Shown here in pieces: positions 1 through 64,000 of a stretch of 64,000 nt of DNA. The stretch covers positions 260 through 64,259 of the forward strand of contig JBDSBG010000005.1 in assembly GCA_039921685.1 (NCBI GenBank), given 5' to 3'. A program made the position numbers and the translations under genes. The notes beneath the pieces were generated by a model. The model had not been told where the DNA came from. It saw only the letters and a program-made list of their open reading frames with translations, and ran no database searches. The DNA comes from Ferruginibacter sp. (GTDB lineage: Bacteria > Bacteroidota > Bacteroidia > Chitinophagales > Chitinophagaceae). Positions within the stretch are counted from its first letter, which is position 1. Each line of letters opens with the position of its first letter.

Positions 1-1187
1 GATAGCCATTATCAGGTCACTTGGCGTACCGGCGAGGTATTCATTTGTACAAAAAGAACGGCGTGCCGTATGCGAGGAAATCCAGGTATACTTTGGTCTC
101 GTTTCTTCAATTATTTGATTTCCTCTTCTGTGACAAATTTTAACCTGTTCAGTGATACCTGCTAACCTGATTACTTCTTTTATATAATAGTTGAAATTTA
201 CCATGCTCACTTTCGGCATCTGCATTTCATACTTATCAACCAATATGCGCCTTGCATCCTCTCTTAAAGGAACAATCACACTAGTAAGTGTTTTCTTTTG
301 AACAGTATAAAGCATTCCATCTCGTATTTCATTTTGCTGGATATTGGAATAATCACTGAACCTAAATCCTGTTCAACAACCTAAAACAAATAGATCACGA
401 TATTTTATTAAGCATGGTTTGCAGATAAATCAAGATGATAGACTTTTGATAATTCAGGCCAACTTAAATAAACTGCATCCACTTCTTCTTCCATGCATTT
501 TAAAAAACTAAGGTCAGCGTAGGGGATTATCTTTCTTGCCATCCTGTCTTTTAAAAAAGACTTAAAGTGTTTTATGGTTTTTCCAACTGTATTTATTTTA
601 AGCCCCTTGAGAAGTTTATTTCTTCTGAGAAGTGGTACTTCAAATACCAGGTATCTTGTAAAGTGTTCATAAAAGTATGCATCGAAAGAATCAAAAGTTA
701 GCGACATCTTTTTATATTCCTGGAAACATAATAGATGTTTCTTCATGCTTCTTATAGTCGTTAGTGTGCTTGGCTGCACCAAATCTTTTTTATCTCGTAT
801 ATACTTTTCGATCTGATGAAAAACATCTAGTTTTTGGCGATTGGTTTCCTGATCTAAGAAATAATGATCACCAACCTGATTAAAATTCTTTTTAATAAAT
901 TCTACCGGGCAGGTGTTGGCGTGATATAAAGCATAGTCTATGAGTTTTTCTGCACGTCGAAGTTTCTCCCTTAAGGCGGCTTGTAATTTTTCCGGGTTTC
1001 CATATTCAACTGGAAGCAGGTTTGAAATTGAACTTGTTTTTTTGATCCAGTATCTTTGGGGAACTCCAATATCGGATCCAATTAAAATTCTTTTTGTTGG
1101 TGAATAACAATACTGCAGGAAAATTAAACTTGTGCCGTCTTTACGTACTTTTCCTTTTTTAATAATTAACTTGATGGGATGACGCAT
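1..1187 (-). pseudogene. Tyrosine recombinase/integrase, disrupted and running off the left edge
   Basis: ORF 408..1187 encodes the Arm-binding and SAM-like N-terminal part. After a 1-nt frameshift near 411 the other frame reads LIKYRDLFVLGC*TGFRFSDY...WISSHTARRSFCTNEYLAGTPSDLIMAI, carrying the catalytic R and HxxR motifs with an in-frame TGA at 373-375. Confidence 0.9.
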
Positions 1188-1334
1188 ATTTTATTCTTTT
1201 TAGTGTTGATCAAAAATAGACGTCAATTTTAAGCGTAAGGATCGCTGTTATTTTTTATAATACTGTTCCAGGAATTGCTATCGCATTGATTTTCAGGTCT
1301 ATTTATTTCTGTTGAGCCTTCCGTATTTAAACTT

Positions 1335-1370
1335 TGTTCACTATATTTGCTTGTTCACGTTACGTGAACA
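1335..1370 (+). promoter_or_regulatory. Promoter and inverted-repeat operator of the AbiE-like operon
   Basis: Bacteroidota -7 box TATATTTG at 1342-1349, perfect inverted repeat TGTTCACGT-T-ACGTGAACA at 1352-1370, extra TGTTCAC half-site at 1335-1341, ATG at 1381. Confidence 0.65.
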
Positions 1371-1380
1371 GAGCAATAAA

Positions 1381-2394
1381 ATGAACAAGACAGAACAACA
1401 TATCATTATACATGCGCTGGAACACCTGCAGAATACAACAGGGGTGAGAACAAAATTCACTCCTGCTGTAAAGGATAAGTTTATTGATGGAACAGTTGAT
1501 TTTATAATGAAGGATAAGAAAACACTATTTTTTATTGAGGCAAAAAGAGAGTTAAGGACTCATCATTTACCAGCCATTACCGAACAAGCAATCAAGTATA
1601 ATCCTTTGCTTGTAATAGCAGAAACTATTTTTCCAAAATTAAAAGAAGAGCTCCGTAAACAAAATATTGCTTACTTAGATGATGCAGGCAATGCCTATAT
1701 TAACTATCACGACCTGGTTATTTTGATTGATGGCAAAAAGAATGAAAAAAAAGCATATAAATTAACTAACCGGGCATTTACGAAAGCGGGTCTTAAAGTT
1801 GTGTTTCATTTATTGTTGGATGAAGAATTAATAAATCTTCCTTACAGAGAACTGGCAAAAATGGCTGAAGTGGGATTGGGTAATATTAATAATGTAATGA
1901 CGGGTCTAAAAGATATGGGCTATGTATTGCAGTTAGATAATAAAAGAAAGAAATTACAAAAGAAAAATGAATTGTTAGATCGATGGATGAATGGTTTCGC
2001 CGAAATATTAAAACCAGCTTTGCACGTTGGCAATTTTAGATTTGCAAAAACAGAAGAATTTAATAACTGGAGAAAAATACGTGTAGAAGGGCAAGATACT
2101 ATTTGGGGTGGAGAGCCGGCTGGTGATATTTTAACTGATGATTTAAATCCAGCCAATCTAACGATATATACCACAAAGAAAAAAGCAGACATAATGAAGC
2201 AGTTTAAAGCTGTACCGGACCCGGGTGGTAAAATTAAGGTATATCAAAAATTTTGGAACCATCCGGCACAATGGAAAAAAGCGATTGCCCCGCCTTTGTT
2301 AGTCTATGTTGATTTAATTTTAACCGGTGACCCAAGATGCCAGGAGATAGCTAAAAAGATATTTGATAGACATCTGAAAAATGAGTTTATATAA
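1381..2394 (+). CDS. Type IV TA system AbiEi-family antitoxin / transcriptional regulator
   Basis: Central HTH-like segment (LPYRELAKMAEVGLGNINNVM), WGGEPA and PPLLVYVDL motifs typical of the Bacteroidota AbiEi_2-like family; overlaps the downstream nucleotidyltransferase gene. Start taken at ATG 1381 rather than 1312. Confidence 0.75.
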   Translation: MNKTEQHIIIHALEHLQNTTGVRTKFTPAVKDKFIDGTVDFIMKDKKTLFFIEAKRELRTHHLPAITEQAIKYNPLLVIAETIFPKLKEELRKQNIAYLDDAGNAYINYHDLVILIDGKKNEKKAYKLTNRAFTKAGLKVVFHLLLDEELINLPYRELAKMAEVGLGNINNVMTGLKDMGYVLQLDNKRKKLQKKNELLDRWMNGFAEILKPALHVGNFRFAKTEEFNNWRKIRVEGQDTIWGGEPAGDILTDDLNPANLTIYTTKKKADIMKQFKAVPDPGGKIKVYQKFWNHPAQWKKAIAPPLLVYVDLILTGDPRCQEIAKKIFDRHLKNEFI

Positions 2395-3208
2395 TATAAG
2401 GCAAGGCTTATTGAAACCGGTTTTCGATGCATTGGAAGATGCTTTTGGAAAATTGTCTATAGACTTTTATTTAATTGGAGCAATTGCAAGAGACATATGG
2501 TATGCCAAAGGAAATGCCAATTCTACAGCAACCAGGGATATAGATTTCGCCGTGTTCATTGCAGATCATGAGGATTATAATAAATTAAAAGAATACCTGG
2601 TGCAGCAAAAGAACTTTGTTGAATCAAATACAAATGCATTTACAATAATCTCTCCCGAAGGACTTGTTGTGGATGTACTTCCATTTGGTGAAATAGAAAT
2701 AGATAATAAAATAAATATGTCCGGCGAAGGACTGACCTCTATCAAGGTTAATGGATTTCAAGAAGTATATAACTCAGGTACAGAAATAATTGAATTTGGG
2801 AATGGGCATGCATTCTCAGTGGCAACTTTATCATCAATAGTTTTACTCAAACTCATATCATTTGATGATAGACCTGAACAACGATTAAAAGATCCAGGAG
2901 ATATTGCCAGTATCATACAGAACTATTTTGATCTGAAGTCAGATACTATTTATGCGAATCATGCTGATCTTTTTGAGAACGAAAATTTTACACTTCAAAA
3001 AGCTGCAGCCAGGGTTATCGGCCGGGGAATAAAAAATACTGTCGAATCAAATACTGTTTTAAAAGAAAGAATAATACGCATTCTTGCAAATCACATTAGT
3101 CAGGGTGATCAGAGCATCTTTGCCCGGAATATGCAATCAGGTAATGATTTTGTATTGTCAGTTGCGATGGATTGGCTGACCGAGATGCTAACAGGAATAA
3201 CTGAATAA
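2381..3208 (+). CDS. AbiEii-like nucleotidyltransferase toxin
   Basis: LIGAIARD...ATRDIDFAV nucleotidyltransferase motif, KLISFDDR/KDPGD downstream motifs; coupled to the antitoxin-like gene by a 14-nt overlap. Confidence 0.75.
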   Translation: MSLYNIRQGLLKPVFDALEDAFGKLSIDFYLIGAIARDIWYAKGNANSTATRDIDFAVFIADHEDYNKLKEYLVQQKNFVESNTNAFTIISPEGLVVDVLPFGEIEIDNKINMSGEGLTSIKVNGFQEVYNSGTEIIEFGNGHAFSVATLSSIVLLKLISFDDRPEQRLKDPGDIASIIQNYFDLKSDTIYANHADLFENENFTLQKAAARVIGRGIKNTVESNTVLKERIIRILANHISQGDQSIFARNMQSGNDFVLSVAMDWLTEMLTGITE

Positions 3209-3275
3209 TGTATTTAATTACAGGTATATATTTGTAAACTACGCTATTCATTCTGTCTATGAACGAATTTTAAAT

Positions 3276-6200
3276 ATGCCTTTTTCAAATGAACAAATGA
3301 CGATTTTTCAATCCCTTTTTAAAGGAAGAGAAGATGCATTTGCTATTCGATGGGAAAAAGGTAGTAAAAGCGGGTACATGCCGGCGTATGATTTAAACTG
3401 GCAAGAATTTTTAAAACATAAAGAAAGAGGCGGCACATTAAAAGATTTCCCCAACAAACAGTTTTCAAAATTAACGGAACAAAGAATTAGCAATCACTTA
3501 TCCGGTAAAGAAGTAATCGGACTGTATCCTTTATTACCGGACAATTCTTCCTGGTTTCTTGTTGCTGATTTTGATGAAAGTTTGACCAGTAAAAAAAGTT
3601 GGATTGAGGAATGTAGGATTTTTATGGAAGCTTGTGACCTCTATAAGATTCCAGCTTACCTGGAACGTTCACGAAGTGGAAAAGGAGGCCATGTTTGGAT
3701 TTTTTTTGATACAAATTATCCTGCCTATAAAAGTAGAAAGATAGTTTTGAATATTTTGGAATTATCCGCTATCATTTCAATGTTTGATAAAAACTCTAAT
3801 TATGACAGGCTGTTCCCTAACCAGGATTATCACTCGGCCAAAGGGCTAGGAAATCTTATATCGTTGCCATTGCAAAAGAAAGCAGTAGAACAAAATAATT
3901 CTTGCTTTATCGATCCCATGAATTTGATGGTCTTTGAAGATCAGTGGACCTTCTTGAAAAATATACAAAGAACTCAGGTTAATCATTTGGATACAATCTT
4001 TAAATCAATCTCAAATCCAATAAATGATGATCAACTTCTTGTTGAAAATAAATTGTTATCTAACGATGAAGTTCAGGTTGTCTTAAACAATCAAATTATA
4101 ATTCGAAGAAATCAATTGTTATCTGAGGTGATAATTTTTTTGAGAGATAACCTTAATATTACTAACACTGAATATATTATTAAAAAGAAACTTGGTAAAA
4201 GCACTTTTGGTATTGAGTCTTATTTTAAAATGTTAGAAGAAAAAGATGGGCTTGTTTTATTGCCAAAAGGATTTGTCGGTAAACTACTTCGGTTCTTTAA
4301 TGAACAAAAAATTCCCTATAGCCTGATTGACGAACGCAAAAAACTTTCAGAAGTTAATTTCTCATTTAAAACATCTTTGTATGAATTCCAGCAAGAAGTA
4401 CTTGACATTGCTAAGAAAAAGGAGATGGGTATTATTGTCGCACCTCCGGGTTCTGGCAAGACTATTATGGGACTTGGAATTGTTGCTTCCAAAAAACAAC
4501 CAACATTAATAATTGTTCATCGTAAACAGTTATTCGATCAGTGGATTGAGCGTATACAATCTTTTCTAGGCATAGCCGAGCCTTTTATTGGAAAAATTAC
4601 GCAGGGGAAACAAAGGATTGGAACACATATTACAGTAGCAATGATGCAGAGTCTTGTTTCAATAGAGTTATCAAATGAGTTATTCAGCTCTTTTGGTACA
4701 ATAATAATTGACGAATGTCATCATGTACCTGCCAAAACATTTAGGCAGGTTATCCGACGGTTTAATTCTTTCTATTTATATGGTTTAACTGCAACGCCTG
4801 TAAGAAAAAATAATGATGAGAAACTAATCTTTATTCACATTGGAGATGTTATTCATGAAGTGAAATATCCTATGAAGAATGCTTCATCTCCAAATAAAGT
4901 ATCAATCATAATCCGGGAAACCGATTTGCGGATTCCATTTGATTCTAGGACTGATAAAACAGAAACGCTTTATCAAATACTGATTCATGATTCTGAAAGA
5001 AACAGGTTAATTATCGATGATATAAAAACAGAAGCAAATACAGGTAAAAAAGTGCTCGTGCTCACGGAAAGAAAAGCCCATATTGAAACGTTATATCAAT
5101 ACCTGAAAAATAGCCATGAAGTATTAATCATTTCTGGCGAAGATTCAGAATCGGTAAGAAAATCAAAATTCAATCAAATTAAAGAAGGCCATTTTCAAAT
5201 TTTAATTTCTACAGGGCAATTCCTTGGTGAAGGAGCGGATATTGATAACCTGGAATGTTTAATACTTGCCTACCCTTTTGCTTTTGAAGGGAAATTGATA
5301 CAATATATGGGGCGGGTACAACGCACAGAAATTACTCCTGTCATTTATGACTATAGGGATATTTATATTGATTATTTGGAAAATCAATTCAGAAAAAGAA
5401 ATCAGTATTATAAAAAACTGATGAAAACCGGGATGCTAAAAAAGTTTGATGAGTTGAATTTGATTTTTAGTGGAACGAGTTTTTTTGTAAATTCAGATGA
5501 TTATGTTTTGCCAATAAGCTGCTTGGATTTCCCTGTAAATGTTGAAAGATTCAAAGAAGAAATAGTATGGAAAGTCCGGGTTCTAAATTATGATGATGAA
5601 CGCGGGGAGCTGATGACTGAGATTATAGACTATAATGCAAAGACGGATTTAGTTACCGGCAAGCAAGGCTCACTACAATTTTTAATAATTGATAAAATTA
5701 AATTTCGAACTATTGATACTGGTAATCTATTACGGGCTGTAGAACTTAAACAAGTATTCTTTGTCAATCAAAGTACAGAAACCATAGTTAGTTATGACAT
5801 CCTTAAGCCGATTGAAAATAAAACAACCCATTCAATTGAAAAGACGGTTATAAAAACTATGAAAGTTCCATTTAATAAAATTCAATTCTCTAATGCTTGC
5901 GTTTGCTTTTCTGTATTTATTATAGAATTTGACCAGGAAATTAAGTTTGAAATTGAGAATCTAGATATAAGACCTGAGTTTGAAGCAATTAAAGAATATT
6001 TTATTAAAATTTTGAAGAAGAAATTAATTACTGTTGAAATTGAAATTCAGTATTCAGGTACACAAATTATTTCTGCAAGTGCAAGTTCCGATGATGTTAA
6101 TAAAATCAACAGTAGTATTATTGATAGTGTGCGATTTGAATTTGTGAAAAAGGAGATACTAACATTCAAAGGGAAACCAAAAGATTCGTCAATAATAAAT

Positions 6201-6659
6201 ACACTTGATAATTTATTGAGCCAGAAAAAAAATGCTGAAAAGATATTTAAGTCCGATCAGGGGTTAATAGATGATATTTTAAATATTAAAGACTCAAAAC
6301 ATTACCACCAAATAAAATATTTATCTTCTCATCATCAATCGTCGGTTCTAAAAATTCGGTTTGTGATAAATCCATTTTCTTTTTTGTTTTTAATTGCCGG
6401 GGACAAAAAGTATCATATTGTTTGGGAAACCCTTAATAGTGAAGAAGCCACTTATCTCTGGCATTTTGAAAAATCAATAGATGCTTTGCGAAAAGGGCTA
6501 AAAGAAATTGAAGTAATTCTCAATGAAATAAAGGCAACAAGTAAACTCGATTATCTTAGTAAAGAGCATGATAATTTTAGTCGGATTATGCATGATTATG
6601 CGGATATGAAAAGCGGTTTTGTGTCCTGGAAGGCGATGCTGGAACAAAAGTTGGGCTAA
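3276..6659 (+). CDS. Archaeo-eukaryotic primase-like (TOTE-type) domain fused to SF2 DExH helicase (ResIII-like) with uncharacterised C-terminal region
   Basis: N-terminal LFKGREDAFA, ADFD, ERSRSGKGGHVW, DRLFPNQD, GNLISLP motifs; helicase motifs APPGSGKT, IIDECHH, LTATP, QYMGRVQR; about 400 further residues. Confidence 0.8.
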   Translation: MPFSNEQMTIFQSLFKGREDAFAIRWEKGSKSGYMPAYDLNWQEFLKHKERGGTLKDFPNKQFSKLTEQRISNHLSGKEVIGLYPLLPDNSSWFLVADFDESLTSKKSWIEECRIFMEACDLYKIPAYLERSRSGKGGHVWIFFDTNYPAYKSRKIVLNILELSAIISMFDKNSNYDRLFPNQDYHSAKGLGNLISLPLQKKAVEQNNSCFIDPMNLMVFEDQWTFLKNIQRTQVNHLDTIFKSISNPINDDQLLVENKLLSNDEVQVVLNNQIIIRRNQLLSEVIIFLRDNLNITNTEYIIKKKLGKSTFGIESYFKMLEEKDGLVLLPKGFVGKLLRFFNEQKIPYSLIDERKKLSEVNFSFKTSLYEFQQEVLDIAKKKEMGIIVAPPGSGKTIMGLGIVASKKQPTLIIVHRKQLFDQWIERIQSFLGIAEPFIGKITQGKQRIGTHITVAMMQSLVSIELSNELFSSFGTIIIDECHHVPAKTFRQVIRRFNSFYLYGLTATPVRKNNDEKLIFIHIGDVIHEVKYPMKNASSPNKVSIIIRETDLRIPFDSRTDKTETLYQILIHDSERNRLIIDDIKTEANTGKKVLVLTERKAHIETLYQYLKNSHEVLIISGEDSESVRKSKFNQIKEGHFQILISTGQFLGEGADIDNLECLILAYPFAFEGKLIQYMGRVQRTEITPVIYDYRDIYIDYLENQFRKRNQYYKKLMKTGMLKKFDELNLIFSGTSFFVNSDDYVLPISCLDFPVNVERFKEEIVWKVRVLNYDDERGELMTEIIDYNAKTDLVTGKQGSLQFLIIDKIKFRTIDTGNLLRAVELKQVFFVNQSTETIVSYDILKPIENKTTHSIEKTVIKTMKVPFNKIQFSNACVCFSVFIIEFDQEIKFEIENLDIRPEFEAIKEYFIKILKKKLITVEIEIQYSGTQIISASASSDDVNKINSSIIDSVRFEFVKKEILTFKGKPKDSSIINTLDNLLSQKKNAEKIFKSDQGLIDDILNIKDSKHYHQIKYLSSHHQSSVLKIRFVINPFSFLFLIAGDKKYHIVWETLNSEEATYLWHFEKSIDALRKGLKEIEVILNEIKATSKLDYLSKEHDNFSRIMHDYADMKSGFVSWKAMLEQKLG

Positions 6660-6901
6660 TATTTTACTAATATCTATGTTGAATTAGTAAATTCATTTTA
6701 AGCATAATTTCAGTGTATTCCTGGTAATTGTATTTTATTTTAAAGTGGATTAAAATGGTCCTTTTTAACTAAGAAATTGTAACTTTATTTTTGCACTTTA
6801 GCTCTTTGTTGTTCAATGTGAATCAAACTGTATAGCTCGGTTACCAATTCGGTGAACAATGCTAAAAATCACTTATAACGCATTCATTTTGACTGTCCGG
6901 C

Positions 6902-6920
6902 CGAGTCCCGTCCGGTCCGC
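6902..6920 (+). mobile_element. att-like site: 3' fragment of an Asp-type tRNA
   Basis: CGAGTCCCGTCCGGTCCGC matches the T-loop to acceptor-stem 3' end of bacterial tRNA-Asp. The upstream bases do not continue as GGGTT, so this is a fragment and not a gene. Confidence 0.7.
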
Positions 6921-6922
6921 AA

Positions 6923-6945
6923 AGGCCTCGGTTTATCCGGGGCCT
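6923..6945 (+). terminator. GC-rich hairpin directly after the tRNA fragment
   Basis: AGGCCTCGG-TTTAT-CCGGGGCCT, 9-bp stem with one G-U pair, but only a weak U tract. Confidence 0.5.
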
Positions 6946-7284
6946 CTCCGTTTTATGGATATCTGTAAACGCATGAGCCGGCAGGTGCTTTCCGTTGTTA
7001 TAAAATCAGGTAAAGTGAGAGATGCATCGTAAATAAGAGCGTTTAAACCTTTTTTTGTTACTGCATCATTATTCAAAAAGTAGTTGGCAATACGGCATCT
7101 AATGAGAGAGCTGAACAATATTTATTAATCTGTTGATCCTTCAGCACCAGAAACTTTTGCTTGGGAATTAAGTTTCCTGATATCTTTTGCAATCAAACTA
7201 TTAGGTATATTGATAACATGATGATGAGAGGTTTGGGCAGATAAGAAACGTACTGGAAAAAATTTCTACCGGGTATATCAGTTT

Positions 7285-8769
7285 TTAGTCTTTCTTTTTA
7301 TAAAATACACTTTCTGTATTTTCTATATTTCCCTCAGGCAATGTAATACACCTATTAACAATTAAATCTCCATTTTTATCAATGTAAAGAAATTTAATAC
7401 CAAAATTTATTATACCATCATATGCTTCATTGGGTTTTGTTTCTGTAGAAACCAATATCCCATTATAGTAATCGTATCTTTCCCACAGATGGTTCACCGC
7501 ATGTTCGGACCTGTTTAATCTCACAAATAATTTTTTCTTATTAACATTGGTAAAGTTATAAAAGCGGTTTTTATCAGCTTTGTCCCAATATTTTGCTTTG
7601 AAGCTATCTATTATTGTAGTTTCTAACATCCTTGACTGAAAATTATATTTTTCATTGATCATCGCAAGAACATTTATCTCAGCCACGCCCACGTTAGTTT
7701 CTTCATTCTTTATATTGGCTCTCCATTGAGGTTCATAATGAGTGTGCCTCGAGCTTGCTTCTCCTGAAACTATAAAATTGAATAGCTGATTATCAGCACC
7801 TGTGCCTTTCGTTAATCTGAGTACGCCGGCATTACCACTGCTCTCAACAGCAAGCGCCTTATTACTGTTGCTGGACACTAACCTGTAATAATCTTCGCCC
7901 TGCTTATTTATCAGGAATTGCTGTTTATTATCTGATCCCGGTATTTCTAATGGCACACCAGTTTTTTTAGAGTATATCGTATAATAATTATGGCCTTCAA
8001 AGGAAAATAACTGGTCATCTGTTTCAGCAATATTGCTTAGCTCAATAAAATTTGTCGTATTCTGCAGCGATAGTGCTTTGCCTGTTTGCATTGTAATGAT
8101 GTGAAAATACTTTCTGCCAAAAACCGGACTGGCTGAACGTTTTCCTCCTTTGATCTCAATAGTTTTAATGAAATATTTTCCATGTTCATAACCATTATCT
8201 GTTTTTACCGAAGTATCTACTCCTATTATCTCCAATTCCAAGCCGGGGCCAAAGTGAAACGAATCTGTTACGTAAGCAGGTCTTTCTAAATTAAAAAACT
8301 TTAATCCTTCGGGATATTTATTATTCGTAAAATCTGCATAAACCCAGCCTGTATTTGTACACTGTACTCTTAGTCTGAAATTTATACAGTACATGTCCTG
8401 TCCGGAAATATTTACTATTGCTCCATTCAGCTTGGTATATTCTACAAACCTGAGTCCTAAGTTATCTATCTCCTGCAACATGTAATCTCTTGCTTTTAAT
8501 ACCGCGGCTTGTTTTTCATCGTCTTCTGGCTCAGCTTCTTTTTTGAATTCTTCGATTGAACCGTTTTCATAAACAATCTTGACTATATTTTTTTTATCCT
8601 GCGAATAGATGGGTCCATCGAGGTTATTCCATTTCTTATATTTCACATTTGTCTCCGTAATTTCCAACGTTTTTATTTTGATCTCGTCCCCGTTCTTCAG
8701 CATTAAAATGTCCTGGGCTTTAAGAATAATCGGAAGGAAAATAAAAGTAGTAATAATAATAAACCTCAT
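7285..8769 (-). CDS. Secreted protein with ricin-B-type beta-trefoil (RICIN) repeats
   Basis: Signal peptide MRFIIITTFIFLPIILKAQD; repeats such as YFHIITMQTGKALSL..DDQLFSF and YYRLVSSNSNKALAV..DNQLFNF. Start moved from 8796 to 8769. Confidence 0.65.
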   Translation of the reverse strand: MRFIIITTFIFLPIILKAQDILMLKNGDEIKIKTLEITETNVKYKKWNNLDGPIYSQDKKNIVKIVYENGSIEEFKKEAEPEDDEKQAAVLKARDYMLQEIDNLGLRFVEYTKLNGAIVNISGQDMYCINFRLRVQCTNTGWVYADFTNNKYPEGLKFFNLERPAYVTDSFHFGPGLELEIIGVDTSVKTDNGYEHGKYFIKTIEIKGGKRSASPVFGRKYFHIITMQTGKALSLQNTTNFIELSNIAETDDQLFSFEGHNYYTIYSKKTGVPLEIPGSDNKQQFLINKQGEDYYRLVSSNSNKALAVESSGNAGVLRLTKGTGADNQLFNFIVSGEASSRHTHYEPQWRANIKNEETNVGVAEINVLAMINEKYNFQSRMLETTIIDSFKAKYWDKADKNRFYNFTNVNKKKLFVRLNRSEHAVNHLWERYDYYNGILVSTETKPNEAYDGIINFGIKFLYIDKNGDLIVNRCITLPEGNIENTESVFYKKKD

Positions 8770-8885
8770 CTTGTTGCGCTTAAGTAGATTAACCAAGTTT
8801 GAATTCGTTTATGCCAGATGAATTTCGAATTTTGGCTTAAATGCTTTAATTCCTTTGTATTTGCTTAATAATTAATTCAAGACCG

Positions 8886-9572
8886 TTATGCCGAAGATTT
8901 GTAACGGGCGGGGACAGGCTTCTCATTTACTTTTGTAATATTTTCCTGGATTGCTTTGGCAACCGCTTCTGTTCCTGAACTTACGTGCAGCTTTTCATAA
9001 ATATGGCTGATGTGTGAGTTCACGGTCGGATAAGAAACATTGCATTTATCCGCGATCATCTTATAGCTAAGTCCCTGGACGAGATAATTAAGAATTTCCT
9101 GCTCCCTGGTAGTAAGGGAGAAATCCTTTTTTTCAATGCGCTGGTGTCTGTTATTAAAAAGTAACAGCACCTGGCGTGCAACCGTTGGCGTCATAGGTGC
9201 TCCACCTTCCATTACATCAGCGATAGCCTCCAATAATTTGGCAGGCTTGGTTTTTTTCAGCATGTATCCATCTGCGCCGGAAATAATTGCATCAAAGATC
9301 TTGTCATCATCTTCAAATACAGTTTGCATCAACACTTTTATCTTTGGAAAATTATTACGGATCAACTTCAAGCCTTCAATACCATTTACGTAAGGCATAT
9401 CAATATCCATCAATACCACATCGGGTAAATTAACTGAAAGCTTACTGACCAAATCACGGCAATCTTCATATTTACCACTGCAGGTTAATCCATCGCTGGT
9501 ATTTAATAAGAGTTGCAACAGATCTCTGCGGGGCTTGTTGTCATCAAATATCGCAACCTTCAAAACTTGCAT
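8886..9572 (-). CDS. NarL/LuxR-family response regulator
   Basis: Receiver domain (IFDD, VVLMDIDMP, GYMLK) and LuxR HTH (LTTREQEIL..GLSYKMIA..VNSHISHIYEKLHV). Confidence 0.95.
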   Translation of the reverse strand: MQVLKVAIFDDNKPRRDLLQLLLNTSDGLTCSGKYEDCRDLVSKLSVNLPDVVLMDIDMPYVNGIEGLKLIRNNFPKIKVLMQTVFEDDDKIFDAIISGADGYMLKKTKPAKLLEAIADVMEGGAPMTPTVARQVLLLFNNRHQRIEKKDFSLTTREQEILNYLVQGLSYKMIADKCNVSYPTVNSHISHIYEKLHVSSGTEAVAKAIQENITKVNEKPVPARYKSSA

Positions 9573-9605
9573 GCTGTAAAATTGAGTTTTATAATCCTAT
9601 TGTAC

Positions 9606-9625
9606 AATCATTGATTCCAATGATT
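9606..9625. promoter_or_regulatory. Palindromic operator between kinase and regulator genes
   Basis: Perfect 8-4-8 palindrome AATCATTG-ATTC-CAATGATT, repeated upstream of the SprB-repeat operon. Confidence 0.6.
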
Positions 9626-9642
9626 TTTACTGTATTGCCTTA

Positions 9643-12600
9643 TCAGATCCTGAACTCTAATATAATTTGCGTACCTATTCCTTTTCCGGCGTGAATGTTT
9701 AATGTTCCGTTTAATTCCTGTGCCCGTTTACGCATATTTGGGAGGCCATTGCCTGCCATACCCGTATTCCCGTTCTCAACAGTAGCAAGCGAAAACCCAT
9801 TCCCGTCATCTTTGATCTTCAACACCAACATCCGGTGCTCATTCATAGAGATATCTATCCAGACGTTGCTGCTAGCTGCGTATTTTGCTGCATTGTTTAT
9901 AGCTTCTTTAAATAACAGGTAAAGGTTTTTTCGTTGTGCCATGTCAAGTTTAAGACCATCGAGGTTTTTGTTATTGGCAAAATGAATTACGCAGCCTTTA
10001 GGTTCCAGTATTTCAATCGCAAATGCCCTCATACGGTTGACCACATTTTCAAAACGATCATTTTTTGTGTTGATGGCCCATACAATATCACTCATAGCTT
10101 CCATCATGGCATCGGTATTGGAACTTATTTGTTTCAACAGGCCTTCCGTTCCTCCTGTATTGTCGTCCATCTTTTTTTGAATAATGGCACTTGATAAGGA
10201 AATGCTGCTGAGCGTGCTTCCGATCTCATCATGCAGATCCCTGGCAATACTATTCCGTACCCGTAGTAATTTGGTTTGTTGTGCAAGCCGCCACCGGTAT
10301 AATAAATAAACACTCCCAACTGCAAAAAGAATTGTTGCTATTTTGAAGAACCAGGTTTGATACCATGCAGGTACGATCACGATATGGATACTGTTACCTT
10401 TTTCATTCCACTTACCATCTGTATTGCTTCCTCTTACATAGAATGTATAAGAGCCCGGGTTTAGGTTGGTATAGGTAACCGAATGCTGCGGGGATGGTTC
10501 CGTCCAGTCCTTATCAAACCCTTCCAGGTAGTAAGAATATAGTTTCCCTTTTTTATTCCGGAAATCCATGGAAGAAAAAGAAATGGAAAAAATATTCTGG
10601 TCATGTCTGAGAGAGATTTGTTTGCTGTATGCAATATTTCCGTTGATCACGGATGAATCTTTTTCCCATTGAAGTATTTTATTGTTCACGCTTAGTGAAA
10701 TAAAATTAATTGGTACGGCATCCTGCTGCTGCAATACATCGCCAGGTTTAAACCAGGTAGTCCCTTTTACGCCATGGAAAAAGAGTTCACCGGTCAATAA
10801 TTTTTTACCAGTAAGCCCATTGAATTCATTTCCGGCGATACCATCTTCTTCGGTAAAATTCCTGAATTTCCCTTTGGGAAATGTCGGGCCAGGCGGCGTA
10901 AAACAGCTTAGGCCCATATTGGTGCTTATCCATAAGTTGCCCAGGTCGTCAGGTACGATATCATAAGCCACATTATTTGCGAGGCCGTCTTTCTCACTAT
11001 AGCGCATACATTTACCTGTTGCTATTTCAAAACGGTTAAAGCCACTGCCCCGGGTTCCCAACCATAGATACTTTTGAGGTTCGCGGGGGTCAGGGCAAAG
11101 AGATATCAGTTTATCGGCAGACAGGCTGCTGTTATCAGCAGGAATATTTTTCCAATGCTTCCATATTTTTGTTTGATCAGTTTGGGAAGGATCAAAAGAA
11201 ATTAATCCTACATCAGTTGCAAACCAGAAAACTTGTTGTTGATCCTGCCAGTGCCCCATTATAAAACGGCCATCTGTATTTATCATTTTCACCGGCGAGA
11301 TCCAGGTTTGATCTACTGCGCTATTTTGCTTATCCAAACGGGTCAAATAAATGTTCAGCATTTCGTCACCTCCCCTGTGAACACACCATAACCTGTTTTC
11401 ATGATCTTCGAATAAAAGAAGGATGTACTTGAAACCCAAATCATGTTTACTTACCTGTTTGTTGACAGTATCATACTCAATGAGGATATTTTTGTGGGTC
11501 CCGTTATGATTCGCCTTCCAAAACCTGTTCCTGTGATCTATAAAATCAAATAGACTGTAATCTTTCTCCTGTTCAGACACTTTGCTGGAGAGCAGTTTTT
11601 TAAATCTACGGTCTTTCGGAAAAAATTCAAAAATGCCCCTGGAAAGTTCTTTCTCATAAGGGTTAACGATCATTTTTTTTGTTCCAAGTACGTTACGACC
11701 CATATAGGGGGCTGCTTTAAATGCCTGCAGCTTGCTGTTGAAGAGACATATCCCTGCGGCATCTGTTCGTATCCATAAAACTCCTGTCCTGTCCTTGAAC
11801 ATGACTTGTAAAAGGCGAACATCATTTCCCGGGTGATATTTTTTTAAGCTATGATCGATCAGGTCAAATTCATACAGTGTATTTCCCACCCCATCCTCGT
11901 AAGCGCAAGTATAGATCTTATTTTTGATCAGTGTTAACCCGTTGATACGATGATTGCCGTACGAAGCCAGCAGATTAATTTGTTTTTTCAACAGGTTATA
12001 TAAATAGATGTGTCCCTGGTGAAAGATCAACAGGTTGTTGACAGAATCCATTAAAAAGAAATGCGAGGTCCAATCAAATGATTTGATGCCAAGGTCGTTT
12101 GCTGTTAATGTTTTCCTTGTCCAGTTTGTATCTTTCTTTTCTTCAGCAAATATTTCCAGCGATCCAAAGCTATTAATCAGGAATGAATGACGCCCTGTTA
12201 CCCTTAACTGGTATTCATCTTCATTTGTTAGGGGAAATAATTGCATTACATGCACCTGTTGTTCTTGTACGCTAACATCGTCATTAGCTAACTTCCCGGT
12301 CCGGCAGATCATCATTCCTGCATTGGTTTTTATATAGAGCCTGTTTTGAAGGCTGGTTATTTTGGTAATACTAAAATTGTTGTCTTTATTCAATGAAGAA
12401 CTGATTGGTACCGGGTAAAAACGATCTGTTCTTTTATCCATGATATACAAGCCTTTCGTCCTGGTTCCTATCCATAGGTTGTCTTTGTCGTCCTTCGCAA
12501 TGCAGTTGATGCTATTCTCGGGAAGCGAGTAGGGGTTCTCGGGGTCGTGTTTATAAACAATAAAATTATACCCGTCGTAACGGTTTAGTCCATCCATGGT

Positions 12601-12786
12601 GGCAAACCATAAAAATCCATCATTATCCTGTAAGCCGTCATAAACAAAACCTTGTGACAGGCCATCGTCAACAGTTATTTGAGGCATCCGGACAGTTTCA
12701 ATAGCAATACTATCCTGTGCAAATGCATTATTGCTATAAAAAAACATCAGTAAAAAAAGGGAAAAGAGGCGCCTTGATATGATCAT
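9643..12786 (-). CDS. Sensor histidine kinase with periplasmic beta-propeller (Reg_prop/Y_Y_Y) and HisKA_3/HATPase domains
   Basis: DGLSQGFV/DGFLWFATMDGLNRYDG propeller repeats, YTNLNPGSYTFYV Y_Y_Y domain, TM helix, IARDLHDEIGS H-box, KEAINNAAKYA, DDGNGF, GNGLPNM. Confidence 0.95.
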   Translation of the reverse strand: MIISRRLFSLFLLMFFYSNNAFAQDSIAIETVRMPQITVDDGLSQGFVYDGLQDNDGFLWFATMDGLNRYDGYNFIVYKHDPENPYSLPENSINCIAKDDKDNLWIGTRTKGLYIMDKRTDRFYPVPISSSLNKDNNFSITKITSLQNRLYIKTNAGMMICRTGKLANDDVSVQEQQVHVMQLFPLTNEDEYQLRVTGRHSFLINSFGSLEIFAEEKKDTNWTRKTLTANDLGIKSFDWTSHFFLMDSVNNLLIFHQGHIYLYNLLKKQINLLASYGNHRINGLTLIKNKIYTCAYEDGVGNTLYEFDLIDHSLKKYHPGNDVRLLQVMFKDRTGVLWIRTDAAGICLFNSKLQAFKAAPYMGRNVLGTKKMIVNPYEKELSRGIFEFFPKDRRFKKLLSSKVSEQEKDYSLFDFIDHRNRFWKANHNGTHKNILIEYDTVNKQVSKHDLGFKYILLLFEDHENRLWCVHRGGDEMLNIYLTRLDKQNSAVDQTWISPVKMINTDGRFIMGHWQDQQQVFWFATDVGLISFDPSQTDQTKIWKHWKNIPADNSSLSADKLISLCPDPREPQKYLWLGTRGSGFNRFEIATGKCMRYSEKDGLANNVAYDIVPDDLGNLWISTNMGLSCFTPPGPTFPKGKFRNFTEEDGIAGNEFNGLTGKKLLTGELFFHGVKGTTWFKPGDVLQQQDAVPINFISLSVNNKILQWEKDSSVINGNIAYSKQISLRHDQNIFSISFSSMDFRNKKGKLYSYYLEGFDKDWTEPSPQHSVTYTNLNPGSYTFYVRGSNTDGKWNEKGNSIHIVIVPAWYQTWFFKIATILFAVGSVYLLYRWRLAQQTKLLRVRNSIARDLHDEIGSTLSSISLSSAIIQKKMDDNTGGTEGLLKQISSNTDAMMEAMSDIVWAINTKNDRFENVVNRMRAFAIEILEPKGCVIHFANNKNLDGLKLDMAQRKNLYLLFKEAINNAAKYAASSNVWIDISMNEHRMLVLKIKDDGNGFSLATVENGNTGMAGNGLPNMRKRAQELNGTLNIHAGKGIGTQIILEFRI

Positions 12787-12865
12787 ATGCAGTTAATCCA
12801 TTCCAATATAAATTTAAAAACGCATACGTCCAAACTTTCCATTACTGCATTGACCGGTATAAACC

Positions 12866-12924
12866 TCATTGATATCAATGACAAATGGCTTTTTTTATTT
12901 ACAAAATCATTGGAATGAACGATT
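12866..12924. promoter_or_regulatory. Two copies of the TCATTG-N4-CAATGA operator in the divergent promoter region
   Basis: TCATTG-ATAT-CAATGA at 12866-12881 and AATCATTG-GAAT-GAACGATT at 12905-12924 (18/20 match to the reverse complement of 9606-9625). Confidence 0.6.
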
Positions 12925-13037
12925 GACAAAGGAATTTGTATAGAACATCTTTGTAATGTTTAAGACTGTAACCATAAACGGTCGTTCAAATCCCTCCCTC
13001 CTGACTACAAAAAGGCTGAACAATATAAATACTGATT

Positions 13038-15914
13038 ATGAGAAAAGTATCACTGCTTTTGATCGCATGCACGCTTTTTACTACTGTAAAATCCCAACAA
13101 CTTGTGGTTGATAGTATTTCCTTCACGCTAAATGCGGGTGCAACCTGTACCCGCATTGGTGATCTTACTGCACATGCTGCAGGCGGTACTCCTTATGCAA
13201 GCGGGCTTCCTTATGATTATTACTGGTATGAATTGGTATACAACAATATAACTGGAGGTGACGATACAGTGGCGTTGAACCTGCCTGCCGACAGTGTTGC
13301 CAATGACCTGCCACCGGGAAAATACCTAGTAAAAGTGCGTGATATAGTTCCTGACTCCGCTTACAGTCAATACTTTAATTATCCGGCCAATAACCTCTCC
13401 ATAACTAGCATGCTTACGTCTTGCTATGGCGGAAGCAATGGTATTTTGAATTCAGAGGATAATGGGGGGGATATTGTGAGTTATTTATGGAGCAACGGAG
13501 ATACGGGCATTTATGCGGATTCACTTGCGGCAGGCACTTATACTGTCATCGTAACTAATTCTTCAGGCTGCCAGGATGTTTTTTCCGGAACAGTCAATGA
13601 GCCGGATGAAATACATTTCAATGCATCGGTTTCGCTCACCTGCAATTTTAATACGAATGGCAGGCGAATTTCAATCGATCTGTCAGTCACTGGCGGAACT
13701 CAGGATGGAACAGGTAATTATACTTCTTATTTATGGAACGGGCCATCCGGTTTTACAGGAACGTCACAGGATATCATAAACAACTATGGCGATGATGGTG
13801 GAACTTATAATGTCGAGGTAACAGATGATGAGGGTTGCACAGCAGATACAACTTTTGATTTTGTAGCCTACCAACATCTTTTTGCAACCGGCTCCCAATA
13901 TTTAATTACCAATCCTACTTGTTATGGAGCTGCTAACGGTTCAGTACTTGTCGACCAGTTTGGAGGAACTGCACCATATGTTTTTCTTTGGGGAGAGGGC
14001 GGATCACCCAATACTTTTTATGCCTCAAACTATATCAGCGGCCTGGTTGAAAATGCATATTATGTTTATAATGTCTCTGACGCCATTGGCTGTATAAAAA
14101 ACCTTCTCACTCCTTTAGCGTTTGATGTGCTGCAGCCCCCACAGCTTACCGGTAGCTTGTCAGTTATGGATGTGCAGTGCAATGATTCTTCAACAGGATC
14201 GATCAATTTAATTATAAACGGAGGCACTCCTTTTATGGCCAGTGGTACACCAACTTATCATTACTACTGGAGCAATGGTCCGGTTAATACCGAAAGTATC
14301 AGCAACCTGCACGCGGGTTCTTATGATGTGGTAGTTATTGATTCGATGGGTTGCGCAATTACGCTGGATACAACCATCATAAACCTGAGTCCTCCCATCA
14401 CGACTTCCAGCACACATTTTGATTTATTATGTAACTCCATTCCACAGGGATGGGCAAAGCTAACGGTTGCCGGGGGGGAACCTGCCGGTGGCCCACAACC
14501 GTATCAATGCGCCTGGACGGGCCCCATGGTCACCATACCCGGAAATGGTACCGATTCCATTTACAACCTGCAGGCAGGTAGATATTATGTAACGGTTACG
14601 GACGTGTTCTTATGTCAGAAATTTGACTCGGTATTGATCTTACAGCCGCCCAATCCTATCAGCATTGTTTTGGATACAACAAGTGTTACTTGTTATGGGG
14701 GAACGAATGGATCAGCAATTGCCATTGTTTCCGGCGGAACAGCTTTTACAACCGGGCTGCCCTATAAGTATTACTGGACAAGAGCTGGCTTCAGCGACAC
14801 TACAGATGCTATTAGCAATCTTTCGGCTGCAAACTACCTGTTACGTGTAACCGATGCTAACGGTTGCTATAAAGATACATCTATCCAAATACTGGGGCCC
14901 GAGGTACTGGTCATTAATGGAAATGCTCAGCCGCCATTGTGCCCGCAATCATGTAATGGATTTATACAGCTGAATTATAACGGCGGGATCACGGGCGGAA
15001 CAGCTCCATATAATTTTGTATGGAGCAATGCAAGCGATTCGCTGAATATTACAAACCTGTGCGCGGGCAATTATACTATTTCAATAACGGATGCCCACTT
15101 CTGTACGGCTTCGAAGTCGTTTGAATTGATAGATCCGGCGGGAGAAGTAATTCACCTGGGTCCGGATAAAACCATTTGTAGTAATCAAACTTATTATGCG
15201 GATGCAACCGTAAGCCAACCGGCAACATATGCATGGACAAGTGACAATGGTTTTACGGCACAAACAGCGGTTGCCGCTATAACACAGGCAGGCACTTATT
15301 TTGTGGAGGCTACTACAACAACGGGTGGTTGCATCTCCAAAGATACCATTGCTATTTCGGCAAGCAATGAGCAAATCTCTTCCGAATTCATTGTATCCAC
15401 GCAGGCCTTCAGGGGCCAAACGGTTCGAGTGGTAAATATCAGTGAGCCCAGGCCAGCAAGCGTAGAATGGCTCATCCCCAATTCACCCAATATCACCGTA
15501 CAGAGTTCAAGTCAAACAATGATTGAATTACTTTTCAGTCAAACAGGCACGTACAGCATCGGGATGAAATCATTCTCCGGCTCCTGCGAAGATTCTACCA
15601 AAAAAGAAGTGATCGTAGTAGAGCCTGAACCTTTTAATCCCCTGACACAGGTAGATGATCCGCTGATACGGGAGTTCACCGTTACTCCAAATCCAAATAA
15701 CGGGCAGTTTAGGGTTTACATAAAATTGAAAGAGATAAGCAGGGTCAGGTTGCGGTTGTATAATCTCGTAACATCTTCCCTCGAGAATGACCGGGGGGCC
15801 AACAATGGTTCAGAATATACACTTTCGTATAATCTTAACCTTTCAGCAGGCGTTTATGCACTGCTGTTAGAAACGCCTAAATCAAGCATGGTGTATAAAA
15901 TTCTTGTTCAATAA
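13038..15914 (+). CDS. SprB-repeat surface protein with T9SS type A C-terminal sorting domain
   Basis: Signal peptide; many C...GS(I/A)...GGT.PY.Y.W repeats; C-terminal FTVTPNPNNGQF...LSAGVYALLL...YKILVQ. Confidence 0.85.
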   Translation: MRKVSLLLIACTLFTTVKSQQLVVDSISFTLNAGATCTRIGDLTAHAAGGTPYASGLPYDYYWYELVYNNITGGDDTVALNLPADSVANDLPPGKYLVKVRDIVPDSAYSQYFNYPANNLSITSMLTSCYGGSNGILNSEDNGGDIVSYLWSNGDTGIYADSLAAGTYTVIVTNSSGCQDVFSGTVNEPDEIHFNASVSLTCNFNTNGRRISIDLSVTGGTQDGTGNYTSYLWNGPSGFTGTSQDIINNYGDDGGTYNVEVTDDEGCTADTTFDFVAYQHLFATGSQYLITNPTCYGAANGSVLVDQFGGTAPYVFLWGEGGSPNTFYASNYISGLVENAYYVYNVSDAIGCIKNLLTPLAFDVLQPPQLTGSLSVMDVQCNDSSTGSINLIINGGTPFMASGTPTYHYYWSNGPVNTESISNLHAGSYDVVVIDSMGCAITLDTTIINLSPPITTSSTHFDLLCNSIPQGWAKLTVAGGEPAGGPQPYQCAWTGPMVTIPGNGTDSIYNLQAGRYYVTVTDVFLCQKFDSVLILQPPNPISIVLDTTSVTCYGGTNGSAIAIVSGGTAFTTGLPYKYYWTRAGFSDTTDAISNLSAANYLLRVTDANGCYKDTSIQILGPEVLVINGNAQPPLCPQSCNGFIQLNYNGGITGGTAPYNFVWSNASDSLNITNLCAGNYTISITDAHFCTASKSFELIDPAGEVIHLGPDKTICSNQTYYADATVSQPATYAWTSDNGFTAQTAVAAITQAGTYFVEATTTTGGCISKDTIAISASNEQISSEFIVSTQAFRGQTVRVVNISEPRPASVEWLIPNSPNITVQSSSQTMIELLFSQTGTYSIGMKSFSGSCEDSTKKEVIVVEPEPFNPLTQVDDPLIREFTVTPNPNNGQFRVYIKLKEISRVRLRLYNLVTSSLENDRGANNGSEYTLSYNLNLSAGVYALLLETPKSSMVYKILVQ

Positions 15915-15952
15915 TAACCGGCAGATTTACATTAAAAGCCAAGACCAACAAT

Positions 15953-18900
15953 ATGCGGAAACTCTTTAAATATAACGGCCATTACCTGTTTTGTGTTTCA
16001 AACAGCAAACTAAAACGGGTTTTTGTTCTCCTGCAGTTTTTATTATTGTTCCTGTTGAAATCACAGGCACAATACCCGGTAAGGGTTACACCCCAGCTCG
16101 TAGGATTACCTTCTTTATACCTTAGTGATTATTACAATCCCGCGGCTCCAGAATTATATATAATGATTACAAACGCCGATCTGCAAAGGCCTTTACTCGA
16201 CGTTAGGCTGCGCATGAAGATCAGGGGAGCTGGCGCTGTAATAACCAGCAAAGAAAATATTCAATACCCGTCCATTTCATTGCCCGCCGGTCTTCCACAG
16301 AGAATCGGTCCCGATGAGCTGGCATTTTATTTTAACCCTTCTAATTTCAATGCCATTGGCCTTTCACAGCCAAACAAGCTTCCTGCCGGGTTTTATGATT
16401 TTTGTTTTGAAGCGGTAGAGATAGGAACAGGGATTACAGTGGGCAGGAGTGAATGTTCTTATACAACTATTAGCCTGAATGCACCGCCAACTTTGCTGCA
16501 GCCATCCAATAATATGGATGTAATTCTGAATGACCCTACTAATATCATTTTTCAATGGTCCCAACTTTTTAATAGTCTCAATATTGCCAACACTACAGAA
16601 TATACTTTTCAACTCGTCGAGTTGCTGGATAACAATATTTCTCCACAGGATGCTTTTCTCACTGCGCAGCCGCTTTATCAAACAACGCTTACCAACACGG
16701 TATTGCAGTATGGGTCCGGGGAACCTTTATTGTTGCCGGGTAAACGATATGGATGGCGGGTACAGGCCCGCAATACGGCCGATATTAACCAGGCAGGTAC
16801 TTATGTGAACAATGGTTACAGCGAGATTTTCTCTTTTACTTATAATGAAAGATGCGGAGCTCCCTTAAGCCTCTCTGCCACTCCCAAACCGGATGGCAAA
16901 GTAAATCTTCAGTGGCAGGGAATGCCGCGGGCTGTTGAATACATGATTCAATACAGCAGTGCCGAACAACCAAATCCGGCAATAATAACCGCACCTACTA
17001 ACGTAATACAATACACCATTACGGGAGCTGTGAGGGGTGAATTATATAATTACCGTGTGGGTACCCGGTGTAATGCGGGCGGAGAAATTGTGTACAGTCC
17101 TTATGATACTTTCCGGGTAGCCATAGACCCGGTAAACGCCGATGCGGTTACGGGTAAGATTGTATGGGCATTTAAATTATCGGAAGAAACAGCTGATCCT
17201 TCTGCGGACGAATTGGTTTCGAGAACAAAACTCAATGATGATTCGCTTTATAAAGCAGAGAATAATACGATTGGTAACACAAAATATAACCTGCAACATG
17301 CCAGTGTGAGTCTGACTATTGTGTATAGAACTAATAGTCCTTGGCAACCTAATGGGTCCACTTCACTCACCACAACCACAGCGGAAAACGGTACCTATAA
17401 TATTGTAATACCTTCACAATATGACGGTAAGTTGCTGCCTGATGCTACCCTGACAATTTCACATCCTTCAGGATTATTCAAAGCGTTTCAAAAGGCAGTA
17501 CAACTTGTTAGAACCCCCCAAGGATATGTATTGGGAACAGATGTGCTTTCAGCAAGAACCCTTTCATTGAAACCCTCTGTATATATTCCCAATTATAACG
17601 GCGTAGCCCCGGTGTCGGTTGATGTATTAATGGCTGAAGCTGACTGGTTGCAATATCCTTTTATGCGCACAGCAGGTCTCGGTAACGAGGACAGTCGTTG
17701 TCAATATAATTACCAGAGCTACATTGTACTTAAAACACTTACCGATGGTAAAGAATTCAAAAAACTCTTTTACAATGCATTGCCCAGCCAAAATTATGTA
17801 ATACGGGTAAACTACCAGGACCGGCTAGCTGTATACTATCCCTTAAACAACCAGTGCGGTTATATTAATAATGCATCATCCGATAAAGTAAAACTGCTGA
17901 AAAAATCTTTCATGTTTAACCTCGACATAAGTGTAGAAGGGCGCATCACTTACCAGGGCCACGATCAAAGAGATGTAAGGGTAAAAATTGTCATCAATAA
18001 AAATGATGCACCCTCAGATTACTATGTAAGTCCAGCCAATACCTCAGGGAACGAATATATATTTGAAACAACCTCCGATGGATGGGGTTTTTACGGGCGG
18101 TCGGCTTTACCACCACTCAAAACCGGTGCAATAGTGAAAATATCACTCACCGATCAAACCATCCGCCCCGAACCATTCTGGTATTCCGTTGTGTACGATA
18201 ATTCGGAAATACTCCGGAAAGATATCACGATCATTAATTATCTCTATACTGTGACCGGGCGTGTAGTTGATCAGCAGGGTGAGCCTGTTTCAAATGCATC
18301 GGTAACGTTGTTGGGTAGTTCAATACCGGTAGCGCCTGTACGAACATCATTGCGTGGCTATTACATGATTAAATTGAACAACAGCAGTACAGAAGCGCTT
18401 GATTTCCCAAGATCACTTGAATTCAGGGTAGACGGCTTCGACCCGGTAACAACAACACTTTCTTTAGCAACCACCGATAACATCACTACTAATAGCGGCA
18501 ATATAAGCCCTAATGATTGGAAGCTTGCTATTGAAAGAAAGCCGCTATTCGCTGCCGTCATCAATTCATTTCCGGGAGGAACAGTTACGGCAGATATCCT
18601 TGGTATTGGGACAGGAACCCTTGCCAATAATTTTAATAACTATATCGGGTATGATGCCGAGTTGAAAGGAGTTATAGATGCCGGTAGTTCAACAGTGCAG
18701 GTAAAAAAAGGGATGCTTGAAGTAAAAGTAAGGCTCCAGGGTAATGGTTTCCTCCAGGGAAACCTGATCAAAGCTAAAGTAATATTAACGGGAGACAATG
18801 ACCAGGCCTTTGAAGGAGAAACACCCGACGACGACACTTACTACCAAAAAAACCTGTTGCCCGGGCGGTACAGGTTAGAAGTGCAGCCTATTTCCGGCGG

Positions 18901-21900
18901 AACAATGTTTGCAAATTATGAAGGGGAATTCGATATCATCGGTAATGGAATAAGAACCATTAATGTAATTGTACAGGAGGGCGCAATCATATCGGGAACG
19001 GTTACCAACAGGGCAACGGGTTCACCAATTGATTCGGTGTCGATCAATGTAGTGGGAATGCCTTACTCAGGAATGACAAATGCACAGGGTAAATATGCTT
19101 TTGTTGTTCCTAAAGGACTCGAATTTGACTATCATTTTTCGCAAAAGAATTATAATTCATCTGATACAAGTTTTAGAACCTATACTGATCTGCAGGTTAA
19201 TTATAAACTCGATATGCGTGACCCGAATATGCCACAGATCATTACCATGTCAGGTTTCCCGGTACAAATTGATAAGGTTGCTGCCGCTGGTTTTGGAACC
19301 TATGTTATTTCAGGAAAACTAACGTTAACCAAAAATGATATCTATACGCCCGACTTCGGCGATGAAAAGCTCAATTTCATAGGTGTGTCGGTAAAGATGG
19401 ATAGCAAAAAACAGGGCAATGCTGTTCCGCTTGCAAATGTTGCTTTTGAAGAGGCTGTGATTTCTACCATAGCATTTGATATTACAACGGTAGAGGTTAC
19501 CGGCTACCCGCAAATCACCATGAAAGGTGTAAAAGAAGGTAATACACAAAACAGGGAGAAGGGTATCATTGGCGGAACATCACTGAAAGCCATCTTTGGT
19601 TCCAGTGTGAAAGTAATTCTGCTCCCGATAAAATTAAAAGATGCCGAAATCCGAAGCAAAGATCCCGGTGTTATTGCTGCTAACCAGGAACTGGCCAACC
19701 AGGGATTGAAACCTTTTGCCTACGTTTACTCGTCACCTGATAATCCAATCCATGCACTTTCGGCCAACCAGAAATTTAACCTGGTCTTTCCCAGGGATAC
19801 TATTAATTCTCTTAATACTTCTACTGGTGTACTAACGCAGGACCGTGATACGGCAAAAGGACATGTACTTATATCCTTCAATTTTATTGTGGATAAAATA
19901 TTCAAACTCTATCTAAAAGACACCGCCGAATTCAGCAAAGACGGTTTCGACCTGGCCGGTTTCGTGAAGTTCAATTCTATTATCTCTGCTAAAATGGCCG
20001 ACTCGGGTAAAGTAAAAATTAAAAAGTTTAAAATAGATAATGAATTTAAAGTACCGGAATTCACTTTCGAACTCAATGAAGCAAAGCCATGGAAAATAGG
20101 TCTTCAAAAATCAACGGTATTTGTACAGAATATAAGTATCCTTGGTATTGGAACTTCAAATCCCGGTGTTGGGTTTGGTGGCATCTGGATCCCTACAACA
20201 AAAGAAAAGCAAGATACCGCCATCATAAAAACTTTATCGGTGAGTTATACTTCAAGCGGACTTGCCCTGGCAGGTAGTTTTAAGCTCACTAAAAAAGGAC
20301 TGAGTGTGAAGGGAATTGTTTTTAAAACGCCCGGGGCCGAAGATTATCTTTCTTTTTCACTCGATCCTTCAAAATCTTCTTATAAAATTGAAGCCGCAGG
20401 AATACTCGACTACAATAAAGAGCAATCAAGTACAACCCCCTCGTCAGATGGCGGTAGTAATGAAGGATTGAAAGCTATTTTCCCAATAGAAATTCAAAAA
20501 TTTTCTCTTGATCTCGGGAAATGGAATTTGTTCCTTGCTGCAAGGGCAAATATCACGAAGGATTTTAAAGTTGTAAAGATCAGCGTCACCAACCTGCTTA
20601 TCAGTATCGGGTACAATAAAACGTTAGATGAAATGAATACTTATCTAACAAACGGCGAGGTTACAGAAAATACATTTGCCGCTGCGGGACCTGAAGATCA
20701 GCCGCTGGAAGAAGCCAATGCATCCTGGGCAATCGGGATCAATGGCGGGCTTTCATTTCCCCCGACGTTTAAAGGGATGTCTGCTTCGGGAAGCGGCTCA
20801 TTCCTTATTGGAAATGTAAATAATAAGATCGAGGTCAGGATGAATGAGATCGAGATCCACATCATTGAACCTGCTCTTGAGGTATTGGCCTCCGTTAAAC
20901 TTGGGTTGAGTGCAGATAAAATAGGTTTTGAAGCGGCCGCAACTATTGTGACCATAAAAAGAACATTTGAAGCGAAGTTTAAATTTTACAAGATCCCTTC
21001 GGGAATTATACTGGGGGCCGACTTAACAGTTGCCGGTCCGTTTACAACCGGTCCTATCGTATGGCATAGCATCGGCGGCGGCTTCGATTTTAATACCGCA
21101 GAACAGAAATATACTTTCAAAATAACGGGAGATGCGGGGCTTGCCGGTACAACCAAAGAAGTGGGTTATCTAAAAGATGCCACATTAAAATTAATATTTG
21201 ATGGCATTGATTGCGACGGCTGGCCCGTGGTTGAATTTGAGGGCACCTTAATGATGAAAGATAAGGAAAGGGGTAAATGCGAAGCAGTCATAGATTTTTG
21301 CAAGAGCCGATTCATGATAAAGGTATCAACTACCATACCTGTTGCCTCAGGAATAGATGTGTATGTTACAGGTTTGTTCTTTTGCATTGCCAGGAAAATA
21401 AACAATGTTGAAACCGGGTCGATGCTTTTAGGAGTGAATGCAAACCTTACTTCCATGGGTGATATCCTCAAGGGAAATATCCGCCTTGTCCTGGGAATAA
21501 ACTATAATAACAATGACCAGTATTCGCCGCAGGAAACAAGAGACTGGTTTAATTACGTGGATAATGACGCCAAAGATTACCGCACAAAATATGAAAATGC
21601 CGGTTACGGCAACCTGGTTTTCCTCAATGGCCTCTATATTTCGGGTACCACCAATGTACCAGAGCAACACGCCAGCTTCGACCTTACGGTGAACACTGAT
21701 GGGGGAAATATTACCTTATTGGCTGGTGGCTACGATTTCAAAGCAAGTGCAAGTGCCCAGTTAATTTATAAACCACCCAGACCGTTAAGTCCCAAAGATT
21801 ATTTTTTTGTAAGAGTTCAACTCCATGCAGAAGCAACTGCCTACTTAACTGTATTAATGATATCTCTTGGTGGTTCAGGTACAGTTGATGCAGAAATACA

Positions 21901-22240
21901 GGGGGGATACGATGGCAGTGCCTGGTATCTCAATGGGAATGCGGACATGAAAGTAGCAATATGGGGTGGGATCAACGGGGAGGCCGCCGGCTGTAACGAC
22001 TATGTTACAGCTTATTACAGGACCTGTACCTACTGGAAGGTTGATTGTTGTCAGCCGTGTTGGGACGATTGTGACAGGAGGGTGCGTGAGAATGCGGAAA
22101 AGGGATGTTTTTTAAAATGTACTGACGAATCCTGTGTGAACTGGCCTTATGGCGTTGGTTTCAAGGGATGCTTTGGTATGGCAGCAAGCTTTGATTACAG
22201 GCAGGGGCAATCTACCAAAATAAGTTTTAGCAAGTTTTAA
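15953..22240 (+). CDS. Large secreted TANFOR-like protein with FN3 and carboxypeptidase-regulatory-like domains, long beta-rich region and Cys-rich C-terminal tip
   Basis: After the signal peptide, QYPVRVTPQLV..SLYLSDY..LPAGFYDFCFEAVE resembles the TANFOR domain; then FN3 (LSATP..VNLQW..Y..RV) and YTVTGRVVD/ISGTVTN modules; 10 Cys encoded in 21992-22171. Confidence 0.75.
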   Translation: MRKLFKYNGHYLFCVSNSKLKRVFVLLQFLLLFLLKSQAQYPVRVTPQLVGLPSLYLSDYYNPAAPELYIMITNADLQRPLLDVRLRMKIRGAGAVITSKENIQYPSISLPAGLPQRIGPDELAFYFNPSNFNAIGLSQPNKLPAGFYDFCFEAVEIGTGITVGRSECSYTTISLNAPPTLLQPSNNMDVILNDPTNIIFQWSQLFNSLNIANTTEYTFQLVELLDNNISPQDAFLTAQPLYQTTLTNTVLQYGSGEPLLLPGKRYGWRVQARNTADINQAGTYVNNGYSEIFSFTYNERCGAPLSLSATPKPDGKVNLQWQGMPRAVEYMIQYSSAEQPNPAIITAPTNVIQYTITGAVRGELYNYRVGTRCNAGGEIVYSPYDTFRVAIDPVNADAVTGKIVWAFKLSEETADPSADELVSRTKLNDDSLYKAENNTIGNTKYNLQHASVSLTIVYRTNSPWQPNGSTSLTTTTAENGTYNIVIPSQYDGKLLPDATLTISHPSGLFKAFQKAVQLVRTPQGYVLGTDVLSARTLSLKPSVYIPNYNGVAPVSVDVLMAEADWLQYPFMRTAGLGNEDSRCQYNYQSYIVLKTLTDGKEFKKLFYNALPSQNYVIRVNYQDRLAVYYPLNNQCGYINNASSDKVKLLKKSFMFNLDISVEGRITYQGHDQRDVRVKIVINKNDAPSDYYVSPANTSGNEYIFETTSDGWGFYGRSALPPLKTGAIVKISLTDQTIRPEPFWYSVVYDNSEILRKDITIINYLYTVTGRVVDQQGEPVSNASVTLLGSSIPVAPVRTSLRGYYMIKLNNSSTEALDFPRSLEFRVDGFDPVTTTLSLATTDNITTNSGNISPNDWKLAIERKPLFAAVINSFPGGTVTADILGIGTGTLANNFNNYIGYDAELKGVIDAGSSTVQVKKGMLEVKVRLQGNGFLQGNLIKAKVILTGDNDQAFEGETPDDDTYYQKNLLPGRYRLEVQPISGGTMFANYEGEFDIIGNGIRTINVIVQEGAIISGTVTNRATGSPIDSVSINVVGMPYSGMTNAQGKYAFVVPKGLEFDYHFSQKNYNSSDTSFRTYTDLQVNYKLDMRDPNMPQIITMSGFPVQIDKVAAAGFGTYVISGKLTLTKNDIYTPDFGDEKLNFIGVSVKMDSKKQGNAVPLANVAFEEAVISTIAFDITTVEVTGYPQITMKGVKEGNTQNREKGIIGGTSLKAIFGSSVKVILLPIKLKDAEIRSKDPGVIAANQELANQGLKPFAYVYSSPDNPIHALSANQKFNLVFPRDTINSLNTSTGVLTQDRDTAKGHVLISFNFIVDKIFKLYLKDTAEFSKDGFDLAGFVKFNSIISAKMADSGKVKIKKFKIDNEFKVPEFTFELNEAKPWKIGLQKSTVFVQNISILGIGTSNPGVGFGGIWIPTTKEKQDTAIIKTLSVSYTSSGLALAGSFKLTKKGLSVKGIVFKTPGAEDYLSFSLDPSKSSYKIEAAGILDYNKEQSSTTPSSDGGSNEGLKAIFPIEIQKFSLDLGKWNLFLAARANITKDFKVVKISVTNLLISIGYNKTLDEMNTYLTNGEVTENTFAAAGPEDQPLEEANASWAIGINGGLSFPPTFKGMSASGSGSFLIGNVNNKIEVRMNEIEIHIIEPALEVLASVKLGLSADKIGFEAAATIVTIKRTFEAKFKFYKIPSGIILGADLTVAGPFTTGPIVWHSIGGGFDFNTAEQKYTFKITGDAGLAGTTKEVGYLKDATLKLIFDGIDCDGWPVVEFEGTLMMKDKERGKCEAVIDFCKSRFMIKVSTTIPVASGIDVYVTGLFFCIARKINNVETGSMLLGVNANLTSMGDILKGNIRLVLGINYNNNDQYSPQETRDWFNYVDNDAKDYRTKYENAGYGNLVFLNGLYISGTTNVPEQHASFDLTVNTDGGNITLLAGGYDFKASASAQLIYKPPRPLSPKDYFFVRVQLHAEATAYLTVLMISLGGSGTVDAEIQGGYDGSAWYLNGNADMKVAIWGGINGEAAGCNDYVTAYYRTCTYWKVDCCQPCWDDCDRRVRENAEKGCFLKCTDESCVNWPYGVGFKGCFGMAASFDYRQGQSTKISFSKF

Positions 22241-22256
22241 AACTCAGTAACAGCAA

Positions 22257-24374
22257 ATGAAAAAAAATATTACAATCTCGGTTATTTACCTGTTGGCCAG
22301 CCTATCATCATTAAGCCAGAACAGGGACTTCGGAAAACTATTGGTATCCGGCGCTTCTCCAAGAGGCAATTATGTTTTTCTTTTCAATGATCTGGAATTA
22401 CTGGAAAAAGATAAAACATTGTTTGAAAGTACTGCCTATTTCCTTGTAGAGAGGATACTGCATGATAGCATTGCGGACAACATGAAAAAAGCCGGGTTTA
22501 AAAAAATTGCTGAATTAAAACCGGTATCTGATATTAAATCACTCAAGGCATTTTACAGCAGCGACCAGGTAGTAGAAATAAAGAATGTGTTTAAGCTCTC
22601 TTCCGATAAAATGCTGATTGAATATTTTCAAACGCATCACAGGGCAAGTGATTTTCCATTTTTCTACGAGATCGTTGAAACCAGGCAGGCCATGGGCCAT
22701 GTGTTCCTAGATAAGAATGTAAAAGTAGGGGAACACTATATGTACAAGATCACGAGAGTGCTAAAGAATAAAACAACCGAGCCCTGGGGTTATACGCTGG
22801 TGCAATCTAAATCGGGTAATGAACAGTTGGATCAACTGGCACCAAGGGTTACCGCAGTGAAAGGTTATGATAGCTCTGTTACCATTACCTGGAAAATGCC
22901 GGTTCCCAAAAATGCCGCTCCCGGCAGTCAGTCAGAAAAACCACTTCTTTCCCAAAAAAAGAAAAAAATCAGCTATGGCTTCCCGTTAGAACTGGCCAAT
23001 ACAAGGGCAAAAATATTCGTGACGGAAGATGGCAGGTTTAAGGAAGCGAAAAAATTGTTTCCTGTTGTAAATAAAACAAAAGACACGGTTACTTATACTT
23101 TTTCAAAAAGATGCATGCCCGAAGATGCTGTGGCCGCTTATATGGTAACAGAGGATGAAATATACAATGAAGGCCCCGTGTCGGACACTGCATTTGCTTT
23201 TGCCATTGAAGAAAAGTCCATCCCCTTAATACTGGGTGTACGCTCACAAGATATCTTAAATGGCGTTAGGCTTTCCTGGAACCCATTGCCTTCAAAGCCT
23301 TATATAACAGGGATTGAAATAAAAAGATACAGCGATGATAAAACGCTTGATTCAGTGGCAACACTACCGCCTACAGATACCAGTTTTATAGATTACAACA
23401 TGGCCGTGGGCGTTAACTACAGGTACCAGGTGAAAGCCTTGTTCCTTCCCGCTATTGGCATAGAACAAAAAATGCCGGCACAAACTGCCGGAACCTATAC
23501 TAAATTTTCAAGGCCCCTGCCAGCTTTTAACCTTGTTGCAGAAGTTTCAAAAAATAACATTCAACTCAAATGGGATGCGGTGGATGAGACTTCGCTCTAT
23601 GGGTATTATGTTTACAGGGGTACATCGCCGAGGAGTTTCGATCTTATTGCAGGTCCAATAAAAATCAAAAGCTACCTGGATAGCGCTGCTTCATTAAGTG
23701 GACGGACAGCTTACTATTACAAAGTGCTTACCCAAAACCTTCGCCAGGATACCAGTGAATATTCACCGGTTGTTCGGATTGTGCCCGAAAGAGCGATCGA
23801 AATTACACAGCCAGACAATCTTGATTTTTATTATGTCAACGGTGTTGTACGCATTTCCTGGAATGATGTGCGTACAAATGACAACGCTATTGAAAAATTC
23901 CTCTTGCAAAAAAGAGCAAAAGGAGAAAAAGATTTTATTACCCTAACAGCAAAACCGGTAAACCAGAACTATGTCGATGATTCACTGATTACCGAAGGAG
24001 TGGAGTATGAATACAGGGTGGCCTCGGTAAGTTTCAAAGGAGATGTAAGTGGCTATGGCAATGCAGCAGGCTATATACTACCTAAACGTGATTTGATGCC
24101 GATGAAAATATTTTATGTACGCAATACTACAGAAGGAATAACCATAACATGGCCACAGGTATTAATGGGAAGAAAATCCTATAATATCTACAGGCGGGAA
24201 GCATCAGAAGAAAAATTTATAAAAATTAAAACCGTGCCGGCAGATACTTTTTCCTTTGTTGACAAAACGGCTGCAGCGAATACCATTTATGTTTACTCAC
24301 TCACCGCTTCAGAAACAGACGATCGGGAATCAGCGAGAATTAAATCTATTTCAATCAGGAGAACAATTAAATAA
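22257..24374 (+). CDS. Secreted fibronectin type III repeat protein
   Basis: Signal peptide; repeated W...Y.(I/V)YR...(Y/F).D...Y.Y.V FN3 signatures; no sorting domain. Confidence 0.8.
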   Translation: MKKNITISVIYLLASLSSLSQNRDFGKLLVSGASPRGNYVFLFNDLELLEKDKTLFESTAYFLVERILHDSIADNMKKAGFKKIAELKPVSDIKSLKAFYSSDQVVEIKNVFKLSSDKMLIEYFQTHHRASDFPFFYEIVETRQAMGHVFLDKNVKVGEHYMYKITRVLKNKTTEPWGYTLVQSKSGNEQLDQLAPRVTAVKGYDSSVTITWKMPVPKNAAPGSQSEKPLLSQKKKKISYGFPLELANTRAKIFVTEDGRFKEAKKLFPVVNKTKDTVTYTFSKRCMPEDAVAAYMVTEDEIYNEGPVSDTAFAFAIEEKSIPLILGVRSQDILNGVRLSWNPLPSKPYITGIEIKRYSDDKTLDSVATLPPTDTSFIDYNMAVGVNYRYQVKALFLPAIGIEQKMPAQTAGTYTKFSRPLPAFNLVAEVSKNNIQLKWDAVDETSLYGYYVYRGTSPRSFDLIAGPIKIKSYLDSAASLSGRTAYYYKVLTQNLRQDTSEYSPVVRIVPERAIEITQPDNLDFYYVNGVVRISWNDVRTNDNAIEKFLLQKRAKGEKDFITLTAKPVNQNYVDDSLITEGVEYEYRVASVSFKGDVSGYGNAAGYILPKRDLMPMKIFYVRNTTEGITITWPQVLMGRKSYNIYRREASEEKFIKIKTVPADTFSFVDKTAAANTIYVYSLTASETDDRESARIKSISIRRTIK

Positions 24375-24376
24375 AA

Positions 24377-25717
24377 ATGAAAAGAAACCCTTTTGCTCTA
24401 TTGATCACAGCCCTTTTGTTTTTTTCCTGCAGCAAGGAAGTAAAGATCCCTGTACTGATCGATTTTACTGCTGAAAAAGAAACAGCAAGTAATACTGTGC
24501 CGGTGAATGTGATCATCACCAATAATACCACCGGGGCTACCAGTTATAAATGGAGTTTTGAAGGCGGGGAACCCTATATTTCCACAAAAAAGCATCCCGG
24601 TATAATTGCATTCAATTTAGCGGGCCAACATATCATAAAACTCGAAGCCTCCAATGAGTTTGAAACACAAATCAAAGAGTATAGCATCAATCTCGATAGT
24701 GCCGTAACAATTGATTTTAATGCTGATATTCTCATCAATAACTTTTCGCCTGTTACTGTTCACGTCGAAAATCTAACTACGGGTGCCACTGGATTTTCCT
24801 GGACATTCGACGGGGGCACTCCCGCCAGCTCTGGTCTTCAACAACCAGGAGATGTGAATTTTACAAGTGCCGGCGATCACAATATTACACTAACGGTAAG
24901 CAATGGAGGAAGTTCTTTCACCACTATCAAAACGATTACGGTTGCCCCGCCTCTTGCAGCAGATTTTGAAATAATTCCCTCTTTTGAGGACGATGATTAT
25001 CAGGCTCCCTTAACAGCACAATTGCACAATTCTACCATCAGTGGTACTACCTGGCAGTGGACAAGCAACGGCGGGGTGATTAGTGATGCTACTGCAGAAA
25101 ATCCATCGATTAATTTTGCCGGCCCGGGCTCCTATATAGTTACACTCACTGCAGACAACAGTAAAAACACAGAGGTAGTCACCAAAAATATTATTGTACT
25201 TCCCAATACCAGTTTAAGGACAATTACTGACGTGAGGTTTGGGATCCTTGCAGCGCACGGAAGTGTTGGAAGTTTATACGCTACGCGATTGAGAACAAAT
25301 TTTACCGCAGCAGATAACCTTGATACCTCCGGGGCATGGATAGACCTTGCTTTCTTTGGTTTTGATGCAGGCTTTTCCTATAACAAATTCATTTCGCCCG
25401 ACTCTGTTCAAAACTATGGTTTCGATGCAATTCCGCAGGCACAACATACGATACTGATTAATTCACAGGAGACCTGTGGATGCGGACCGGTATTTACGGA
25501 TGCAGATTTCGATAACATGGCAGATGTAACGCCCCTGCTGTCGCTAAGCATTTTTACTACACCGGGTGGTTTGAGTCCGTTCTCCAATGGCCTGACGAAC
25601 CGGGTGGTTTTATTTCAAACAGCAGATGGCAGGCGTGGCGCTATAAAAATTAAAAGCTTTGTAGCAGCAGGAGCCAATTCATATATCCTTACGGATATCA
25701 AGGTTCAAAAAAACTAA
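24377..25717 (+). CDS. PKD-domain lipoprotein
   Basis: Lipobox LFFSC; three PKD repeats with W.F.GG.P..S / FT.AG.H.ITLTV motifs. Confidence 0.8.
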   Translation: MKRNPFALLITALLFFSCSKEVKIPVLIDFTAEKETASNTVPVNVIITNNTTGATSYKWSFEGGEPYISTKKHPGIIAFNLAGQHIIKLEASNEFETQIKEYSINLDSAVTIDFNADILINNFSPVTVHVENLTTGATGFSWTFDGGTPASSGLQQPGDVNFTSAGDHNITLTVSNGGSSFTTIKTITVAPPLAADFEIIPSFEDDDYQAPLTAQLHNSTISGTTWQWTSNGGVISDATAENPSINFAGPGSYIVTLTADNSKNTEVVTKNIIVLPNTSLRTITDVRFGILAAHGSVGSLYATRLRTNFTAADNLDTSGAWIDLAFFGFDAGFSYNKFISPDSVQNYGFDAIPQAQHTILINSQETCGCGPVFTDADFDNMADVTPLLSLSIFTTPGGLSPFSNGLTNRVVLFQTADGRRGAIKIKSFVAAGANSYILTDIKVQKN

Positions 25718-25756
25718 AGATTCGTATTGGCTGATTCATTTTTAAAAATTAAAACA

Positions 25757-27478
25757 ATGGCCCGAATACAAACCCGGTTCACAAAAGTGCTCATCGCAAC
25801 TGCATTGATGCATCCCAGCATTGTTGCCGCACAAAAAACCATTGATCTTGAAAAGGGTCTAAAGAAAAGCTGGAAATTATCGGGTGGACTTTCGGCAAAT
25901 ACTATTTTTTATAATGGCAATGGTGGGAGTGGCAGGGATCCGTTTACTTATTATTTACTGGGTAATCTTAATCTTAATATAGCCGGGTTGATTGATCTTC
26001 CCTTTTCTTTTAACATCAATAATATCGGTCACCAGTTCAATTATCCCAAGTCACCACAACGGTTGAGCGTAAGTCCCAAATATAAATGGATCACTGCCCA
26101 TATCGGTGATATCAGCATGAACTTCTCTCCTTATACATTGAATGGTTACCAGTTCAGGGGAATTGGAATAGACCTTGATCCCAAAGGAAAATTCAAATTT
26201 AACGTGATGGGTGGCCGGCTTCAGAAAGCGGTGGAATATGATAGCACCAACCGGGTTATACCGGTGGCGTATAGCCGCTTTGGATATGGAGCCAAAATTG
26301 AATTCAAAAAAGAAAAATACACGCTTGGCTTCATTGCTTTTGCAGCGAAGGACAATGCAAATTCGCTTAAAGACAAACCCGATAGCCTGAAGATATTCCC
26401 ACAACAAAATCTTGTTTTAAGCGGCATAGTCAACTATATGCCAGCTAAGAATATTGAACTCTATGGCGAGTATGCAGGCAGCGCTTTAACAAGAGACCTG
26501 CGTGATACTACGGTTACCGACTACCAGGGAAACAGCAGTCTTAAATATCTTTTTGATACAAAAAACTCCACTTCGATTTACAACGCAATAAAAGCAGGGT
26601 TAAAATATTCTTATAAAAACAGCAGGATTGGTGTGGGCTATGAAAGGATAGACCCGGGTTACCAAACCATGGGATCTTACTATTTCAATAATGATCTTGA
26701 AAATATTACCATAGATATTTTTCAGCCGTTTCTTAAGGGGAAAGGAAATATCAATGCCAACCTCGGCTTTCAAAAAGATAACCTGGATGGGCAAAAGCTC
26801 AGTTCAACCAAAAGAGCGGTTAGTTCTTTTACTGCCAGTTACGCACCCAACCAGAAATTCTATGTAACAGCGGGTTATTCAAATTTTACCACCTTTCAGC
26901 GGGTGAATCCATTGTTTCAATCTATCAATCAAACCACGCAGTTCCAGGATACCGAGTTGCAGGACTTTTCACAGGTATCAAAAAATGCGAACCTGAATGT
27001 GAATTATATGTTTAAGAAAACGGCTAAAACCTCTAATACCATCAATCTGCTACTGAGTTTTTTAGATGCAGCCGACAGGCAGGGGGGGATCGTAAAATTT
27101 GGAAACGGCTCGCAGTTCTACAATGCAACCGCATCGTATACACTGACATTGGCTCCTAAAAATACGAGAATTACGACAGCATTTAATTATTGTCATAACA
27201 CCGTTGCTAAAAATGATTTCACTATCATGGGGCCAACTGTTTCCATCAATTCTAAATTATCTAAAACACTTTCGGGTAACCTCGTTGCTTCTTACAATAC
27301 AACTATCAGCGGAACATCAAAAGAGAATAACATTTTCAATACACGCCTTGGCCTTAATTATAACTATGGAAAAAAACATACCCTAGCCCTGAGTTTGCTT
27401 AATCAATTACGCGATGTGAAGGACAAGAAACAAACAAACGACCTGGTTGCAACATTTGGGTATAACTACGTTTTTTAA
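25757..27478 (+). CDS. Outer-membrane beta-barrel protein
   Basis: Signal peptide, alternating amphipathic strands and C-terminal aromatic (GYNYVF); SPKYKW..H.GD..M.FSPYTL.G motif. Start set at MARIQ. Confidence 0.75.
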   Translation: MARIQTRFTKVLIATALMHPSIVAAQKTIDLEKGLKKSWKLSGGLSANTIFYNGNGGSGRDPFTYYLLGNLNLNIAGLIDLPFSFNINNIGHQFNYPKSPQRLSVSPKYKWITAHIGDISMNFSPYTLNGYQFRGIGIDLDPKGKFKFNVMGGRLQKAVEYDSTNRVIPVAYSRFGYGAKIEFKKEKYTLGFIAFAAKDNANSLKDKPDSLKIFPQQNLVLSGIVNYMPAKNIELYGEYAGSALTRDLRDTTVTDYQGNSSLKYLFDTKNSTSIYNAIKAGLKYSYKNSRIGVGYERIDPGYQTMGSYYFNNDLENITIDIFQPFLKGKGNINANLGFQKDNLDGQKLSSTKRAVSSFTASYAPNQKFYVTAGYSNFTTFQRVNPLFQSINQTTQFQDTELQDFSQVSKNANLNVNYMFKKTAKTSNTINLLLSFLDAADRQGGIVKFGNGSQFYNATASYTLTLAPKNTRITTAFNYCHNTVAKNDFTIMGPTVSINSKLSKTLSGNLVASYNTTISGTSKENNIFNTRLGLNYNYGKKHTLALSLLNQLRDVKDKKQTNDLVATFGYNYVF

Positions 27479-27725
27479 AAGGTAGGGGGAACAGTTATTT
27501 GGCCCTTTTTTAAATTTTTCAGTCTGCGGCTGCTGTCGAACCTATGTTTTGCCTTTCACAATACAAGTAGGTACAGTCCATTGAACAGACGTTGCATTTG
27601 CGGGCATGACCGCCAGCGTATAGCTATGAACACAGCAAGCCTGCAACAAATCCCTAAATTTGTACCCGCTATACTTGTACCCAAATAAAATGGGTACAAC
27701 CGCTATTGATACAAAATCAAAAAAT

Positions 27726-28262
27726 ATGAACTACTTAGTCAGGTTGCGCAAAAATTCAGGCCTCAGCCAGAAAGAAGTTGCTGATTATATCTGCGTTTCA
27801 AGAAGTCTTGTCAACCTGGCAGAGAAAGCCTTACGGGAATTGCCAAAAGAGGCAAAGGCGAAGCTTGCCGATCTGGAAGACCTGGTAAATGCGCCTGACT
27901 TTAACAAGAAACCCGTGAAGGAAACTTTCGATGACGAAGGAGTTCAGGAATTTAAAGAATATCACCAACTAAAGATGCGGGGCTATTTATTTAAGGCAGA
28001 AGGATTGCGTCTACGATTGAAGGTTATGGTTGAAGCTCAGCAAAAGGCAGCTTTAAAGTTTAAGTTGGTGAATGGATTGTCAAACAGCAACACTAAAAAC
28101 AGTAAAAACAAGATGCACGCTATTTGGACTAAAAACCATGAATTGCAAAGCGGTAGCAAATTAAAAAAATCCATTCCCGCTATACGGATGCTTACTTACG
28201 ATATTGAAGTGCTGATGGGATATGCAGCTGTTCATGAAAAAATATTAAAAAAGATATTTTAG
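27726..28262 (+). CDS. XRE-family HTH protein with helical C-terminal extension
   Basis: LVRLRKNSGLSQKEVADYICVSRSLVNLAEK HTH; start set at MNYL. Confidence 0.75.
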   Translation: MNYLVRLRKNSGLSQKEVADYICVSRSLVNLAEKALRELPKEAKAKLADLEDLVNAPDFNKKPVKETFDDEGVQEFKEYHQLKMRGYLFKAEGLRLRLKVMVEAQQKAALKFKLVNGLSNSNTKNSKNKMHAIWTKNHELQSGSKLKKSIPAIRMLTYDIEVLMGYAAVHEKILKKIF

Positions 28263-28479
28263 TTGGATTTCCGGGTAGGGCAATAAAAAAATTGGAAATT
28301 ATTTCTTCATTCATCATTGGGCTTTAATGTCGTGGGACAGAAGCCCGGATTTAGGATAAAATGTTTTGTATGAAAATCGTAGGGAGTTCGGTTATTTATT
28401 CGCCAGCATAATAATCCCTATGTTGATCAATGCTATCATTCGCAACGATGCGAATAAAAAAAATCAATCAGGAATAAGA

Positions 28480-28998
28480 TTATTTTTTTAGAACCTCTTT
28501 GGCAAGCAGGATCAAAGATTCTTTGCGTTGAAACCCAGTGATCTTCTTTATCAATTTACCATCAACATCAATGAAAAGTAAGGTTGGAGTGCTGTTCATG
28601 TTATATGCCGCTTCTAAGTTTTTACCTGCAACGGAGTCAACATTTACTTTGGCATTAATGAAATTTTCATTGAAAAGAATTCCTACAGCAGGGTCAGGAA
28701 AAACATCTTTTTCCATTTTTTTGCACAAAGAGCAATAATTGGCATAAGTCACCACAAACATTGGTTTATTCTCCTGCCTTGCCTGCTTTGCTAACACGGC
28801 TGAATCATAATTAGAAAATCTTACTCCATCCTTACTGGTAAAATCCAATTCCCTTGAGGGAAGTAGTCCGCATGAATGTAAAGAGAGCACGATTGTCAAC
28901 GAGATGAATAGAGAGAGGGCCGTGCAATTCTTTTTTGAATGAAGCATATTTATTTGTTTGTCCCTGTCACAGGATGTTAATTGCTTTATGATAACCAT
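28480..28998 (-). CDS. Thioredoxin-family lipoprotein
   Basis: YCSLCKKME CxxC motif, TPTLLFID cis-Pro loop, lipobox LHSC; the true start may be 28947. Confidence 0.8.
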   Translation of the reverse strand: MVIIKQLTSCDRDKQINMLHSKKNCTALSLFISLTIVLSLHSCGLLPSRELDFTSKDGVRFSNYDSAVLAKQARQENKPMFVVTYANYCSLCKKMEKDVFPDPAVGILFNENFINAKVNVDSVAGKNLEAAYNMNSTPTLLFIDVDGKLIKKITGFQRKESLILLAKEVLKK

Positions 28999-29304
28999 GC
29001 AAACTAAACCAATAAAACTATTATACTCCTTGGTTCGTGTAAAGTAAACTTAATGCAATGATCCTTCTTGCCAATTCTTTACAGAATTTCCTGGATCAAA
29101 TATTTAAATTTCATATCCAGTGGTTTCGAAACATTGATCATGTTTTGAATCAATTTGTAAGCTTAGACGCATGGTTGAGGCCCATTCAAATCAGCAAAAG
29201 TAGAACCACTTTTGTCTTGTCCGTTTCTGACATCTCATTGTCTTTCCTGCCGATCACGACCGATATAGATTTGCATTCTTAACAATCAAATAAAATATAG
29301 AAAA

Positions 29305-29601
29305 ATGAAAACAATTTTATTCGCCATCCAGGCATTATTCATCATTGCCTTGCTGCCAGTTTGCGCCGTGCTGGAATTGAACCACGGAACCAGGACAACG
29401 GTTCAACTGGAAGCCCCGCAACAAACTGTTGAAATTATGGAGAACCCAGGGCTGGACCTGGATGCTTCAATTATTTCTTATCCCATCACTGCAATCAGTT
29501 TCAGGCAAGGAACTGTGAAACCGAAAAAAAAATCTTCTGATAAATGTTGCAGTTGCAAAGATTGTGCATGTGGCAACAGTTGTAAATGCGCCGAGTTCTA
29601 A
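29305..29601 (+). CDS. Small signal-anchored protein with metallothionein-like C-terminal Cys cluster
   Basis: Hydrophobic N-terminus MKTILFAIQALFIIALLPVCAVL; C-terminal CCSCKDCACGNSCKC; AT-rich Bacteroidota-type leader before the ATG. Confidence 0.7.
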   Translation: MKTILFAIQALFIIALLPVCAVLELNHGTRTTVQLEAPQQTVEIMENPGLDLDASIISYPITAISFRQGTVKPKKKSSDKCCSCKDCACGNSCKCAEF

Positions 29602-29658
29602 CTAACCTTCAATTATTATTGAACAGGGTTTTATTCACTTGTAAATTTTAATCAAAAA

Positions 29659-30861
29659 ATGTATTACATGAAAAAAATAATCTCATTCATCTCAACGGGC
29701 CTTTTGTTTTTATTATTAACAAGCTGCTTCAACGCATGTACACCAATTCGCAACCTTAGCAATCAGCCGGTACCATATAAAGGAAACAATGTCTTCAAGC
29801 CGCAGGTTCCCACTCATGAAACTGGGAAGAAAAATGTTTTTATTGTTGCGGATACTAAACTCACTGAGCTTTTCGATATGCTTGCTCCCTTTTATTTATT
29901 CAATCAAACAGGTAAAGCTAATGTGTATATAATTGCAAAATCGAAAAGCCCCATCCTTATAAAAAAGGATCTTTACCTGCTGCCGCAAATTACTTTCGGG
30001 GAAGCCGATTCAATGTTGTTGCGGGCAGACGTTATCGTTATCCCCGCATTGTCGGCAAGGGGTGCGCAGCAGGACCCGGTGATCATCTCCTGGATACAAG
30101 ATCATTTCACTCCTGAAACCCGCATCCTGTCAATCTGCGATGGTGCATCTACCGCCGCCGCGACAGGATTATATGATGGTAAACTATTGACCTGCCACGC
30201 TTCAGATTTTAAAGGCATAAAACCAGGCTTCTCAAAACCTTTATGGGTGCAAAATATTGCTGTTACAAAAGATGGCAACCTCTTTAGTACAGCCGGCGTT
30301 TCCAATGCTGTTGAAGGAAGCCTCACTGTAATCAATGAATTATTTGGAAAGGCTACCATGAGTGCAGCCGCTGAAGATATTCATTATCCGCACGCAGAGC
30401 TAACAGTAAATCATAACAGTATTCCAATCAGCGGCAACAGCAAAATGAGGATCCTGAAGAAAGTGATGTTTCACAAAAACAGGAAAATTGATGTTCTGCT
30501 CGCAAATGGAATTAATGAATTCACATTAGCAAGTGTATTAGACACGTATGGGCGCAGTTTTCCATTCTCACTAAACACTGTTCCGATGCCTGGCATTGCT
30601 AACGACTCTATCGTGCATACCAAATACGGTTTAACCCTGCTATGTACCGCGGATCAGAATTATGCAAAGGCTGATGAATTACATGTTCTTTCCAGCATCC
30701 CCCTTACAAAGGAAGAAGTAGGTTATTTTAATAATGCCACCGTAATAAGTTATGATGATCGTTCAGCTCAATATCCCATAGAGATATGCCTTAACAGGAT
30801 ATCAAAACTGTACGGGCATAAGTTTAAAAATGTAGTAAAACTTATGTTGGATTATAACTAA
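29659..30861 (+). CDS. DJ-1/PfpI-family lipoprotein with two DJ-1-like halves
   Basis: Lipobox LLTSC; DVIVIP, SICDGA nucleophile elbow, TAGVSNAVE; degenerate second half. Confidence 0.75.
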   Translation: MYYMKKIISFISTGLLFLLLTSCFNACTPIRNLSNQPVPYKGNNVFKPQVPTHETGKKNVFIVADTKLTELFDMLAPFYLFNQTGKANVYIIAKSKSPILIKKDLYLLPQITFGEADSMLLRADVIVIPALSARGAQQDPVIISWIQDHFTPETRILSICDGASTAAATGLYDGKLLTCHASDFKGIKPGFSKPLWVQNIAVTKDGNLFSTAGVSNAVEGSLTVINELFGKATMSAAAEDIHYPHAELTVNHNSIPISGNSKMRILKKVMFHKNRKIDVLLANGINEFTLASVLDTYGRSFPFSLNTVPMPGIANDSIVHTKYGLTLLCTADQNYAKADELHVLSSIPLTKEEVGYFNNATVISYDDRSAQYPIEICLNRISKLYGHKFKNVVKLMLDYN

Positions 30862-30898
30862 CTTATCAAATCAATAATCATCATTTAAAATCTTTAAA

Positions 30899-31282
30899 AT
30901 GTACGCAGCAATTATTGGAGTCGTATCCGGCATTGTAAGTATAATTACAATTGCCCTGTTAAGGTTGGATAAACCAATTATGTATGGACTCATACTTTCA
31001 GGTATAGGATTTCTTTATGTAGGTTTTACCTGGACAGACTTGCAATCTCTTATCACTAACTGCATCCAGGCACTCGTTTTCGTATTCCTCGCTTATTTAG
31101 GAGTTAAGAAGAATTTATATTTTTTAATCGGGGGTTATTTTTTACACGGACTTTGGGATATGGTGTACGATCTGTTATTTCTGCCGGGATTAATTCCACC
31201 GCATTACGATTGGTTTTGCCTTACGATTGATTTTACAATGGGGTTGTATTTATTTCTTGTTAGAAAGTCCCTCAAAATTTAA
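30899..31282 (+). CDS. Small multi-pass membrane protein (DUF6010-like)
   Basis: Four hydrophobic helices with YVGF, LHGLWD and PPHYDWFC motifs. Confidence 0.6.
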   Translation: MYAAIIGVVSGIVSIITIALLRLDKPIMYGLILSGIGFLYVGFTWTDLQSLITNCIQALVFVFLAYLGVKKNLYFLIGGYFLHGLWDMVYDLLFLPGLIPPHYDWFCLTIDFTMGLYLFLVRKSLKI

Positions 31283-31297
31283 AGAAAACAAAAGTAT

Positions 31298-31870
31298 ATG
31301 CCGCCGATTATAATGCTCATCAAAAATATGGTCTGCCTTCGCTGTATGCTCACGGTTGAAAATATTTTTCGCAACGAATCAATCGATTACCAGGCGATTA
31401 GCCTTGGGGAAGTACGCCTGGAGCAGGTCTCTCCAGAACAGAAAGCCCGGTTATCAAAAAGCCTTGAAAATGTTGGGTTTGAGTTAATAGATAACCGCGG
31501 TAGCGCACTTATTGAAAAAATAAAACAGCTAATTATTAAACGTGCCCGCAATGATGCAAATGAAGAAGATAGTAAAACTAAATTATCAAATTATCTTTCT
31601 GCAAATGTTAATCATGAATACAGCTACCTCAGTAGTCTTTTTTCTTCCGTAGAAGGAAGGACAATTGAAAATTATTTTATAGAACAAAGAATTGAAAAGG
31701 CAAAAGAATTGCTTGTTTACGGGCAAATGACATTATCACAAATAGCTTTTGATCTTGAATATAGCAGCACAGCTCATCTCTCCGCCCAGTTTAAAAAGGT
31801 TACAGGTTTAACGCCATCTTTCTTTAAAGAATTAAGAACAGTAAAGCGTAGATTCCTGGATAATGTTTGA
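31298..31870 (+). CDS. AraC-family regulator with N-terminal CxxC (HMA-like) metal-sensing domain
   Basis: IKNMVCLRC N-terminus; C-terminal IEKAKELL..TLSQIAFDLEYSSTAHLSAQFKKVTGLTPS. Confidence 0.9.
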   Translation: MPPIIMLIKNMVCLRCMLTVENIFRNESIDYQAISLGEVRLEQVSPEQKARLSKSLENVGFELIDNRGSALIEKIKQLIIKRARNDANEEDSKTKLSNYLSANVNHEYSYLSSLFSSVEGRTIENYFIEQRIEKAKELLVYGQMTLSQIAFDLEYSSTAHLSAQFKKVTGLTPSFFKELRTVKRRFLDNV

Positions 31871-31955
31871 GGAAAGTTTCATTTGCAGCCCGGTTTTTAC
31901 AAACCAAAACACAGTGAACAACTATCGAAAGCCGCTGAATAAAATCCCAAAATTA

Positions 31956-32011
31956 TATAACAGTTACCCAAAGCGATGTAACATCGCCACTGCCTTCCAG
32001 GTTTACTTTTG
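31956..32011 (+). promoter_or_regulatory. Promoter with TRTAA-N16-TGTAA direct repeat and TAnnTTTG -7 box (copy 1)
   Basis: TATAA 31956, TGTAA 31977, TACTTTTG 32004; includes the inverted repeat GCGATGT-A-ACATCGC. Confidence 0.7.
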
Positions 32012-32043
32012 TGATATCAAATAACAATTAAAAAACAACAATC

Positions 32044-32169
32044 ATGAAATCAGTAACAACAACAAACAAAGCAATCGAAACAGCAAACAATGTAAAATGC
32101 AGCAATCCAACATGTACCTGCGTTGATTGTAGATGTGGTTCTACATGTACCTGTGCAAATTGCAGGTAA
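32044..32169 (+). CDS. Metallothionein-like peptide, copy 1 (41 aa, 8 Cys)
   Basis: MKSVTTTNKAIETANNVKCSNPTCTCVDCRCGSTCTCANCR; own -7 promoter box, A-rich leader and downstream terminator; not in the supplied ORF track. Confidence 0.85.
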   Translation: MKSVTTTNKAIETANNVKCSNPTCTCVDCRCGSTCTCANCR

Positions 32170-32192
32170 GCTATTGCAAGAAACACGTAAGG

Positions 32193-32219
32193 GCCGTTCC
32201 GGAAGGACGGCTTTTTTTT
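32193..32219 (+). terminator. Intrinsic terminator after metallothionein-like copy 1
   Basis: GCCGTTC-CGGAA-GGACGGC stem followed by T8. Confidence 0.85.
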
Positions 32220-32327
32220 ATTTCAATTGTTTGCTTTGCTGCGGCAAGCTTCTCCCTTTCGTCTTCACTAGTCCAAACCGAATCACCAAAATAAAAGTTG
32301 CTTTACCATGTTTTTATCCCAAAATTA

Positions 32328-32383
32328 TATAACAGTTACCCAAAGCGATGTAACATCGCCACTGCCTTCCAGGTATACTTTTG
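32328..32383 (+). promoter_or_regulatory. Promoter with TRTAA-N16-TGTAA and TAnnTTTG (copy 2)
   Basis: Duplicate of 31956-32011 at +372 bp. Confidence 0.7.
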
Positions 32384-32415
32384 TGATATCAAATAACAAT
32401 TAAAAAACAACAATC

Positions 32416-32541
32416 ATGAAATCAGTAACAACAACAAACAAAGCAATCGAATCAGCAAGCAATGTAAAATGCAGCAATCCAACCTGCACCTGCGTTGATT
32501 GTAAATGTGGTTCTACATGTACCTGTGCAAATTGCAGGTAA
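32416..32541 (+). CDS. Metallothionein-like peptide, copy 2 (41 aa, 8 Cys)
   Basis: MKSVTTTNKAIESASNVKCSNPTCTCVDCKCGSTCTCANCR; three conservative substitutions versus copy 1, all Cys retained. Confidence 0.85.
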   Translation: MKSVTTTNKAIESASNVKCSNPTCTCVDCKCGSTCTCANCR

Positions 32542-32555
32542 GGTCGCTCAATTGT

Positions 32556-32587
32556 AAAAAAGGCCGTTTAATTGAGGCGGCCTTTTT
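32556..32587 (+). terminator. Intrinsic, potentially bidirectional terminator after copy 2
   Basis: A-run, GGCCGTTT/AGGCGGCC stem, TTTTT. Confidence 0.8.
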
Positions 32588-32702
32588 ACTCTTAGAACAT
32601 CGCTGGTTTAGCTTGTCCTTTTTTGACATCAGGTTGTCTTTTAACCGCTATCCTGCAAACTTATCTTCGCATAAGAAATGATTAAACCAAGCAACAAAAA
32701 AA

Positions 32703-33128
32703 ATGATCATGAAAAAATATATAATCTTACTGATGATTTATCTACTGGCAGTTGTAAGTGGCTTCGCCCAGTCAAATAGTTCATCCAGCCGAATAAAAGG
32801 CATCTATTGGTCGCCAAAGAAAGACGCAAAAATTGAAATCTATGAAAAAGGAGGCAAGTATTTCGGCAAAACCATTTGGATAGCAACGCCTGGCAAAGAC
32901 AAAAATAATCCGGTAGAAACATTAAGACAAAGAGACTTGTTGGGTTTAAACCTGCTTGCTGGTTTTACATTCAACGATGAGGTATATTCCGGTGGTGAGG
33001 TGTATGACCCAGGCAACGGGAAAACTTATGATTGTAAAATGTCCTTAAATGGTGATCAGCTCAAAGTGAGGGGGTATATAGGTATTTCGCTTTTCGGGCG
33101 TACAGAATATTTCCAAAGAATAAAATAA
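32703..33128 (+). CDS. DUF2147-family secreted protein
   Basis: Signal peptide; YFGKTIW, DKNNPV, GEVYDPGNGKTY, LKVRGYIGISLFGRT motifs. Confidence 0.85.
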   Translation: MIMKKYIILLMIYLLAVVSGFAQSNSSSSRIKGIYWSPKKDAKIEIYEKGGKYFGKTIWIATPGKDKNNPVETLRQRDLLGLNLLAGFTFNDEVYSGGEVYDPGNGKTYDCKMSLNGDQLKVRGYIGISLFGRTEYFQRIK

Positions 33129-33151
33129 ATATAAGAAAATTAAATTTCCAT

Positions 33152-33373
33152 ATGAACAGTTTGATCGGGATCTTCAAAACAGATGTGCAAAATAAAACAC
33201 AGGCACGTTTAATAACACGCCTTCTCAAAGCGGGTTTATTTAACATAAAAATAAATTTCGACCTTGATGACTGCGATAAAATTTTGAGGGTAGAGGGACT
33301 CAACGAGTTATACTCACAGGAAATCATAAACGATTTGGGAAAGTTGGGATTCAAGTGTGAAGTACTGAATTGA
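33152..33373 (+). CDS. Small HMA-like (ferredoxin-fold) protein
   Basis: IFKTDV...INFDLDDCDKILRVEG...LGFKCEVL, a recurrent Bacteroidota small-protein pattern. Confidence 0.6.
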   Translation: MNSLIGIFKTDVQNKTQARLITRLLKAGLFNIKINFDLDDCDKILRVEGLNELYSQEIINDLGKLGFKCEVLN

Positions 33374-33460
33374 ACTCAATTCTTTCACTGTCATTTGATG
33401 TACATACTCACCTGGAACTGAACATCTCTTACCTTTATTACAGAACAATAAAACAACAAA

Positions 33461-34375
33461 ATGCAAACAGTAGCTTTTATTATTCCGCCCCATGTTGAGT
33501 TGCTCGACCTTGCTGGTCCCGTCCAGGTTTTTACTGAGGCGAAATTTTATGGGTTTGAAGTTGATATCAGGTTTTATCAATTCAACGATTCACCTGTTAG
33601 TACTGCCGGGCTAGGTTTTGGTGAAATATTAAATTATGCTGAAGCAAAACTAAAAGAGGGAGACTTTGTTTTTATCCCCGGGATGGATTTTGAATATGTG
33701 AACAGCATTTCATTCCGGGCAGAAACAGCATTTTTCAAATGGCTAAAAGAATGTTCTGGTAAACACGTTACAGTTTGCTCAATTTGTAATGGGGCATTTG
33801 CTTTAGGAATGGCAGGTTTGCTTAAAGATACTGAATGCACTACGCATTGGAGAAGAGTAAAAGAATTACAAACCCAATTTCCAACTGCTAAGGTGGTTGC
33901 CGATATCCTTTACATAAAGAGTAATAATGTTTATACCAGTGCAGGCATAAGTGCGGGTATCGACCTGGCACTTGCCATCCTGGAGGACTTAAAAGGCCCA
34001 TTATTCACTCATAAAGTGGCAAGAGGGTTGGTTGTTTATCACCGTAGAAGTGGCCGACACAACCAGCAAAGCATTTACCTGGATTATAGAAATCACATCA
34101 ACCCACAGGTACACGAAGTGCAGGACTACCTTATTGATAATCTCTCGGGAGAAAATGATATTGAAACACTGGCTTCACTGGTGAATATGAGTGCAAGAAA
34201 CCTCAGCAGGGTTTTCAAAGAAAAAACGGGATCAACGATACTAGAATACCTCACACTGTTACGAAAAGAATATGCCAGTACCATGCTAAACAATCCTGAA
34301 TACACAATCGAATACATAGCATCTCAATGTGGTTTTAAAACCGCCCGGCAATTGCAGCGGATACTTAAGAAATAA
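33461..34375 (+). CDS. GlxA-family regulator (DJ-1 domain plus AraC HTH)
   Basis: LLDLAGPVQVF, SICNGAF, TTHW, TSAGISAGIDLAL; AraC C-terminus MSARNLSRVFK..IASQCGF. Confidence 0.92.
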   Translation: MQTVAFIIPPHVELLDLAGPVQVFTEAKFYGFEVDIRFYQFNDSPVSTAGLGFGEILNYAEAKLKEGDFVFIPGMDFEYVNSISFRAETAFFKWLKECSGKHVTVCSICNGAFALGMAGLLKDTECTTHWRRVKELQTQFPTAKVVADILYIKSNNVYTSAGISAGIDLALAILEDLKGPLFTHKVARGLVVYHRRSGRHNQQSIYLDYRNHINPQVHEVQDYLIDNLSGENDIETLASLVNMSARNLSRVFKEKTGSTILEYLTLLRKEYASTMLNNPEYTIEYIASQCGFKTARQLQRILKK

Positions 34376-34552
34376 CGATGTTTAAAAAAATTAGATGTAC
34401 AACTATTTTCATCTGCGTATGGCAATCTAATGGCAAGAGCTAAAATTACCAAGCAGCCAGGTACCCATTTATATCATCTTAGTGGAACGCTCTTATATTT
34501 CTTTTAAAAACCGTACATTTACATACATCAGTTCCAACCTAAAACCGCCATT

Positions 34553-36226
34553 ATGAATCACAGTTTTACCCGTGTTATTTTTTCGATATGTTTGTTCCTG
34601 GGCATATTTGTTTCAACAAGTGCCACTGCCCAATGTAATTCGTCATTTACTTTCGCTCAAGTTACAAATACATTTACGGCTGAATTTGTAGACAACTCTA
34701 CAAGCCCGGGCGGCGTTGTAACTTCATGGCTTTGGGAATTTGGCGATGGTACCAGCAGCACATTGCAAAACCCGCATCATACATTCACAAGCGCAGGCAC
34801 TTTTCATGTTTGCCTTTCCATTCACGACAACCAGGGTTGTACAAACCAGGTATGTCACGATATCATTATTGCTCAAGGTTCCGCCAACTGCCATTCGGCA
34901 TTCAATTTTGCCCAGATCAGCAATAGCCTTGCTGTAGAATTTGTTGATTTATCTACAACAGCAGGTCCGGCAGCGATTACATCGTGGCTATGGAATTTTG
35001 GTGATGGCACCACGAGCACTGAACAAAATCCGCATCATACATTTACGCATGATGGAACTTTCCATGTGTGCCTTATCACCCATGATAACCAGGGTTGCGT
35101 AAGCGACGTTTGCCATGATGTCGTGGTAAATCCTGTACCATCCAGTTGTCATTCGGCCTATACTTTTGCACAGATCGCAAATACATTAACGGTTGATTTT
35201 ACAGATGCTTCTACAACAGCCAATACAATGACCAACTGGCAATGGAATTTTGGTGATGGTACCAGCAGTACGGATCAAAACCCACATCATACTTTTACGC
35301 ATGATGGTACATTTCATGTATGCCTCATTACCCATGATAGCCAGGGCTGTGTCAGCGATGTGTGCCATGATGTAGTAGTAACGGGAACGGGTGTCCCGGT
35401 TTCTTGCCACGCTTTATATACCATTTCAAATACAAACAATCCGTTTGAAATACACTTTACCGATGCATCCACAAGTCCCAACACGGTCACATCATGGCTA
35501 TGGGATTTTGGAGATGGAAGTTCCAGCCACGATCAAAACATTACACACACATATACGCATGATGGCATTTATCATGTTTGTTTAACCATTCACGACAACC
35601 AGGGTTGTACCAGTACATATTGTCATGAGATAACCATACAGCACAATCCAATTGCCTGCCATGCCCAATATAGTTTTCATGCAGATTCAACTGGTACTAT
35701 CCATTTTACAAATACAACAACGGGCACAACAGCACATACCGTTTATTCATGGAATTTTGGTGACGGTACAAGTTCAACGAGCGAAAATCCTCATCACCAG
35801 TTTGACCATCCCGGCCACTACACCGTCTGTCTTTTCATACAGGACAGTACAACTGGTTGTGAATCTCATTTCTGCCACAGTATAGAAAACAATCAAAGGA
35901 ACAGCCATGCACTTGTTTCACAATATTACTTTGTAAACAATGATGGTTCTACGATAACATTAGATGGAGAGCAATATATCGTTGGTTATCCCAATCCTTT
36001 CAGGACCAGCATGACCATTCAGTATGAACTTACCAATGATGCAGTGGTAAAGATTGATATTATGGATCGTAACGGAAGGCGTATGAGACAAGTTTTAAAC
36101 GAGAGTCAATCAGCAGGCCAGCATACCCAAACAATCAATGCAGGTAGTTTAAGTTCCGGTCTGTATTTCTTAAAGATGAATGTAGGTGGGGAAAACTTCC
36201 AAAAGAAAATTATGATTATTAAATGA
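34553..36226 (+). CDS. His-rich protein with five PKD repeats and a T9SS type A sorting domain
   Basis: Signal peptide; five units of C..F...W.W.FGDG....NPHH.F.H.G..HVCL..HD..GC....CH; C-terminal YPNPF...LSSGLYFLKM...KKIMIIK. Confidence 0.85.
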   Translation: MNHSFTRVIFSICLFLGIFVSTSATAQCNSSFTFAQVTNTFTAEFVDNSTSPGGVVTSWLWEFGDGTSSTLQNPHHTFTSAGTFHVCLSIHDNQGCTNQVCHDIIIAQGSANCHSAFNFAQISNSLAVEFVDLSTTAGPAAITSWLWNFGDGTTSTEQNPHHTFTHDGTFHVCLITHDNQGCVSDVCHDVVVNPVPSSCHSAYTFAQIANTLTVDFTDASTTANTMTNWQWNFGDGTSSTDQNPHHTFTHDGTFHVCLITHDSQGCVSDVCHDVVVTGTGVPVSCHALYTISNTNNPFEIHFTDASTSPNTVTSWLWDFGDGSSSHDQNITHTYTHDGIYHVCLTIHDNQGCTSTYCHEITIQHNPIACHAQYSFHADSTGTIHFTNTTTGTTAHTVYSWNFGDGTSSTSENPHHQFDHPGHYTVCLFIQDSTTGCESHFCHSIENNQRNSHALVSQYYFVNNDGSTITLDGEQYIVGYPNPFRTSMTIQYELTNDAVVKIDIMDRNGRRMRQVLNESQSAGQHTQTINAGSLSSGLYFLKMNVGGENFQKKIMIIK

Positions 36227-36251
36227 TGATCAATGTGAATTAACTGATAAG

Positions 36252-36277
36252 AGCCTTGCAGTATTGCAAGGCTTTTT
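36252..36277 (+). terminator. Intrinsic terminator after the PKD gene
   Basis: AGCCTTGCA-GTAT-TGCAAGGCT followed by a T run. Confidence 0.8.
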
Positions 36278-36369
36278 CATGTTAGCCTGAATTGAAATGA
36301 TAGGCAGGCTCAGGCCGACAGACAAGTATTAATTTAATTGATATAACCGATGATCTTTACATTTGCAGA

Positions 36370-36939
36370 ATGCTTTTATACATAAAAAACATGGTGTGCA
36401 ATCGTTGTATTCACATCGTTGAAGAGGAACTCAACAAGCTCCAATTGAATCCTGTTTATGTTCGCATGGGTGAAGTGAACCTGGCAAAACCTGCCAATGA
36501 AAAACAACTGCAGGAACTTGACGTAAAACTGAGATCCTATGGCTTTGAATTATTGGACGATCAAAAGCAAAAGCAGATAGAGAAAATAAAAAACCTCCTG
36601 ATAAAAAAAGTTCAGACAGGGGAAATAGAAGAACATTTTAGCATTATCCATTTTTTAAGCAACTCGCTTCACAAAGATTATAGTAATGTTTCCCGTTTGT
36701 TTTCAGAAGTTGAAGGTATTACCATTGAACAATTCTTTATTCTGCAGAAAATAGAAAAAGTAAAGGAATTATTGGTTTACGCTGAAATGAACCTTAACGA
36801 AATTTCGTTCCAGTTAGGTTATAGCAGTTCAGCGCATTTATCAGGCCAGTTCAAAAAAGTAACAGGCCTTAGTCCCAGTCATTTCAAAAAGATTGGCGCA
36901 TTACAGCGAAAATCCCTCGACGAAGTAAGCAACAAATAA
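36370..36939 (+). CDS. AraC-family regulator with N-terminal CxxC (HMA-like) domain, second paralogue
   Basis: IKNMVCNRC; IEKVKELL..EISFQLGYSSSAHLSGQFKKVTGLSPS. Confidence 0.9.
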   Translation: MLLYIKNMVCNRCIHIVEEELNKLQLNPVYVRMGEVNLAKPANEKQLQELDVKLRSYGFELLDDQKQKQIEKIKNLLIKKVQTGEIEEHFSIIHFLSNSLHKDYSNVSRLFSEVEGITIEQFFILQKIEKVKELLVYAEMNLNEISFQLGYSSSAHLSGQFKKVTGLSPSHFKKIGALQRKSLDEVSNK

Positions 36940-36940
36940 A

Positions 36941-36996
36941 TGTAAATTATTGCGCAAATCCTGTAATGATTGCAGGAACAGGTCATAGTAGCTTTG
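36941..36996 (+). promoter_or_regulatory. Promoter with TGTAA-N16-TGTAA and TAnnTTTG (third instance)
   Basis: TGTAA 36941, TGTAA 36962, TAGCTTTG 36989: the same 21-bp and 27-bp spacings as at 31956 and 32328. Confidence 0.7.
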
Positions 36997-37014
36997 TATT
37001 CTAAATTAAATACT

Positions 37015-37743
37015 ATGACACATACATATAATATTACCGGGATGACCTGCGGGGGATGCGTTGCAAAAGCTAAAAGTGCATTGCTTAAATTGGGTGATAT
37101 AACCGAGGCAGAAGTACAGCTTTCATCGCCCCAGGCTACGATTACCATGGCCAAGCACATACCTGTTTCATTATTACAAAAAGCGCTCAATAACGCGGGA
37201 CCTTATTCGATTACTGAAACCAACGCTGTTATTCATCATTCCATTGATACTCCGTCAGAAAGTTCTTCCTGGCTGCAAACATATAAGCCCATCCTGATCA
37301 TTGCCGCTTACATTACTGCAATTAGTCTTCTGATTGAGACCCAAACAGGATTTCATTTGGAAAACTGGATGCAGAATTTCATGGCAGGTTTTTTTATAGT
37401 ATTTTGTTTCTTTAAAGTACTCGATCTGAAAGGCTTCGCAGACAGCTATGCTACTTATGATATCATTGCAAAAAGATGGCACGGCTGGGGATATGTGTAT
37501 GCTTTTATAGAACTTGGCCTTGGTATTGCTTATCTCCTGAAGCTTAACCCGCTGTTTACAAATGCGATTACTTTTGTCGTCATGAGTGTTAGTTTAATTG
37601 GGGTGCTTCAGGCAGTATTGAAGAAGCAAAAGATTCGATGTGCATGCCTGGGCGCAGTGTTTAACCTGCCCATGAGTACAGTTACTATACTGGAGGATGT
37701 CATCATGATTGGGATGTCTTTGCTGATGCTCTTGCACCAATAA
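37015..37743 (+). CDS. HMA domain fused to MauE/DoxX-like membrane domain
   Basis: YNITGMTCGGCV HMA motif; TM helices; CACLG motif. Start set at MTHTY. Confidence 0.85.
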   Translation: MTHTYNITGMTCGGCVAKAKSALLKLGDITEAEVQLSSPQATITMAKHIPVSLLQKALNNAGPYSITETNAVIHHSIDTPSESSSWLQTYKPILIIAAYITAISLLIETQTGFHLENWMQNFMAGFFIVFCFFKVLDLKGFADSYATYDIIAKRWHGWGYVYAFIELGLGIAYLLKLNPLFTNAITFVVMSVSLIGVLQAVLKKQKIRCACLGAVFNLPMSTVTILEDVIMIGMSLLMLLHQ

Positions 37744-38019
37744 GCAGTTGGCTACGGAAACTGTGGTTGATTAAACCGATGAACAGGCAAACATAAGCGC
37801 ATCTTGCTTTTACAAATCTTATTTTCGCTTTTTATTATATAAATGTGATACACAACTTTCAATTTATTTCTACGGTTCCAAATGCCAGGGTTCAGCATCC
37901 TCCGGGAGCAGACATTCGGATAACGATCCAGTCTTTCCAGATTTGATTTCAGGCTAAATCTTTGTACCCATGAATGCACATGCCTAAAAATAATTCTATA
38001 ACATAAATAAATCAAAAAG

Positions 38020-38493
38020 ATGAAATCAATATTATTAACTGTTGCTTTATTCGCAACCATATTCGTTCAAAAAACAGTTGCCCAGGATAGCACAAAAAAC
38101 CAGGCTTCTCAATTACTCAGTGCATACTACAGTATAAAAGACGCGTTGGTGAGCAGCAATGCAAAAGCAGCAGCAAATGCAAGCGAAGATTTTATAAAAG
38201 CGCTAAATGCTGCAGATAAGGAAACCGTAAAGGATGAAGCACGCAACGCATTATTAAAAGATGCTGAAGTTATTGCTAAATCCAAAGATCTCAATAAACA
38301 ACGGGAAACCTTTTCCAATTTATCTTCTGGCATGTATGCATTGGCGAAAGCAGTAAAGCTGTCGGCAGATCCTGTTTACCAGCAATACTGCCCAATGAAA
38401 AAAGCATCCTGGCTCAGTAGCAATAAGGCAATTAAAAATCCTTATTACGGCAGCGCTATGCTTACCTGCGGCAGCGTAAAGGAAACACTTTAA
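38020..38493 (+). CDS. DUF3347-family periplasmic protein
   Basis: Signal peptide; YYSIKDALV; YCPMKKASWLS...NPYYGSAMLTCG. Confidence 0.85.
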   Translation: MKSILLTVALFATIFVQKTVAQDSTKNQASQLLSAYYSIKDALVSSNAKAAANASEDFIKALNAADKETVKDEARNALLKDAEVIAKSKDLNKQRETFSNLSSGMYALAKAVKLSADPVYQQYCPMKKASWLSSNKAIKNPYYGSAMLTCGSVKETL

Positions 38494-38566
38494 AAACTTT
38501 TTTGCAGCTAATTCATACTTAACCCTCTTCAAAAAGTTCAGGGCGATGTCATGATAAAAACATACA

Positions 38567-40654
38567 ATGGAGCATTCGCATAATATTTCAACGCCTGAAA
38601 CAGATCATTCAAAAATGAATCATGCTGCTATGCAGCACAAAGCAGGGCATTCATCGGGTATGACTGGCCATAATCATCATGCTATGATGATAGCTGATTT
38701 TAAAAAGCGCTTTTATGTGGTGTTGGTTCTTACGATTCCTATCATGATGCTTTCGACCATGATTCAACATTTTATCGGAATTCATTGGGAGTTTGTAGGA
38801 TCCCAATATGTATTGTTTGCATTGTCAACCCTTGTTTTTTTTTATGGAGGTTGGCCGTTTTTAAAGGGATTGGTTGATGAAGCAAAAGCAAAGAATCCTG
38901 GAATGATGTTTTTAATTGGTTTTGCAATAACAGTTGCTTACATCTACAGCGTCGCAATTGTATTTGGATTACCGGGAATGGATTTCTTTTGGGAACTGGC
39001 CACGCTGATCCTCATTATGCTGTTGGGCCATTGGATAGAAATGAAATCAGTTGCGGGTGCCTCCAGGGATCTCGAATTATTGGTACAATTGATGCCCGCA
39101 GATGCGCACATGGTCATGCCAGGCATGATCCATGATGTTAAAACAGACACATTAAAAATCAATGATATTATTCTTGTTAAACCTGGCGAAAAAGTAGCTG
39201 CTGACGGAATAATACTGGAAGGTGAAACATATTTGAATGAGTCAATGTTAACGGGTGAATCAAAGCCGGTAAAAAAAGTAAAGGGAGATAAAGTTATTGC
39301 CGGAGCTATAAATGGAAATGGCTCAGTCAAAATCACAGTTTCTAATGCAGCTAAAGACTCTTATCTCTCACAAGTGGTGAAGTTGGTGGATGATGCACAA
39401 AATTCTAAATCAAAAACTCAATTGCTGGCCAATACAGCAGCAAAATGGTTAACTGTAATCGCAATTGTAGCCGGGATAGCTACATTTTTATATTGGTACT
39501 TAACAGGCCAGTCTTTGTCATTTGCAATGGAAAGAATGGTTACAGTAATTGTTATATGTTGCCCTCATGCTTTAGGCCTGGCAGTACCGTTAGTAGTAGC
39601 AAGATCAACTGCCTTGTCAGCTAAAAATGGTTTGTTGATTAAAAACCGCACTGCATTTGAAAATGCACGAAAAATAACAACGATCGTTTTTGATAAAACA
39701 GGAACACTTACGATAGGAAAGTTCCAGGTTTCAAAAATTGTTCCGCTCGCTGCTGATGCCGGGAAAATAGAGGGAGCGGGTTCAGGGCTGATGTTAAAAG
39801 AAAAGGAACTCATTCGATTAGCTGCGGCTTTGGAGCAATATTCAGAACACCCAATTGCAACCGGCATACTTCAAAAAGCAAAAGAGTTATCTATAACTAT
39901 TCCCAAAGCAGAAAATTTTAAGGCCATTACCGGTAAAGGTGTCGAAGCGCTTGTAGATGGTAAAAATACAATGGTTGTTAGCCCGGGATATTTAAATGAA
40001 AATAATATCGCAGTTCCGGCTCAGTTTACTGCCAATGATACCGAAACAGTTGTGTTCATAATCGTGAATAAAGAATTAAAAGGCTACCTGGCATTATCAG
40101 ACGAGATCAGGCCTGAATCAGCAGCTGCGATTGAAACACTAAAACAAAATAATATCAGGTCAATTCTTCTCACTGGTGACAATAAGAAGGTTGCAAAATC
40201 TGTAAGCGAAGTGCTGGGGATGGATAGTTTCATTGCAGAAGTATTGCCACATCAGAAGTTGGAAAAAATTAAAGAGTTGCAAAGTAAAGGTGCATTTGTG
40301 GCAATGACCGGCGATGGAGTAAATGATGCTCCGGCATTGGCCCAGGCTGATATAGGTATCGCCATTGGAAGCGGCAGCGATATTGCCGCAGAAACTGCAG
40401 GCATTGTGCTGGTAAACAGCAACCCGATGGATGTTGTGAATCTTGTGTTATTTGGCAAAGCAACATACCGGAAGATGATTCAAAATTTAGCATGGGCAAC
40501 CGGGTATAATATTATTGCGTTACCGTTAGCTGCGGGTGTTTTGTATAATCAAGGCATCTTATTAAGTCCGGCTGCAGGAGCGGTGTTAATGACCGTAAGT
40601 ACAATCGTCGTTGCCATAAACGCGGGATTATTAAAAGTAAAAAAAGGGAAATGA
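38567..40654 (+). CDS. copB: Copper-translocating P1B-type ATPase (CPH, CopB-like subtype)
   Basis: His/Met-rich N-terminus, TGES, CCPHALGLA, DKTGT, GDGVNDAPAL, YN and MTVST TM motifs. Confidence 0.9.
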   Translation: MEHSHNISTPETDHSKMNHAAMQHKAGHSSGMTGHNHHAMMIADFKKRFYVVLVLTIPIMMLSTMIQHFIGIHWEFVGSQYVLFALSTLVFFYGGWPFLKGLVDEAKAKNPGMMFLIGFAITVAYIYSVAIVFGLPGMDFFWELATLILIMLLGHWIEMKSVAGASRDLELLVQLMPADAHMVMPGMIHDVKTDTLKINDIILVKPGEKVAADGIILEGETYLNESMLTGESKPVKKVKGDKVIAGAINGNGSVKITVSNAAKDSYLSQVVKLVDDAQNSKSKTQLLANTAAKWLTVIAIVAGIATFLYWYLTGQSLSFAMERMVTVIVICCPHALGLAVPLVVARSTALSAKNGLLIKNRTAFENARKITTIVFDKTGTLTIGKFQVSKIVPLAADAGKIEGAGSGLMLKEKELIRLAAALEQYSEHPIATGILQKAKELSITIPKAENFKAITGKGVEALVDGKNTMVVSPGYLNENNIAVPAQFTANDTETVVFIIVNKELKGYLALSDEIRPESAAAIETLKQNNIRSILLTGDNKKVAKSVSEVLGMDSFIAEVLPHQKLEKIKELQSKGAFVAMTGDGVNDAPALAQADIGIAIGSGSDIAAETAGIVLVNSNPMDVVNLVLFGKATYRKMIQNLAWATGYNIIALPLAAGVLYNQGILLSPAAGAVLMTVSTIVVAINAGLLKVKKGK

Positions 40655-43299
40655 AAAGATTTAATTTAATAATATTGATACTTACTATTGGTTGTTTTGC
40701 TTCTGCACAGGAGAGGCGAGGCGAGGATATGCCAAAATTGGGAACCAAAAATCAACTTCCTGTTACGTATACCTGCCCGATGCATCCCGAGATACATGCA
40801 AGCAAACCAGGCAATTGTCCCAAATGCGGGATGCCACTGGTGAAAGAAAAAACGAAAGCGAAAAAACCAGTTCCCATTCCTAAAAAACAAGAAGTCGTTC
40901 AATCCGCGAGTAAAGACTCCGTAAAAAAAGAGCCTGGCGCTATTGATATGCAAATGCCCGCAATCGATAGTTCCATGAAAAAACAACCCATGGAGGAAAT
41001 GAAAATGGATGATGCCGATTCTGGTATTGACAATTCCGATTTGGAAAATGCTAAAAAGAACCTGGGTTCTCTAAAGATGATTTCATTCAATAACTTACCA
41101 CATACGGTTCGTTATGATCTATACATAAAAGATACTGTCGTAACATTTGGGAAAAAGAAAAAGAGGGCCATTGCAGTCAATGGGCAGATACCCATGCCTA
41201 CCTTAACTTTTACAGAAGGTGATACAGCAGAAATTTGGGTGCACAATGAGATGAATGAAGAAACTTCTTTGCATTGGCACGGGTTGTTTTTACCAAACCA
41301 GTATGACGGAGTTCCTAATCTCACCCAAATGCCTATCAAAGCTCACACAACCCATTTGTATAAATTCCCGATCATACAACATGGCACACATTGGTATCAT
41401 AGCCATACAGAACTACAGGAACAAATTGGCATGTATGGAATGTTCATTATGAACAAACGCCAGGACTGGGATATACCCACATTGCCCCTTATCCTGAGCG
41501 AGTGGATAGATATGAACCCAAAAGAAGTGCATCGCAGTTTACATGCTGCGACTGACTGGTTTGCTGTGCAAAAAGGTAGTACACAAAGTTATGCGGAAGC
41601 AATTAAACAGGGCCATTTCAAAACAAAAGTAAACAATGAATGGAAGCGCATGAATGCAATGGACCTTACGGATGTGTATTACGATAATTTCCTGGTAAAT
41701 GGCCAGAATCAATTGGAGTACAAATCTTATAATCCAGGTGTAGATGGCCAGGCGTTAAGGCCACTAAAAGCCGGCGACAAAGTTCGATTGCGCATTGCAA
41801 ATGGCGGCGCATCCGATTACTTCTGGCTTTCTTATGCAGGAGGGAAAATTACTGTTGTTGCTACAGATGGGAATGATGTTGAACCGGTGGAAGTTGACAG
41901 GTTGATCATTGCCGTATCAGAGACATACGACGTGATCGTTACCATTCCAGACAATAGGAGCTACGAATTTTTAGTAACACCTGAAGATCGTACAAAGCAT
42001 GCTTCCTTATGGATTGGCAACGGTGAAAAAGTTGCTGCTGTAAAATTGAAACGTCCTAAATATTTTGCAGGCATGAAGATGATGAATGAAATGATGGACA
42101 TGAAAGGAAACATGATCGAAATGGAAGGTATGAAAATGGAAAATCAAGTGATGGATATGAATACCGTTATGTATCCCGAAATCACTGGCCCTGAAAATCC
42201 TAACGATGCTCCTGGTACAAATGAACACAGTATGCCGGGCATGTCCACGGCGGCCGAAGGCATGCCCGCTGACATCATTTCCCTGAATTATACTATGTTA
42301 AAAGCCACGGAAAAAACGCCGCTTCCTGCCGGCCCACTGCGGGAACTCAAGTTTGACCTAACGGGAAACATGAATCGCTATGTTTGGACCCTGGATAATA
42401 AAACCGTTTCAGAAACTGATAAGATACTTATTCAGAAAGGTGAAAACGTGCGTATTATTTTATACAACAACAGTATGATGCGGCATCCTATGCACCTGCA
42501 TGGTCACGATTTCAGGTTGCTGAACGGGCAAGGCGAATATTCTCCGTTGAAGAACATCATAGATATCATGCCAATGGAACGAGATACCCTCGAGTTCAAT
42601 GCAAATGTATATGGCGATTGGTTTTTTCATTGCCATATTTTATATCACATGATGAGCGGGATGGGCCGGGTTTTCACTTATAAAGACCAACCGCCAAATC
42701 CCGAAATCCCAAATCCTAAACTTGCGCAAAGAAAATTATTTTCAGATGACCGTGAATTTCATTTAATGGGCCGCGTTGGAATAGAAAATAATGGAAGCGA
42801 CGGTGAATTAATGTTTGCCCAAACGCGGTGGAAAATAAGCACCTTGTGGCATTTAGGTTATCACGATATGCACGGTTACGAAAGTGAAACGATGGTGGGC
42901 CGTTACATAGGGCGCATGCAATGGTGGTATCCTTATATTGGATTTGACTATCACTATAAAATGGAAGGCGGCCCGAAAAATATTTTTGGGAATGAAGAAA
43001 AAAACTGGTTCGGCCAAAAGAGTAATAAAAATAACCGGAAAACAGTAATCGCGGGTGTAGCCTACACCTTACCGTTATTATTTACTGCTGACGCCCGAAT
43101 TGATGGAAACGGAAAGTTGCGCTTCCAGCTTGGCAGAGAAGATGTACCTGTTACCAAACGTTTGCGATTCAGCATAATGATCAATACCGATAAAGAATAC
43201 ATGGCTGGATTTCGGTACATCCTTACAAAATACATTTCTCTTTCAACTCATTATGATAGTGACATGAGTTTGGGCGGGGGGATAACAATAACTTATTAA
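40651..43299 (+). CDS. Multicopper oxidase with N-terminal heavy-metal-binding domain and C-terminal barrel-like region
   Basis: YTCPMHPEI..PGNCPKCGMPL; copper sites HWHG, WYHSH, HPMHLHGH, HCHILYHM; Met-rich linker; aromatic-ending beta-rich C-terminus. Confidence 0.92.
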   Translation: MKRFNLIILILTIGCFASAQERRGEDMPKLGTKNQLPVTYTCPMHPEIHASKPGNCPKCGMPLVKEKTKAKKPVPIPKKQEVVQSASKDSVKKEPGAIDMQMPAIDSSMKKQPMEEMKMDDADSGIDNSDLENAKKNLGSLKMISFNNLPHTVRYDLYIKDTVVTFGKKKKRAIAVNGQIPMPTLTFTEGDTAEIWVHNEMNEETSLHWHGLFLPNQYDGVPNLTQMPIKAHTTHLYKFPIIQHGTHWYHSHTELQEQIGMYGMFIMNKRQDWDIPTLPLILSEWIDMNPKEVHRSLHAATDWFAVQKGSTQSYAEAIKQGHFKTKVNNEWKRMNAMDLTDVYYDNFLVNGQNQLEYKSYNPGVDGQALRPLKAGDKVRLRIANGGASDYFWLSYAGGKITVVATDGNDVEPVEVDRLIIAVSETYDVIVTIPDNRSYEFLVTPEDRTKHASLWIGNGEKVAAVKLKRPKYFAGMKMMNEMMDMKGNMIEMEGMKMENQVMDMNTVMYPEITGPENPNDAPGTNEHSMPGMSTAAEGMPADIISLNYTMLKATEKTPLPAGPLRELKFDLTGNMNRYVWTLDNKTVSETDKILIQKGENVRIILYNNSMMRHPMHLHGHDFRLLNGQGEYSPLKNIIDIMPMERDTLEFNANVYGDWFFHCHILYHMMSGMGRVFTYKDQPPNPEIPNPKLAQRKLFSDDREFHLMGRVGIENNGSDGELMFAQTRWKISTLWHLGYHDMHGYESETMVGRYIGRMQWWYPYIGFDYHYKMEGGPKNIFGNEEKNWFGQKSNKNNRKTVIAGVAYTLPLLFTADARIDGNGKLRFQLGREDVPVTKRLRFSIMINTDKEYMAGFRYILTKYISLSTHYDSDMSLGGGITITY

Positions 43300-43493
43300 T
43301 TGCGATGCACTAATCCTTTATCAACACACCCGGTCAAACGCTGTATCGAAGGAAGTACATGGCGAATAAACATGAATGCAATTCTTTTCTAAAACATTGC
43401 TTACATTGTGTTCTCTGCTGAACTTATGCAAGATTATCTGTGCTGCAAATGCGCTTTTAGCGGGATTTTTAACGGGAAGGTTAAGCCAGGCTT

Positions 43494-43847
43494 ATGTACA
43501 CAAATAAAATGCTGAATGATAACCCAAGGTTGACCAGCATCAAAATTATTCATACCCTTGTATGGATTTTTTTTAATGTGGTGATTTCTTACATGCTATA
43601 CGCAGTGCTTATTAATAAAATGGACAAATGGCTTTGGATAGGATATGCATTGATCCTGGCTGAAATTATAACACTCCTGTTCTTTAAATTATCATGTCCC
43701 ATTACAATCCTCGCACGCAGGTATTCGAATTCAAGGAAAGCAAATTTTGATATATACCTTCCTAACTGGCTTGCCAAATACAACAGGGTAATTTACGGCA
43801 GCGTTTTGATCGTCGTTATTTTTATAACAGTGTTTCGATTGTTATAG
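43494..43847 (+). CDS. Small membrane protein of unknown function
   Basis: Three hydrophobic helices, CPITILARRY and FDIYLPNWLA motifs. Confidence 0.6.
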   Translation: MYTNKMLNDNPRLTSIKIIHTLVWIFFNVVISYMLYAVLINKMDKWLWIGYALILAEIITLLFFKLSCPITILARRYSNSRKANFDIYLPNWLAKYNRVIYGSVLIVVIFITVFRLL

Positions 43848-43967
43848 TGTAAAATGCGACTACTAAGCTTCTAGCCGATACTGTGAATTGTGTAACTTTT
43901 AATTTGACCAGGGCGCTGTTTACCAAAGCCAATCTAACCTGGAATTTTTTTCAGGAAGCTAGGTATG

Positions 43968-44100
43968 TAATACCAATTAGATATTAATACTTGTCTGTCA
44001 GCCTGAGCTTGTCGAAGGTGATCTTCCTAACTAACCCGGCTTTGACAAGCTCAGCCTGACAATTCTTCGGTGGTGCAGCTTTAATTTCTATTTGGTATAA
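43968..44100. mobile_element. MITE-like element enclosing a REP-like hairpin
   Basis: Terminal inverted repeats TAATACCAATTAGATATTAA (43968-43987) and the reverse complement of 44081-44100 match 17/20; internal inverted repeat 43996-44017 / 44040-44061 (GTCAGCCTGAGCTTGTCGAAG type) matches 20/22. Confidence 0.55.
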
Positions 44101-44258
44101 AATGAGTATTCAACAGATTCCTTCATCAGGAGGAATGATTAAGGTACGGACCATTAATATACCATAAACTACCTTCCTTATTTACCGATAAAAACCGCAC
44201 AGTACAACAAATTTTCCGTCGTCAGTTTATACCGCTTTAATAATAATATTATATCTTA

Positions 44259-44723
44259 GTGATTATGGTAACTATAACTAGTCATACAGAATTTGAAGCT
44301 TATTTAGGAAAAGAATTGGGTGTTTCTCCCTGGCATACAATTTCACAGGGCCAGATCAATCACTTTGCAGATGCTACCCTGGATCATCAGTGGATACATA
44401 CGGATCCCGAGCGGGCGAAAAACGAAAGTCCTTTCAAAGCAACGATTGCTCATGGATATCTTACGCTTTCACTTGTTCCTTTTTTTTGGAAACAAATAGT
44501 AGATGTACAAAATGTGAAAATGGAAGTTAATTACGGCATTGAAAGTTTAAAGTTTGGACAGGCAGTGCTTGTTGACAGCGAGGTTCGTTGCCGTGTATCA
44601 TTGGCATCGATCATTAACTTAAGAGGTGTTACCAAAGCAACGCTGTTTATCCAGTTGGAAATAAAGGACCAGCCTAAACCTGCTTTTGCAGGTGATGTTG
44701 TATTTCTATACCATTTCAAATAG
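44259..44723 (+). CDS. MaoC-family dehydratase
   Basis: FADATLDHQWIHTDPERA, TIAHGYLTLSL, NYG..SLKF motifs. Confidence 0.9.
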   Translation: MIMVTITSHTEFEAYLGKELGVSPWHTISQGQINHFADATLDHQWIHTDPERAKNESPFKATIAHGYLTLSLVPFFWKQIVDVQNVKMEVNYGIESLKFGQAVLVDSEVRCRVSLASIINLRGVTKATLFIQLEIKDQPKPAFAGDVVFLYHFK

Positions 44724-44774
44724 TTCCGTATATTTTTTTGTTTCTAAATGATCATGTTTCCGGGGAATGTGATC

Positions 44775-45446
44775 TCAGTTCCATGCCTGCACAATTCGTT
44801 CGATGGTCCAGTAAAAACTTACAACAGCAATAAGTATTGACACTGGATACACAACTTTGTAGCGGTACCAGGTTTTATTCTTCAAAGGAAAAATGACCAG
44901 GCCGAAAAGCAGGCTGATCAACAAAACCTGGCAGACTTCTATACCAACATTAAATACCAGTATGGAGGTGAAGAATTTATCCCGGGGCAAACCGATCTCA
45001 TTCAGGGAACTGGCGAATCCCATCCCATGTATTAATCCAAACAGGAATACCAGGATAACCCGCCATGGCTTTAACTCCCTTAGTATAAGATTTTCGAGTG
45101 CAACAAATACAATGGATAAAGCAATGATGGGTTCAATCACCGGGCTGGGGGCCACTACAATTCCTTTCATACACAATGCAAGTGACACAGTGTGCGCAAC
45201 AGTGAATGCCGACGCCTGGTAAACAATTGATCTTAGTTTTGTATTGATAAGGCAGATGCCAATAATAAACAGCACATGATCCAGTCCTTCAGGTATTATA
45301 TGATTGAATCCCAATTTGAAATAATACCAGGACACTTCATGAATTGGAGCATTCTCTAAAGCATAATTGATCGTGTGCCCGTAACCGGTAAGGGCCAGGA
45401 ATAAAAAAAGTATTGAAATTGAAAATTGCTTCTTTATCTTTTTCAT
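44775..45446 (-). CDS. HupE/UreJ-family membrane protein
   Basis: LGFNHII..GLDHVLF, AFTVAHTVSL, EPIIALSI, FGLIHGMGFA, FNVGIE; start at 45446 overlaps the TPR stop (TAATG). Confidence 0.88.
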   Translation of the reverse strand: MKKIKKQFSISILFLFLALTGYGHTINYALENAPIHEVSWYYFKLGFNHIIPEGLDHVLFIIGICLINTKLRSIVYQASAFTVAHTVSLALCMKGIVVAPSPVIEPIIALSIVFVALENLILRELKPWRVILVFLFGLIHGMGFASSLNEIGLPRDKFFTSILVFNVGIEVCQVLLISLLFGLVIFPLKNKTWYRYKVVYPVSILIAVVSFYWTIERIVQAWN

Positions 45447-46792
45447 TATTTTTTTGCAAGCGATTGGGTACATTTAATTTTAATGTCTTCAGGGATGACA
45501 GGATCGTTCAATAAACCTTCCTGGATCAATTGCTGCCCTTTGGCTGTATCACCGTGCTGCATGTATATCAATCCCGCAATGCAAACCAGTGATGGATTAT
45601 TGCTTTGGGTTACAAAAGCCTGGTTTATATGAGTGAGTGCTTTAGCGTAATCTTTTTTATTGTAATACACCCAGGCCATTGTTTCATTAACATCAATATT
45701 CTTTGGACGGCGGTTGTATTCTGCCAGTGCATGTTCCAATGCTTTATCGATATTTCCTGTGTGTAAATAAACGTAAGCCATTTCCCGATCTGCATAATGG
45801 CCGATACTTGCATCATTGTTTTCCTTCTTCGCATTGTTACTCATTTCATCGATGAGTACAGCATATAATGAATCTGATGCTGCAGTTTTACCGTTGAGTT
45901 TATAGGATGCAGCGAGGCTTTCTTTTATTCCATAATCATTAATGGATGCATTGGCTAGCTTGTAATAATAAACAGCACTGTCATATTTTTTTTCCGCTGA
46001 AGCCAGTCTTGCAAGTCCGGCAAGCGCATATGCATAGCCGGGCCTAACAGCCAGGGATAGTTGGTATTCAAACAAGGCACTTTTAATGTCGCCGGTTCCT
46101 TCATACAGTTTTCCTAATTGTACCCGGCACCATTCCGTGGATTCCTGTCCTGTTGCGCCGGCAGTTATCGCCATTTTCATTGCGTCTATTGCTCCGGGAT
46201 AGTCACCATGAATTTCTCTTAAATATGCGATGCGGGAGTATGATCTGAGATCCGGGCGGATAGAAACCATTTTGTCAGCAGCAGCTACTGCGGCTGAATA
46301 ATTTCCCATTTCAACATTTCCATCTATTATTAAACCATAAACAAAGGCATTCTCAGGATTTATTTTTTGTGCTGCCTCGGCAGATGCCAGGCCATCAGCA
46401 AAATGATGTTGTGATAAATAAAGTAATGATTTCAACATAAGCGCTTCAAAGTTGGATGCATCTGATGCTAAGATCTTGTTTACAACCGTCATCGCCGCCT
46501 GGTCATAGTAGGCGTTGTTACCCGTTACTCTTGATTCAGAAATATAAGCATTGGCGAGTGCAATCGCGGATTTTGAATCAGTTGGGTTCTTTTTTAGTTT
46601 GGCCAGCAGGTTATCAATATTTTTCCTGGCAAACAGCCATTCAGCATTATTGGCTTCTCCTGATTTACGTGGCAACAATGTATATTCCTTATTCGCAATC
46701 GCTGCTTCCTTGCTCTTATATTTTAATACAACAAAGCCAACTGTAGCCAAAAAAAGCGTGATAAGCGTTATATATAAATAATTTTTTTTCAT
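45446..46792 (-). CDS. Tetratricopeptide-repeat protein with N-terminal membrane anchor
   Basis: N-terminal TM segment then successive TPR helical pairs. Confidence 0.85.
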   Translation of the reverse strand: MKKNYLYITLITLFLATVGFVVLKYKSKEAAIANKEYTLLPRKSGEANNAEWLFARKNIDNLLAKLKKNPTDSKSAIALANAYISESRVTGNNAYYDQAAMTVVNKILASDASNFEALMLKSLLYLSQHHFADGLASAEAAQKINPENAFVYGLIIDGNVEMGNYSAAVAAADKMVSIRPDLRSYSRIAYLREIHGDYPGAIDAMKMAITAGATGQESTEWCRVQLGKLYEGTGDIKSALFEYQLSLAVRPGYAYALAGLARLASAEKKYDSAVYYYKLANASINDYGIKESLAASYKLNGKTAASDSLYAVLIDEMSNNAKKENNDASIGHYADREMAYVYLHTGNIDKALEHALAEYNRRPKNIDVNETMAWVYYNKKDYAKALTHINQAFVTQSNNPSLVCIAGLIYMQHGDTAKGQQLIQEGLLNDPVIPEDIKIKCTQSLAKK

Positions 46793-47030
46793 TTTAGTTG
46801 TTTTTTATATTTAAGGGGTAATGATGTGCTGGTAGTTTGAGTATTTGCAATTGTTATTTGGTATTGAGCGTGTTGTGCATTTGACAAATAGAGTTCTTTG
46901 GAAGATATCGCTTCCGACAAGCCCGCGTGGCGGTTCCTGCCAGGCCGAACTTGCCGAACAGGTAGAAGCGATACACATAGGAAAAAATATTTTCATTATC
47001 ACAACACGCTAATATTATTATGAAACGAAG

Positions 47031-47059
47031 GGAGGTTATTTGATATTCAAATAACCTCC
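47031..47059. terminator. 13-bp perfect hairpin downstream of the DUF4331 gene
   Basis: GGAGGTTATTTGA-TAT-TCAAATAACCTCC. Confidence 0.6.
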
Positions 47060-47067
47060 GGTTGTTT

Positions 47068-49221
47068 TTATCCCTTCACAACACGAAGTGTTTGTTTTAC
47101 TTCGCCATTTTTAGAAACTTGTATAAAATAGATGCCTTTTACTAAATTCTTTCCATTAAAAGACTGGGTATAAGTTCCTGCATTTTGTTTTTTATTCACC
47201 AATGCAGTTACAAATTTTCCTTGTTCGTCAAACACAGAGATACTTACCTGTGTTGGAGATTCAACACGATATTGAATGGTAGTGCTTTCAACAAATGGAT
47301 TGGGTGATGTATTTGCAAAAATCTCAGGTGCTGCCAGGTTAAGCGTTTTACCAGCAGTTGGATTTACATTCCCATAGTTACCACGTTGTGTTGATCTGGG
47401 TGCAGGTGCGGTTCCGCAATCACAGTTATGAGTACCCGCCCATGGAGTTTGAACGTAGGGGAATACTGATTTAAATCCTGTATCATTTGCTTCAACTCCT
47501 GTGCTGTAAGTTAATACATTTACAAGTTGTGGCGTAACCGGGCTGGCACTTGTTGCAGGATTGTAGTCATCATACCACAAACCAATTGCTGCCAGTACAA
47601 CACCACCAACCGCCTGCAACTCTATTCTCGTTACATCATCTTCAAGCCTTCTTCCATTGGGAAATCCATCCATGTTGGGGATAAACTGGATGTCGGTAGT
47701 TGTATTAAATCGTGAATCAGTAAGGCCCAACACTGCTGCGCTAACCAGTCCTTCTGAACTAAAATCAGGAGAATTTCTTGGTGTTGCTGGTACAGCCATA
47801 TTTAATCGCAACATGTCACCACCATTTGGTAAGAAGTTATTGATAAATGGTTTTCCCGAAGCAAGTGGGTTTCCTGCTTTTCCAGTTGCCAACTGGTATG
47901 GAGCAAGGTTTGGAACACCTGTATGAAATATCGGCCAAAGATCTACAGAGCGTGGTTGATTGGCTGCCGGCAATAACAAGCTTCCGAAATTTGCTTCGCT
48001 CAATGCTGTGCCATCTAATGCAGCATTTCCTTTTAAACCATATAAACCATTTTGTCCATTGGCAAATCCAAATGCTCCCAATGAATTCTTTTGTATTCTT
48101 AATGGCGAAAATGCAGGAACGGCAGTACCAAATTGTGCATCATCCATGTACAGCGCCAGTTCCGGGTTGTAAAAATAATTTCCAAAAGTGCTGATGTTTG
48201 CAAGATCCTGGTATGGTGTAAGGCGGTTCCAAAGATCTTTGTTTCCAATGGGCACCACAGCTTCATTGGTCAAAGGCATGCCGAGCCTTGAAACCTGGAC
48301 CCATGGGCCGGAATGAGTAACACCATTGTTATCACGATCATCATCGTTAAGCAGGATAAGCCTGTCATGATCACTGCTGGTTCTTGATGGCCTGATATCA
48401 TTTAGTACAGTAATTTTTTGCCTGCTTGCAGAAGCCCATACGCCAATCACATAATTTGGATCAAGAATGCTGCTGCATTGACTGATTGAATGATGATCTT
48501 TTTGTAAAGTTGCCACATCTATTTCCATTGCGATGGTAGAAACGTTTGTACATTTCAATCCATCAACAGTTTGCGAAGGGCCCTGGCGTGGAGCATCACC
48601 AAGATCGAAGATACCACCGAGGTCAACAAAGAACGGATCATCAACGGGCCCGGCAAAAACCTTTTCACCAGTTCTCGTTGTCTTGATTGCCTGGGTCATC
48701 AAAGTTTCATAGTCAGGTGCGTTTAAGCCTACAGGTGAGCTAATTGAACGTGGGCCAATGTTCGGTGGAGGTACAACTCCTTTTGTAAGAATGGTTGAAA
48801 AATATCTTCCTCCATTTGTGCTTCTTTCTACCGTATAACTGGTTTTAAGATTTTCTTTTCCCAATCTTATATTGAAAAAAGTAGTAGGATCCTCATTTTG
48901 TCTTTTAAAGTTGAAACGATAAATGATATCATCACCGTTGGTGTTGATATTATTATCAATGTGAATTTCATACCGTACATCTTCGCTGAAGTGAAAATAG
49001 TTTGGCCCTCCCTGTGGTGCCTGGAATGGAATGTAATTGGCAATGATGACGATCTTGTTAGGATCATTAGGGCTTTTGAAAGCATAAACATCCGTATTGT
49101 CGGCAAGGGGATCATCAGCGATCATTGGCGCTTCCCGGTGGCTGGAAGCAAACGCCGGGATGGGAAACATGTTCACCAGCATCAGGCACGAAAGTACCGT
49201 TGCATAAATTTTTCTTTTCAT
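47068..49221 (-). CDS. DUF4331-family protein with T9SS type A sorting domain
   Basis: ASSHREAP..DNTDVYAF, GPVDDPFFVDL, QVSRLGMPLTNE, GFPNGRRLEDDV; C-terminal SPNPF...KGIYFIQV...LRVVKG. Confidence 0.88.
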   Translation of the reverse strand: MKRKIYATVLSCLMLVNMFPIPAFASSHREAPMIADDPLADNTDVYAFKSPNDPNKIVIIANYIPFQAPQGGPNYFHFSEDVRYEIHIDNNINTNGDDIIYRFNFKRQNEDPTTFFNIRLGKENLKTSYTVERSTNGGRYFSTILTKGVVPPPNIGPRSISSPVGLNAPDYETLMTQAIKTTRTGEKVFAGPVDDPFFVDLGGIFDLGDAPRQGPSQTVDGLKCTNVSTIAMEIDVATLQKDHHSISQCSSILDPNYVIGVWASASRQKITVLNDIRPSRTSSDHDRLILLNDDDRDNNGVTHSGPWVQVSRLGMPLTNEAVVPIGNKDLWNRLTPYQDLANISTFGNYFYNPELALYMDDAQFGTAVPAFSPLRIQKNSLGAFGFANGQNGLYGLKGNAALDGTALSEANFGSLLLPAANQPRSVDLWPIFHTGVPNLAPYQLATGKAGNPLASGKPFINNFLPNGGDMLRLNMAVPATPRNSPDFSSEGLVSAAVLGLTDSRFNTTTDIQFIPNMDGFPNGRRLEDDVTRIELQAVGGVVLAAIGLWYDDYNPATSASPVTPQLVNVLTYSTGVEANDTGFKSVFPYVQTPWAGTHNCDCGTAPAPRSTQRGNYGNVNPTAGKTLNLAAPEIFANTSPNPFVESTTIQYRVESPTQVSISVFDEQGKFVTALVNKKQNAGTYTQSFNGKNLVKGIYFIQVSKNGEVKQTLRVVKG

Positions 49222-49534
49222 ACATTTTTGATTTAATTGTAAGTAATAGTAGAGTTCAGAGTTAGCGTTGGAACAACAATCGCTTAGAAAGCACCCCTAT
49301 AGTTGATCAGGTTATAAGCATGCAGGCCAGCTAAGGCAAATGTGTTTAAAGATTCAATTAATTAAACGTAGCACTTTTAAGGAGCATTAAAGAGTCGTGA
49401 ACGGTATAGTTACGAGGAATGTTTTATGCTGGTTTTAACAAAACAACTAATCTTTAGGGCCATTTTATATTTTTAAAAATCCAAATCCCGGCATTGAACA
49501 TTCCCGTAGATAAGTTCTCCTAAATTTTTATTGT

Positions 49535-51864
49535 ATGAATGAACTATACAAAGCAGGATGTTCATTTTTCTTTCTTGTCAGGAATAAAAAATACCATTTT
49601 GCTATTATCATTTTGACAATGTTATTTTCTGTGTCAGCAAGCTATTCATATAGCCAGGATATTATTCAAGGGAAAGTAGTAGATGAAAAAACTTCACAGC
49701 CATTGGAAGCAGCAACTGTCACTTTATTGCCATTAAAAACTGCAGTGACCACAAATGCACTCGGAAACTTTATTTTCAAAAAGGTCAAACCAGCCGACCA
49801 ATACAGCATTGTTATTTCCTCCATTGGTTATGAAACCAAATTAATACCTCTTGAAAGTTTACAAAGTAGTGCTGATGTGGTAAGGCTTTCTCCTCAACAA
49901 ATAGAACTTAAGGCTGTAAATGTTTCAAGCCAAAATGGTGAGCAATACAAACCCATAAGTAAAACTGACATAGCAATGCGTGGGGTTAATAACTCACAGG
50001 AAATACTGCGGATCATACCCGGGATCGTAATTGGTCAACACCAGGGCGGGGGAAAGGCGGAACAAATATTTTTGCGTGGTTTTGATGCCGATCATGGTAC
50101 GGATTTTCGGCTCGACGTAGATGGCATACCAATTAATATGGTTTCACATGCGCATGGGCAGGGTTTTGCGGACAGTCATTTTATCATTCCTGAAACAATA
50201 GATTATGTGGATTTTAAAAAAGGGCCATACATGGCATCAAAAGGAGATTTTGCGACAACAGGTTTCGTTGATTTTACAACTAAGAATTCATTAAAAGAAA
50301 ATGTTGTAAAAATTGAGGGTGGACAGTTTAATACATACCGATTGATGAGTATGTTCAATTTGCTGGATAAAAAAACAAAACAAAGGGAACAAAACTGGTA
50401 TGTTGCCACGGAATACAGATACGCAGATGCTTACTTTGATCATCCCCAATATTTTAATCGTTTTAATTTATTTACGAAATATAATGGAAAGATTGCTCCG
50501 CGTAGTTATGTTACTTTGTCTGCTTCAACATTCTGGAGCAAATGGAATGCATCCGGACAAATACCTGGCAGGGCAGTAGATAAGGGCATTGTTAATTTCT
50601 TTGGCGCCATTGATCCACATGAAGGCGGAGTAACATCACGTACAAATATCAATTTTCAGTTGCGAACCTCGTTCAGCAATGGAGATATTTTACTCAACCA
50701 GGTATTCTATTCGAATTCCCATTTCGACCTAAGCAGTAATTTCACCTTCTATCTTGAAGATTCTGTAAACGGAGATGAGATAAGACAGAAAGAAGCAAGA
50801 AATCTCCTGGGTTACAATGGGGCTTACACACATATTTCTTATTTAGGAAATACAAGGTTGACGACTGAGGTAGGTTTGCAATTAAGGAATGATATGATCA
50901 TGAATTCGGAATTATCTCACACAAAAGACCGGTTTACATTCTTGCATGGGATCAAGCTGGGCGACATAAATCAACTTTCAGTCTCCCCTTATGTAAGTGA
51001 AACATTTAAAGTTAGTGAACGTTTTAGTATCAATGCCGGATTGCGTTTCGATCAGTTTTTTTATAAATACAAAAATAAACTGGAAGCGGATTCAACGCTC
51101 CCTGGCATTGGTATTTACAAAACAAAAGCAAATACATTCAGTCCGAAACTAAATTTAGCTTACCATCTCAATAATTCATTTCAATTTTATTTAACTACGG
51201 GTAGGGGATATCATTCCAACGATGCCAGGAGTGCTGTTGCGGAAAATGGATATTTAAGTTTGCCGGCTGCTTATAGTGCCGATTTAGGTACCGTTTTTAA
51301 ACCAACTAAAAATATCATCATCAACATTGCCAGCTGGTATATTTATCTGAGGCAGGAATTTGTGTATAGTGGTGATGGCGGATTTGTGGAATTCAACGGT
51401 AAGACAAGAAGGTTGGTTTTGATTTTTCTGGTAGGTATGCACCCTTTAAGTCTTTCTATTTTGACGTTGACCTAAACTACGCACATGCCCGTGCGGTCGA
51501 CAATCCTGCTGGTTCAGATTATATACCCCTTGCACCCGTATGGACGAGCAGTGCCGGTCTAACTTACACGGGTAAACGAGGTTTTACAGGAAGTTTCCGA
51601 TATCGTTATGTAGGGGCCCGCTCCGCCAATGAAGATTATAGCCGTATTGCAAAAGGTTATTTCATTACTGATGCCGTCATCAATTTCACAAAGGCCCGTT
51701 ATGAGATCGGTCTTAATGTAAATAATGTATTCAACACACGTTGGAAAGAAACACAGTTCGATACAAGAAGCCGGTTAAAAAACGAAGCTGCTGCGATTGA
51801 AGAAATCTGCTTTACACCTGGAACCCCTTTTGCTTCTAAGCTGAGTTTTACTTACAAGTTTTGA
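49535..51864 (+). pseudogene. TonB-dependent receptor split by one frameshift
   Basis: Carboxypeptidase-like N-terminus and plug (HQGGGKAEQIFLRGFD..HG; VSHAHGQG). After about 51413 the other frame continues GFDFSGRY...KLSFTYKF* to TGA 51862-51864, ending in the barrel C-terminal Phe. Confidence 0.85.
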
Positions 51865-51942
51865 CAAGGGCTGAATTCCCATACTTAATTTTAGCAGCAC
51901 CGCTTTTCCAATCGCTGCCGTGGTTTTCGTACATTTGTATCA

Positions 51943-53289
51943 ATGACAAACAATTTTATTTCGTTTGATGATCTTAATGTAAGCACGCCTTTACTGAATG
52001 CACTGACTGATTTGGGGTATTCAGTTCCCACCACCATACAACATAAAACTTTTGCTGCAGCAATGTCGGGCGCAGATATTTGCGGCATTGCCCAAACCGG
52101 TACTGGAAAAACAATAGCTTATCTTTTACCTTGCCTTCGGCAATGGAAATTTTCGAAAGAAAAATCACCCCAGATTTTAATTGTGGTACCTACCAGGGAA
52201 CTGGCGGTGCAGGTTAAAGAAGCGATACATAAACTAACGGCTTATATGAACGTAGTTGCAGTCGCAGTATATGGTGGTGTAAATATCAACACACAAAAAT
52301 TATCCGTTGAACAAAAAACAGATATAATTATTGCTACTCCTGGGCGATTGTTCGATCTGGTTATGAATGGTTCACTGAAGTTAAAATCAATAAAGAAGTT
52401 GGTCATTGATGAGGTGGATGAAATGCTGAATCTTGGTTTTCGTACTCAACTAAAAAACATACTGGACCTGCTCCCTGAAAAAAGGCAGAACCTGTTATTT
52501 TCTGCAACCATCACAGATGATGTGGAAGAATTGATGCGATTGTATTTTGACAATCCCCTGAAAATTGAAGCCGCACCAACTGGTACGCCTTTGGAAAACG
52601 TACAACAGTATGCCTACGAGGTTCCTAATTTTTACTCAAAAGTTAACCTGCTGAAACTGTTACTTGCTGAAGATGAAAGCATGACAAAGTTATTGGTGTT
52701 TGTGGCAAGTAAGGCAATGGCAGACATGTTGTTTGAACAACTGCAACCTATGTACGAAGGAGTGGCCGGGGTTATCCATTCCAATAAGGAACAGAATCAT
52801 CGTTTCAACACGGTGAAACAATTTAAGGAAGGAACTTATCGCTTTATCATTGCCACCGATATTGTAGCCCGCGGAATTGATATTGCTGAAGTTTCTCACG
52901 TCATCAATTTTGATACACCTGATGTTGCTGAGAATTATATGCACCGAATCGGCAGAACAGGCCGTGCAGATAAACCTGGGATTGCTATCACATTTATTTC
53001 TGAGAAAGAAGGAAAATTCCGCGATCAGATAGAAGGGCTTATGAATTATAAAATTCCAGTCCGTAGTTTACCAGCACATCTTGAAATTTCAGAAAGGCTC
53101 ACCGACGATGAAACGCCTAAAGTGTACATGAAAGAACTTTCTGTGAAAATCCCGAAGAAAGAAGAAAGAGGGGCCTCGTTTCATGAGAAGTCGGCAAAGA
53201 ATCAGAAAGTAAATGTTGTGATCAGCAGGAAAGACAGGATGATGAAAAAATACGGGAAGCCGTTGACGAGAGGGCAGAAAAGAAAATGA
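51943..53289 (+). CDS. DEAD-box RNA helicase
   Basis: Q motif, AQTGTGKT, PTRELA, TPGRL, DEVD, SAT, ARGID, HRIGRTGRA. Confidence 0.95.
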   Translation: MTNNFISFDDLNVSTPLLNALTDLGYSVPTTIQHKTFAAAMSGADICGIAQTGTGKTIAYLLPCLRQWKFSKEKSPQILIVVPTRELAVQVKEAIHKLTAYMNVVAVAVYGGVNINTQKLSVEQKTDIIIATPGRLFDLVMNGSLKLKSIKKLVIDEVDEMLNLGFRTQLKNILDLLPEKRQNLLFSATITDDVEELMRLYFDNPLKIEAAPTGTPLENVQQYAYEVPNFYSKVNLLKLLLAEDESMTKLLVFVASKAMADMLFEQLQPMYEGVAGVIHSNKEQNHRFNTVKQFKEGTYRFIIATDIVARGIDIAEVSHVINFDTPDVAENYMHRIGRTGRADKPGIAITFISEKEGKFRDQIEGLMNYKIPVRSLPAHLEISERLTDDETPKVYMKELSVKIPKKEERGASFHEKSAKNQKVNVVISRKDRMMKKYGKPLTRGQKRK

Positions 53290-53666
53290 ATGCTGGGTTT
53301 AGCATTCCGGGTTGTCTCTGTGATTCCCATTTTGATAAATAAAATTTCAACTTTCACCCAACCGTTTGTCTCTCCTTGTGGGTTATGGTAAGAGAGAGAG
53401 ACGAAGCTGATACTTAAATTTTAGCCAATGTCTATTCATGCCCGCTTTAAAATCCCACTCAAGACTGTTTGTTCAAAGTAAGGGTTTATTGAACGGCAAA
53501 TGAAAATGAAAAGCACTTCATTTCATTTTCCCATAATCAGATCCTGCATTTAATTCTACGCCGGGGCGAAATATTATGAAACAAGTGATTAAGAAGCAAT
53601 CGAATCAAAAAAAATAACTATATTTCTAGGATAATTTAACCGGCCATGCCAAATCATTAACTGCAT

Positions 53667-54083
53667 ATGAAAGAAAATCCCATTGTTATTGTTGAAGACA
53701 ATATGGATGATTGCCAGTTTCTTACACAGGCGTTGACTGTAGTGGGTGTACAAAACCCATTGAGGTGTTTTGATAATGCGGTTGCGGCTCTTGAATATTT
53801 AAGGTCAACTGAAGAAATACCCTTTCTTATTATAAGTGATATAAGTATGCCTTTAATGGATGGACTGGAATTAAAACGAACGATCGAAGCCGATGAAAAA
53901 TTAAGTGCGAAAAAAATCCCTTTTATATTACTTTCAACATTACCGCCATCGTTCCATATTAAGGAAATCGAAAAATTATCGGTACAGGGTCACTTTAAAA
54001 AGCCGGTAAAATTTGATGACCTGATTCACATCGTTCGTTCTATTATTGATAGCTGGACCAGGGTAGAATCAATGGCTAGTTAA
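53667..54083 (+). CDS. Stand-alone response regulator receiver protein
   Basis: IVEDN, IISDISMPLMDG, FKKP; no output domain. Confidence 0.9.
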   Translation: MKENPIVIVEDNMDDCQFLTQALTVVGVQNPLRCFDNAVAALEYLRSTEEIPFLIISDISMPLMDGLELKRTIEADEKLSAKKIPFILLSTLPPSFHIKEIEKLSVQGHFKKPVKFDDLIHIVRSIIDSWTRVESMAS

Positions 54084-54325
54084 TAATGAATGATGTCTTC
54101 ACAATCCCTATTTCATTTGTAAAAATAATCGAAGAACAATCCGGAAGAAACTTTCTACCGGTCATGCTTATATAGTTGCGGTTTTTGTTTGAGAGAATGA
54201 ACAAGTTGTTTTCAGAAACGAGGGCTATGCAAACCTCGCGGAATTGGGGTTTTGTGATGGGTTACCTTTTGCACGAAAATGTAATTAACAGCAGGCCGCC
54301 TACATCAATCAGAAAAGATAAACAC

Positions 54326-55447
54326 ATGAATTTTCCTGCTATTGCCATCAAACAAATTGAGATTTATAAATCACCTATTAGACTAAAAGAAACCTTTATC
54401 ACTTCACTGGGGCCATTGGATTATGCACAGAATGTTGTTGTCGTTATCCACACTGATAAAAATATTACGGGTTTTGGAGAATGCAGTCCTTTTATGACGA
54501 TCAATGGCGAAAGTATAGATACCTGTTTCGTTGTTGCAGCATATCTGGCGAAGATATTAGTTGGGAAAAATGCCCTGCACATTGAAGCGTGCTCAGCGGC
54601 AATGGATAAGGTCATTTATGGGAATTCGAGTATCAAAAGTGCTTTTGATATTGCCCTACATGATATTGCTGCACAAAATGCGGAACTACCTTTATATGCT
54701 TTTCTCGGAGGAAAAAATAACAAGACGCTCATTACCGATTACACTGTTAGCATTGGTGCCCCAGCAAAAATGGCGAATGATGCCTTGAAGATAAAAAATA
54801 ATGGCTTCAGGTTTATTAAAGTAAAATTAGGCGAAAGCAAGGAAACGGATGTTGAAAGAATCAGGCTGATATCAGAAGCGGTTGGCCCAGCCTTACCACT
54901 ACGTATAGATGCTAACCAGGGATGGAGCACAGAAGATGCTATTACAATATTAAATGCACTTTCAATTTTCAATATACAATATTGTGAAGAACCAATAGCA
55001 CGCTGGAATTTTATGGAACTTTCAAAAGTAAAAGCACAAAGCCCGATCCCTATTATGGCAGATGAATGTTGTTGTGATCAGCATGATGCAAAGCGATTGA
55101 TTAGCCTTTCTGCATGCGACATGTTTAATATTAAGCTTGGAAAATCGTCCGGCATTTTTAAAGCACAAAAAATAATCAGGCTTGCTGAACCTGCCGGGAT
55201 AAAAATGCAGTTGGGCGGTTTCCTCGAATCCCGCCTGGCTTTCACAGCTGCAGCACATCTTGCATTGACCAGTGATGCTATCCTTCATTATGATTTCGAT
55301 ACGCCATTGATGTTTATGGAAGATCCTGTAATTGCTGGTATTACCTACGACAATCATGGGCTGATATCGCTGCCCGAACAAAATGGCCTGGGTGCAAGCA
55401 TTGACGAATCGTATTTGAAACAGCTTGAAAAGAAAATTATCAAATAA
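54326..55447 (+). CDS. Enolase-superfamily dipeptide epimerase (L-Ala-D/L-Glu epimerase-like)
   Basis: GFGE, KVK, DAN, EEP, DE, NIKLGK motifs; start set at MNFPA. Confidence 0.88.
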   Translation: MNFPAIAIKQIEIYKSPIRLKETFITSLGPLDYAQNVVVVIHTDKNITGFGECSPFMTINGESIDTCFVVAAYLAKILVGKNALHIEACSAAMDKVIYGNSSIKSAFDIALHDIAAQNAELPLYAFLGGKNNKTLITDYTVSIGAPAKMANDALKIKNNGFRFIKVKLGESKETDVERIRLISEAVGPALPLRIDANQGWSTEDAITILNALSIFNIQYCEEPIARWNFMELSKVKAQSPIPIMADECCCDQHDAKRLISLSACDMFNIKLGKSSGIFKAQKIIRLAEPAGIKMQLGGFLESRLAFTAAAHLALTSDAILHYDFDTPLMFMEDPVIAGITYDNHGLISLPEQNGLGASIDESYLKQLEKKIIK

Positions 55448-56142
55448 TGACGATGCCGAAGATCCTTAAAAAAGTATTTAAATACAGTACAGTTTCTGTG
55501 CTTTGCTTTATCGCTTTTATCCTGCTATATCTGTTGTCGGCTTTTTGCTTATCAAGGATCACCGTTGAAAAAGAAACCGGAGCTGCCAATGAGGTTACTA
55601 TTTTTATAAAAACAAACGGTGTTCATACGGATCTTGTGTTACCTGTAAAAAATGAACTGGTAGACTGGAGCCGTGAGATCAGGTTTGAGCATACACATCT
55701 CACGGATTCGGCGATGCTGAAATATGTTGCCATGGGTTGGGGTGATAAGGGATTTTACCTCGAAACACCCTCTTGGTCTGATCTAAAATTCAGCACTGCA
55801 TTCAACGCAACATTTGCTTTAGGCAACACCGCTATTCATGCAACATTTTATAACGACATGGTTGAAAATGAATCCTGCAGGAAGATCATCATCAGTGCCA
55901 ATCAATATAAAAGACTTATCAATTACATTAATGAAAGTTTTCTGCATGATGATGCCGGGCATATTAAGAAGATCCAAACGAATGCGAACTACGGAAACAA
56001 CGATGCATTTTACGAAGCAAACGGGAGTTATAGTCTGTTCCAGACCTGTAATACATGGGCAAACACAGGGTTAAAAAAATGCGGGCAAAAAGCTTGTTTA
56101 TGGACGGCTTTTGATACTAGTATATTTCTAAAATATAAATAA
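55447..56142 (+). CDS. TIGR02117/DUF2459-like protein
   Basis: NGVHTDLVLP, GWGDKGFYLETP, FYEANGSY..TCNTW. Confidence 0.8.
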   Translation: MTMPKILKKVFKYSTVSVLCFIAFILLYLLSAFCLSRITVEKETGAANEVTIFIKTNGVHTDLVLPVKNELVDWSREIRFEHTHLTDSAMLKYVAMGWGDKGFYLETPSWSDLKFSTAFNATFALGNTAIHATFYNDMVENESCRKIIISANQYKRLINYINESFLHDDAGHIKKIQTNANYGNNDAFYEANGSYSLFQTCNTWANTGLKKCGQKACLWTAFDTSIFLKYK

Positions 56143-56208
56143 GCATCTAACCAAACTCTCTGGTATTTAGTGACGATATCTCCCAAAATTCTAAAAATAA
56201 TTTTTTGC

Positions 56209-56251
56209 GTAGTCAAATAACTACACATATATTTGTAGTCAAATAGCTACA
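56209..56251 (+). promoter_or_regulatory. Operator pair flanking the -7 box of the ArsR-SRPBCC operon
   Basis: GTAGTCAAATA(A/G)CTACA at 56209-56225 and 56235-56251, each semi-palindromic, around TATATTTG at 56228-56235. Confidence 0.75.
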
Positions 56252-56252
56252 T

Positions 56253-56576
56253 ATGAATTTAAGACGTGACGTTTTCCAGGCCATTGCAGATCCCACCAGA
56301 AGAGCAATACTTTTATTGGTAGCCTCACAGTCGATGACAGCCGGGGCAATAGCATCCAACTTTGACAGCGCAAGGCCAACAGTTTCCAAACACCTGCAAA
56401 TACTTACCGAGTGTGAATTGCTTATGCCAGAACAAAACGGCAGGGAGATTTCCTACTCTATCCATGCTAAGAATATGAAAGAAGTGGCCGACTTCATTGA
56501 ACCATTTCGCCAGATGTGGGACGACAGGTTCAATAAACTGGAAAGCATCATGAAAAAATACAAACCAAAAAAATAA
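56253..56576 (+). CDS. ArsR/SmtB-family transcriptional regulator
   Basis: [28 protein letters not shown]; no obvious metal-site Cys. Confidence 0.92.
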
Positions 56577-56582
56577 ACAGGG

Positions 56583-57062
56583 ATGGAACGAAAAACTAAG
56601 ATCAGTGCCGAGGACGGCAAACAGGAATTGATAGTTACGAGGGAATTTGATCTGCCCGTGCAATTACTTTTTAAGGCCTATGAAGATTCCGAAATTGTTG
56701 AGCAGTGGATGGGAACCAAGGTGCTGAAACTCGAAAATAAAAAGCACGGAAGTTACCAGTTTGAAACAACAGATCCTAAAGGAAACAGGCATAGGTTTAA
56801 TGGAGCAATTCATGAATTTATAAAAAATCAAAAGATCACCCGAACATTTGAAATGGAGAATACGCCTTTTGCCGTTCAACTTGAGTTCCTGGAATTTGAA
56901 AGGCTAACCGATGTTAGCAGCAAACTTACCATGCAAATCATATATAAATCAGTTGCGCTAAGGGATCAAATGCTTCAGTTACCTTTTGCCCAGGGAATTA
57001 ACATGGCGCACAACAGGCTGCAAGAGCTGGGAAGTAAACTGGCCTCCGGGCAGGCAGATTAA
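56583..57062 (+). CDS. SRPBCC (AHSA1-like) domain protein
   Basis: ELIVTREFDLPVQLLFKAY..EQWMG, ITRTFEME. Confidence 0.88.
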   Translation: MERKTKISAEDGKQELIVTREFDLPVQLLFKAYEDSEIVEQWMGTKVLKLENKKHGSYQFETTDPKGNRHRFNGAIHEFIKNQKITRTFEMENTPFAVQLEFLEFERLTDVSSKLTMQIIYKSVALRDQMLQLPFAQGINMAHNRLQELGSKLASGQAD

Positions 57063-57072
57063 AAAACGCAAC

Positions 57073-57465
57073 ATGATCAAAAGAAATAAAATCATTTACT
57101 GGATTGCAACTGCCTGGCTTGCATTGGGTATGTTATCAACAGCAATTGTACAACTATTGAAAGTGAAGGAAGAAGCCGGCCTTTTTGCACAGCTTGGTTA
57201 TCCTGGTTATCTCATGACATTGCTTGCAATCTGGAAATTTCTTGGTGTTGGAGCAGTGCTTATTCCTAAATTCCCATTATTAAAGGAATGGGCTTATGCA
57301 GGCTTTTTCTTTGCAATGTCAGGTGCTGTCATTTCTCATTTGGTAATTGGAAATGGAGCGAGCGAACTTTTTGGGCCACTGTTATTAATATTACTAACCA
57401 TCCTCTCCTGGTATTTCCGGCCTGCGAGCAGAAAGATGAATCCTGTCAATTTAATAAATGAATAG
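57073..57465 (+). CDS. DoxX-family membrane protein
   Basis: LGYPGYL, LKEWAYAGFFF..SGA..SH; start set at MIKRN. Confidence 0.88.
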   Translation: MIKRNKIIYWIATAWLALGMLSTAIVQLLKVKEEAGLFAQLGYPGYLMTLLAIWKFLGVGAVLIPKFPLLKEWAYAGFFFAMSGAVISHLVIGNGASELFGPLLLILLTILSWYFRPASRKMNPVNLINE

Positions 57466-58045
57466 TATGAACCCAAAAGTTGACTTTTATTTTGACAAAG
57501 CCCAACAATGGCAATCAGCATTTCAACTTTTGAGGAAGATCATTCTCGACTTTGGATTGGCAGAAGAATTAAAATGGGGACATCCTTGTTACAGCTATCA
57601 AAATGCAAATATTGTTTTGATGCATGGGTTCAAGGAATATTGTGCATTGCTTTTTTTCAAGGGGGTTTTGTTGAATGATCCGAATGGTATTCTTATTCAA
57701 CAAACAAAAAATGTACAGGCTGCCAGGCAGGCCAGGTTCACAAATGTAAAAGAGATCGGTAAGGCTAAGCTTATTTTGAAAGCTTATATTTATGAAGCAA
57801 TTGAAGTGGAAAAAGCCGGTTTAAAAGTAAAATTAAAAAAAACGGCAGCATACAAAATGCCTGGCGAGCTTAAGAAGAAGTTAGATGAAATACCTGCCTT
57901 GAAAATCGCATTTGATGCATTGACTCCAGGGCGCCAAAGAGGTTATATATTGTATTTTTCAGAACCCAAACAAGCAAAAACACGGGAAGCACGGATCGAA
58001 AAATGTATAACCGCAATTTTAAAAGGCAAGGGATTAAATGATTAG
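57458..58045 (+). CDS. DUF1801 / YdeI-OmpD-associated family protein
   Basis: LKWGHPCY, FKEYCALLFFKG, LTPGRQRGY. Confidence 0.88.
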   Translation: MNSMNPKVDFYFDKAQQWQSAFQLLRKIILDFGLAEELKWGHPCYSYQNANIVLMHGFKEYCALLFFKGVLLNDPNGILIQQTKNVQAARQARFTNVKEIGKAKLILKAYIYEAIEVEKAGLKVKLKKTAAYKMPGELKKKLDEIPALKIAFDALTPGRQRGYILYFSEPKQAKTREARIEKCITAILKGKGLND

Positions 58046-58062
58046 CTCAAACAAATATCATC

Positions 58063-58638
58063 ATGAAAAAAAAGAATAACCTTGAAAAAAAATTGTCTGC
58101 AGCACAATCCAAAGACCTTATCAGCCTATTGAAAATTCGTTTTGAAAAAAACATGCATCTTCACAAAGGTATTGAATGGGCGAAAGTGCAGGCAAAGCTT
58201 GAAAACAATCCAGGCAAGCTCTGGTCGCTCAATGAAATGGAAGCGACTGGCGGTGAACCGGATGTTGTTGGGCATGACAACAAAACGGGCGAATACATTT
58301 TTTATGATTGTTCGGCAGAAAGCCCCAAAGGACGCAGAAGTGTTTGTTACGATGATGAAGCACTCGAAGCAAGGAAAGAACACAAACCAGCCGACAGTGC
58401 GATGAATATGGCTGCTGATATGGGCATAGAAATTTTAACTGAAGACCATTACCGGCATTTGCAACAACTTGGAGCTTTCGATTTGAAAACATCAAGCTGG
58501 ATCATAACGCCGGGCCCTATACGCAAACTTGGCGGCGCTTTGTTTTGTGATCGTCGATACAATACTGTCTTTCTTTATCATAATGGTGCGGAATCTTACT
58601 ATGCTGCCCGGGCATTTCGTGGGCTTATAAACGTTTAA
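58063..58638 (+). CDS. DUF4256-family protein
   Basis: RFEKNM, MEATGGEPDV, SPKGRRS.CYD, FDLKTSSW, GAESYYAARAFRG. Confidence 0.85.
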   Translation: MKKKNNLEKKLSAAQSKDLISLLKIRFEKNMHLHKGIEWAKVQAKLENNPGKLWSLNEMEATGGEPDVVGHDNKTGEYIFYDCSAESPKGRRSVCYDDEALEARKEHKPADSAMNMAADMGIEILTEDHYRHLQQLGAFDLKTSSWIITPGPIRKLGGALFCDRRYNTVFLYHNGAESYYAARAFRGLINV

Positions 58639-58649
58639 ATATAAAAACA

Positions 58650-59171
58650 GTGAAACCAATCGCTCTCTTATTTCTTCTATTCTTGTTAGGCAACTGTGGG
58701 CCGGGGCCAAAAGAAAAAATCTCCATTTATCATATTTATAAATTCGATAAACAGGTGATAGATAAACTTCCTGTTTATGACAGCCTCGTTGTCGCAATTT
58801 TAGAAAATGCTCCGTCACTTCATTCAAATATGAAAGAAAAAGATTCTTATCGTTCATACAGGTATATGCTTTATTCCGACAGCACTGAGCTATTCAAAAA
58901 ATTAACAGCGGAACAAGCCGGAAAGATCAATCGGTATTTTATGCAACTTGGAAAGAATTTTTTTTACGGTTTTGATTTGTTTAAAGACAGCAGCATTAAA
59001 ATTTATATCAGGAGCAGTATTTCGGAAAAGGACCAGGTAGAGATCAAAGAAAATCTATCCTATTACCCACCGGGAACCAAAATGAGTCGCAGAGAATTTC
59101 CCGCTAAAGATACGATCTTAAACAAAAACTGGCAGTACTGGATTGCATTTGATGAGCGGGAACTATTTTGA
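58650..59171 (+). CDS. Putative lipoprotein of unknown function
   Basis: GTG start, hydrophobic signal with LGNC lipobox. Confidence 0.55.
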   Translation: MKPIALLFLLFLLGNCGPGPKEKISIYHIYKFDKQVIDKLPVYDSLVVAILENAPSLHSNMKEKDSYRSYRYMLYSDSTELFKKLTAEQAGKINRYFMQLGKNFFYGFDLFKDSSIKIYIRSSISEKDQVEIKENLSYYPPGTKMSRREFPAKDTILNKNWQYWIAFDERELF

Positions 59172-59263
59172 AATATACATTCAGGCTTATATCTTTTGAT
59201 ATTTCGGAAAATTTACCCACCGAAAAAACACTTTATATTTATTGCTAAAACAACCTGCAAACT

Positions 59264-59755
59264 ATGATCATCTTTGAAGCCCTGGATCAAACGCATTGGC
59301 CAATCGTAAAAAAAATATATGAAGAAGGCATTGCTACCGGCAACGCAACCTTTCAGTTAGTTGCCCCTGAGTGGAGTGAGTGGGATAATAATCATCTGCT
59401 ACACAGCCGCATTATTGCGAAGGAAGCTGATACGATCCTTGGATGGGCCGCACTTACCCCCGTCTCAGGCAGGTGCATCTACGCCGGTGTTGCAGAAGTA
59501 AGTGTTTACGTAAGTGACAGTGCGAGGGGAAAAGGCTTTGGCAATTTATTATTGGAAAAATTAATAGAAGAAAGTGAGGCAAACAATACCTGGACACTGC
59601 AGGCAGGTATCTTTCCCGAAAATATGGCAAGCATCAGCCTACATAAAAAATATGGCTTCCGGGTTGTTGGCAGGAGAGAACGGATCGGAAAGATGAACGG
59701 TATTTGGCGGGATACAATGTTACTGGAAAGAAGGAGTGAAAAAGTTGGATTATAA
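59264..59755 (+). CDS. GNAT N-acetyltransferase (phosphinothricin/YncA-like)
   Basis: EGIATGNATF, AEVSVYV..ARGKGFG, EN.AS..LH.KYGFR, WRDT. Confidence 0.9.
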   Translation: MIIFEALDQTHWPIVKKIYEEGIATGNATFQLVAPEWSEWDNNHLLHSRIIAKEADTILGWAALTPVSGRCIYAGVAEVSVYVSDSARGKGFGNLLLEKLIEESEANNTWTLQAGIFPENMASISLHKKYGFRVVGRRERIGKMNGIWRDTMLLERRSEKVGL

Positions 59756-59788
59756 GGCTGAATTCAAACTTCACTTTTTATAAGGGGA

Positions 59789-60481
59789 TTATATACTCAC
59801 AATCCCCCTCCTGATCGCCTCCATCACCATCCCAACCCTGCTTTGAACATTCATCTTTTCAAAAACAGACTCACGGTAACCATCAATAGTTCTTTCTGCA
59901 AGGAACATTTGTGCCGCAACCTGTTTATAAGTGAGTTCACTGCATGATAATTTTATAAATGCAAGTTCTTTTTCGGTTAATTTCAAATTGTCTTTTTGTT
60001 TATCCTGCAGGATCAGCCTCCTGTAATTGATATTGGTTACATCTGCATTGTAATATCCTTTTGTATAAATTTCGTTCAATGCTTTTTCAAGCTCATGAGG
60101 ATGTATATCTTTTACCAGGTAGGCACAACATCCCGCTTTTAGCATACTGATCACCGTTATATCATCATCCTTCAAAGATAGGGCTACCAGTTTGATGCCG
60201 GGATACTTAGCTGATATTTCAGTTGCAGCAGTTATTCCATCCATTACCGGCATATTTACATCCAGCAAAATTATATCCGGTAACTGGGGTGATGCCGCCA
60301 GCTTTTCTACCAGGTCCTTGCCATTTGAAGCGTCCAGCACCGTGGTAAAACCTTCAAAAGTATTCACCAGGGTTACGAGCGATTTTAAAAATAGTTGCTG
60401 GTCATCCGTAATGCCAATCCGTACTTTGTTTATCATTGTTGCAAAACTGCCTGTTTTGAATGTTAGCGTTGATGTATTCAT
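59789..60481 (-). CDS. NarL/LuxR-family response regulator with no adjacent kinase
   Basis: ITDDQ, IILLDVNMPVMDG, YLVKD, LTEKE..TYKQVA; the start may be 60436. Confidence 0.92.
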   Translation of the reverse strand: MNTSTLTFKTGSFATMINKVRIGITDDQQLFLKSLVTLVNTFEGFTTVLDASNGKDLVEKLAASPQLPDIILLDVNMPVMDGITAATEISAKYPGIKLVALSLKDDDITVISMLKAGCCAYLVKDIHPHELEKALNEIYTKGYYNADVTNINYRRLILQDKQKDNLKLTEKELAFIKLSCSELTYKQVAAQMFLAERTIDGYRESVFEKMNVQSRVGMVMEAIRRGIVSI

Positions 60482-60765
60482 TGAATGTACTATTTCTTGT
60501 TAGTAATACAATATTCATCAATCTTTATTTAAAGGTAAAGGGGGATTTCCCCGTTTTTTATAATTTAAGTCAGAAAAATTTCCCCGGGCAGATGCGGAAA
60601 ACAATGGGGGACGATGATCTATATTGCCAGCTTGTTTGAAAATAATATCCTGAGTAAATATTATTATTGTACTGTAAATGCAGGTGCAATTAATGGACGC
60701 TTTAGCCGCGGCCACTTTTGATTGCTGTATCAGCAATTAAAATACAGGCCATTTTTAATTAACAA

Positions 60766-61074
60766 TCAAACCCTGTTTTCGATCAACAGCACACTGTTGA
60801 AGCCACTAACGCCATCGGGTTCACGGTATGGATTGTCGATATCTTCCATCCACATTTTATCATCAAGAAAAAATTTATAGTGATAACGTCCCGCAGGGAG
60901 AATGGGGATTTCAATTTTCCATAAACCATCTTTGCATTGCTTCATCAACAGTACGTCCTGCGCCCAATGATTAAAACTGCCAGCCAGTGAAATCTGCTGT
61001 GCGCAATCGTTATGAATATGAAATTCAATGGTTTTCTTTTTGGGATTGATATGGGGGGAATTTACTGGTTTCAT
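60766..61074 (-). CDS. Stand-alone glycogen-binding (CBM48 / early-set) domain protein
   Basis: ISLAGSFNHW, GLWKIEI..LPAGRYHYKFFLDDK.W..D..NP. Confidence 0.8.
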   Translation of the reverse strand: MKPVNSPHINPKKKTIEFHIHNDCAQQISLAGSFNHWAQDVLLMKQCKDGLWKIEIPILPAGRYHYKFFLDDKMWMEDIDNPYREPDGVSGFNSVLLIENRV

Positions 61075-61214
61075 AAAATTTGCGTTTTAAAAATTCGATG
61101 AACAATTACCTGCCGGGATCAGTCATAAGCACTCCCTTAAATTACAGCATTAATTTCAAAGAACAAGGAGGAAAAAGGGTATGTGCATATGTTTTCGGGG
61201 AAGGGGGAGGAGTC

Positions 61215-61284
61215 GGGAATCGGGAATCGGGAATCGGGAATCGGCAATCGGGAATCGGGAATTGGCAATCGGGAATCGGCAATC
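61215..61284 (+). repeat. Heptamer tandem repeat (GG[G/C]AAT[C/T]) x10
   Basis: Ten consecutive 7-nt units in an intergenic region between two minus-strand genes. Confidence 0.95.
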
Positions 61285-61384
61285 GAGATCCTCGTAGGTG
61301 GTTGCAAACCCAGCGGTTTGTAAATAGTGTGCAGAAATTTTCGAAACGCTAATGACTAGCTGATTGCTTGTTGAGATCCGGGGC

Positions 61385-61918
61385 CTACCCAGGCTCTATG
61401 GACTGCAAAAAAGCTTGTACAACTTTTGTAACAGCGTCCATTGTAACAGGATCCTTAACTTTTCCATTCTCATCCAGTTTTGTTCGTATAAAAGAAATAA
61501 CGAGCCGGGCAGCATCTTCTATTTTTGTGCCTATGGCGGATAGGGTAAGTAATAATGCTGCGTGTGCCTTTTCTCCCTGGGACGCTGCGGTGATCAAGGC
61601 AACAGGTTTATCAGAAAAAGCAGTGGAGGATACCGTCCAGTCAAGCGCATTTTTTAGTGCTCCAGGAACGCCGAAGGCATACTCTGGTATGCAAAAGAAA
61701 ACGCCGTCAGCTTCAGTGATCAACTTTAGGAATTCCGCTACTGCAGGAGGTATTTCATCACTGTCATCAAAAGCAGGAATGGAGGCAAGGCCTTTGTAGA
61801 TAGTAAACTCCACATGAACTGGAAACAAGTCTTTAACTACATGCAACATCGCGTTTGCTGATGATGAAGAGCGCAGACTTCCGGAAATGCCTATTATTTT
61901 TATTTTGTCTTTCACCAT
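61385..61918 (-). CDS. NADPH-dependent FMN reductase
   Basis: GISGSLR, PEYAFGVPGALKNALDW, KPVALIT; start set at MVKDK. Confidence 0.92.
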   Translation of the reverse strand: MVKDKIKIIGISGSLRSSSSANAMLHVVKDLFPVHVEFTIYKGLASIPAFDDSDEIPPAVAEFLKLITEADGVFFCIPEYAFGVPGALKNALDWTVSSTAFSDKPVALITAASQGEKAHAALLLTLSAIGTKIEDAARLVISFIRTKLDENGKVKDPVTMDAVTKVVQAFLQSIEPG

Positions 61919-62006
61919 ATCATGATTAAAATTTGCCGCAGAATTTGCAACTGGCATTCAGTTGATGTTAAATTTGTATCGAACGTTTACGAATATATTT
62001 AAAAAA

Positions 62007-62795
62007 ATGAAATTATCAATTTACCAGGTAGATGCATTTACCGATACGATATTTGGCGGAAACTCCGCTTGTGTTGTTCCACTCAACAACTGGCTTCCGG
62101 ATGAAATCCTCTTGAGAATTGCTTTAGAGAATGCCGTTGCAGAAACAGCTTTCTTCATACCGAATGAAAATGGTTTTCACCTGAGATGGTTCACGCCGGA
62201 ATTTGAAATGGATCTTTGCGGGCATGCAACGATAGCAACCGCACATGTTTTAAAATCAGCCCTGGGCTATAACAAGGATTCCATGATTTTTCAATCAAGA
62301 AGCGGTGAACTCATGGTTACAATCGAGCATGGGTTTTACCAGCTTGACTTCCCGTCAAGAAAACCCAGGCCTTCAGTATTGCCAGAAAATATAAGGCTTT
62401 CACTGGACAGGCAACCTGTAGAAGTTTTAGTTTCGCGGGACCTTGTATTGGTTTATGAAAATGAGCAGGACATCCGCGATATAAAAATAAACAGGCAATA
62501 TTTTGATGAGATCAACATGGATCCCGGTGGGGTGATCGTAACGGCAAAAGGAAATGATTGTGATTTTGTCTCAAGATTTTTTACGCCCCAGGCATCCATA
62601 TTTGAGGATCCGGCAACGGGTTCAGCCCATTGTTCTCTAATACCATATTGGAGCGAACGTTTGGGAAAAAAGAAAATGACTGCAGTACAATTGTCCAGCC
62701 GCATCGGGAGATTCTATTGTGTCGATAAGGGCGAACGTGTTTTAATTTCCGGCAATGCACGTACTTATATGGAAGGTTCCATCTGGATAGGATGA
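62007..62795 (+). CDS. PhzF-family epimerase/isomerase
   Basis: YQVDAFT..FGGN.A, ETAF, LRWFTP..E.DLCGHAT, EDPATGSAH; start set at MKLSI. Confidence 0.92.
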   Translation: MKLSIYQVDAFTDTIFGGNSACVVPLNNWLPDEILLRIALENAVAETAFFIPNENGFHLRWFTPEFEMDLCGHATIATAHVLKSALGYNKDSMIFQSRSGELMVTIEHGFYQLDFPSRKPRPSVLPENIRLSLDRQPVEVLVSRDLVLVYENEQDIRDIKINRQYFDEINMDPGGVIVTAKGNDCDFVSRFFTPQASIFEDPATGSAHCSLIPYWSERLGKKKMTAVQLSSRIGRFYCVDKGERVLISGNARTYMEGSIWIG

Positions 62796-62910
62796 GTGAT
62801 TCAAAGGCCTGTTTGTTTTATAATTTCTACAGATCATGCGGGTACGCATGAATAAAAATTAAAGTTGTAAGATTGCAGGTACAAGTCATTTTAATCTTAA
62901 TTGTTTCCTG

Positions 62911-63492
62911 ATGTACGAACTCATCAAAGCAAATATTAACCGCTATATCTCTCTTACAGACCAGGAGTTTGAGCTTTTTACATCTTTATTAAAGCGCCGT
63001 AAACTGAAACGCAAACAATTTCTGTTGCAGGCGGGCGACGTTTGTAGATACGAATCATTTGTTAATAAGGGCTGCCTTCGTACTTATTCTGTAAACGAAA
63101 AAGGACAGGAGCATGTGCTCCAGTTTTCGATTGAAGACTGGTGGGTTGGTGACCTTCACAGTTTTCTCACCGCTGATGAATCTGTGTATAATATTGAAGC
63201 ACTGGAAGATTGTGAGTTGTTGCAACTTGATAAAGATTCGCTGGACAAATTATATAAAGAAGTACCAAAGTTTGAACGTTTTTTTCGCATCCTGGTACAG
63301 GCTGCATTTATCTCTCTCCAAAAAAGGATATCCACCTCCCTGGGTGAAAGAGCAGAAGACCGATATACAAATTTCATTGGCAAATATCCCCAACTCGAAC
63401 AACGTCTTCCCCAGCACCAGCTTGCATCCTATCTCGGCATCACGCCTGAATCGTTGAGCCGGATACGTAAACTCCGTGCGGGAAAAAAATAA
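62911..63492 (+). CDS. Crp/Fnr-family regulator (Bacteroidota type)
   Basis: LLQAGDVC, GCLRTY..G.EH, IEALED; C-terminal HTH LASYLGITPESLSRIR. Confidence 0.92.
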   Translation: MYELIKANINRYISLTDQEFELFTSLLKRRKLKRKQFLLQAGDVCRYESFVNKGCLRTYSVNEKGQEHVLQFSIEDWWVGDLHSFLTADESVYNIEALEDCELLQLDKDSLDKLYKEVPKFERFFRILVQAAFISLQKRISTSLGERAEDRYTNFIGKYPQLEQRLPQHQLASYLGITPESLSRIRKLRAGKK

Positions 63493-63667
63493 TATCCAAA
63501 TCAAGCTTATCGCATTGCTGCTGTTGTTATTGACAGGTCAGTTGTTACTGCATTTAAATCTTATCATAGATCAACGTTTTTTCTTAACCTACATCATTGG
63601 AGAGCACTATGCCATGGCCGTAGTTTTGTGTTTCATAAAAATTATTAATCAAACAAAATTAAAAACG

Positions 63668-64000
63668 ATGAACAACTTAACTGAAAAGTTGACTGACCTC
63701 AATCAACTGGTACTGGATGGTAAAATGCTGGAGGCTTTTGAAAAATATTATCATGATGATGTTGCCATGCAGGAAAATAGTAATACTGCAACCATTGGCA
63801 AAGAAGCCAACCGCATGCGGGAACAAATATTCCTGGAAAACATAACAGAATTCCGTGGGGCTGCTGTTTTAAACATGGCTGCCGGCGACAATGTCTCCTT
63901 TGTAGAATGGAAATATGATTACACACATAAAGAATGGGGCATGCGTAATTATACACAGGTTTCCAAACAACAATGGAAAGACGGCAAGATCATTCATGAA
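63668..64000 (+). CDS. SnoaL/NTF2-like protein, truncated at the window edge
   Basis: MNNLTEKL..AFEKYYHDDVAMQEN..W.YDYTHK.WG..Y.QV..Q.WKDGKIIHE; no stop within the window. Confidence 0.8.
   Translation, partial: MNNLTEKLTDLNQLVLDGKMLEAFEKYYHDDVAMQENSNTATIGKEANRMREQIFLENITEFRGAAVLNMAAGDNVSFVEWKYDYTHKEWGMRNYTQVSKQQWKDGKIIHE

Follow-up and report, generated by a model that had tools for sequence, protein, structure and literature searches.

A cysteine-rich, predicted disulfide-braced hairpin near the C-terminus of a toxin-free, TANFOR-headed giant protein from Ferruginibacter sp.

The giant-protein gene at positions 15953..22240 (+) of the analysed DNA, a 64,000-nucleotide stretch from Ferruginibacter sp. 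(the window), encodes a TANFOR-headed product of 2095 residues, as read from the open reading frame list and the translation. The product is labelled P0001 and its class is called class G. Close to its C-terminus it carries a 60-residue arm with ten cysteines, for which the best reading, at a probability of roughly 0.55, is a disulfide-braced, cystine-laddered β-hairpin set on a conserved, non-toxic domain and serving as an exposed contact element.

The cysteine cluster and its surroundings

The arm spans C2014-C2073 (21992..22171, +) and was delimited from the translation, the family loop table, the parity and mirror symmetry of the cysteines, and the strands and per-block pLDDT of the AlphaFold2 (AF2) models. 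The gene runs on from the Cys2014 codon, whose first base is 21992, to a stop codon that ends at 22240. The cysteines occupy positions 2014, 2025, 2032, 2033, 2036, 2040, 2052, 2056, 2061 and 2073 of the translation. Ten of them thus fall within residues 2014-2073, compared with 11 among the remaining 2035 residues of P0001, and a binomial estimate places the chance of such a cluster in any 60-residue segment at about 1e-6. The sequence-only reading had reported ten cysteines in 60 residues at this end; the count is confirmed, and all the motifs that it quoted are present in the translation. Neither tandem DNA repeats nor a compositional anomaly was found in the region, and both were discarded as a source of the arm segment.

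Behind the arm lie the conserved closing strands, FGMAASFDYRQGQSTKISFSKF, together with the stop codon (22172..22240, +), as defined by the tail alignment and the unmatched-tail table. In the tail alignment, most relatives terminate 0-5 residues from the C-terminus of P0001. Searches over the last 146-196 residues against Pfam and NCBIfam (E up to 1-10) and against PDB sequences (E up to 10) gave no match, which sets aside a known toxin or Cys-rich family and bears out the earlier statement that no recognisable toxin is present. A C-terminal sorting domain is also absent from P0001, with a match to neither type A (TIGR04183/PF18962) nor type B.

At the opposite end, residues 1-39 (15953..16069, +) form a Sec signal peptide, recognised by its hydrophobic stretch and by the conserved motif AQ(Y/F)PVQV behind it. 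Cleavage is predicted after SQA and would expose an N-terminal Gln; Q40, P42 and V43 show little or no variation in alignment A2 of the relatives. With such a signal peptide, the protein would be expected to fold in an oxidising compartment.

Variation of the arm within the family

About 80 relative sequence clusters are collinear with P0001 to the last residue. Across 36 family sequences, C2014 is invariant and C2073 at least 90% conserved, and the loop between these two outer cysteines measures 14-78 residues with 0-10 further cysteines. The ten-cysteine form is no oddity and proved to be the commonest in the class. Of the 36 loops, 33 have an even cysteine total and three an odd one. Furthermore, the offsets of the cysteines from the base mirror each other across the two arms of the hairpin, with a mean distance of 1.40 vs 3.79 ± 0.54 in shuffled loops and none of 2000 shuffles matching. 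This is a family-level result from sequences that are not independent, and P0001 taken by itself does not reach significance (p about 0.10). In the repeat-built loops of the P0022 type, which consist of tandem C-x4-C units, the symmetry could reflect local disulfides rather than rungs. Together with the conserved cysteine pair at the base and the hairpin seen in the AF2 models, the even parity and the mirrored spacing support the earlier proposal of a disulfide-stapled hairpin. In such an arrangement, the ten-cysteine segment would form a projecting two-stranded β-ribbon, its base stapled by the predicted C2014-C2073 disulfide. Further predicted rungs are C2025-C2061, C2032-C2056 and C2036-C2052, while C2033-C2040 would pair locally in the distal loop.

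The same counts bear on a second reading of the cluster, namely metal binding. The cysteines are dense, with spacings that include CC, C-x2-C and C-x3-C, and a gene island that we take to be copper/metallothionein-like lies about 6 kb downstream of the arm in the same window, so that the arm could be imagined to bind metal in a similar way. This reading is highly improbable and was rejected on the Cys-count pattern and the locus comparison. Totals of 2, 4, 6, 8, 10 and 12 cysteines all occur in the family loops, an even series as disulfides would give, rather than one that grows in steps of a metal site. In addition, the loop table contains no conserved His or CxxC knuckle pattern, and in other genomes the hairpin is present at related loci whose tabulated large same-strand ORFs include none of the metal-handling genes of the island. 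The oxidising compartment expected from the signal peptide also argues against it.

Another alternative, possible but on the whole doubtful, holds that the arm is a structural staple only, its extra disulfides protecting an exposed hairpin from proteases or unfolding with no ligand involved. Such a role agrees with the retention of the base cysteine pair while the remainder differs in length, with a second conserved pair (C1754/C1783) elsewhere in the domain, and with the fact that neither a binding motif nor a recognised family of binding domains was detected. Members without extra cysteines also exist: P0005, P0007 and L085 have a loop of 14-19 residues with zero extra Cys, which indicates that the fold does not require the arm. 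However, within one loop type the loop, its non-cysteine residues included, is conserved at least as strongly as the 110 residues upstream (e.g., 76% vs 34%), which indicates functional constraint. The loops are moreover enriched in Trp (5% vs 1%) and in aromatics as a whole (16% vs 11%), and a mere staple would not need the 40-60 additional residues. Lectin-type modules are also fused at this same end in relatives, P0070 and P0056 appending lectin-type repeats straight behind the terminal strands (B_lectin being Pfam-confirmed in P0070 only). A different domain, DUF6805, is carried by the relative P0012. The preferred reading, in which the arm is a contact element, is consistent with this pattern: rigid and rich in aromatic residues, the arm would bind a ligand on a surface or a protein partner at the far end of the molecule.

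The sequence-only reading had also asked whether the tip is the hypervariable part. It is neither invariant nor freely hypervariable, since the loops fall into discrete types with the conservation described above. No relative matches the loop of P0001 closely; P0014, with a partial resemblance, comes nearest. Near-identical strains (97-99% identical) differ at 1-49 positions per 2030 residues, and replacement of the tip among them was looked for and not found: P0003/P0193 was the one pair whose tails were compared, and its loop shows three conservative changes, about the chance level. A relative from the same genus was found in one of 36 other species and is divergent.

Predicted structure of the C-terminal domain

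The arm belongs to a conserved all-β domain that forms the C-terminus of P0001 (residues ~1589-2095, 20717..22237, +), predicted by AF2 to contain 24 antiparallel strands of 11-29 residues each. Inside this domain lie the conserved Cys1754 (21212-21214, +) and Cys1783 (21299-21301, +), which, with C2014, are invariant in alignment A1. The model obtained from the alignment of 36 sequences has a pLDDT of 87.2 and a pTM of 0.73, and the strands are identical in a second, larger AF2 model. In both models, the arm extends the penultimate hairpin of the 24-strand domain as a pair of strands, and the earlier placement of the cysteine segment between β-strands is thus reproduced by prediction. Residues 2016-2031 pair with the first part of strand 2055-2083 to give a basal ribbon with a pLDDT of 73-91 in the two runs, whereas the distal loop (residues 2032-2054) is of low confidence, with a pLDDT of ~50. 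In our reading, the arm would therefore emerge, as modelled, from the penultimate hairpin of the ~500-residue domain that ends the class G giants.

A domain of 24 amphipathic antiparallel strands could also be an outer-membrane β-barrel, that is, a translocator or anchor like those of autotransporters, ushers or LptD, with the cysteine segment as one long loop. The best Foldseek matches are indeed all outer-membrane barrels, among them FimD, Cir, porins and LptD, the last scoring E 4e-7 with the long model and 4e-4 with the domain; LptD, the FimD/PapC ushers and SlpA, which give the best local-structure (3Di) matches, share with the domain a long up-and-down antiparallel meander of about 24-26 strands. 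P0001, which ends in Phe, and roughly a third of its relatives also have an aromatic C-terminal residue. Nevertheless, this possibility appears unlikely. Despite the confident model, the barrels superimpose on the domain with a TM of only 0.15-0.28 and an rmsd above 20 Å, and Foldseek against the PDB yields no global structural relative (TM ≤ 0.28, low-TM barrel-like matches only); the BFVD collection of predicted viral structures gave nothing useful for the domain. The terminal residues of the family differ (F, N, K, E, Q, Y), so a β-signal with a conserved terminal aromatic is lacking, and in P0001 the hydrophobic register of the last strand is shifted relative to a signal of the GYNYVF type. 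The strands reach 29 residues in length, which exceeds what a membrane barrel allows. Furthermore, with 24 strands and a periplasmic C-terminus, connections of 35 and 23 residues would have to lie in the periplasm, an atypical arrangement; the domain has long connections on both sides, unlike the barrels that it matches. Finally, an hhalign profile comparison between the domain and the barrel family encoded in the same operon found no homology (probability 2%). A projecting hairpin on a conserved all-β domain remains the preferred description of the arm.

The TANFOR head

TANFOR proteins are treated as Bacteroidetes polymorphic toxins, and many of their C-termini are listed as unknown in the only paper devoted to them (Jana, Salomon & Bosis 2020, PMC7073777). 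The head of P0001 (residues ~41-395, 16073..17137, +) begins with a divergent TANFOR domain (~41-170), and behind this lies an FN3 domain (303-378, bases 16859-17086); the latter is matched by Pfam fn3 at E 3e-4, below the gathering score, and was also found by PDB profile search. Before any search, a missing hit of the N-terminus to the TANFOR HMM had been named as a refuting result, and TIGR02542 (T_forsyth_147) does give no match to P0001 at E ≤ 10 and nothing relevant in the whole genome, so direct TANFOR membership of P0001 was rejected. The relation to TANFOR proteins stands through homologues. TIGR02542 matches six of seven orthologues at residues ~40-170, collinear with residues 41-170 of P0001, with E-values of 6e-4 to 1e-8 and 20-35 bits. 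These scores are to be read against the NCBI cut-off of 67 bits, JGI-named TANFOR proteins themselves reaching only 41 bits, and against the TANFOR criterion of Jana et al., an RPS-BLAST E < 1e-7 over at least 90 residues (PMC7073777). In addition, phmmer aligns residues 20-395 of P0001 with the heads of TIGR02542-positive proteins at E 1e-55, and a head profile finds TANFOR-named or toxin-bearing proteins at E 1e-100 to 1e-150. The homology of the first ~376 residues with the heads of toxin-bearing TANFOR proteins is thus clear. Between the head and the C-terminal domain lie two CarboxypepD_reg-like β-sandwich domains (residues 766-839 and 1013-1089, 18248..19219, +), identified by Pfam PF13620 (E 1.8e-16) and PF13715 (E 7e-9).

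Neighbouring genes and two classes of loci

A search with 11 closer sequences retrieved related loci, and the comparison covers 10 loci of class G and 68 of a toxin class. Culturable bacteria that carry the cassette include Flaviaesturariibacter amylovorans JCM 17919 and a Chitinophaga strain. Upstream of the giant gene in the window, an SprB-repeat protein that bears a T9SS sorting domain of type A is encoded at 13038..15914 (+; Pfam SprB E 2e-20, Por_Secre_tail E 9e-7, TIGR04183 E 1.4e-7), and eight of the ten class G loci contain a homologue. Downstream follows a 705-residue FN3-array protein with a signal peptide (FN3_705; 22257..24374, +; Pfam fn3 E 1e-8). The sequence-only reading had correctly described the next gene as a large FN3 protein and had set the gap at 17 nt; 16 nt separate the stop codon of the giant gene from the FN3_705 start at 22257. 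No small ORF lies in this gap, in agreement with the earlier remark that an immunity gene is missing. A homologue of FN3_705 follows the giant gene in nine of ten class G loci (E 1e-72 to 1e-196) and is missing from the toxin-class loci, apart from weak generic FN3 matches; the partner is thus specific to class G.

The two genes beyond it recur in both classes. A PKD-repeat lipoprotein (24377..25717, +; Pfam PKD E 2e-17, lipobox-like FFSC) is an optional cassette member, found in one of ten class G loci and 11 of 68 toxin-class loci. An outer-membrane β-barrel protein of 583 residues (25727..27478, +; likely start ATG 25757) bears the canonical C-terminal signature GYNYVF and matches no Pfam or NCBIfam model and no PDB sequence. 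Its homologues occur in seven of ten class G loci (E 5e-43 to 1e-191) and in 42 of 68 toxin-class loci (E 1e-29 to 1e-174), there on the same strand and in 30 cases directly upstream of the head gene. Since the head and the barrel gene are common to both classes, they are probably an export or anchoring unit, with the body as payload.

The end of the head protein distinguishes the classes. In the 68 toxin-class loci it is Cys-poor, and in most of those with a readable downstream ORF, an ORF of ~120-350 residues overlaps or abuts the stop codon; five relatives of this class were confirmed to carry EndoU, AHH, Tox-SHH, TNT and NS-endonuclease domains at the C-terminus. In contrast, no class G locus contains an immunity-type ORF. 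The related loci accordingly divide into a toxin class, with a Cys-poor end and a small abutting ORF, and class G, with a β body, a Cys hairpin and an FN3 partner. The slot that holds a nuclease or other toxin and its immunity gene would in class G be taken by a large, non-enzymatic β body, encoded together with the FN3-array partner. A conserved, non-toxic C-terminal domain throughout the class makes the missing toxin and immunity gene expected. The proposal that P0001 is a variant polymorphic toxin whose tip replaces the toxin is thereby contradicted, the tip being a loop inside a conserved ~500-residue domain of a distinct, collinear class.

The arm does occupy the C-terminal position used by toxins in the sister class, and it could accordingly be a warhead of a TANFOR protein, either a membrane-active or antimicrobial hairpin or an unrecognised small toxin. 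The disulfide-laddered architecture recalls tachyplesin and protegrin, and the loops of P0002, P0040 and P0022 are cationic and rich in Trp, Arg and Lys (+7 to +14). This reading is nonetheless quite improbable. The net charge of the P0001 loop is -1, so that a cationic antimicrobial-peptide character was rejected for this copy and the membrane activity suggested earlier is disfavoured; across the family, loop charges lie between -3 and +14, and the loops share no amphipathic pattern. The lack of an immunity-type ORF in class G, set against the ORF abutting the stop codon in the toxin class, also speaks against it. Furthermore, the arm is internal, with conserved strands behind it, hence not a releasable terminal module, and it is missing altogether in some members.

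Comparison with known systems

P0001 shares with the TANFOR polymorphic toxins a Sec signal followed by the homologous ~376-residue head (TANFOR and FN3), and genes for SprB-repeat/CTD, Fn3 and PKD proteins nearby, with the same barrel family adjoining the gene. This neighbourhood (SprB, T9SS CTD, Fn3 and PKD genes) fits that given for TANFOR proteins in Table 1 of PMC7073777. P0001 differs in having neither a C-terminal toxin nor an abutting ORF of immunity size, in a C-terminus that is not polymorphic, and in a conserved ~1000-residue β body ending in the Cys hairpin with FN3_705 as partner. None of the features by which a polymorphic toxin was sought in P0001, namely a variable C-terminal toxin, a downstream immunity gene and unrelated C-termini among relatives, was found.

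Cystine-ladder β-hairpins are known from θ-defensins, tachyplesin, protegrin and arenicin, which are free peptides of 17-21 residues. The arm resembles them as a two-stranded ribbon that, judging from the mirrored offsets and even parity, may be braced by successive rungs. In contrast to these peptides, it is internal in a 2095-residue protein, three times longer and not cationic, and has no sequence relationship to them. Small disulfide-rich binding modules with exposed aromatics, such as hevein/CBM18 and granulin, provide a second comparison. These are likewise aromatic-rich and extracytoplasmic (the location that the signal peptide suggests for the arm), with about 8-12 cysteines per 40-60 residues; the arm differs in its Cys framework and in having no Pfam match even at E ≤ 1, and any carbohydrate binding is putative.

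Implications

A recurrent subset of TANFOR-related genes encodes a conserved giant that is free of toxin and immunity gene and has its own FN3 partner, yet has the head and barrel gene in common with toxins. Class G genes should accordingly be kept out of toxin catalogues when they are annotated. As a rather speculative extension, barrel and TANFOR head may constitute an undescribed Bacteroidota export or display route, with a payload slot that alternates between toxin and β body; the arm would then be the specificity element for a target surface or partner, occurring in discrete types more conserved than their flanks and perhaps exchanged as cassettes between lineages. The two-class pattern supports the head and barrel as a transport or anchoring unit. 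The arm itself would be an uncommon case of a long, predicted disulfide ladder within a bacterial surface protein, and it offers a small, defined element with which to ask what the toxin-free class binds.

The cysteine-rich C-terminus and its gene

The gene for P0001, the 2095-residue TANFOR-headed giant, spans 15953-22240 (+). Ten cysteines are concentrated within residues 2014-2073 (2014, 2025, 2032, 2033, 2036, 2040, 2052, 2056, 2061 and 2073) against eleven in the remaining 2035 residues, and a binomial estimate gives ~1e-6 as the chance that a cluster like this arises at any position in the protein. The codon of Cys2014 begins at base 21992 and the stop codon ends at 22240, so that the ten-cysteine tip described there from the sequence is borne out. 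Neither a tandem repeat nor a compositional anomaly was found in the DNA of this segment. The next ORF, encoding a 705-aa FN3-repeat protein that carries a signal peptide (FN3_705), follows the stop codon after 16 nt, with no small ORF between the two genes; the earlier statement that the neighbor is an FN3 protein and not an immunity gene is correct, and its spacing of 17 nt is not.

At its N-terminus, P0001 carries a Sec-type signal peptide ending SQA, followed by QYPV. The predicted signal-peptidase site (16070-16075, residues 39-41) would leave Gln at the mature N-terminus, and the AQ(Y/F)PVQV motif at this site, kept across the family, appears to fit the Bacteroidota habit of placing Gln after the cleavage site. 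The genes flanking the cassette encode an XRE-type HTH protein on its 3' side (27660-28262) and, divergently upstream, a beta-propeller/Y_Y_Y histidine kinase (9643-12786); either could be an operon regulator.

A diverged TANFOR head without a recognizable toxin

TANFOR is defined by the model TIGR02542 (PMC7073777), which does not match P0001 and gives no relevant match across its genome. The same model matches six of seven full-length orthologues at residues ~40-170 (E 6e-4 to 1e-8), all below its 67-bit cut-off, as are the JGI-named TANFOR proteins (41 bits). Furthermore, the heads of TIGR02542-positive proteins match P0001 residues 20-395 (E 1e-55), and dozens of proteins of 1050-2300 aa match the family profile over the first ~17% of length only (E 1e-100 to 1e-150). 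Five head-only relatives bear confirmed C-terminal EndoU, AHH, Tox-SHH, TNT or NS-endonuclease domains. Because its orthologues match the model and its head is homologous to those of TIGR02542-positive and toxin-bearing proteins, P0001 begins with a diverged TANFOR-plus-FN3 module, though strict membership fails for P0001 itself; the label "TANFOR-like" of the sequence-only reading holds in the sense of homology but not of a direct model match.

The claim that the C-terminus holds no recognizable toxin is confirmed within the databases searched. Pfam detects only two CarboxypepD_reg domains (residues 766-839 and 1013-1089) and, weakly, one fn3 domain (residues 303-378), and NCBIfam returns no match even at E<=10. 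Neither the final 146-196 residues nor the 60-residue cysteine segment searched alone has any Pfam (E<=1) or PDB chain (E<=10) match, while a PDB search with the family profile recovers FN3 and CarboxypepD_reg domains only.

Predicted structure and cysteine pairing

AlphaFold2 models of residues 1100-2095 (24 sequences; pLDDT 78.9, pTM 0.46) and 1585-2095 (36 sequences; pLDDT 87.2, pTM 0.73) agree on an up-and-down meander of 24 antiparallel strands, 11-29 residues each, from ~1589 to the end. The cysteine segment is modeled as an extension of the penultimate hairpin, in which strand 2016-2031 is paired with the beginning of strand 2055-2083; the pLDDT is 73-91 in the basal ribbon and ~50 in the distal loop (2032-2054). 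The best Foldseek matches in the PDB are outer-membrane barrels (LptD, FimD, Cir, porins), as would be expected if the C-terminal domain were itself such a barrel and the arm one of its long loops. This interpretation is disfavored by the low TM-scores (0.15-0.28, rmsd >20 Å), a terminal aromatic that is not conserved, long connections on each side and strand lengths reaching 29 residues. The same scores indicate that the domain has no global structural relative in the PDB, and a BFVD structure search gave no useful match. Homology to the operon's own barrel was rejected by direct comparison.

Of 36 loops, 33 have an even cysteine total, and the offsets from the base cysteines agree between the arms (0, ~11, ~18-19 and ~22-24 on the N-arm; 0, ~11-12, ~16-17 and ~21-22 on the C-arm). 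The mean mirror distance, taken over mutually related family sequences, is 1.40 vs 3.79 ± 0.54 in within-loop shuffles, none of 2000 being as low; for P0001 alone the symmetry falls short of significance (p ~0.10). The even parity and mirrored offsets fit cross-strand disulfide rungs, added pairwise with ribbon length. The predicted pairing in P0001 is C2014-C2073, C2025-C2061, C2032-C2056 and C2036-C2052, with C2033-C2040 as a local bond. Where a loop is built of repeats, as in the relative P0022, local C-x4-C disulfides could replace the rungs. The signal peptide and the even cysteine count argue for an extracytoplasmic, oxidized tip. Metal binding by the cysteine cluster is disfavored by the cysteine-count pattern and by the tabulated ORFs of related loci, which include none of the window's metal-handling genes. 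The cross-braced hairpin is retained as the structural description of the arm, with a probability of about 0.75.

Variation of the loop and possible function

Residues 1100-2095, used as the query in an exhaustive HMMER search, gave 80 representative clusters of relatives. Starting at the signal peptide, nearly all full-length members (1850-2200 aa) run collinear with P0001, and most end within 0-5 residues of its end point; thus, the C-terminus is not polymorphic. Across the 36 aligned sequences C1754, C1783 and C2014 never vary, and conservation of C2073 is 90% or higher. The bordering motifs are C-N-S/D (C2014) and F-K-x-C (C2073), and the loop between them ranges from 14 to 78 residues with 0-10 additional cysteines, the ten-cysteine state of P0001 being the commonest. 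Segment 2021-2060 is the most gapped and second least conserved of the entire protein. Within one loop type, however, conservation equals or exceeds that of the 110 residues upstream (for example 76% vs 34%, 60% vs 33% and 68% vs 40%), and no tip replacement is seen among members 97-99% identical. For these reasons the tip is best described as a modular element in discrete types, neither invariant nor hypervariable.

The C-terminal domain contains a second conserved cysteine pair, C1754 and C1783, around the motif DFC (21212-21301, which also includes C1776), probably another structural disulfide. In the relative P0012 (L085), the C-terminal half contains DUF6805 as well as ~300 inserted residues of low-complexity and Ig-like sequence.

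The loops show an excess of Trp (5% vs 1%) and of aromatics (16% vs 11%). In two distant relatives, bulb-lectin repeats (QxDGNLVxY) directly follow the terminal strands: P0070 (residues ~2340-2650, B_lectin confirmed by Pfam) and P0056 (residues ~1545-2640, read by eye). Together with the constraint within loop types and the presence of DUF6805 in P0012, these features suggest that the arm may present a contact surface, exposed where the payload ends distally. This reading is ranked first; that its function is specifically binding is a tentative proposal, somewhat short of an even chance. A rival view is that the arm is purely a stability staple. A membrane-active or cryptic toxic hairpin is disfavored, since the P0001 loop is internal with a net charge of -1, immunity ORFs are absent and members without the arm exist. 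Beyond its anatomy, every functional statement on the arm is inferential.

Two classes of locus

The survey of one genome per species comprises 78 loci. Class G, the toxin-free giants with head, beta body and terminal hairpin, accounts for 10, with a CTD-bearing adhesin upstream in 8/10, FN3_705 directly downstream in 9/10 and a ~580-aa barrel in 7/10, the shortfalls falling mainly at loci cut by contig ends. The other 68 (class T, toxin-type) share the head alone and have diverse, Cys-poor C-termini; most of those with a readable downstream ORF have one of about 120-350 aa that abuts the stop codon or overlaps it, the classic toxin-immunity layout. A same-strand homologue of the 583-aa barrel (25727-27478 (+)) occurs in 42/68 class T loci (E 1e-29 to 1e-174), and at 30 of these 42 it immediately precedes the head gene. 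Since barrel homologues accompany both classes, head and barrel form the constant pair, while the FN3 partner is confined to the toxin-free class. Sequence searches of Pfam, NCBIfam and the PDB give no match for the barrel family, which could be a dedicated partner that exports or anchors the TANFOR head. No second head-bearing gene was found in the genome of P0001, and of 36 other species in the genus a single one has a relative; the cassette is accessory and stands alone in this genome.

In the upstream adhesins (15800-15914, and upstream genes of L013-L019 and L085), the T9SS C-terminal sorting domain ends in a tail, ..VY.L.LETPKGS...KI.IN, strikingly conserved across distant genomes, which hints at a cassette-specific CTD subtype. 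At L027, L028, L029, L035, L037, L038, L073 and L075, a ~770-820-aa head protein is followed after 0-4 nt by an ORF of 730-1350 aa, a split arrangement that looks like separate genes for head and payload; toxins are occasionally encoded by a downstream gene (Jana et al., PMC7073777). In a distant GC-rich genome, L009 (G049:C6) encodes a TIGR02542-positive 1987-aa protein with a different, Cys-free C-terminus and no phmmer similarity to P0001, followed by a 705-aa protein and a 560-aa barrel; the cassette architecture thus outlasts sequence similarity.

Among described entities, the TANFOR polymorphic toxins (Jana et al. 2020) come nearest; a literature search for TANFOR biology turned up that paper alone. 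P0001 has their head and neighborhood in common but lacks a toxin, an immunity gene and a polymorphic C-terminus, and on all three points it does not qualify as one of them. No description of the long toxin-free class, its 24-strand C-terminal domain or the cystine-laddered arm was found in the literature. Taken alone, the tip is a neat structural feature; what the head and the barrel do together is the larger and more valuable question.

Follow-up and report, generated by a model that had tools for sequence, protein, structure and literature searches.

The window, i.e. the whole stretch of 64,000 nucleotides from a contig of a soil Ferruginibacter sp. that was analysed, carries on its forward strand a gene for a small protein of 98 amino acids whose termini, as translated from the open reading frame 29305-29601, are MKTILFAIQALFIIALLPVCAVLELNHGT...KPKKKSSDKCCSCKDCACGNSCKCAEF. 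The gene and the parts of the protein that it encodes can be laid out as follows:

29305..29601 (stop codon included), plus strand: gene for the putative 98-aa membrane-anchored metallothionein-like protein, ATG start
29314..29373, plus strand: predicted transmembrane helix, residues 4-23, with the family-invariant residues F6, A7, Q9 and P18 (hydropathy, alignments, AlphaFold helix 2-26)
29374..29385, plus strand: juxtamembrane motif E24-L-N26-H27, corresponding to (E/D)-x-N-H in the long forms (alignments)
29386..29544, plus strand: predicted disordered linker, residues 28-80 (pLDDT below 50)
29545..29598, plus strand: Cys-cluster tail, residues 81-98, CCSCKDCACGNSCKCAEF (alignment of 10 tails; homology to free peptides)

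A hydrophobic N-terminal segment followed by a linker of about 55 residues had been described for this open reading frame by a first-pass annotation made from the letters of the DNA, and is present as described. Residues 4-23 have a mean Kyte-Doolittle hydropathy of 2.78 (2.1-2.8 across the family members introduced below), these residues form the only span that hydropathy detects, and in the AlphaFold model computed with the family alignment a single helix, covering residues 2-26, is the only confident element (pLDDT 81-85), the remainder of the chain staying below 50-56; this picture fits a membrane helix followed by a disordered linker and by a metal-free thionein which would fold only on its metal. 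Within the linker, residues 56-66 (IISYPITAISF) make up a short hydrophobic patch, which is accompanied by a lysine cluster (K72 and K74-K76); both the patch, with the consensus y-P-x-x-A-x-A-F in the alignments, and the KKK triplet are conserved among the long forms, and some tail-less relatives have R, Q or Y in place of H27 of the juxtamembrane motif. The possibility that the patch represents a second membrane span was considered and rejected, the patch being too short and too polar: its 19-residue hydropathy is 0.3-1.5 in nearly all members and its Hessa-scale sum, calculated by hand, is strongly positive. With the exception of C20, which lies inside the helix, all the cysteines (positions 81, 82, 84, 87, 89, 93 and 95) are found in the tail; with seven cysteines within its last 18 residues and with its C-x-C and C-x-x-C motifs, the protein agrees, as far as sequence features go, with the operational description of a metallothionein, a small and very Cys-rich protein that has such motifs and contains few aromatic residues.

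The protein is not covered by current family collections; no match was obtained in Pfam at E up to 0.1 or in NCBIfam at E up to 1, a PDB sequence search returned nothing meaningful, and a word-index protein search, carried out both with the whole protein and with residues 59-98, recovered the query alone. An exhaustive phmmer search of 1.84 billion representatives identified eight relatives (83-123 aa, E 1.8e-16 to 2.9e-6), to which a profile search added five further ones. Given these relatives, and given that changes at the third codon position dominate among them, the open reading frame is, on comparative grounds, a real gene; indeed, in the first 27 codons of 11 loci, 788 third-position changes are counted versus 475 and 227 at the other positions, and the codons of the family-invariant residues differ between loci. 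Since synonymous changes dominate and invariant residues are specified by different codons, selection acts on the protein, and it can be ruled out that the N-terminus is conserved as DNA or RNA; an Rfam search gave only a chance snoRNA match (E 0.033), and neither an RNA structure nor an Rfam family was found.

According to the alignments, the 98-aa protein is a member of a rare, unnamed and undescribed family of small membrane proteins of Chitinophagaceae, occurring in Ferruginibacter, F. paludis CECT 8366 (a cultured type strain) among them, and in other members of the family Chitinophagaceae; in six-frame searches it is present in 7 of 301 sampled Chitinophagaceae genomes. The layout comprises a nearly constant N-terminal segment, a variable linker and, in the tailed forms, the Cys tail. 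The N-terminal pattern is MKKxVFAxQVF...P...ExNH, in which M1, K2, F6, A7, Q9 and P18 are invariant and are followed by (E/D)-x-N-H, the protein of the window carrying F6, A7, Q9 and P18. The helix is the only part kept across the whole family, and the Cys tail is not so kept. The first-pass annotation had missed this point, namely that it is the membrane helix, and not the Cys tail, which the family conserves, as well as the existence of an operator belonging to the gene itself.

The distribution of the tail is of interest for its origin. Ten members possess the full tail with six invariant cysteines; in one further long form (P0007) the tail is internally truncated, while another (P0006) has the linker motif and no cysteines, and in neither case does the DNA show a frameshifted remnant downstream. 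Most of the long-form homologues thus keep the tail with its six invariant cysteines, so that the long forms as a group cannot be said to lack it. The helix also occurs, with no Cys module behind it, in at least 14 shorter relatives of 62-93 aa. These tail-less proteins come from F. paludis, from three further species of the genus of the window and from other genera; the window's own genome encodes one such paralogue on another contig (C60). When 37 species representatives of the genus are compared, the tailed form occurs in the window's genome only. Since at least 14 shorter relatives are devoid of any Cys module, and since two long forms have lost the tail or have it truncated, the tail is, to judge from these comparisons, an add-on to an older membrane protein, the core function of which does not need it. 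The linker motifs common to the tailed proteins point to a single fusion, after which the proteins diverged to 28-50% identity. A simple read-through fusion of neighbouring genes was discarded, since, in loci that have a free peptide gene next to a tail-less family gene, the peptide gene precedes the membrane protein gene, i.e. the reverse of the order in the fusion. Two other identities were considered and ruled out, that of a RiPP precursor, no maturase-type gene being present anywhere in the islands, and that of a Cys-sensing leader peptide, tail-less members heading the same operons.

The tail of the 98-aa protein, CSCKDCACGNSCKC, was recognised by the first-pass annotation as carrying the Cys motif of two small peptides encoded nearby, namely:

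32044..32169, plus strand: gene for a free 41-aa metallothionein-like peptide, copy 1, behind operator A
32416..32541, plus strand: gene for a free 41-aa metallothionein-like peptide, copy 2, behind operator A

This resemblance is fully borne out. A six-frame regular-expression scan of the whole 4.7-Mb assembly for C.C..C.C...C.C gave exactly three matches, all within 3.3 kb, corresponding to the tail of the 98-aa protein and to the two 41-aa open reading frames; BLASTP aligns the 98-aa protein with one free peptide over 22 residues with an E of 2e-5, and a profile-profile comparison by hhalign of 10 tails with 12 free peptides gave a probability of 98% and an E of 2.8e-13. Taken together, the two matches and the confinement of the motif to three sites indicate that the sequence common to the tail and the peptides reflects homology and not chance. 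The 10 aligned tails, with the consensus C-x-C-x2-C-x-C-G-x2-C-x-C-x-(D/E)-(F/L), display six invariant cysteines and one near-invariant glycine; as they are only 25-59% identical in this region, the Cys cluster is, by comparison of the tails, clearly under selection where it is present. The free Cys-rich peptides of Chitinophagaceae (37-42 aa) share with the tail the core C-x-C-x2-C-x-C-G-x2-C-x-C and, with the 98-aa gene, the same genomic island and the same metal-related neighbours, but they have eight invariant cysteines and end in C-x-N-C-K/R, whereas the tail has six and ends in (D/E)-(F/L). Moreover, they stand alone, having neither a membrane anchor nor a signal sequence, while the 98-aa protein adds a membrane helix and a linker, and their genes use operator A, whereas the 98-aa gene uses operator B, with the exception of one peptide gene in a related locus (L022), which is also behind operator B. 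On these comparisons the tail belongs to the local family of free peptides by homology, not by architecture.

The relationship of the tail with the classical metallothioneins is far looser. No significant match was found with the curated metallothionein models (Pfam Metallothio_* and the SmtA/BmtA type, PF02069); when the 10 tails were scanned singly, one matched Metallothio_6 with an E of 0.022, below the threshold, and the only resemblance of the tail profile in the PDB, with a non-significant E of 0.098, is to a sea-urchin metallothionein chain (1qjl). The eukaryotic metallothioneins, of which 1qjl is an example, resemble the tail in having short Cys-x-Cys clusters with glycine, including C-x-C-G-x-x-C-x-C blocks, which are also present in the fungal copper thioneins of the Neurospora type; unlike the 98-aa protein, they are soluble and cytosolic, and their likeness to the tail may be convergent.

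The gene heads a same-strand run in which the successive gaps are 57, 37 and 15 nt; no terminator-like site was found before 32189, that is, none until past the first peptide gene. The following genes of the run are:

29659..30861, plus strand: second cistron, a DJ-1/PfpI-family lipoprotein of 400 aa (Pfam PF01965, E 7.9e-12)
30899..31282, plus strand: third cistron, a DUF6010 membrane protein (Pfam PF19473; syntenic)
31298..31870, plus strand: fourth cistron, an AraC-family regulator with an N-terminal M-V-C-x-R-C (HMA-like) domain (Pfam HTH_18, HTH_AraC; syntenic)

That the gene stands at the head of a run leading to an AraC regulator and to the peptide genes, as initially noted, holds true well beyond the window; indeed, the family gene is the first cistron in every locus examined, and the operon order recurs in metagenomic and MAG contigs (L022, L023, L025/L026, L027), sometimes with an additional 116-aa secreted protein, while in another contig (L024) the family gene is directly followed by DUF6010. 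The DJ-1/PfpI lipoprotein, which has the lipobox LLTSC and the nucleophile-elbow motif SICDGA, is syntenic in L022, L023, L025, L026 and L032. The cargo behind the tail-less relatives is varied: in F. paludis the relative heads genes for an OEP, an HlyD and an RND pump followed by an HMA lipoprotein; elsewhere it heads an HMA lipoprotein (G001), DUF2147 (G010 and G281), a DJ-1 lipoprotein (L032) or a DJ-1-AraC regulator (G138). The RND pump of F. paludis is not clearly of the CzcA or CusA type, so this context provides no evidence for metal specificity. DUF6010, on which no literature was found, co-occurs with the transmembrane family across genomes (5/7 versus 21/301, P = 2e-5); it is missing from G138 and G153 and present in 16 genomes that lack the family, and neither of the two needs the other. 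The wider island within the window includes a second HMA-type AraC regulator, an HMA-MauE protein, a DUF3347 protein, a multicopper oxidase with a heavy-metal-binding domain and a copper-type P1B ATPase (TIGR01511, 566.9 bits against a cut-off of 397).

The expression of the operon appears to be governed by a dedicated site, and the following features bear on its control:

29217..29243, plus strand: operator B, a direct repeat TTGTCC...TTGTCT with 21 bp from start to start, core TGTCCGTTTCTGACATCTCATTGTC at 29218-29242, conserved upstream of the family genes
29266..29273, plus strand: -7 promoter box TAGATTTG (TAnnTTTG), read from the sequence
32614..32638, plus strand: second, and only other, operator B site of the genome, upstream of a DUF2147 gene (32703-33128)
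33461..34375, plus strand: DJ-1-AraC (FtrA/GlxA-like) regulator, candidate binder of operator B (Pfam DJ-1_PfpI and HTH_18)

In the 11 upstream regions of family genes that were compared, operator B has the consensus TTGTCCGTTTnTGACAT-N5-TGTCC, i.e. a TTGTC(C/T) direct repeat with a spacing of 21 bp, which may also be written TTGTCC-N15-TTGTC; it ends about 20 bp upstream of a TAnnTTTGCAT box that is aligned in 11/11 homologous upstream regions, TAnnTTTG being the -7 consensus of Bacteroidota. Operator B precedes every transmembrane-family gene examined, at a fixed distance of 60-63 nt from the ATG (62 nt in the window), and differs from operator A of the free peptide genes, CCCAAAATTnTAtAAC...CCCAAAG-N4-TGTAACA, which is also a 21-bp repeat. 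Allowing up to 2 mismatches, the window's genome contains two operator B sites only; F. paludis has five, all within 20 kb, and three other genomes have one or two, and in three genomes the operator is confined to the metal island. Besides the family genes, it precedes genes for DUF6010, the 116-aa protein, an esterase-like lipoprotein, the DJ-1 lipoprotein and DJ-1-AraC. As for its binder, the arrangement in G138 is suggestive: there, the sole operator B in 5 Mb precedes the transmembrane-family gene, with the DJ-1-AraC gene directly after it, and the four HMA-AraC genes are all on other contigs. Judged by gene position, the DJ-1-AraC regulator (which matches the NCBIfam model FtrA with an E of 3.4e-47, below the cut-off of the model) would therefore be the likeliest protein to bind operator B, and it would also autoregulate.

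The topology of the protein in the membrane is crucial to any functional proposal. Neither a cleavage site of the A-x-A type nor a lipobox is conserved in the alignments of the family: the residues following P18 vary (VCA, VYV, ILV, AYV, TLV, ALL and others) and most members have Y, L or F instead of C20. A lipoprotein and a cleaved signal peptide were ruled out, as there is no conserved site for either, and the helix, being conserved at the protein level, is probably an uncleaved anchor. As to its orientation, the N-terminal flank is MKK, MKT or MKN (K2 never varies and K3 is common), and nearly all members have an acidic residue after the span, which is the classic N-in pattern; the net-charge difference across the span favours N-in, that is a periplasmic C-terminus, in 16/18 members, although the bias is modest, and by K+R counts alone the two helix flanks are nearly balanced in several members. 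According to the positive-inside rule, moving two lysines outward against the membrane potential would be unfavourable, and the predicted co-transcribed partners, which include lipoproteins and secreted proteins, are themselves exported. It is on the whole fairly likely that the protein is oriented N-in/C-out, with the tail in the periplasm.

With the opposite topology (N-out/C-in) the protein would be a membrane-tethered Cu(I) buffer or chaperone facing the cytoplasm, where metal would be trapped at the inner face of the membrane for delivery to a CopA-type ATPase or to an HMA-like AraC sensor, in a manner recalling CupA, a copper chaperone anchored by its N-terminus at the cytoplasmic membrane (PMC7558416). 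This arrangement, which we hold to be unlikely although it is the chief and a serious competitor of the periplasmic tail, draws on the free peptides: having no export signal, they would act in the cytoplasm, which suggests that the module is normally cytoplasmic and works in a reducing compartment, and argues against a periplasmic tail. It also draws on the lysines preceding the tail (K72 and K74-76), the C-terminal part being richer in K+R than the three-residue N-flank, and on the minimal unit of G138, a transmembrane protein plus a DJ-1-AraC regulator, which would be in keeping with a cytoplasmic tail that touches the regulator. Nevertheless, the lysine cluster lies some 50 residues away from the span, too far to steer insertion, and the charge pattern described above and the export of the operon partners speak for the N-in orientation.

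A periplasmic tail poses a problem of its own, thiol clusters being prone to oxidation in the periplasm of an aerobe. The first-pass annotation had proposed that the product of the divergent gene at 28480-28998, a lipoprotein with a thioredoxin fold (Pfam Thioredoxin_2, CSLC site), could keep the tail reduced. This proposal did not survive comparison: a tblastn comparison (E up to 1) with 23 related loci, 220 kb in all, detected no counterpart, and a dedicated partnership is on that account unsupported; operator B, moreover, points away from the gene. A general envelope reductant for the thiol cluster is possible. That a dedicated reductase is not conserved at the locus counts against a periplasmic thiol cluster.

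A real gene, the homology of the tail with the peptides, the conserved gene order, the operator and the helix are the observed elements from which the best explanation starts, and we regard this explanation, taken as a whole (N-in anchor, periplasmic metal-binding thiolate cluster, operator B, DJ-1-AraC control), as having somewhat less than an even chance of being right. In a small clade related to Ferruginibacter, a module of 6-7 cysteines, the same as that of the free 37-42-aa peptides, would have been fused to the C-terminus of a small membrane protein via a disordered linker of about 55 residues. For topology, metal binding and the identity of the regulator we infer the following: operator B, an AraC-type direct repeat overlapping the -33 promoter region, would control the operon, bound most probably by the DJ-1-AraC activator; the helix would insert N-in/C-out, so that the thiolate cluster, flexibly tethered, would sit on the periplasmic side of the inner membrane, its induction coinciding with that of the exported DJ-1-type and DUF6010 proteins. 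At this site the cluster would bind soft metal ions, Cu(I) being the likeliest since a CopA-type ATPase and a multicopper oxidase are encoded in the same island (specificity being read from the neighbouring genes only), and the bound metal would be buffered or handed to co-expressed envelope proteins. Whichever side of the membrane its tail faces, the 98-aa protein is probably a natural membrane-tethered metallothionein, and a rare one.

A rather improbable alternative to the periplasmic metal-binding cluster places the function in the conserved helix, which would act as a modulator of the MgrB or AcrZ kind or as an accessory subunit of a transporter, a sensor or DUF6010, the Cys tail being a lineage-specific appendage for sensing or tuning and not a metal sink. 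MgrB and AcrZ are proteins of fewer than 100 residues with a single span, which transcription factors induce along with the proteins they act on; the sequence of MgrB begins with MKK and includes periplasmic cysteines, while AcrZ is under AraC-family activators and binds an RND pump. Neither carries a thionein module and neither shows sequence similarity to the 98-aa protein. It is consistent with such a role that the helix (F6, A7, Q9, P18) alone is conserved family-wide while tails vary, at least 14 members lacking the Cys module and two having it in a decayed state, that the gene always opens operator-B units, whose cargo differs (RND pump, HMA lipoprotein, DUF2147, DJ-1-AraC), and that the family co-occurs with DUF6010 as reported above. 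However, no single partner is present in all loci, DUF6010 itself being missing from two of them, and the invariance of six cysteines and one glycine implies selection on the cluster itself; moreover, a function of the helix overlaps with the best explanation and with a cytoplasmic tail rather than excluding them.

Very improbable is that the tail is an extracytoplasmic mini-domain knotted by disulfides and free of metal, with a structural or redox-sensing role or serving as a sacrificial thiol buffer; exported Cys-rich domains are usually oxidised and the favoured topology is C-out, but a C-x-C and C-x-x-C spacing with glycine, like the homology to cytoplasmic peptides, is what metal-thiolate clusters typically show, the sole weak database resemblances are to metallothioneins, and the neighbouring genes handle metals. 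Finally, an upstream reading frame that would tune the downstream genes in the manner of SecM, MifM or VemP, with no functional protein product, is hardly credible, since, although the gene is always the first cistron and has a signal-like N-terminus and a variable C-terminus, there is no conserved C-terminal arrest motif, the distance to the next gene lies anywhere between 11 and more than 100 nt, the search for an RNA structure or an Rfam family was negative and the Cys tail is under clear purifying selection.

Within the reading of a periplasmic, metal-binding tail, a bolder proposal can be formulated, which we consider doubtful in this full form: the protein would be the first natural extracytoplasmic metallothionein, formed by joining a thionein module from the cytoplasm to a small membrane protein of a new family, the helix docking onto envelope machinery (DUF6010, the DJ-1 lipoprotein or an RND pump) and the cluster acting as a periplasmic hand-off station for Cu(I), while the family would head every unit of a Chitinophagaceae-specific metal regulon under DJ-1-AraC control. 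What is new here is the homology of the tail, an unannotated transmembrane family, a second operator of the metal island (operator B) and a candidate regulator of the DJ-1-AraC type; if the tail is periplasmic, the way in which a thiol cluster survives there becomes a question in itself, and the protein would be an unusual case in metallobiology.

Among known systems, two offer a partial parallel. CupA of Streptococcus pneumoniae, encoded in a copper-resistance operon, is membrane-anchored and hands copper to CopA (PMC7558416). Like the 98-aa protein, it has a single N-terminal helix that anchors a copper-binding module (putative in our case) at the cytoplasmic membrane; the module of CupA, however, is a folded cupredoxin-like domain with a binuclear site on the cytoplasmic side, whereas the 98-aa protein has a Cys cluster and, according to AlphaFold, no folded domain beyond the helix, and a PDB sequence search detected no similarity between the two. 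Csp1 of methanotrophs is exported and stores many Cu(I) ions on cysteine thiolates, a precedent which shows that thiolate chemistry of this sort is workable outside the cytoplasm (PMC7558416); it is a soluble, tetrameric, four-helix bundle exported by Tat in a pre-folded state, unlike a short disordered tail on a membrane anchor. The 98-aa protein resembles CupA and Csp1 in outline only, with no common fold or sequence. Metallothioneins have been treated as soluble cytosolic proteins, and no natural membrane-anchored bacterial metallothionein is described in the literature searched. Fusions of metal-binding proteins to membrane anchors have instead been engineered, and bind metals at the bacterial surface (PMC10133563); a natural and conserved fusion of a thionein with an anchor would show that evolution reached the solution of the engineers.

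Operator B, the direct repeat preceding the genes of the TM family (small single-helix membrane proteins of Chitinophagaceae), defines a second regulon of the Chitinophagaceae metal islands, distinct from the operator that serves the free peptide genes. The elements bearing on its control are the following:

Window 32614-32638: operator B site, pattern TGTCCGTTTnTGACA-N6-TGTC
Window 33461-34375: gene for a DJ-1-AraC (FtrA/GlxA-like) protein
Locus L038 (G138:C260) 4349-5698: operator B, TM-family gene and DJ-1-AraC gene

In G138, operator B is present only once in the genome, and it is followed by a TM-family gene and then by the DJ-1-AraC gene; because this lone site precedes both genes, the arrangement points to the DJ-1-AraC protein as a candidate autoregulated activator acting at operator B. 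Other genes may be placed beside or within the same regulon:

Window 33152-33373, + strand: 73-aa ORF (MNSLIGIFKTDVQNKTQARLITRLL...DKILRVEG...), flanked by DUF2147 on one side and the DJ-1-AraC gene on the other
L025 3074-3424, L023 646-993, L027 432-785 and L031 2692-3045: conserved secreted protein of 115-125 aa

The 73-aa ORF, a relative of which (L024 4672-4830) lies directly 3' of an operator B site, is probably a further unannotated small gene of the operator B regulon. The secreted protein, which has a signal peptide followed by ...EQYCQ(V/L)IATPRL(L/F)SNKVTIDIDFGEEKSF... and found no match in Pfam and NCBIfam searches, is often encoded immediately downstream of the TM-family gene in metal islands; in locus L018, an operator B site lies ahead of its own gene.

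The TM family itself is variable at its C-terminus, and a second, more divergent copy is found in the window's own genome:

Contig C60:9118-9264 (= L033 6119-6265), - strand: 66-aa TM-family paralogue, MKKLRFAIHVVLLMAAFPVLFIVGVTHH...

This paralogue lacks the Cys tail and has no recognisable operator B upstream, although it does possess a similar -7 box and a similar A-rich leader. Many of the tail-less members in L029-L032 and L034-L038 carry a short hydrophobic C-terminal stretch (LFLTDLLHF, LSFLLFS, HLIIFPS), the positional counterpart of the internal y-P-x-x-A-x-A-F patch of tailed forms; given this correspondence, the ancestral protein may have consisted of helix, linker and short hydrophobic C-terminal motif, the lysine cluster and Cys module being appended behind that motif. 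The (D/E)-(F/L) C-terminus of tailed forms is not obligatory, since the tailed protein P0009 (L027 58-429) continues for 27 residues beyond the Cys cluster (GNRKSITISSEHVVMRDAVQPSKTFKK).

Two other proteins of the window operon are the following:

Window 29659-30861: DJ-1/PfpI lipoprotein, lipobox LLTSC
Window 30899-31282: DUF6010 protein, with homologues in L022, L024, L031 and L032

The lipoprotein retains the nucleophile-elbow cysteine (SICDGA), and the profile it resembles most closely describes the FtrA-type regulators' sensor domain (E 1.4e-11); lipobox and profile match together indicate a predicted exported version of the domain used cytoplasmically by the island's DJ-1-AraC regulator. 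The DUF6010 proteins, for which a literature search found no paper mentioning the family, have in common the block GYFLHG(x)WD...P(G/D)LIPP(H/Q)YD(W/L)FC(L/M)(T/S)IDF, whose His, Asp and Cys are possible metal ligands.

A complete island occurs in a cultured type strain, which thus offers an experimental system at hand:

NZ_JAUFQJ010000001.1, about 226-249 kb (L030 + L040): island of F. paludis CECT 8366

It contains five operator B sites and encodes, besides two tail-less TM-family proteins, an RND pump, one HMA and one DJ-1 lipoprotein, DUF2147, DUF6010 and a 38-aa Cys peptide, together with both regulators, HMA-AraC and DJ-1-AraC.

Follow-up and report, generated by a model that had tools for sequence, protein, structure and literature searches.

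A conserved tandem-repeat promoter element downstream of HMA-like AraC-type regulator genes in Bacteroidota, a candidate operator for copper-responsive activation

Introduction

Two paralogous genes in a 64-kb stretch of DNA from a rhizosphere metagenome, hereafter called the window, encode regulators with a CxxC motif and an AraC-type DNA-binding domain, and each is followed by promoters that share an identically spaced motif. The initial annotation had proposed that this motif is the operator of both regulators and joins metallothionein-like genes and a copper cluster in a single metal-responsive regulon. We asked whether the motif belongs to the regulators, which regulator would read which copy, and which genes would be controlled.

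Results

The pattern TRTAA-N16-TGTAA-N22-TAnnTTTG, initially described at three promoters, occurred exactly three times in the window, always on the plus strand (31956-32011, 32328-32383 and 36941-36996), and was found in 0 of 100 dinucleotide-preserving shuffles. Its position after each of the two CxxC-AraC genes, at 31298-31870 and 36370-36939, was also confirmed. Sites 1 and 2 are part of a tandem duplication of 227 nt with 97% identity (31944-32170 and 32316-32542), which extends from the operator start to the stop codon of a small Cys-rich gene, and they therefore represent a single evolutionary observation, so that the window holds two independent occurrences. A matrix derived from other genomes only detected, above 8 bits, the three sites and one overlap of site 2 shifted by 21 bp. 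Site 3 scored lower, with 18.4 to 21.9 bits compared to 19.7 to 20.4 bits for the best of 100 shuffled windows, and thus barely exceeds the highest value that chance yields over 64 kb. Its significance comes from its location 2 nt past the regulator stop codon, its exact spacing to the -7 box and a variant shared with an 83%-identical relative.

All features of the locus lie on the plus strand. The gene for paralogue 1 (31298-31870) encodes 190 aa, with a predicted HMA-like domain harboring MVCLRC and an AraC-type DNA-binding domain matched by Pfam HTH_18/HTH_AraC. It is followed by the distal unit of operator 1, CCCAAAATTATATAAC (31946-31961; class B consensus CCCAAAATTnTRTAA), and, starting 21 bp after it, by the proximal unit, CCCAAAGCGATGTAAC (31967-31982), at the place of the -33 element. 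The -7 box TACTTTTG (32004-32011) shows the exact 22-nt spacing and predicts a transcription start near 32016. The open reading frame of metallothionein-like gene 1 (32044-32169; 41 aa, 9 Cys, KCSNPTCTCVDCRCGSTCTCANCR) is followed by an intrinsic terminator with an 11-bp stem and a T run (32189-32223). Operator 2 (32318-32354), the duplicate of operator 1 and likewise matched by the matrix, consists of a distal unit at 32318-32333 and a proximal unit at 32339-32354; its -7 box, again TACTTTTG (32376-32383), predicts a start near 32388, upstream of the 41-aa open reading frame of metallothionein-like gene 2 (32416-32541), which lies in the duplicated copy.

Paralogue 2 (36370-36939; 189 aa) has a predicted HMA-like domain (residues 1-62, MVCNRC) joined directly to a seven-helix AraC-type DNA-binding domain (residues 65-178). 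The distal unit of operator 3, CAAATAAATGTAAA (36933-36946; class A consensus CAawwAnnTRTAA), overlaps the stop codon of this gene, and among related loci the C at position -8 (numbered as below) is retained even where the encoded amino acid varies. The proximal unit GCGCAAATCCTGTAAT (36952-36967) departs from the consensus tCCAnAATTcTGTAAC; the 83%-identical relative (L161) has the same variant (ACGCAAATCCTGTAAT). The -7 box TAGCTTTG (36989-36996), which like TACTTTTG at the two other promoters is of the sigma-A type, places the predicted start near 37001, ahead of a gene for a 242-aa protein with Pfam HMA and MauE domains (HMA-MauE, 37015-37743, MTHTYNITGMTCGGC...).

To define the element beyond the window, 160 related loci were compared, and 91 unique sites were aligned without gaps, position 0 being the T of the first TRTAA. 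The element is a tandem direct repeat, with a period of 21 bp, of approximately CCAnAATnnTRTAAC. In addition to the TRTAA starting at position 0 and its counterpart at 21, conservation extended to C-8, A-7, A-6, T9, C12, C13, A14, A16, A17, T18, C26 and A27, among them the CA pairs at -8 and 13, so that the pattern described initially covers only part of the conserved element. The proposed 21-bp direct repeat thus held and was extended by an upstream half-site unnoticed at first, which lies outside the search matrix and was still conserved in the 42 sites without adjacent coding region. Within the -7 box, A49, T52, T53, T54 and G55 were conserved at a fixed distance, exactly 22 nt separating the proximal TRTAA from TAnnTTTG across the 91 sites, while the 21-nt spacer preceding the box had no conserved position in this alignment. 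With the Bacteroidota -7 box placed at -12 to -5 (PMC9723704), the two repeat units would occupy about -69 to -55 and -48 to -34; for operator 1, the predicted places are about -70 to -55 and -49 to -34. The predicted centers of the two copies are near -62 and -41.

No -33 element (TTTG/TTG) was conserved among the 91 sites, positions 24 to 30 consisting of the operator TAAC(A) followed by unconserved bases. Such an element would reportedly be expected some 19 bp before the -7 box. Its absence fits an activator-dependent promoter, and the layout is that of AraC/XylS-type asymmetric tandem direct repeats of ~21 bp with the proximal one at the -33/-35 place. One could also imagine that the regulator is mainly a repressor, or a dual switch like AraC or MerR, that keeps the promoter off without metal: AraC represses when its inducer is absent, and with the proximal unit over the -33 region an inactive bound protein could block the polymerase. 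However, a promoter lacking a conserved -33 element should be weak unaided, and the whole of each site precedes the -7 box and the start of transcription, an arrangement known from class II activation. We consider a repressor or dual switch improbable.

The association between element and regulator genes was then evaluated in other genomes. Sites were present within 150 bp past the regulator stop codon in 61 of 79 genome loci and nearby in 12 more (73/79 in total), and the motif was found in 44 of the 57 loci with orthologues of paralogue 1, although these counts overstate the number of independent events because many loci come from related Chitinophagaceae. The scores of the 79 loci were bimodal, falling either above 14 bits or no higher than 2 bits. 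On loci unseen in matrix training, 28/39 and 32/40 scored above 12 bits, i.e., 60 of 79 regions downstream of homologous regulators, as opposed to 0.1% of shuffles and to none of 78 regions preceding the regulator or of 79 coding segments. The enrichment beside homologous regulators across Bacteroidota, on which the initial annotation had made its proposal depend, was thus observed.

Two skeptical readings can be weighed here. The first, chance likeness of two unrelated AT-rich promoters, draws on the fact that the window holds just two independent copies, that the pattern was defined after seeing them and that site 3 scores close to the highest chance values; but with no shuffle containing the pattern, the same element at the same place in more than 130 loci of other genomes and strong hold-out validation, it can be considered effectively refuted. 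According to the second, another factor reads the motif, for example an ECF sigma factor to which TGTAAC would serve as a -35-like element, or some unrelated transcription factor. ECF promoters have GGAAC-type -35 boxes, which TGTAAC loosely resembles, and the tie between motif and AraC protein is itself deduced from sequence. Yet the sigma-A type TAnnTTTG lies 22 nt downstream, too distant for ECF spacing, a sigma factor would have no need for a 21-bp duplication of its element, the motif co-occurs with the regulator gene in the 73 loci mentioned above, across several orders, and its variants co-vary with a recognition helix of the regulator. We hold this second reading to be very improbable. 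The motif is thus best viewed as the putative operator of the adjacent HMA-like AraC protein, lying over the -33 region; this part of the initial proposal is backed by enrichment and spacing, while its assumption of one operator common to both paralogues is not (see below).

On sequence grounds, the regulators are a large family of Bacteroidota and Ignavibacteria, with at least 8,000 homologues. The two paralogues of the window are 46% identical. Paralogue 2 represents the mainstream subfamily, which is about 70% identical across Chitinophagaceae, while the orthologues of paralogue 1 (57 to 73% identity) have a class B operator and then a small Cys-rich ORF downstream. Both proteins matched Pfam HTH_18 (E = 1.7e-15 and 4.7e-17) and HTH_AraC, and an AraC/XylS C-terminal domain of ~100 aa with two helix-turn-helix motifs is apparent from Pfam, from seven modeled helices and from Foldseek. 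In the AlphaFold2 model of paralogue 2 (pLDDT 86), the N-terminal part adopts a beta-alpha-beta-beta-alpha-beta arrangement with pLDDT around 90 (E2-6, H11-23, E28-32, E35-38, H44-56 and a last strand near residue 60) and carries the CxxC where beta1 passes into alpha1, as expected for an HMA-type ferredoxin-like fold. Foldseek matched the DNA-binding domain to AraT, YesN, AdpA, AraC, MarA and SoxS (top target-normalized TM-scores 0.7 to 0.79), including 1bl0, 7w5w and 1d5y of the MarA/SoxS/Rob group, and the N-terminal domain to Atx1 (2xmv), GolB (4y2i), 4a47 and CsoZ (6ff1), with target-normalized TM-scores of 0.53 to 0.67 and probabilities of 0.87 to 0.98; for these HMA-type matches the E-values were weak (0.2 to 0.5) although target-normalized TM-scores reached about 0.66. 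The Pfam HMA model PF00403 had no match at E <= 0.01 in either paralogue, and the similarity was recovered by profile-profile comparison with the HMA domains of downstream proteins (hhalign, E = 9.5e-5, probability 59%, CxxC aligned with GMTCxxC), which is why we call the domain HMA-like. The motif K-N-M-V-C-x-R-C, of the M-x-C-x-x-C type, was invariant in 138 family members, in which K6-C13, G34, E35, G58, E60 and D63 were invariant or nearly so. In the window, paralogue 1 has neither the His11 nor the His37 that typify its subfamily.

We then addressed whether the two paralogues would share their operators. The two operator classes, A and B, are distinguished by positions -10, -9, -5 to -2, 11, 15 and 17. 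At position 11, 46/47 class B sites have C and 33/46 class A sites have T; at position 15, 46/47 class B sites have A; and at position 17, G is present in 35/47 class B sites, compared with A in 46/46 class A sites. The three window sites sort cleanly by class, with log-likelihood ratios of +26, +33 and -31 for sites 1, 2 and 3. On the protein side, the second recognition helix is identical in both subfamilies, whereas the first differs (S105T, R/K109S and E113S/A). This co-variation of operator variants with the first recognition helix favors two parallel regulator-operator pairs in the window over the single regulon put forward initially, in which both paralogues bind all three operators interchangeably and the genes respond jointly to either protein. 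Several observations speak for such sharing: the TRTAA-N16-TRTAA core and its spacing are common to all sites, the second recognition helix is the same, the class A matrix gives the sites of the metallothionein-like genes 26.5 bits, more than site 3, and a metallothionein-like gene of Mucilaginibacter (L078) is preceded by an operator of generic, class-A-like type, which places such genes in the ancestral regulon. On the other hand, the positions that separate the classes hardly vary within each subfamily, the first recognition helix differs systematically, and site 3 goes undetected by the class B matrix (below 5 bits). We therefore regard a shared regulon as unlikely, though it retains more credit than any other alternative considered here, and continue with two parallel pairs.

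Finally, we looked at the genes behind the motif. In related loci, HMA-MauE was the most common first gene, at 32 of 93 strong sites; the other products encoded behind the motif were P1B ATPases (29), HYC_CC_PP proteins (12), CopZ-like proteins (6) and metallothionein-like peptides. The last family follows the operator at 40 of the 51 class B sites with enough flank and had no match in Pfam, NCBIfam or PDB. The Cu(I)/Ag(I) signature CPC, YNx4P and MxxSS was found in all 28 motif-linked ATPases whose transmembrane region was present in the locus; in Cu(I)-transporting P1B-1 ATPases, CPC lies in TM4 and the other two motifs in the last transmembrane helices. The prevalence of copper-handling genes supports a metal-responsive role of the element. 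In the window itself, the matrix scan revealed no site belonging to the ATPase or the multicopper oxidase gene; the ATPase (38567-40654) has CPH and a His-rich N terminus and no operator. Of the link drawn initially between the motif and the HMA-MauE/copper cluster, the part concerning the HMA-MauE gene stands, but the ATPase and multicopper oxidase genes could be connected only through possible read-through.

Discussion

The explanation that we consider probable as a whole is that the regulator encoded immediately upstream, a candidate Cu(I)-responsive activator, uses the motif as its operator. From these data we infer that the regulators bind DNA, activate transcription and respond to metal, probably switching on copper-export and metal-binding genes. 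Two regulator molecules would occupy the two repeats on a single face of the helix, the invariant second recognition helix reading TRTAAC and the variable first one reading the CCA box. Once the CxxC has taken up Cu(I), or perhaps a different thiophilic metal, the protein on the DNA would recruit RNA polymerase and replace the missing -33 contact. Metal-bridged pairing of two HMA domains is a candidate switching step, although a symmetric metal-bridged dimer is hard to square with a head-to-tail repeat because the linker between the HMA-like and DNA-binding domains is almost absent. Paralogue 2, through the class A operator, would control the HMA-MauE gene, with the copper genes that follow as possible further targets, and paralogue 1, through the class B operators, would control the two duplicated, separately terminated metallothionein-like genes.

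Class II activators of the AraC/XylS family act on tandem direct repeats, examples being AraC at I1-I2 of pBAD, XylS at Pm, RhaS and MelR. The system described here shares with them the seven-helix domain with two helix-turn-helix motifs, bipartite half-sites arranged head-to-tail at 21 bp, and a proximal copy that abuts or overlaps the -35/-33 region of a promoter without that element. It differs in having a 62-residue HMA-like CxxC sensor instead of a cupin or periplasmic-binding-protein-like ligand and dimerization domain, almost no linker, a Bacteroidota -33/-7 promoter and, presumably, a metal ion as signal. MarA, SoxS and Rob are structurally the best-understood example of an AraC-type domain reading two boxes about 10 bp apart, but they bind DNA as monomers at a single asymmetric 20-bp site, whereas here two tandem sites are conserved, implying two protomers. 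The HMA metallochaperones Atx1, CopZ, GolB and CsoZ, which form metal-bridged dimers, have the same predicted fold with M-x-C-x-x-C at the beta1-alpha1 junction; here, in contrast, it forms one protein with a DNA-binding domain and is too divergent in sequence for the Pfam HMA model. A small Cys metal module on a DNA-binding domain is also known from archaeal CopR/CopT (helix-turn-helix with a TRASH metal-binding domain) and from Ada (AraC-type domain with a Cys4-Zn domain), with control of a neighboring copA/copZ-type cluster, but their metal-binding folds, the DNA-binding family in the case of CopR, and the phylum are different.

CueR of the MerR family, CsoR and CopY are the three recognized classes of Cu(I)-sensing regulators (PMC11672702). 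They control genes for Cu(I) P1B-1 ATPases, CopZ-like chaperones and copper-binding proteins, the kind of genes that HMA-AraC proteins would control as well, and the presumed ligand site is, as in those regulators, rich in Cys and of low coordination number. The folds, however, are unrelated, as are the modes of DNA binding. CueR distorts DNA from inside the -35/-10 spacer, and CsoR and CopY repress until Cu(I) releases them, while the HMA-AraC site lies upstream, as for an activator. Proteins of the CueR/MerR type have an N-terminal winged helix, a C-terminal metal-binding loop and an operator in the 19- to 20-bp -35/-10 spacer; with AraC and HMA-like domains and an operator upstream of the -7 box at about -69 to -34, membership in this type was rejected. 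The HMA-AraC proteins are at most a functional analogue of these three classes, not a member of any.

In a library that covers a minority of subscription journals, no published description of the HMA-AraC family was found, and an earlier one may exist. The family may be the missing copper sensor of Bacteroidota. We give about even chances to the broader proposal that cytoplasmic Cu(I) sensing in Bacteroidota and Ignavibacteria relies chiefly on HMA-AraC proteins, the Chitinophagaceae duplicate being a dedicated switch for metallothionein-like genes. If so, these proteins would add to CueR, CsoR and CopY a fourth structural class of copper metalloregulator, and the first in the form of an AraC-type activator with a chaperone-like sensor, and the operator definition would suffice to reconstruct the regulon in any Bacteroidota genome. 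In Chitinophagaceae, the first recognition helix of the paralogue and its operator would have been re-tuned, and the metallothionein-like peptides of 35 to 60 residues under its control would represent a previously undescribed bacterial family.

Results

The pattern TRTAA-N16-TGTAA-N22-TAnnTTTG was present at three positions in the window, 31956, 32328 and 36941 (sites 1, 2 and 3), all on the + strand, and in none of 100 dinucleotide-preserving shuffles of the window, in agreement with the three identically spaced promoters described in the initial annotation. As also described there, copies follow each of two paralogous CxxC-AraC regulator genes (paralogue 1, 31298-31870; paralogue 2, 36370-36939), the products of which, about 190 residues long, combine an N-terminal IKNMVCxRC sequence with a C-terminal AraC-type domain. 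Sites 1 and 2 lie within a duplicated 227-nt segment (31944-32170 and 32316-32542, 97% identity), the boundaries of which are exactly the motif start and the stop codon of a Cys-rich ORF of 41 residues, so that only two occurrences in the window are independent. Since the pattern had in addition been defined post hoc, only other genomes could provide a decisive test. Judged on score alone, site 3 was a weak match. A search for sequencing runs containing the window found DNA runs of a rhizosphere metagenome only, and no RNA runs.

We fetched 80 genome loci harboring relatives of paralogue 2, from Chitinophagaceae, Saprospiraceae/Lewinellaceae, Cyclobacteriaceae, Sphingobacteriales, Flavobacteriales, Bacteroidales and Ignavibacteria, and 80 metagenome loci harboring relatives of paralogue 1. 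The core TRTAA-N16-TRTAA was found directly 3' of the regulator stop codon in 26/79 genome loci, and a 34-bp matrix built up from these matches and scored on the 79 loci gave a bimodal distribution, with more than 14 bits within 150 bp past the stop codon in 61 loci and at most 2 bits in the others. A further 41 sites above 12 bits lay at other places in the loci, 35 on the regulator strand and mostly directly 5' of the next genes, bringing the loci with a site to 73 of 79. In a two-fold hold-out, 28/39 and 32/40 unseen loci scored above 12 bits, compared to 0.1% of shuffled sequences, 0/79 coding segments and 0/78 regions 5' of the regulator, the last of these leading us to reject autoregulation of the regulator gene. 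The motif is thus clearly enriched near homologous regulators, one of the points on which the initial annotation had made its proposal depend. Matrices trained without the window recovered exactly 31956, 32328 and 36941 in the 64 kb, together with one 21-bp-shifted echo of site 2. Many of the compared loci are phylogenetically related, but the motif spans several orders and its spacer is randomised, which speaks for selection acting on the motif itself. A post hoc pattern with two independent copies might have arisen by chance resemblance, a reading to which, with the hold-out at hand, we attach practically no weight.

We then aligned 91 unique sites without gaps, numbering positions from the first T (T0) of the first TRTAA. 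Conserved positions were C-8, A-7, A-6, w, A-4 and A-3, followed by T0, R, T, A and A4, a middle block (T9, C12, C13, A14, n, A16, A17, T18) and the second TRTAA with its extension (T21, R, T, A, A25, C26, A27); after 21 unconserved positions came A49, n, Y, T52, T53, T54 and G55. The block from -8 to -3 lies outside the search matrix and therefore provides independent evidence. A coding constraint behind C-8 and A-7 was ruled out, since the block was equally conserved in 42 sites away from stop codons (C-8 in 34/42). As read from the alignment, the element is a head-to-tail repeat with a period of 21 bp and comprises more than two pentamers, the direct repeat noted initially being borne out with a longer unit, approximately CCAnAATnnTRTAAC. 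No conservation indicative of a third unit was seen farther upstream, at -29 to -16.

The sigma-A -7 box of Bacteroidota spans -12 to -5 (PMC9723704), which places the predicted transcription starts about 60 nt past T0, near 32016, 32388 and 37001, leaving leaders of 28, 28 and 14 nt for sites 1, 2 and 3, and the repeat units at predicted positions of about -69 to -55 and -48 to -34. The -33 TTG/TTTG is not conserved because its place is occupied by TAAC(A). The putative operator thus delimited measures 36 bp and stands in a fixed promoter geometry. Class II activation in the AraC/XylS family is exemplified by AraC at I1-I2, XylS at Pm, and RhaS, and the predicted layout of operator and promoter matches this geometry. 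TGTAAC was also considered as an ECF-sigma element and rejected on account of the 22-nt spacing, the sigma-A type of the -7 box and the duplication of the element; these features, together with the co-variation of the motif with the regulator, make it very improbable that the motif is read by an ECF sigma or by another factor.

A search with paralogue 2 returned at least 8000 homologues, many with about 70% identity and no annotation beyond "AraC family transcriptional regulator," while the N-terminal 88 residues alone gave 1225 clusters at 50% identity. For paralogue 2, AlphaFold2 (pLDDT 86) predicted a beta-alpha-beta-beta-alpha-beta domain (residues 1-62), with C10-x-x-C13 at the beta1-alpha1 junction, joined nearly without linker to a seven-helix AraC DNA-binding domain (residues 65-178). 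Foldseek matched the C-terminal part to AraT, YesN, AdpA-DNA, AraC, MarA and SoxS, and the N-terminal part to Atx1, GolB and CsoZ (target-normalised TM of about 0.66, probabilities of 0.96-0.98, weak E-values). The Pfam HMA model did not match the N-terminal domain; profile-profile comparison with the HMA domains of the downstream proteins gave E = 9.5e-5 with the CxxC aligned. Residues K6-C13, G34, E35, G58, E60 and D63 showed no or almost no variation among 138 sequences. The predicted fold, the Foldseek and profile matches and the conserved CxxC thus justify the term "HMA-like" but not full PF00403 membership. The regulator belongs to the AraC/XylS family and, on paper, would work like its class II activators.

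We next classified the first ORF 3' of the strong sites in the related loci. An HMA-MauE protein (MTHTY..GMTCxxC, about 245 aa) was found behind 32 sites, a P1B ATPase behind 29, a Cys-rich protein of the HYC_CC_PP family behind 12, a CopZ-like protein of about 70 aa behind 6 and a small metallothionein-like peptide behind 2. All 28 motif-linked ATPases in which the transmembrane region was present harbored CPC, YNx4P and MxxSS, the Cu(I)/Ag(I) signature of P1B ATPases. Together, these gene types and ATPase signatures indicate that the regulon serves copper handling.

The motif had initially been linked to an HMA-MauE/copper cluster in the window. This holds for the HMA-MauE gene (37015-37743), which is preceded by a site, while the DUF3347 gene, the CPH-type ATPase gene (38567-40654) and the multicopper oxidase gene (40651-43299) are not, and class-specific 41-bp matrices gave no score above chance before 29305, 38020, 38567 (ATPase) or 40651 (oxidase). 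In close relatives, a single site is followed by tightly packed HMA-MauE, His-rich protein, DUF3347, Haem_bd and oxidase/ATPase genes, and this shared arrangement makes co-transcription plausible.

By its translation and family matches, the window ATPase (+ strand) is CopB/P1B-3-like, with a His-rich N terminus and CPH replacing CPC, in contrast to the 28 motif-linked ATPases of other loci. The start codon of the oxidase gene (+ strand) overlaps the ATPase stop codon; in its 882-aa product, an HMBD heavy-metal-binding domain lies at the N terminus, and about 200 aa extend the C terminus. The HMA-MauE gene is separated from the DUF3347 gene by 277 bp, and all that this gap encodes, at 37809-37943 (+ strand), is roughly the last 46 residues of a His-rich CopL/HYC_CC_PP-like protein, which is intact (152-164 aa) at the same place in two related loci (L161:5441-5935 and L162:5406-5864; tblastn E = 1.5e-8), so this stretch looks like a truncated gene remnant. 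In the second of these loci, a 76%-identical relative, a tyrosine-recombinase gene (phage integrase family; L162:2414-3658) directly adjoins the regulator and copper cluster, raising the possibility that an integrative element carries the cluster.

We then compared the operators of the two regulator subfamilies. Among 57 loci with orthologues of paralogue 1 (57-73% identity) and at least 100 bp downstream, 44 had the motif 3' of the gene, usually starting 7-8 nt past the stop codon. Sites of this subfamily (class B) followed the consensus CCCAAAATTnTRTAAnnnTTnCCCAAAGTnnTGTAACA, and in 40 of the 51 with enough flank the next ORF encoded 35-60 residues of the type MKS...KCSNPNCTCVNCNCGSTCTCANCK. 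The mainstream operator of the paralogue 2 subfamily (class A) read CAawwAnnTATAAaTcTTTtCCAnAATTcTGTAAC. The classes differed at positions 11 (C in 46/47 class B sites, T in 33/46 class A sites), 15 (A in 46/47 versus mixed) and 17 (G in 35/47 versus A in 46/46). Log-likelihood ratios assigned 31956 (+26) and 32328 (+33) to class B and 36941 (-31) to class A. The second recognition helix, SSvAHLSxQFKKvTG, was the same in both subfamilies, whereas the first differed systematically (YSyiS[R/K]LFSEVEG versus YTYLSSLFS[S/A]VEG); in the simplest reading, helix 2 would recognize the shared TRTAAC and helix 1 the diverged CCA box.

The initial annotation had placed all three sites in one candidate regulon. 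The TRTAAC core and its spacing are indeed common to the sites. Some cross-talk may occur, as the class A matrix scores class B sites well; the class B matrix gave no match at site 3, and both helix 1 and positions 11, 15 and 17 are class specific, leaving a single regulon shared by both paralogues as a rather doubtful alternative. On these comparisons, we favor two parallel regulator-operator pairs in the window. A metallothionein-like gene of Mucilaginibacter carries a generic class-A-like operator, suggesting that such genes probably belonged to the ancestral regulon and that the window's lineage gave rise to a dedicated paralogue.

Two further variations were seen among the regulators. Orthologues of paralogue 1 (L081-L141) frequently have His11 (MVCHRC; 40/58) and His37 (48/58), where the window copy has Leu and Arg; these histidines might serve as additional ligands at the CxxC site. 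Regulators at a greater distance (49-53% identity; L144:77, L146:319/1770 and L159:971-3717) are accompanied by a variant operator, GTGTGAATGATGTAA...TRTAA, several per locus, which precedes, among others, the gene for a 110-aa Cys-rich protein (MENKKIEDCIDACETCVDTCETC...) without Pfam match.

The 35- to 60-aa peptides (32044-32169 and 32416-32541 in the window, and those of L081-L141) form a conserved family with the consensus KC[SD]NPNCTCxNCNCGSxCTCxxCK and had no match in PDB sequences (E <= 10), Pfam or NCBIfam; their last 12 residues (CxCxxxCxCxxC) are reminiscent of fungal copper metallothioneins. A 98-aa ORF at 29305-29601 (+ strand), with a hydrophobic N terminus and no operator upstream, ends in a Cys-rich tail, CCSCKDCACGNSCKCAEF, resembling these peptides. 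The metallothionein-like unit is flanked by DJ-1/PfpI-domain genes (29659-30861 and 33461-34375), one of them fused to a second, GlxA-like type of AraC domain. Between the two regulator-operator units, 34553-36226 (+ strand) encodes a 557-aa protein with a T9SS C-terminal sorting domain and five PKD repeats, each with the His/Cys-rich motif NPHHTFT..GTFHVCL..HD.QGC....CHD; it may be a secreted metal-binding protein.

Discussion

We predict with good confidence that the motif is the operator of the adjacent regulator. Most likely, two protomers on the tandem repeat would bring about a metal-dependent activation of class II, a mechanism whose details are held less firmly than the operator assignment. 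Cu(I)-bridged pairing of the HMA-like domains would be attractive as a switch, but the very short linker and the head-to-tail orientation of the site make it awkward. Action of the regulator as a repressor, or in a dual mode, appears unlikely.

In two surveys, Bacteroidota are left without a recognised copper sensor in the cytoplasm: one of a flavobacterium genome, in which CueR- and CopY-type proteins with a copper site were not found and ArsR-type proteins were proposed instead (PMC11213822), and one of marine bacteria, which lists only two-component and ECF systems for this phylum (PMC10141476). Parts of a 2024 review of bacterial metal sensing name CsoR, CueR and CopY as Cu(I) sensors and do not mention AraC (PMC11672702); the regulator would be no more than a functional analogue of these three. 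Our full-text literature search, with most subscription journals outside its scope, found no publication on the HMA-like-AraC family.

The copper sensor of Bacteroidota is thus an open gap for which this regulator family is a concrete candidate, with a protein family of about 1,200 sensor-domain clusters, a 36-bp operator of fixed promoter geometry and a coherent set of copper genes as its usable parts. The copper-sensor question becomes directly testable, and regulon prediction becomes possible in gut, soil and marine Bacteroidota. The two pairs offer a natural example of a duplicated regulator and its operator diverging together, and a copper-inducible promoter part may be derived from the operator, in a phylum where genetic tools are scarce.

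Follow-up and report, generated by a model that had tools for sequence, protein, structure and literature searches.

The two tandem 41-residue open reading frames in the DNA stretch of Ferruginibacter sp. analysed here (the window, 64,000 nt in length) are real, conserved, protein-coding genes, and the peptides they encode are most likely a previously unnamed bacterial metallothionein, whose metal, as judged from sequence, is probably copper. Together with the adjacent regulator, these metallothionein-like peptides probably form a metal-buffering module of the sensor-plus-sponge type.

Two tandem genes and their family

Copy 1 occupies positions 32044..32169 and copy 2 positions 32416..32541, both on the + strand; the two 126-bp frames have exactly the coordinates and translations given in the initial annotation. 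Copy 1 is identified by its translation, its membership of the family described below and the pN/pS of its core, copy 2 by its translation and by a counterpart in the protein database, P0001. Each gene lies in a duplicated unit of operator boxes, promoter, leader, and ORF (31944..32170 and 32316..32542, + strand), recovered by repeat search (D1, 227 nt) and alignment; the units are 227 nt each, 97% identical, and spaced by 372 nt. They differ by one mismatch in the 100 nt upstream and by five within the ORF, two of them synonymous (ACA>ACC, TGT>TGC) and three conservative (T13S, N15S, and R30K in copy 2 relative to copy 1), just as had been claimed. Both peptides retain every Cys, with 8 in the last 23 residues (8/41, 19.5%), and both lack His, Phe, Tyr, and Trp, again as first read; the window contains their Cys scaffold twice, where 0.00 occurrences would be expected. 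As only five differences separate the copies, selection is not demonstrable from the pair alone, and it is the wider family that supplies this evidence. The tandem layout is backed by an independent Logan assembly (rhizosphere run), in which a single contig runs from the last part of copy 1 across the spacer into the first part of copy 2; depth is 9.4 and 10.9 on the copy-specific contigs, about 13 on the flanks, and roughly twofold on the shared stretches.

Each gene is followed by an intrinsic terminator on the + strand, at 32189..32220 for copy 1 (found by terminator scan; fold −17.8 kcal/mol, z=−2.84) and at 32554..32589 for copy 2 (GC stem at 32562-32582, then a U-run; fold −17.4 kcal/mol, z=−2.06), the latter overlooked by a simple terminator scan and found by folding. 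With both hairpins and their U-runs located, and a TAnnTTTG box before each gene (see below), the proposal that each copy has its own −7 box and terminator is borne out. Rfam contains no family matching anywhere within the window. No RNA run containing the window sequence was found, nor RNA reads for the family members that were looked up; metatranscriptomes linked to locus L190 yielded zero reads, and a single RNA run matched L181 weakly. Apparent RNA matches to L160 were discarded, as they fall on a low-complexity GC-rich stretch, and a 94%-identical contig over its peptide gene has flat, DNA-like depth. A 6S RNA suspected beside GC-rich family members, from a 5-FTHF cyclo-ligase neighbour, was not detected by Rfam or ARAGORN.

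The family comprises 78 short ORFs, corresponding to 71 distinct peptides of 31-42 residues, at 73 loci besides the window, with the consensus MK..KC.NPNCTC..CNCGSNCTC..CK. In the window peptides, a hydrophilic and variable tail, about 18 residues long, forms the N-terminus and is followed by a conserved core of 23 residues, whose 8 Cys follow the pattern C-x4-CxC-x2-CxC-x3-CxC-x2-C. The core is under purifying selection (pN/pS 0.157; pS 0.73), with a ratio of 0.235 once the columns fixed by the search pattern are left out, and the N-terminus is drifting (0.81). Columns beyond the search pattern are kept as well (Cys at −5 in 67/75, Cys at +16 in 58/75, and the N-P-N motif), and indels preserve the reading frame. 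The conserved homologues and the selection on the Cys core on which the initial annotation had made its proposal depend are thus present. Of other readings of the ORFs, one takes them for Cys-codon leader peptides of an attenuator, or for an untranslated RNA or DNA element, since a short ORF rich in one residue and then a terminator hairpin resembles the classic attenuators; this is extremely improbable given a core pN/pS of 0.16 at a pS of 0.73, the conservation of G32, S33, T36, N21, and P22 with synonymous turnover, the use of both AGY and TCN codons in the conserved Ser column, the complete promoter on each tandem copy, the lack of an Rfam match, and 3' genes that vary among loci and in no case serve cysteine biosynthesis. 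Another takes them for RiPP precursors, in which an N-terminal leader precedes a Cys-rich core modified by an enzyme. Size and layout are like those of some RiPP precursors, and at the isolate locus L247 a radical SAM gene lies about 1.5 kb off on the opposite strand, but variation is concentrated in the putative leader (pN/pS 0.81) and conservation in the core, opposite to what RiPPs usually show; over the 73 loci no maturase, protease, or exporter is conserved beside the genes, and the sole constant partner is a transcription factor, all of which makes this reading very unlikely.

The family is conserved and centred on Bacteroidota, as had been proposed, but it also extends to GC-rich contigs from outside that phylum, where the AraC regulator is absent. 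Flavobacterium sp. N1994 (WP_264520904.1) is a culturable carrier. The further claim that ORF callers miss it is usually right, called counterparts existing for only 13 of the 71 DNA-level peptides; it is not always so, since there are 37 called clusters, each named 'hypothetical protein'. In the window itself, at least the second copy was predicted by a gene caller (P0001, a 2-sequence cluster from one 85,283-nt contig, for which no record was found). The spread across isolate genomes is thinly sampled: the first Cys-scaffold scan of genome contigs was dominated by (TGC)n-type repeats, with L045 the only true locus among the matches listed, and searching the contigs with patterns from the variable N-terminal half only gave no related loci. 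Pfam and NCBIfam hold no significant family for the peptide and no entry that names this one, and a PDB sequence search with the peptide returned only a chance ferredoxin match (E=1). AlphaFold predicts no autonomous fold (pLDDT 58.9), which is compatible with an apo-metallothionein and is not evidence for one. Duplications recur in four genomes with differing boundaries, so that amplification for dosage is plausible; multi-unit variants also occur (P0044 and L226).

An adjacent regulator with an HMA-like sensor domain

Directly upstream of the duplicated units lies AraC1 (31298..31870, + strand), a predicted metal sensor and activator as judged from its Pfam HTH_18 match, its N-terminal profile, and its adjacency. 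Its C-terminal part is an AraC-type HTH (HTH_18 E=4.7e-17, HTH_AraC E=8.3e-8), and a profile of the regulator N-terminus built from 23 sequences has 27 of its 29 PDB matches to HMA domains that bind copper or zinc (ATP7B, ATP7A, CopZ, ZntA; best E=1.7e-9). The claim that the genes lie directly behind a CxxC-AraC regulator is thus confirmed, and its sensor domain is HMA-like by profile. The likeness to HMA sensors and chaperones (CopZ, the N-terminal domains of ATP7A/B, ZntA) extends over about 58 residues and places CxxC on metal-binding CxxC, with NMVCxRC of the regulator aligned on GMTCxxC; unlike these, however, the domain is here fused to an AraC HTH, carries NMVCxRC rather than GMTCxxC, and scores below the Pfam HMA threshold, so that the Pfam HMA model does not detect it. 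A single-sequence AlphaFold model of the regulator is unusable (pLDDT 43). Our literature search found no study of HMA-AraC regulators and no paper on the HMA-AraC fusion.

A paralogous HMA-like/AraC regulator, AraC2 (36370..36939, + strand), is 46% identical to AraC1 over the full length; it lies outside the conserved module and directly upstream of copper genes, being followed by HMA-MauE, DUF3347, P-type ATPase, and multicopper oxidase genes, and this setting favours a role in metal sensing for the HMA-AraC class. 3' of AraC2, a comparable layout of two boxes and a −7 element can be made out by eye.

Each peptide gene is preceded by two direct-repeat boxes, CCCAAAnnnATnTAAC, which are the predicted binding site of HMA-AraC: 31946..31982 for copy 1 (boxes at 31946-31961 and 31967-31982) and 32318..32354 for copy 2 (32318-32333 and 32339-32354), all on the + strand. 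The window has four exact copies of the box, where 0.02 would be expected. Further downstream follows a −7 promoter element of the Bacteroidota type, TACTTTTG (TAnnTTTG), read from the sequence at 32004..32011 for copy 1 and 32376..32383 for copy 2 (+ strand). This geometry is conserved: both boxes are found in 44/59 low-GC upstream regions, their starts always 21 bp apart, the −7 element is kept in 50/59 loci, and the distance from box 2 to it is 21 nt in 38/40, with 2.5% of control windows showing the box/−7 geometry. A palindrome upstream, GCGATGTAACATCGC, is not conserved as such, the direct repeat being the conserved feature.

The regulator adjoins the peptide gene in 25 of the 33 low-GC (Bacteroidota-type) loci with room, that is, where the peptide gene is flanked by 700 nt or more on each side; in most cases it precedes the peptide gene by 97-112 nt in the same orientation, and either gene order occurs. 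It is thus the constant partner and the strictest association of the peptide gene. Metal exchange with partner proteins is typical of HMA domains (CopZ/CopY, Atx1), and the peptide might accordingly be mainly a regulatory partner or metallochaperone of HMA-AraC and not a bulk sink, exchanging metal with the sensor to tune its response, as the close pairing with the regulator gene in either order would also allow. This is unlikely: 8 Cys in 23 residues are many more than a chaperone site requires, the repeated duplication of the gene and the multi-unit variants (P0044, L226) indicate capacity, and each gene has its own promoter and strong terminator, as for a highly expressed output.

Genomic neighbourhood and the proposed buffering mechanism

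Besides the regulator, two genes recur as frequent syntenic neighbours, both identified by Pfam and each found at 22/73 related loci: a DUF6010 membrane protein (30899..31282, + strand) and a DJ-1/PfpI + AraC (GlxA-like) regulator (33461..34375, + strand), the homologues of which lie mostly just downstream of the peptide gene and are mostly 70-86% identical. The window's copper genes begin 4 kb off, with unrelated genes between, and its P-type ATPase, HMA-MauE, and DUF3347 proteins have no match in any related locus at E<=1e-8; they are outside the conserved module. The description of the surroundings as a metal locus does not hold as conserved context, which consists of HMA-AraC, often with DJ-1/AraC and DUF6010; most loci have no metal gene nearby. 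Where metal genes do adjoin, a multicopper oxidase lies immediately 3' of the peptide gene in L150, L166, and L219 (Cu-oxidase_3, E=1e-33 to 1e-37) and an HMA protein in L248.

This neighbourhood bears on a reading in which oxidants or reactive electrophiles, and not metals, are what the peptide buffers with its thiols and the CxxC of the regulator acts as a redox or electrophile switch, some CxxC domains also sensing redox state. Metal transporters are absent from most loci, and DJ-1/PfpI-family proteins, the DJ-1 + AraC regulator, and DUF6010 recur in their place; a thioredoxin-like gene is also found nearby in the window, but it is conserved in 0/73 related loci. The sensor domain, however, aligns specifically with metal-binding HMA domains, a multicopper oxidase or HMA protein lies directly 3' of the peptide gene at the four loci just named, the paralogous AraC2 heads a copper operon, and CxC/CxxC motifs packed this closely are typical of metal clusters; we therefore consider a thiol buffer improbable.

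In the metal-buffering module that we favour, each ORF would give rise to a small cytoplasmic metallothionein-like peptide, whose 23-residue core would fold around a metal-thiolate cluster, most likely of Cu(I), with Zn or Cd possible. The HMA-like CxxC domain of the adjacent regulator would bind metal, and the metal-loaded regulator would in turn bind the two direct-repeat boxes, which abut the −33 region in each peptide promoter, and activate transcription of the peptide gene. The neighbouring HMA-AraC gene and the operator boxes suggest that expression responds to metal; activation, as opposed to repression, is the proposed mode of control. The peptide would then soak up excess cytoplasmic metal as a buffer, and the duplication would raise dosage.

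The known metallothionein families of bacteria are few (SmtA/BmtA, MymT). Bacteroidota are a dominant phylum of soil, rhizosphere, water, and gut, and the literature searched contains no metallothionein from them. Binding of metal by the peptides would add a layer of cytoplasmic buffering to Bacteroidota copper or zinc handling, identify the signal for the large, uncharacterised HMA-AraC regulator class, and make available a compact two-gene sensor-plus-sponge with a defined operator, usable in biosensing or bioremediation. That only 13/71 distinct peptides are called also illustrates the number of genes of 40 residues lost in standard gene calling. A broader proposal, of a widespread bacterial Cu-thionein family centred on Bacteroidota, with a fungal-type Cys unit and under a new class of HMA-AraC sensors, is put forward tentatively, at a little less than even confidence; if it is true, the present module would be the first of this phylum to combine a metallothionein with its sensor.

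Relation to known metallothioneins

Against the operational definition of Kagi / Binz-Kagi, the peptides are of low molecular mass (below about 10 kDa; 41 residues in the window, 31-42 in the family), rich in Cys arranged as CxC and CxxC (19.5% in the window, 20.5% in the family), and poor in aromatic residues and His (none in the window; 0.6% and 0.3%, respectively, in the family). The only Pfam families touched by family members are those of metallothioneins: Metallothio_Euk (PF12749, gathering threshold 22 bits) matches 7/82 members, all under threshold (best E=0.021), only the multi-repeat relative L226 exceeding it (22.4 bits), and Metallothio_Pro (SmtA/BmtA, family 14) is unmatched at E<=10 by 10 members and at E<=1 by 82. 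The HMM comparison suggested in the initial annotation is thus divided in its outcome, pointing to metallothionein families only, but with no peptide family member reaching the threshold of a curated model (the repeat relative L226 aside) and the window peptide unmatched by Metallothio_Euk or any other Pfam family.

The Cys pattern is closer to eukaryotic metallothioneins, as had been noted. Family-8 metallothioneins of fungi have the pattern X2-[CXC]-X5-[CXC]-X3-[CXC]-X2-C-X3 (PMC4755600), which is not matched as a whole; its second half, from the second CxC onward, is identical, [CXC]-X3-[CXC]-X2-C being shared with Neurospora crassa Cu-MT (P02807) and with the 7-Cys unit of Cryptococcus CnMT1/2 and Tremella TmMT. 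The local sequences are close (fungus CNCGSGCSCSNC, peptides here CNCGSNCTCKNC); hhalign of the family against P02807 gives a probability of 95.8% over 17 columns, and BLASTP against a fungal metallothionein 9/14 identities, similarity statistics for such short Cys-rich sequences being inflated by composition. Very small size and the lack of His and aromatic residues are also shared, and both groups evolve through tandem amplification of a unit (PMC4755600). In contrast, the first CXC spacer is X2 here and X5 in the fungi, a further Cys lies four residues upstream in the peptides here, which also carry a Cys-free N-terminal tail of 18 residues, and hosts (bacterial) and regulator differ. The peptides would probably act as fungal family-8 metallothioneins do, but are not counted among them. 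The unit common to both raises the question of convergence or common origin, which is testable. It is also present in eukaryote-like repeat proteins and ThiF fusions and as tails of anti-sigma factors, and for this reason may be an ancient, mobile metal-cluster module common to the domains of life.

In yeast, copper-activated Ace1/Cup2 drives the small Cu-thionein gene CUP1, the tandem copy number of which varies; the regulator fold is unrelated to that of the present module, whose induction by copper is a prediction, and the eukaryotic host and the Cys pattern differ as well. Mycobacterial MymT is a small Cys-rich peptide that binds Cu(I) and escaped annotation until its experimental discovery; it has another Cys arrangement, contains His, and has a different regulator, and none of the searches made here found sequence similarity to it. 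SmtA/BmtA with SmtB likewise combine a bacterial metallothionein gene with a dedicated adjacent metal-sensing regulator, and SmtA has an N-terminal CxCxxCxC stretch; but SmtA/BmtA, of about 55 residues, have His ligands, aromatic residues, and a zinc-finger-like fold and are paired with an ArsR-family repressor, whereas the peptides described here are free of His and have as partner a regulator of the AraC type, a predicted activator.

Tandem peptide genes and their duplication

The two Cys-rich peptide genes lie on the forward strand at 32044-32169 (copy 1) and 32416-32541 (copy 2), exactly where the initial annotation had placed them, and their translated ORFs both read MKSVTTTNKAIE(T/S)A(N/S)NVKCSNPTCTCVDC(R/K)CGSTCTCANCR; the window contains two occurrences of this Cys scaffold, with 0.00 expected. 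They are carried by a 227-nt direct repeat (31944-32170 and 32316-32542, + strand; 97% identity, 372-nt spacing), whose unit extends from about 100 nt 5' of each ATG through the stop codon. The copies differ at one position upstream and at five in the ORF, where two changes are synonymous and three conservative, as the annotation had described. Beyond the stop codon they are dissimilar, each keeping a GC-rich stem-loop with a U-run behind it (-17.8 kcal/mol for copy 1, -17.4 for copy 2), in line with the terminator proposed for each. The junction from copy 1 through the spacer to copy 2 is recovered in contigs of an independent assembly of a rhizosphere run, where both copy-specific segments have about the depth of their flanks; the duplication is thus not an assembly artefact. 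The start context of both genes, AAAAACAACAATCATGAAA, has an 84% identical match at 32696-32714, the start of the next gene (DUF2147).

Among the related loci listed, L121, L158 and L045 also carry two copies, in units of 284 nt (93% identity, spacing 307), about 400 nt (80-84%, spacing 408) and about 420 nt (71-89%, spacing 1743), respectively; in L045 a DJ-1/AraC gene lies between the copies and a remnant of an AraC 3' end is carried within the unit. Since the units differ and the paralogues are mutually closest in three of the four two-copy genomes (L158 is the exception), the sequences point to duplication that recurred, or to gene conversion. The same tendency is seen inside a single protein in P0044, a 51-aa natural fusion of two units, and in a 123-aa relative with CNCNPCNCG(T/S)NCTCG repeats (L226:873-1247).

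A family of Cys-rich peptides under purifying selection

Among 5.8 billion protein clusters searched by word index, only the window's own copy 2 matched, and exhaustive HMMER comparison with 1.84 billion representatives returned five similar 37-41-aa peptides together with long repeat proteins of the same scaffold; after profile searches the called clusters numbered 37, including RefSeq WP_264520904.1 (Flavobacterium sp. N1994), none of them named other than 'hypothetical protein'. Raw-DNA scanning of a metagenome collection with the degenerate pattern CxCxxCxCGxxCTC yielded far more when pooled with other loci: at least 78 short ORFs and at least 71 distinct peptides from at least 73 loci, a set in which cultured species are thinly sampled. 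Of the 71 distinct peptides, all of them in the query profile, 13 have a called counterpart at 90% identity or more; gene callers thus miss these genes usually, as the initial annotation had claimed, though not always.

The family consensus is MK, 13-17 variable residues, and KC(D/S)NPNCTC(E/V)(N/D)CNCGSNCTC(K/A)NCK, with 20.5% Cys, 14.5% Asn, 12% Thr, 9.7% Lys, 0.6% aromatic residues and 0.3% His. Several Cys columns are fixed by the search pattern, so that their invariance is no proof; conserved outside it are Cys at -5 (67/75), Cys at +16 (58/75) and the N-P-N motif, and a conserved Ser column uses both AGY and TCN codons. Across 127 pairs of members from different loci, the core has a pS of 0.73 and a pN of 0.11 (ratio 0.157, or 0.235 without the pattern-fixed columns), against 0.81 for the N-terminal tail, in which indels preserve the reading frame. 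Such a pattern marks a peptide that is translated and in which the Cys core is the functional part. An attenuator or a non-coding element is excluded, since non-Cys residues are under selection at the codon level and the downstream genes vary between loci; a RiPP precursor is unlikely, given that no maturase is conserved and that the supposed leader is the variable part.

The N-terminal codons are near-neutral at the amino-acid level, yet their pS (0.34) is below that of the core, a possible sign that the A-rich initiation region, which has no Shine-Dalgarno sequence, is constrained at the mRNA level. In the RNA runs searched no transcript evidence for family members was found; the low-complexity, GC-rich L160:8362-8435 shares 31-mers with many unrelated runs, giving misleading matches.

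The proposed family stands, its restriction to Bacteroidota does not: a shorter subfamily, MTGNITKGGCDNPDCTCENCNCGSGCTCGKD (L140, L149, L160, L144, L135), is found on non-Bacteroidota contigs of 65-67% GC. It lacks both AraC and promoter boxes, and adjoins 5-formyltetrahydrofolate cyclo-ligase in three loci, where a search for 6S RNA was negative. A longer variant, MAKCSNP(H/K)CKC(V/I)NCKCGDNCTCT.DKCNCP.EC..., extends the core by three Cys (L143, L152, L155, L173, L204, L215, L237; P0047).

The scaffold also occurs in larger proteins. The unit C.NP.C.C..C.CG..C.CG, followed by VVCDPCK, forms 3-11 tandem repeats N-terminal to eukaryotic-looking ThiF/MoeB-like proteins, and is once fused to a PBP2/NMT1-like domain (carriers of these fusions: P0002, P0003, P0006; L244, L242, L184; L212). 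Anti-sigma factors of the zf-HC2 type, about 105 aa long and on GC-rich contigs (L163, L169, L186, L192, L201, L209, L221), have a Cys-rich C-terminal tail, LCGCRTGGPCLCGDCQCGPHCTCH, that carries the CxCxxCxCGxxCTC scaffold and may sense metal or redox state; DUF1326 proteins in L139 and L225 carry the scaffold N-terminally (ACSCACDPCACGDRCTC).

The HMA-AraC regulator and its predicted operator

When the window's neighbour genes were compared with the 73 related loci listed (tblastn; E ≤ 1e-8 for metal genes), the small AraC regulator HMA-AraC (AraC1; 31298-31870, + strand) was present in 43, usually 97-112 nt 5' of the peptide gene on the same strand and sometimes just 3', in keeping with the position behind a CxxC-AraC gene noted initially. 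Of the 33 low-GC loci whose flanks both reach 700 nt or more, 25 have it within 320 nt; of 7 GC-rich loci, none has it. For the P-type ATPase, HMA-MauE and DUF3347 of the window no match was obtained in the 73 loci, so the 'metal locus' of the initial annotation is not the conserved context; what is conserved is the HMA-AraC sensor. A DJ-1+AraC (GlxA-like) regulator and DUF6010 each recur in 22 of the 73. The former (DJ-1/PfpI+AraC; window 33461-34375), beside peptide genes in these loci, is generally more conserved (mostly 70-86% amino-acid identity) than HMA-AraC (about 47-81%).

The N-terminal 60 residues of HMA-AraC are highly conserved (L-L-V-K-N-M-V-C-x-R-C...) and unrecognised by Pfam. 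A 23-sequence profile of this domain matched HMA metal-binding domains in 27 of 29 hits among PDB sequences (ATP7B at 1.7e-9, then ATP7A, CopZ, CopA and ZntA), aligning NMVCxRC with their GMTCxxC metal site. A full-length paralogue, AraC2 (36370-36939, + strand; 46% identity), lies directly 5' of HMA-MauE, DUF3347, the P-type ATPase and a multicopper oxidase with a heavy-metal-binding domain; 3' of AraC2 are two CAAA...TGTAA boxes 21 bp apart, then TAGCTTTG, a layout similar by eye. This metal-related region (36370-51475) continues with HupE/UreJ_2, a TPR protein, a DUF4331 protein with a T9SS tail and a TonB-dependent receptor.

Alignment of 67 distinct upstream regions revealed a rigid layout: two direct-repeat boxes, CCCAAAnnnATnTAAC, starting 21 bp apart, a 21-nt gap, the TAnnTTTG -7 element and, before the ATG, some 27-37 nt of A-rich leader that lacks a Shine-Dalgarno sequence. 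Each copy has its own -7 box, as proposed. Allowing at most 6 mismatches in 24 specified positions, both boxes are found in 44 of 59 low-GC regions, with 21-bp spacing in 44/44 and a 21-nt gap to the -7 element in 38/40, as against 2.5% of control windows at equal match quality; the exact box occurs four times in the window (0.02 expected), only at the two peptide promoters. Direct repeats of 21-bp period abutting the -33 region are the usual geometry of AraC/XylS activators, and we infer that the adjacent HMA-AraC would activate each peptide gene through these predicted boxes. Boxes are kept where the regulator is non-adjacent (e.g. L193, L131), which suggests control in trans there. The tight pairing fits a chaperone or co-regulator of HMA-AraC; the high Cys count and the amplification do not.

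Comparison with metallothioneins

Some neighbours suggest a link with metal. Directly 3' of the peptide gene is a multicopper oxidase in L150, L166 and L219 (Cu-oxidase_3, E=1e-33 to 1e-37) and an HMA-domain protein in L248. DJ-1-type neighbours lend some support to a redox or electrophile buffer, with which the HMA assignment and these multicopper-oxidase and HMA neighbours fit less well. In the isolate locus L247 (Flavobacterium sp. N1994, CP109999.1) the order is peptide, then HMA-AraC, just 3' of the assembly genes of the copper-requiring cbb3 oxidase (ccoNOQP, FixG, FixH).

AlphaFold with 35 homologues gave a low-confidence model without secondary structure (pLDDT 58.9), as would be expected of an apo-metallothionein, and a stable fold of the disulfide-rich or zinc-ribbon type gains no support from it. 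As the N-terminus has no hydrophobic stretch, we read the peptide as probably cytoplasmic. The only Pfam families touched by any member are metallothionein families, all below threshold; the repeat relative in L226 is barely above it (Metallothio_Euk, 22.4 bits; cutoff 22). The peptide is outside every curated metallothionein family. Metal binding by the peptide, its metal specificity and DNA binding by the regulator are predictions, and we file the peptide as a putative metallothionein-like protein whose Cys unit is of fungal type and whose dedicated regulator is of a new kind. The earlier interpretation was largely right, with corrections to context, gene calling and taxonomic range.

Dosage selection, as for yeast CUP1, would be a reasonable explanation of the duplication. 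The Cys pattern of the family, C-X4-[CXC]-X2-[CXC]-X3-[CXC]-X2-C, equals that of the Neurospora crassa and Agaricus Cu-thioneins from the second CXC onward; hhalign aligns the family with N. crassa Cu-thionein over 17 columns (probability 95.8%) and BLASTP finds 9 identities in 14, statistics that composition inflates and that cannot tell homology from convergence. In these fungal proteins the 7-Cys unit forms Cu5 clusters (PMC4755600).
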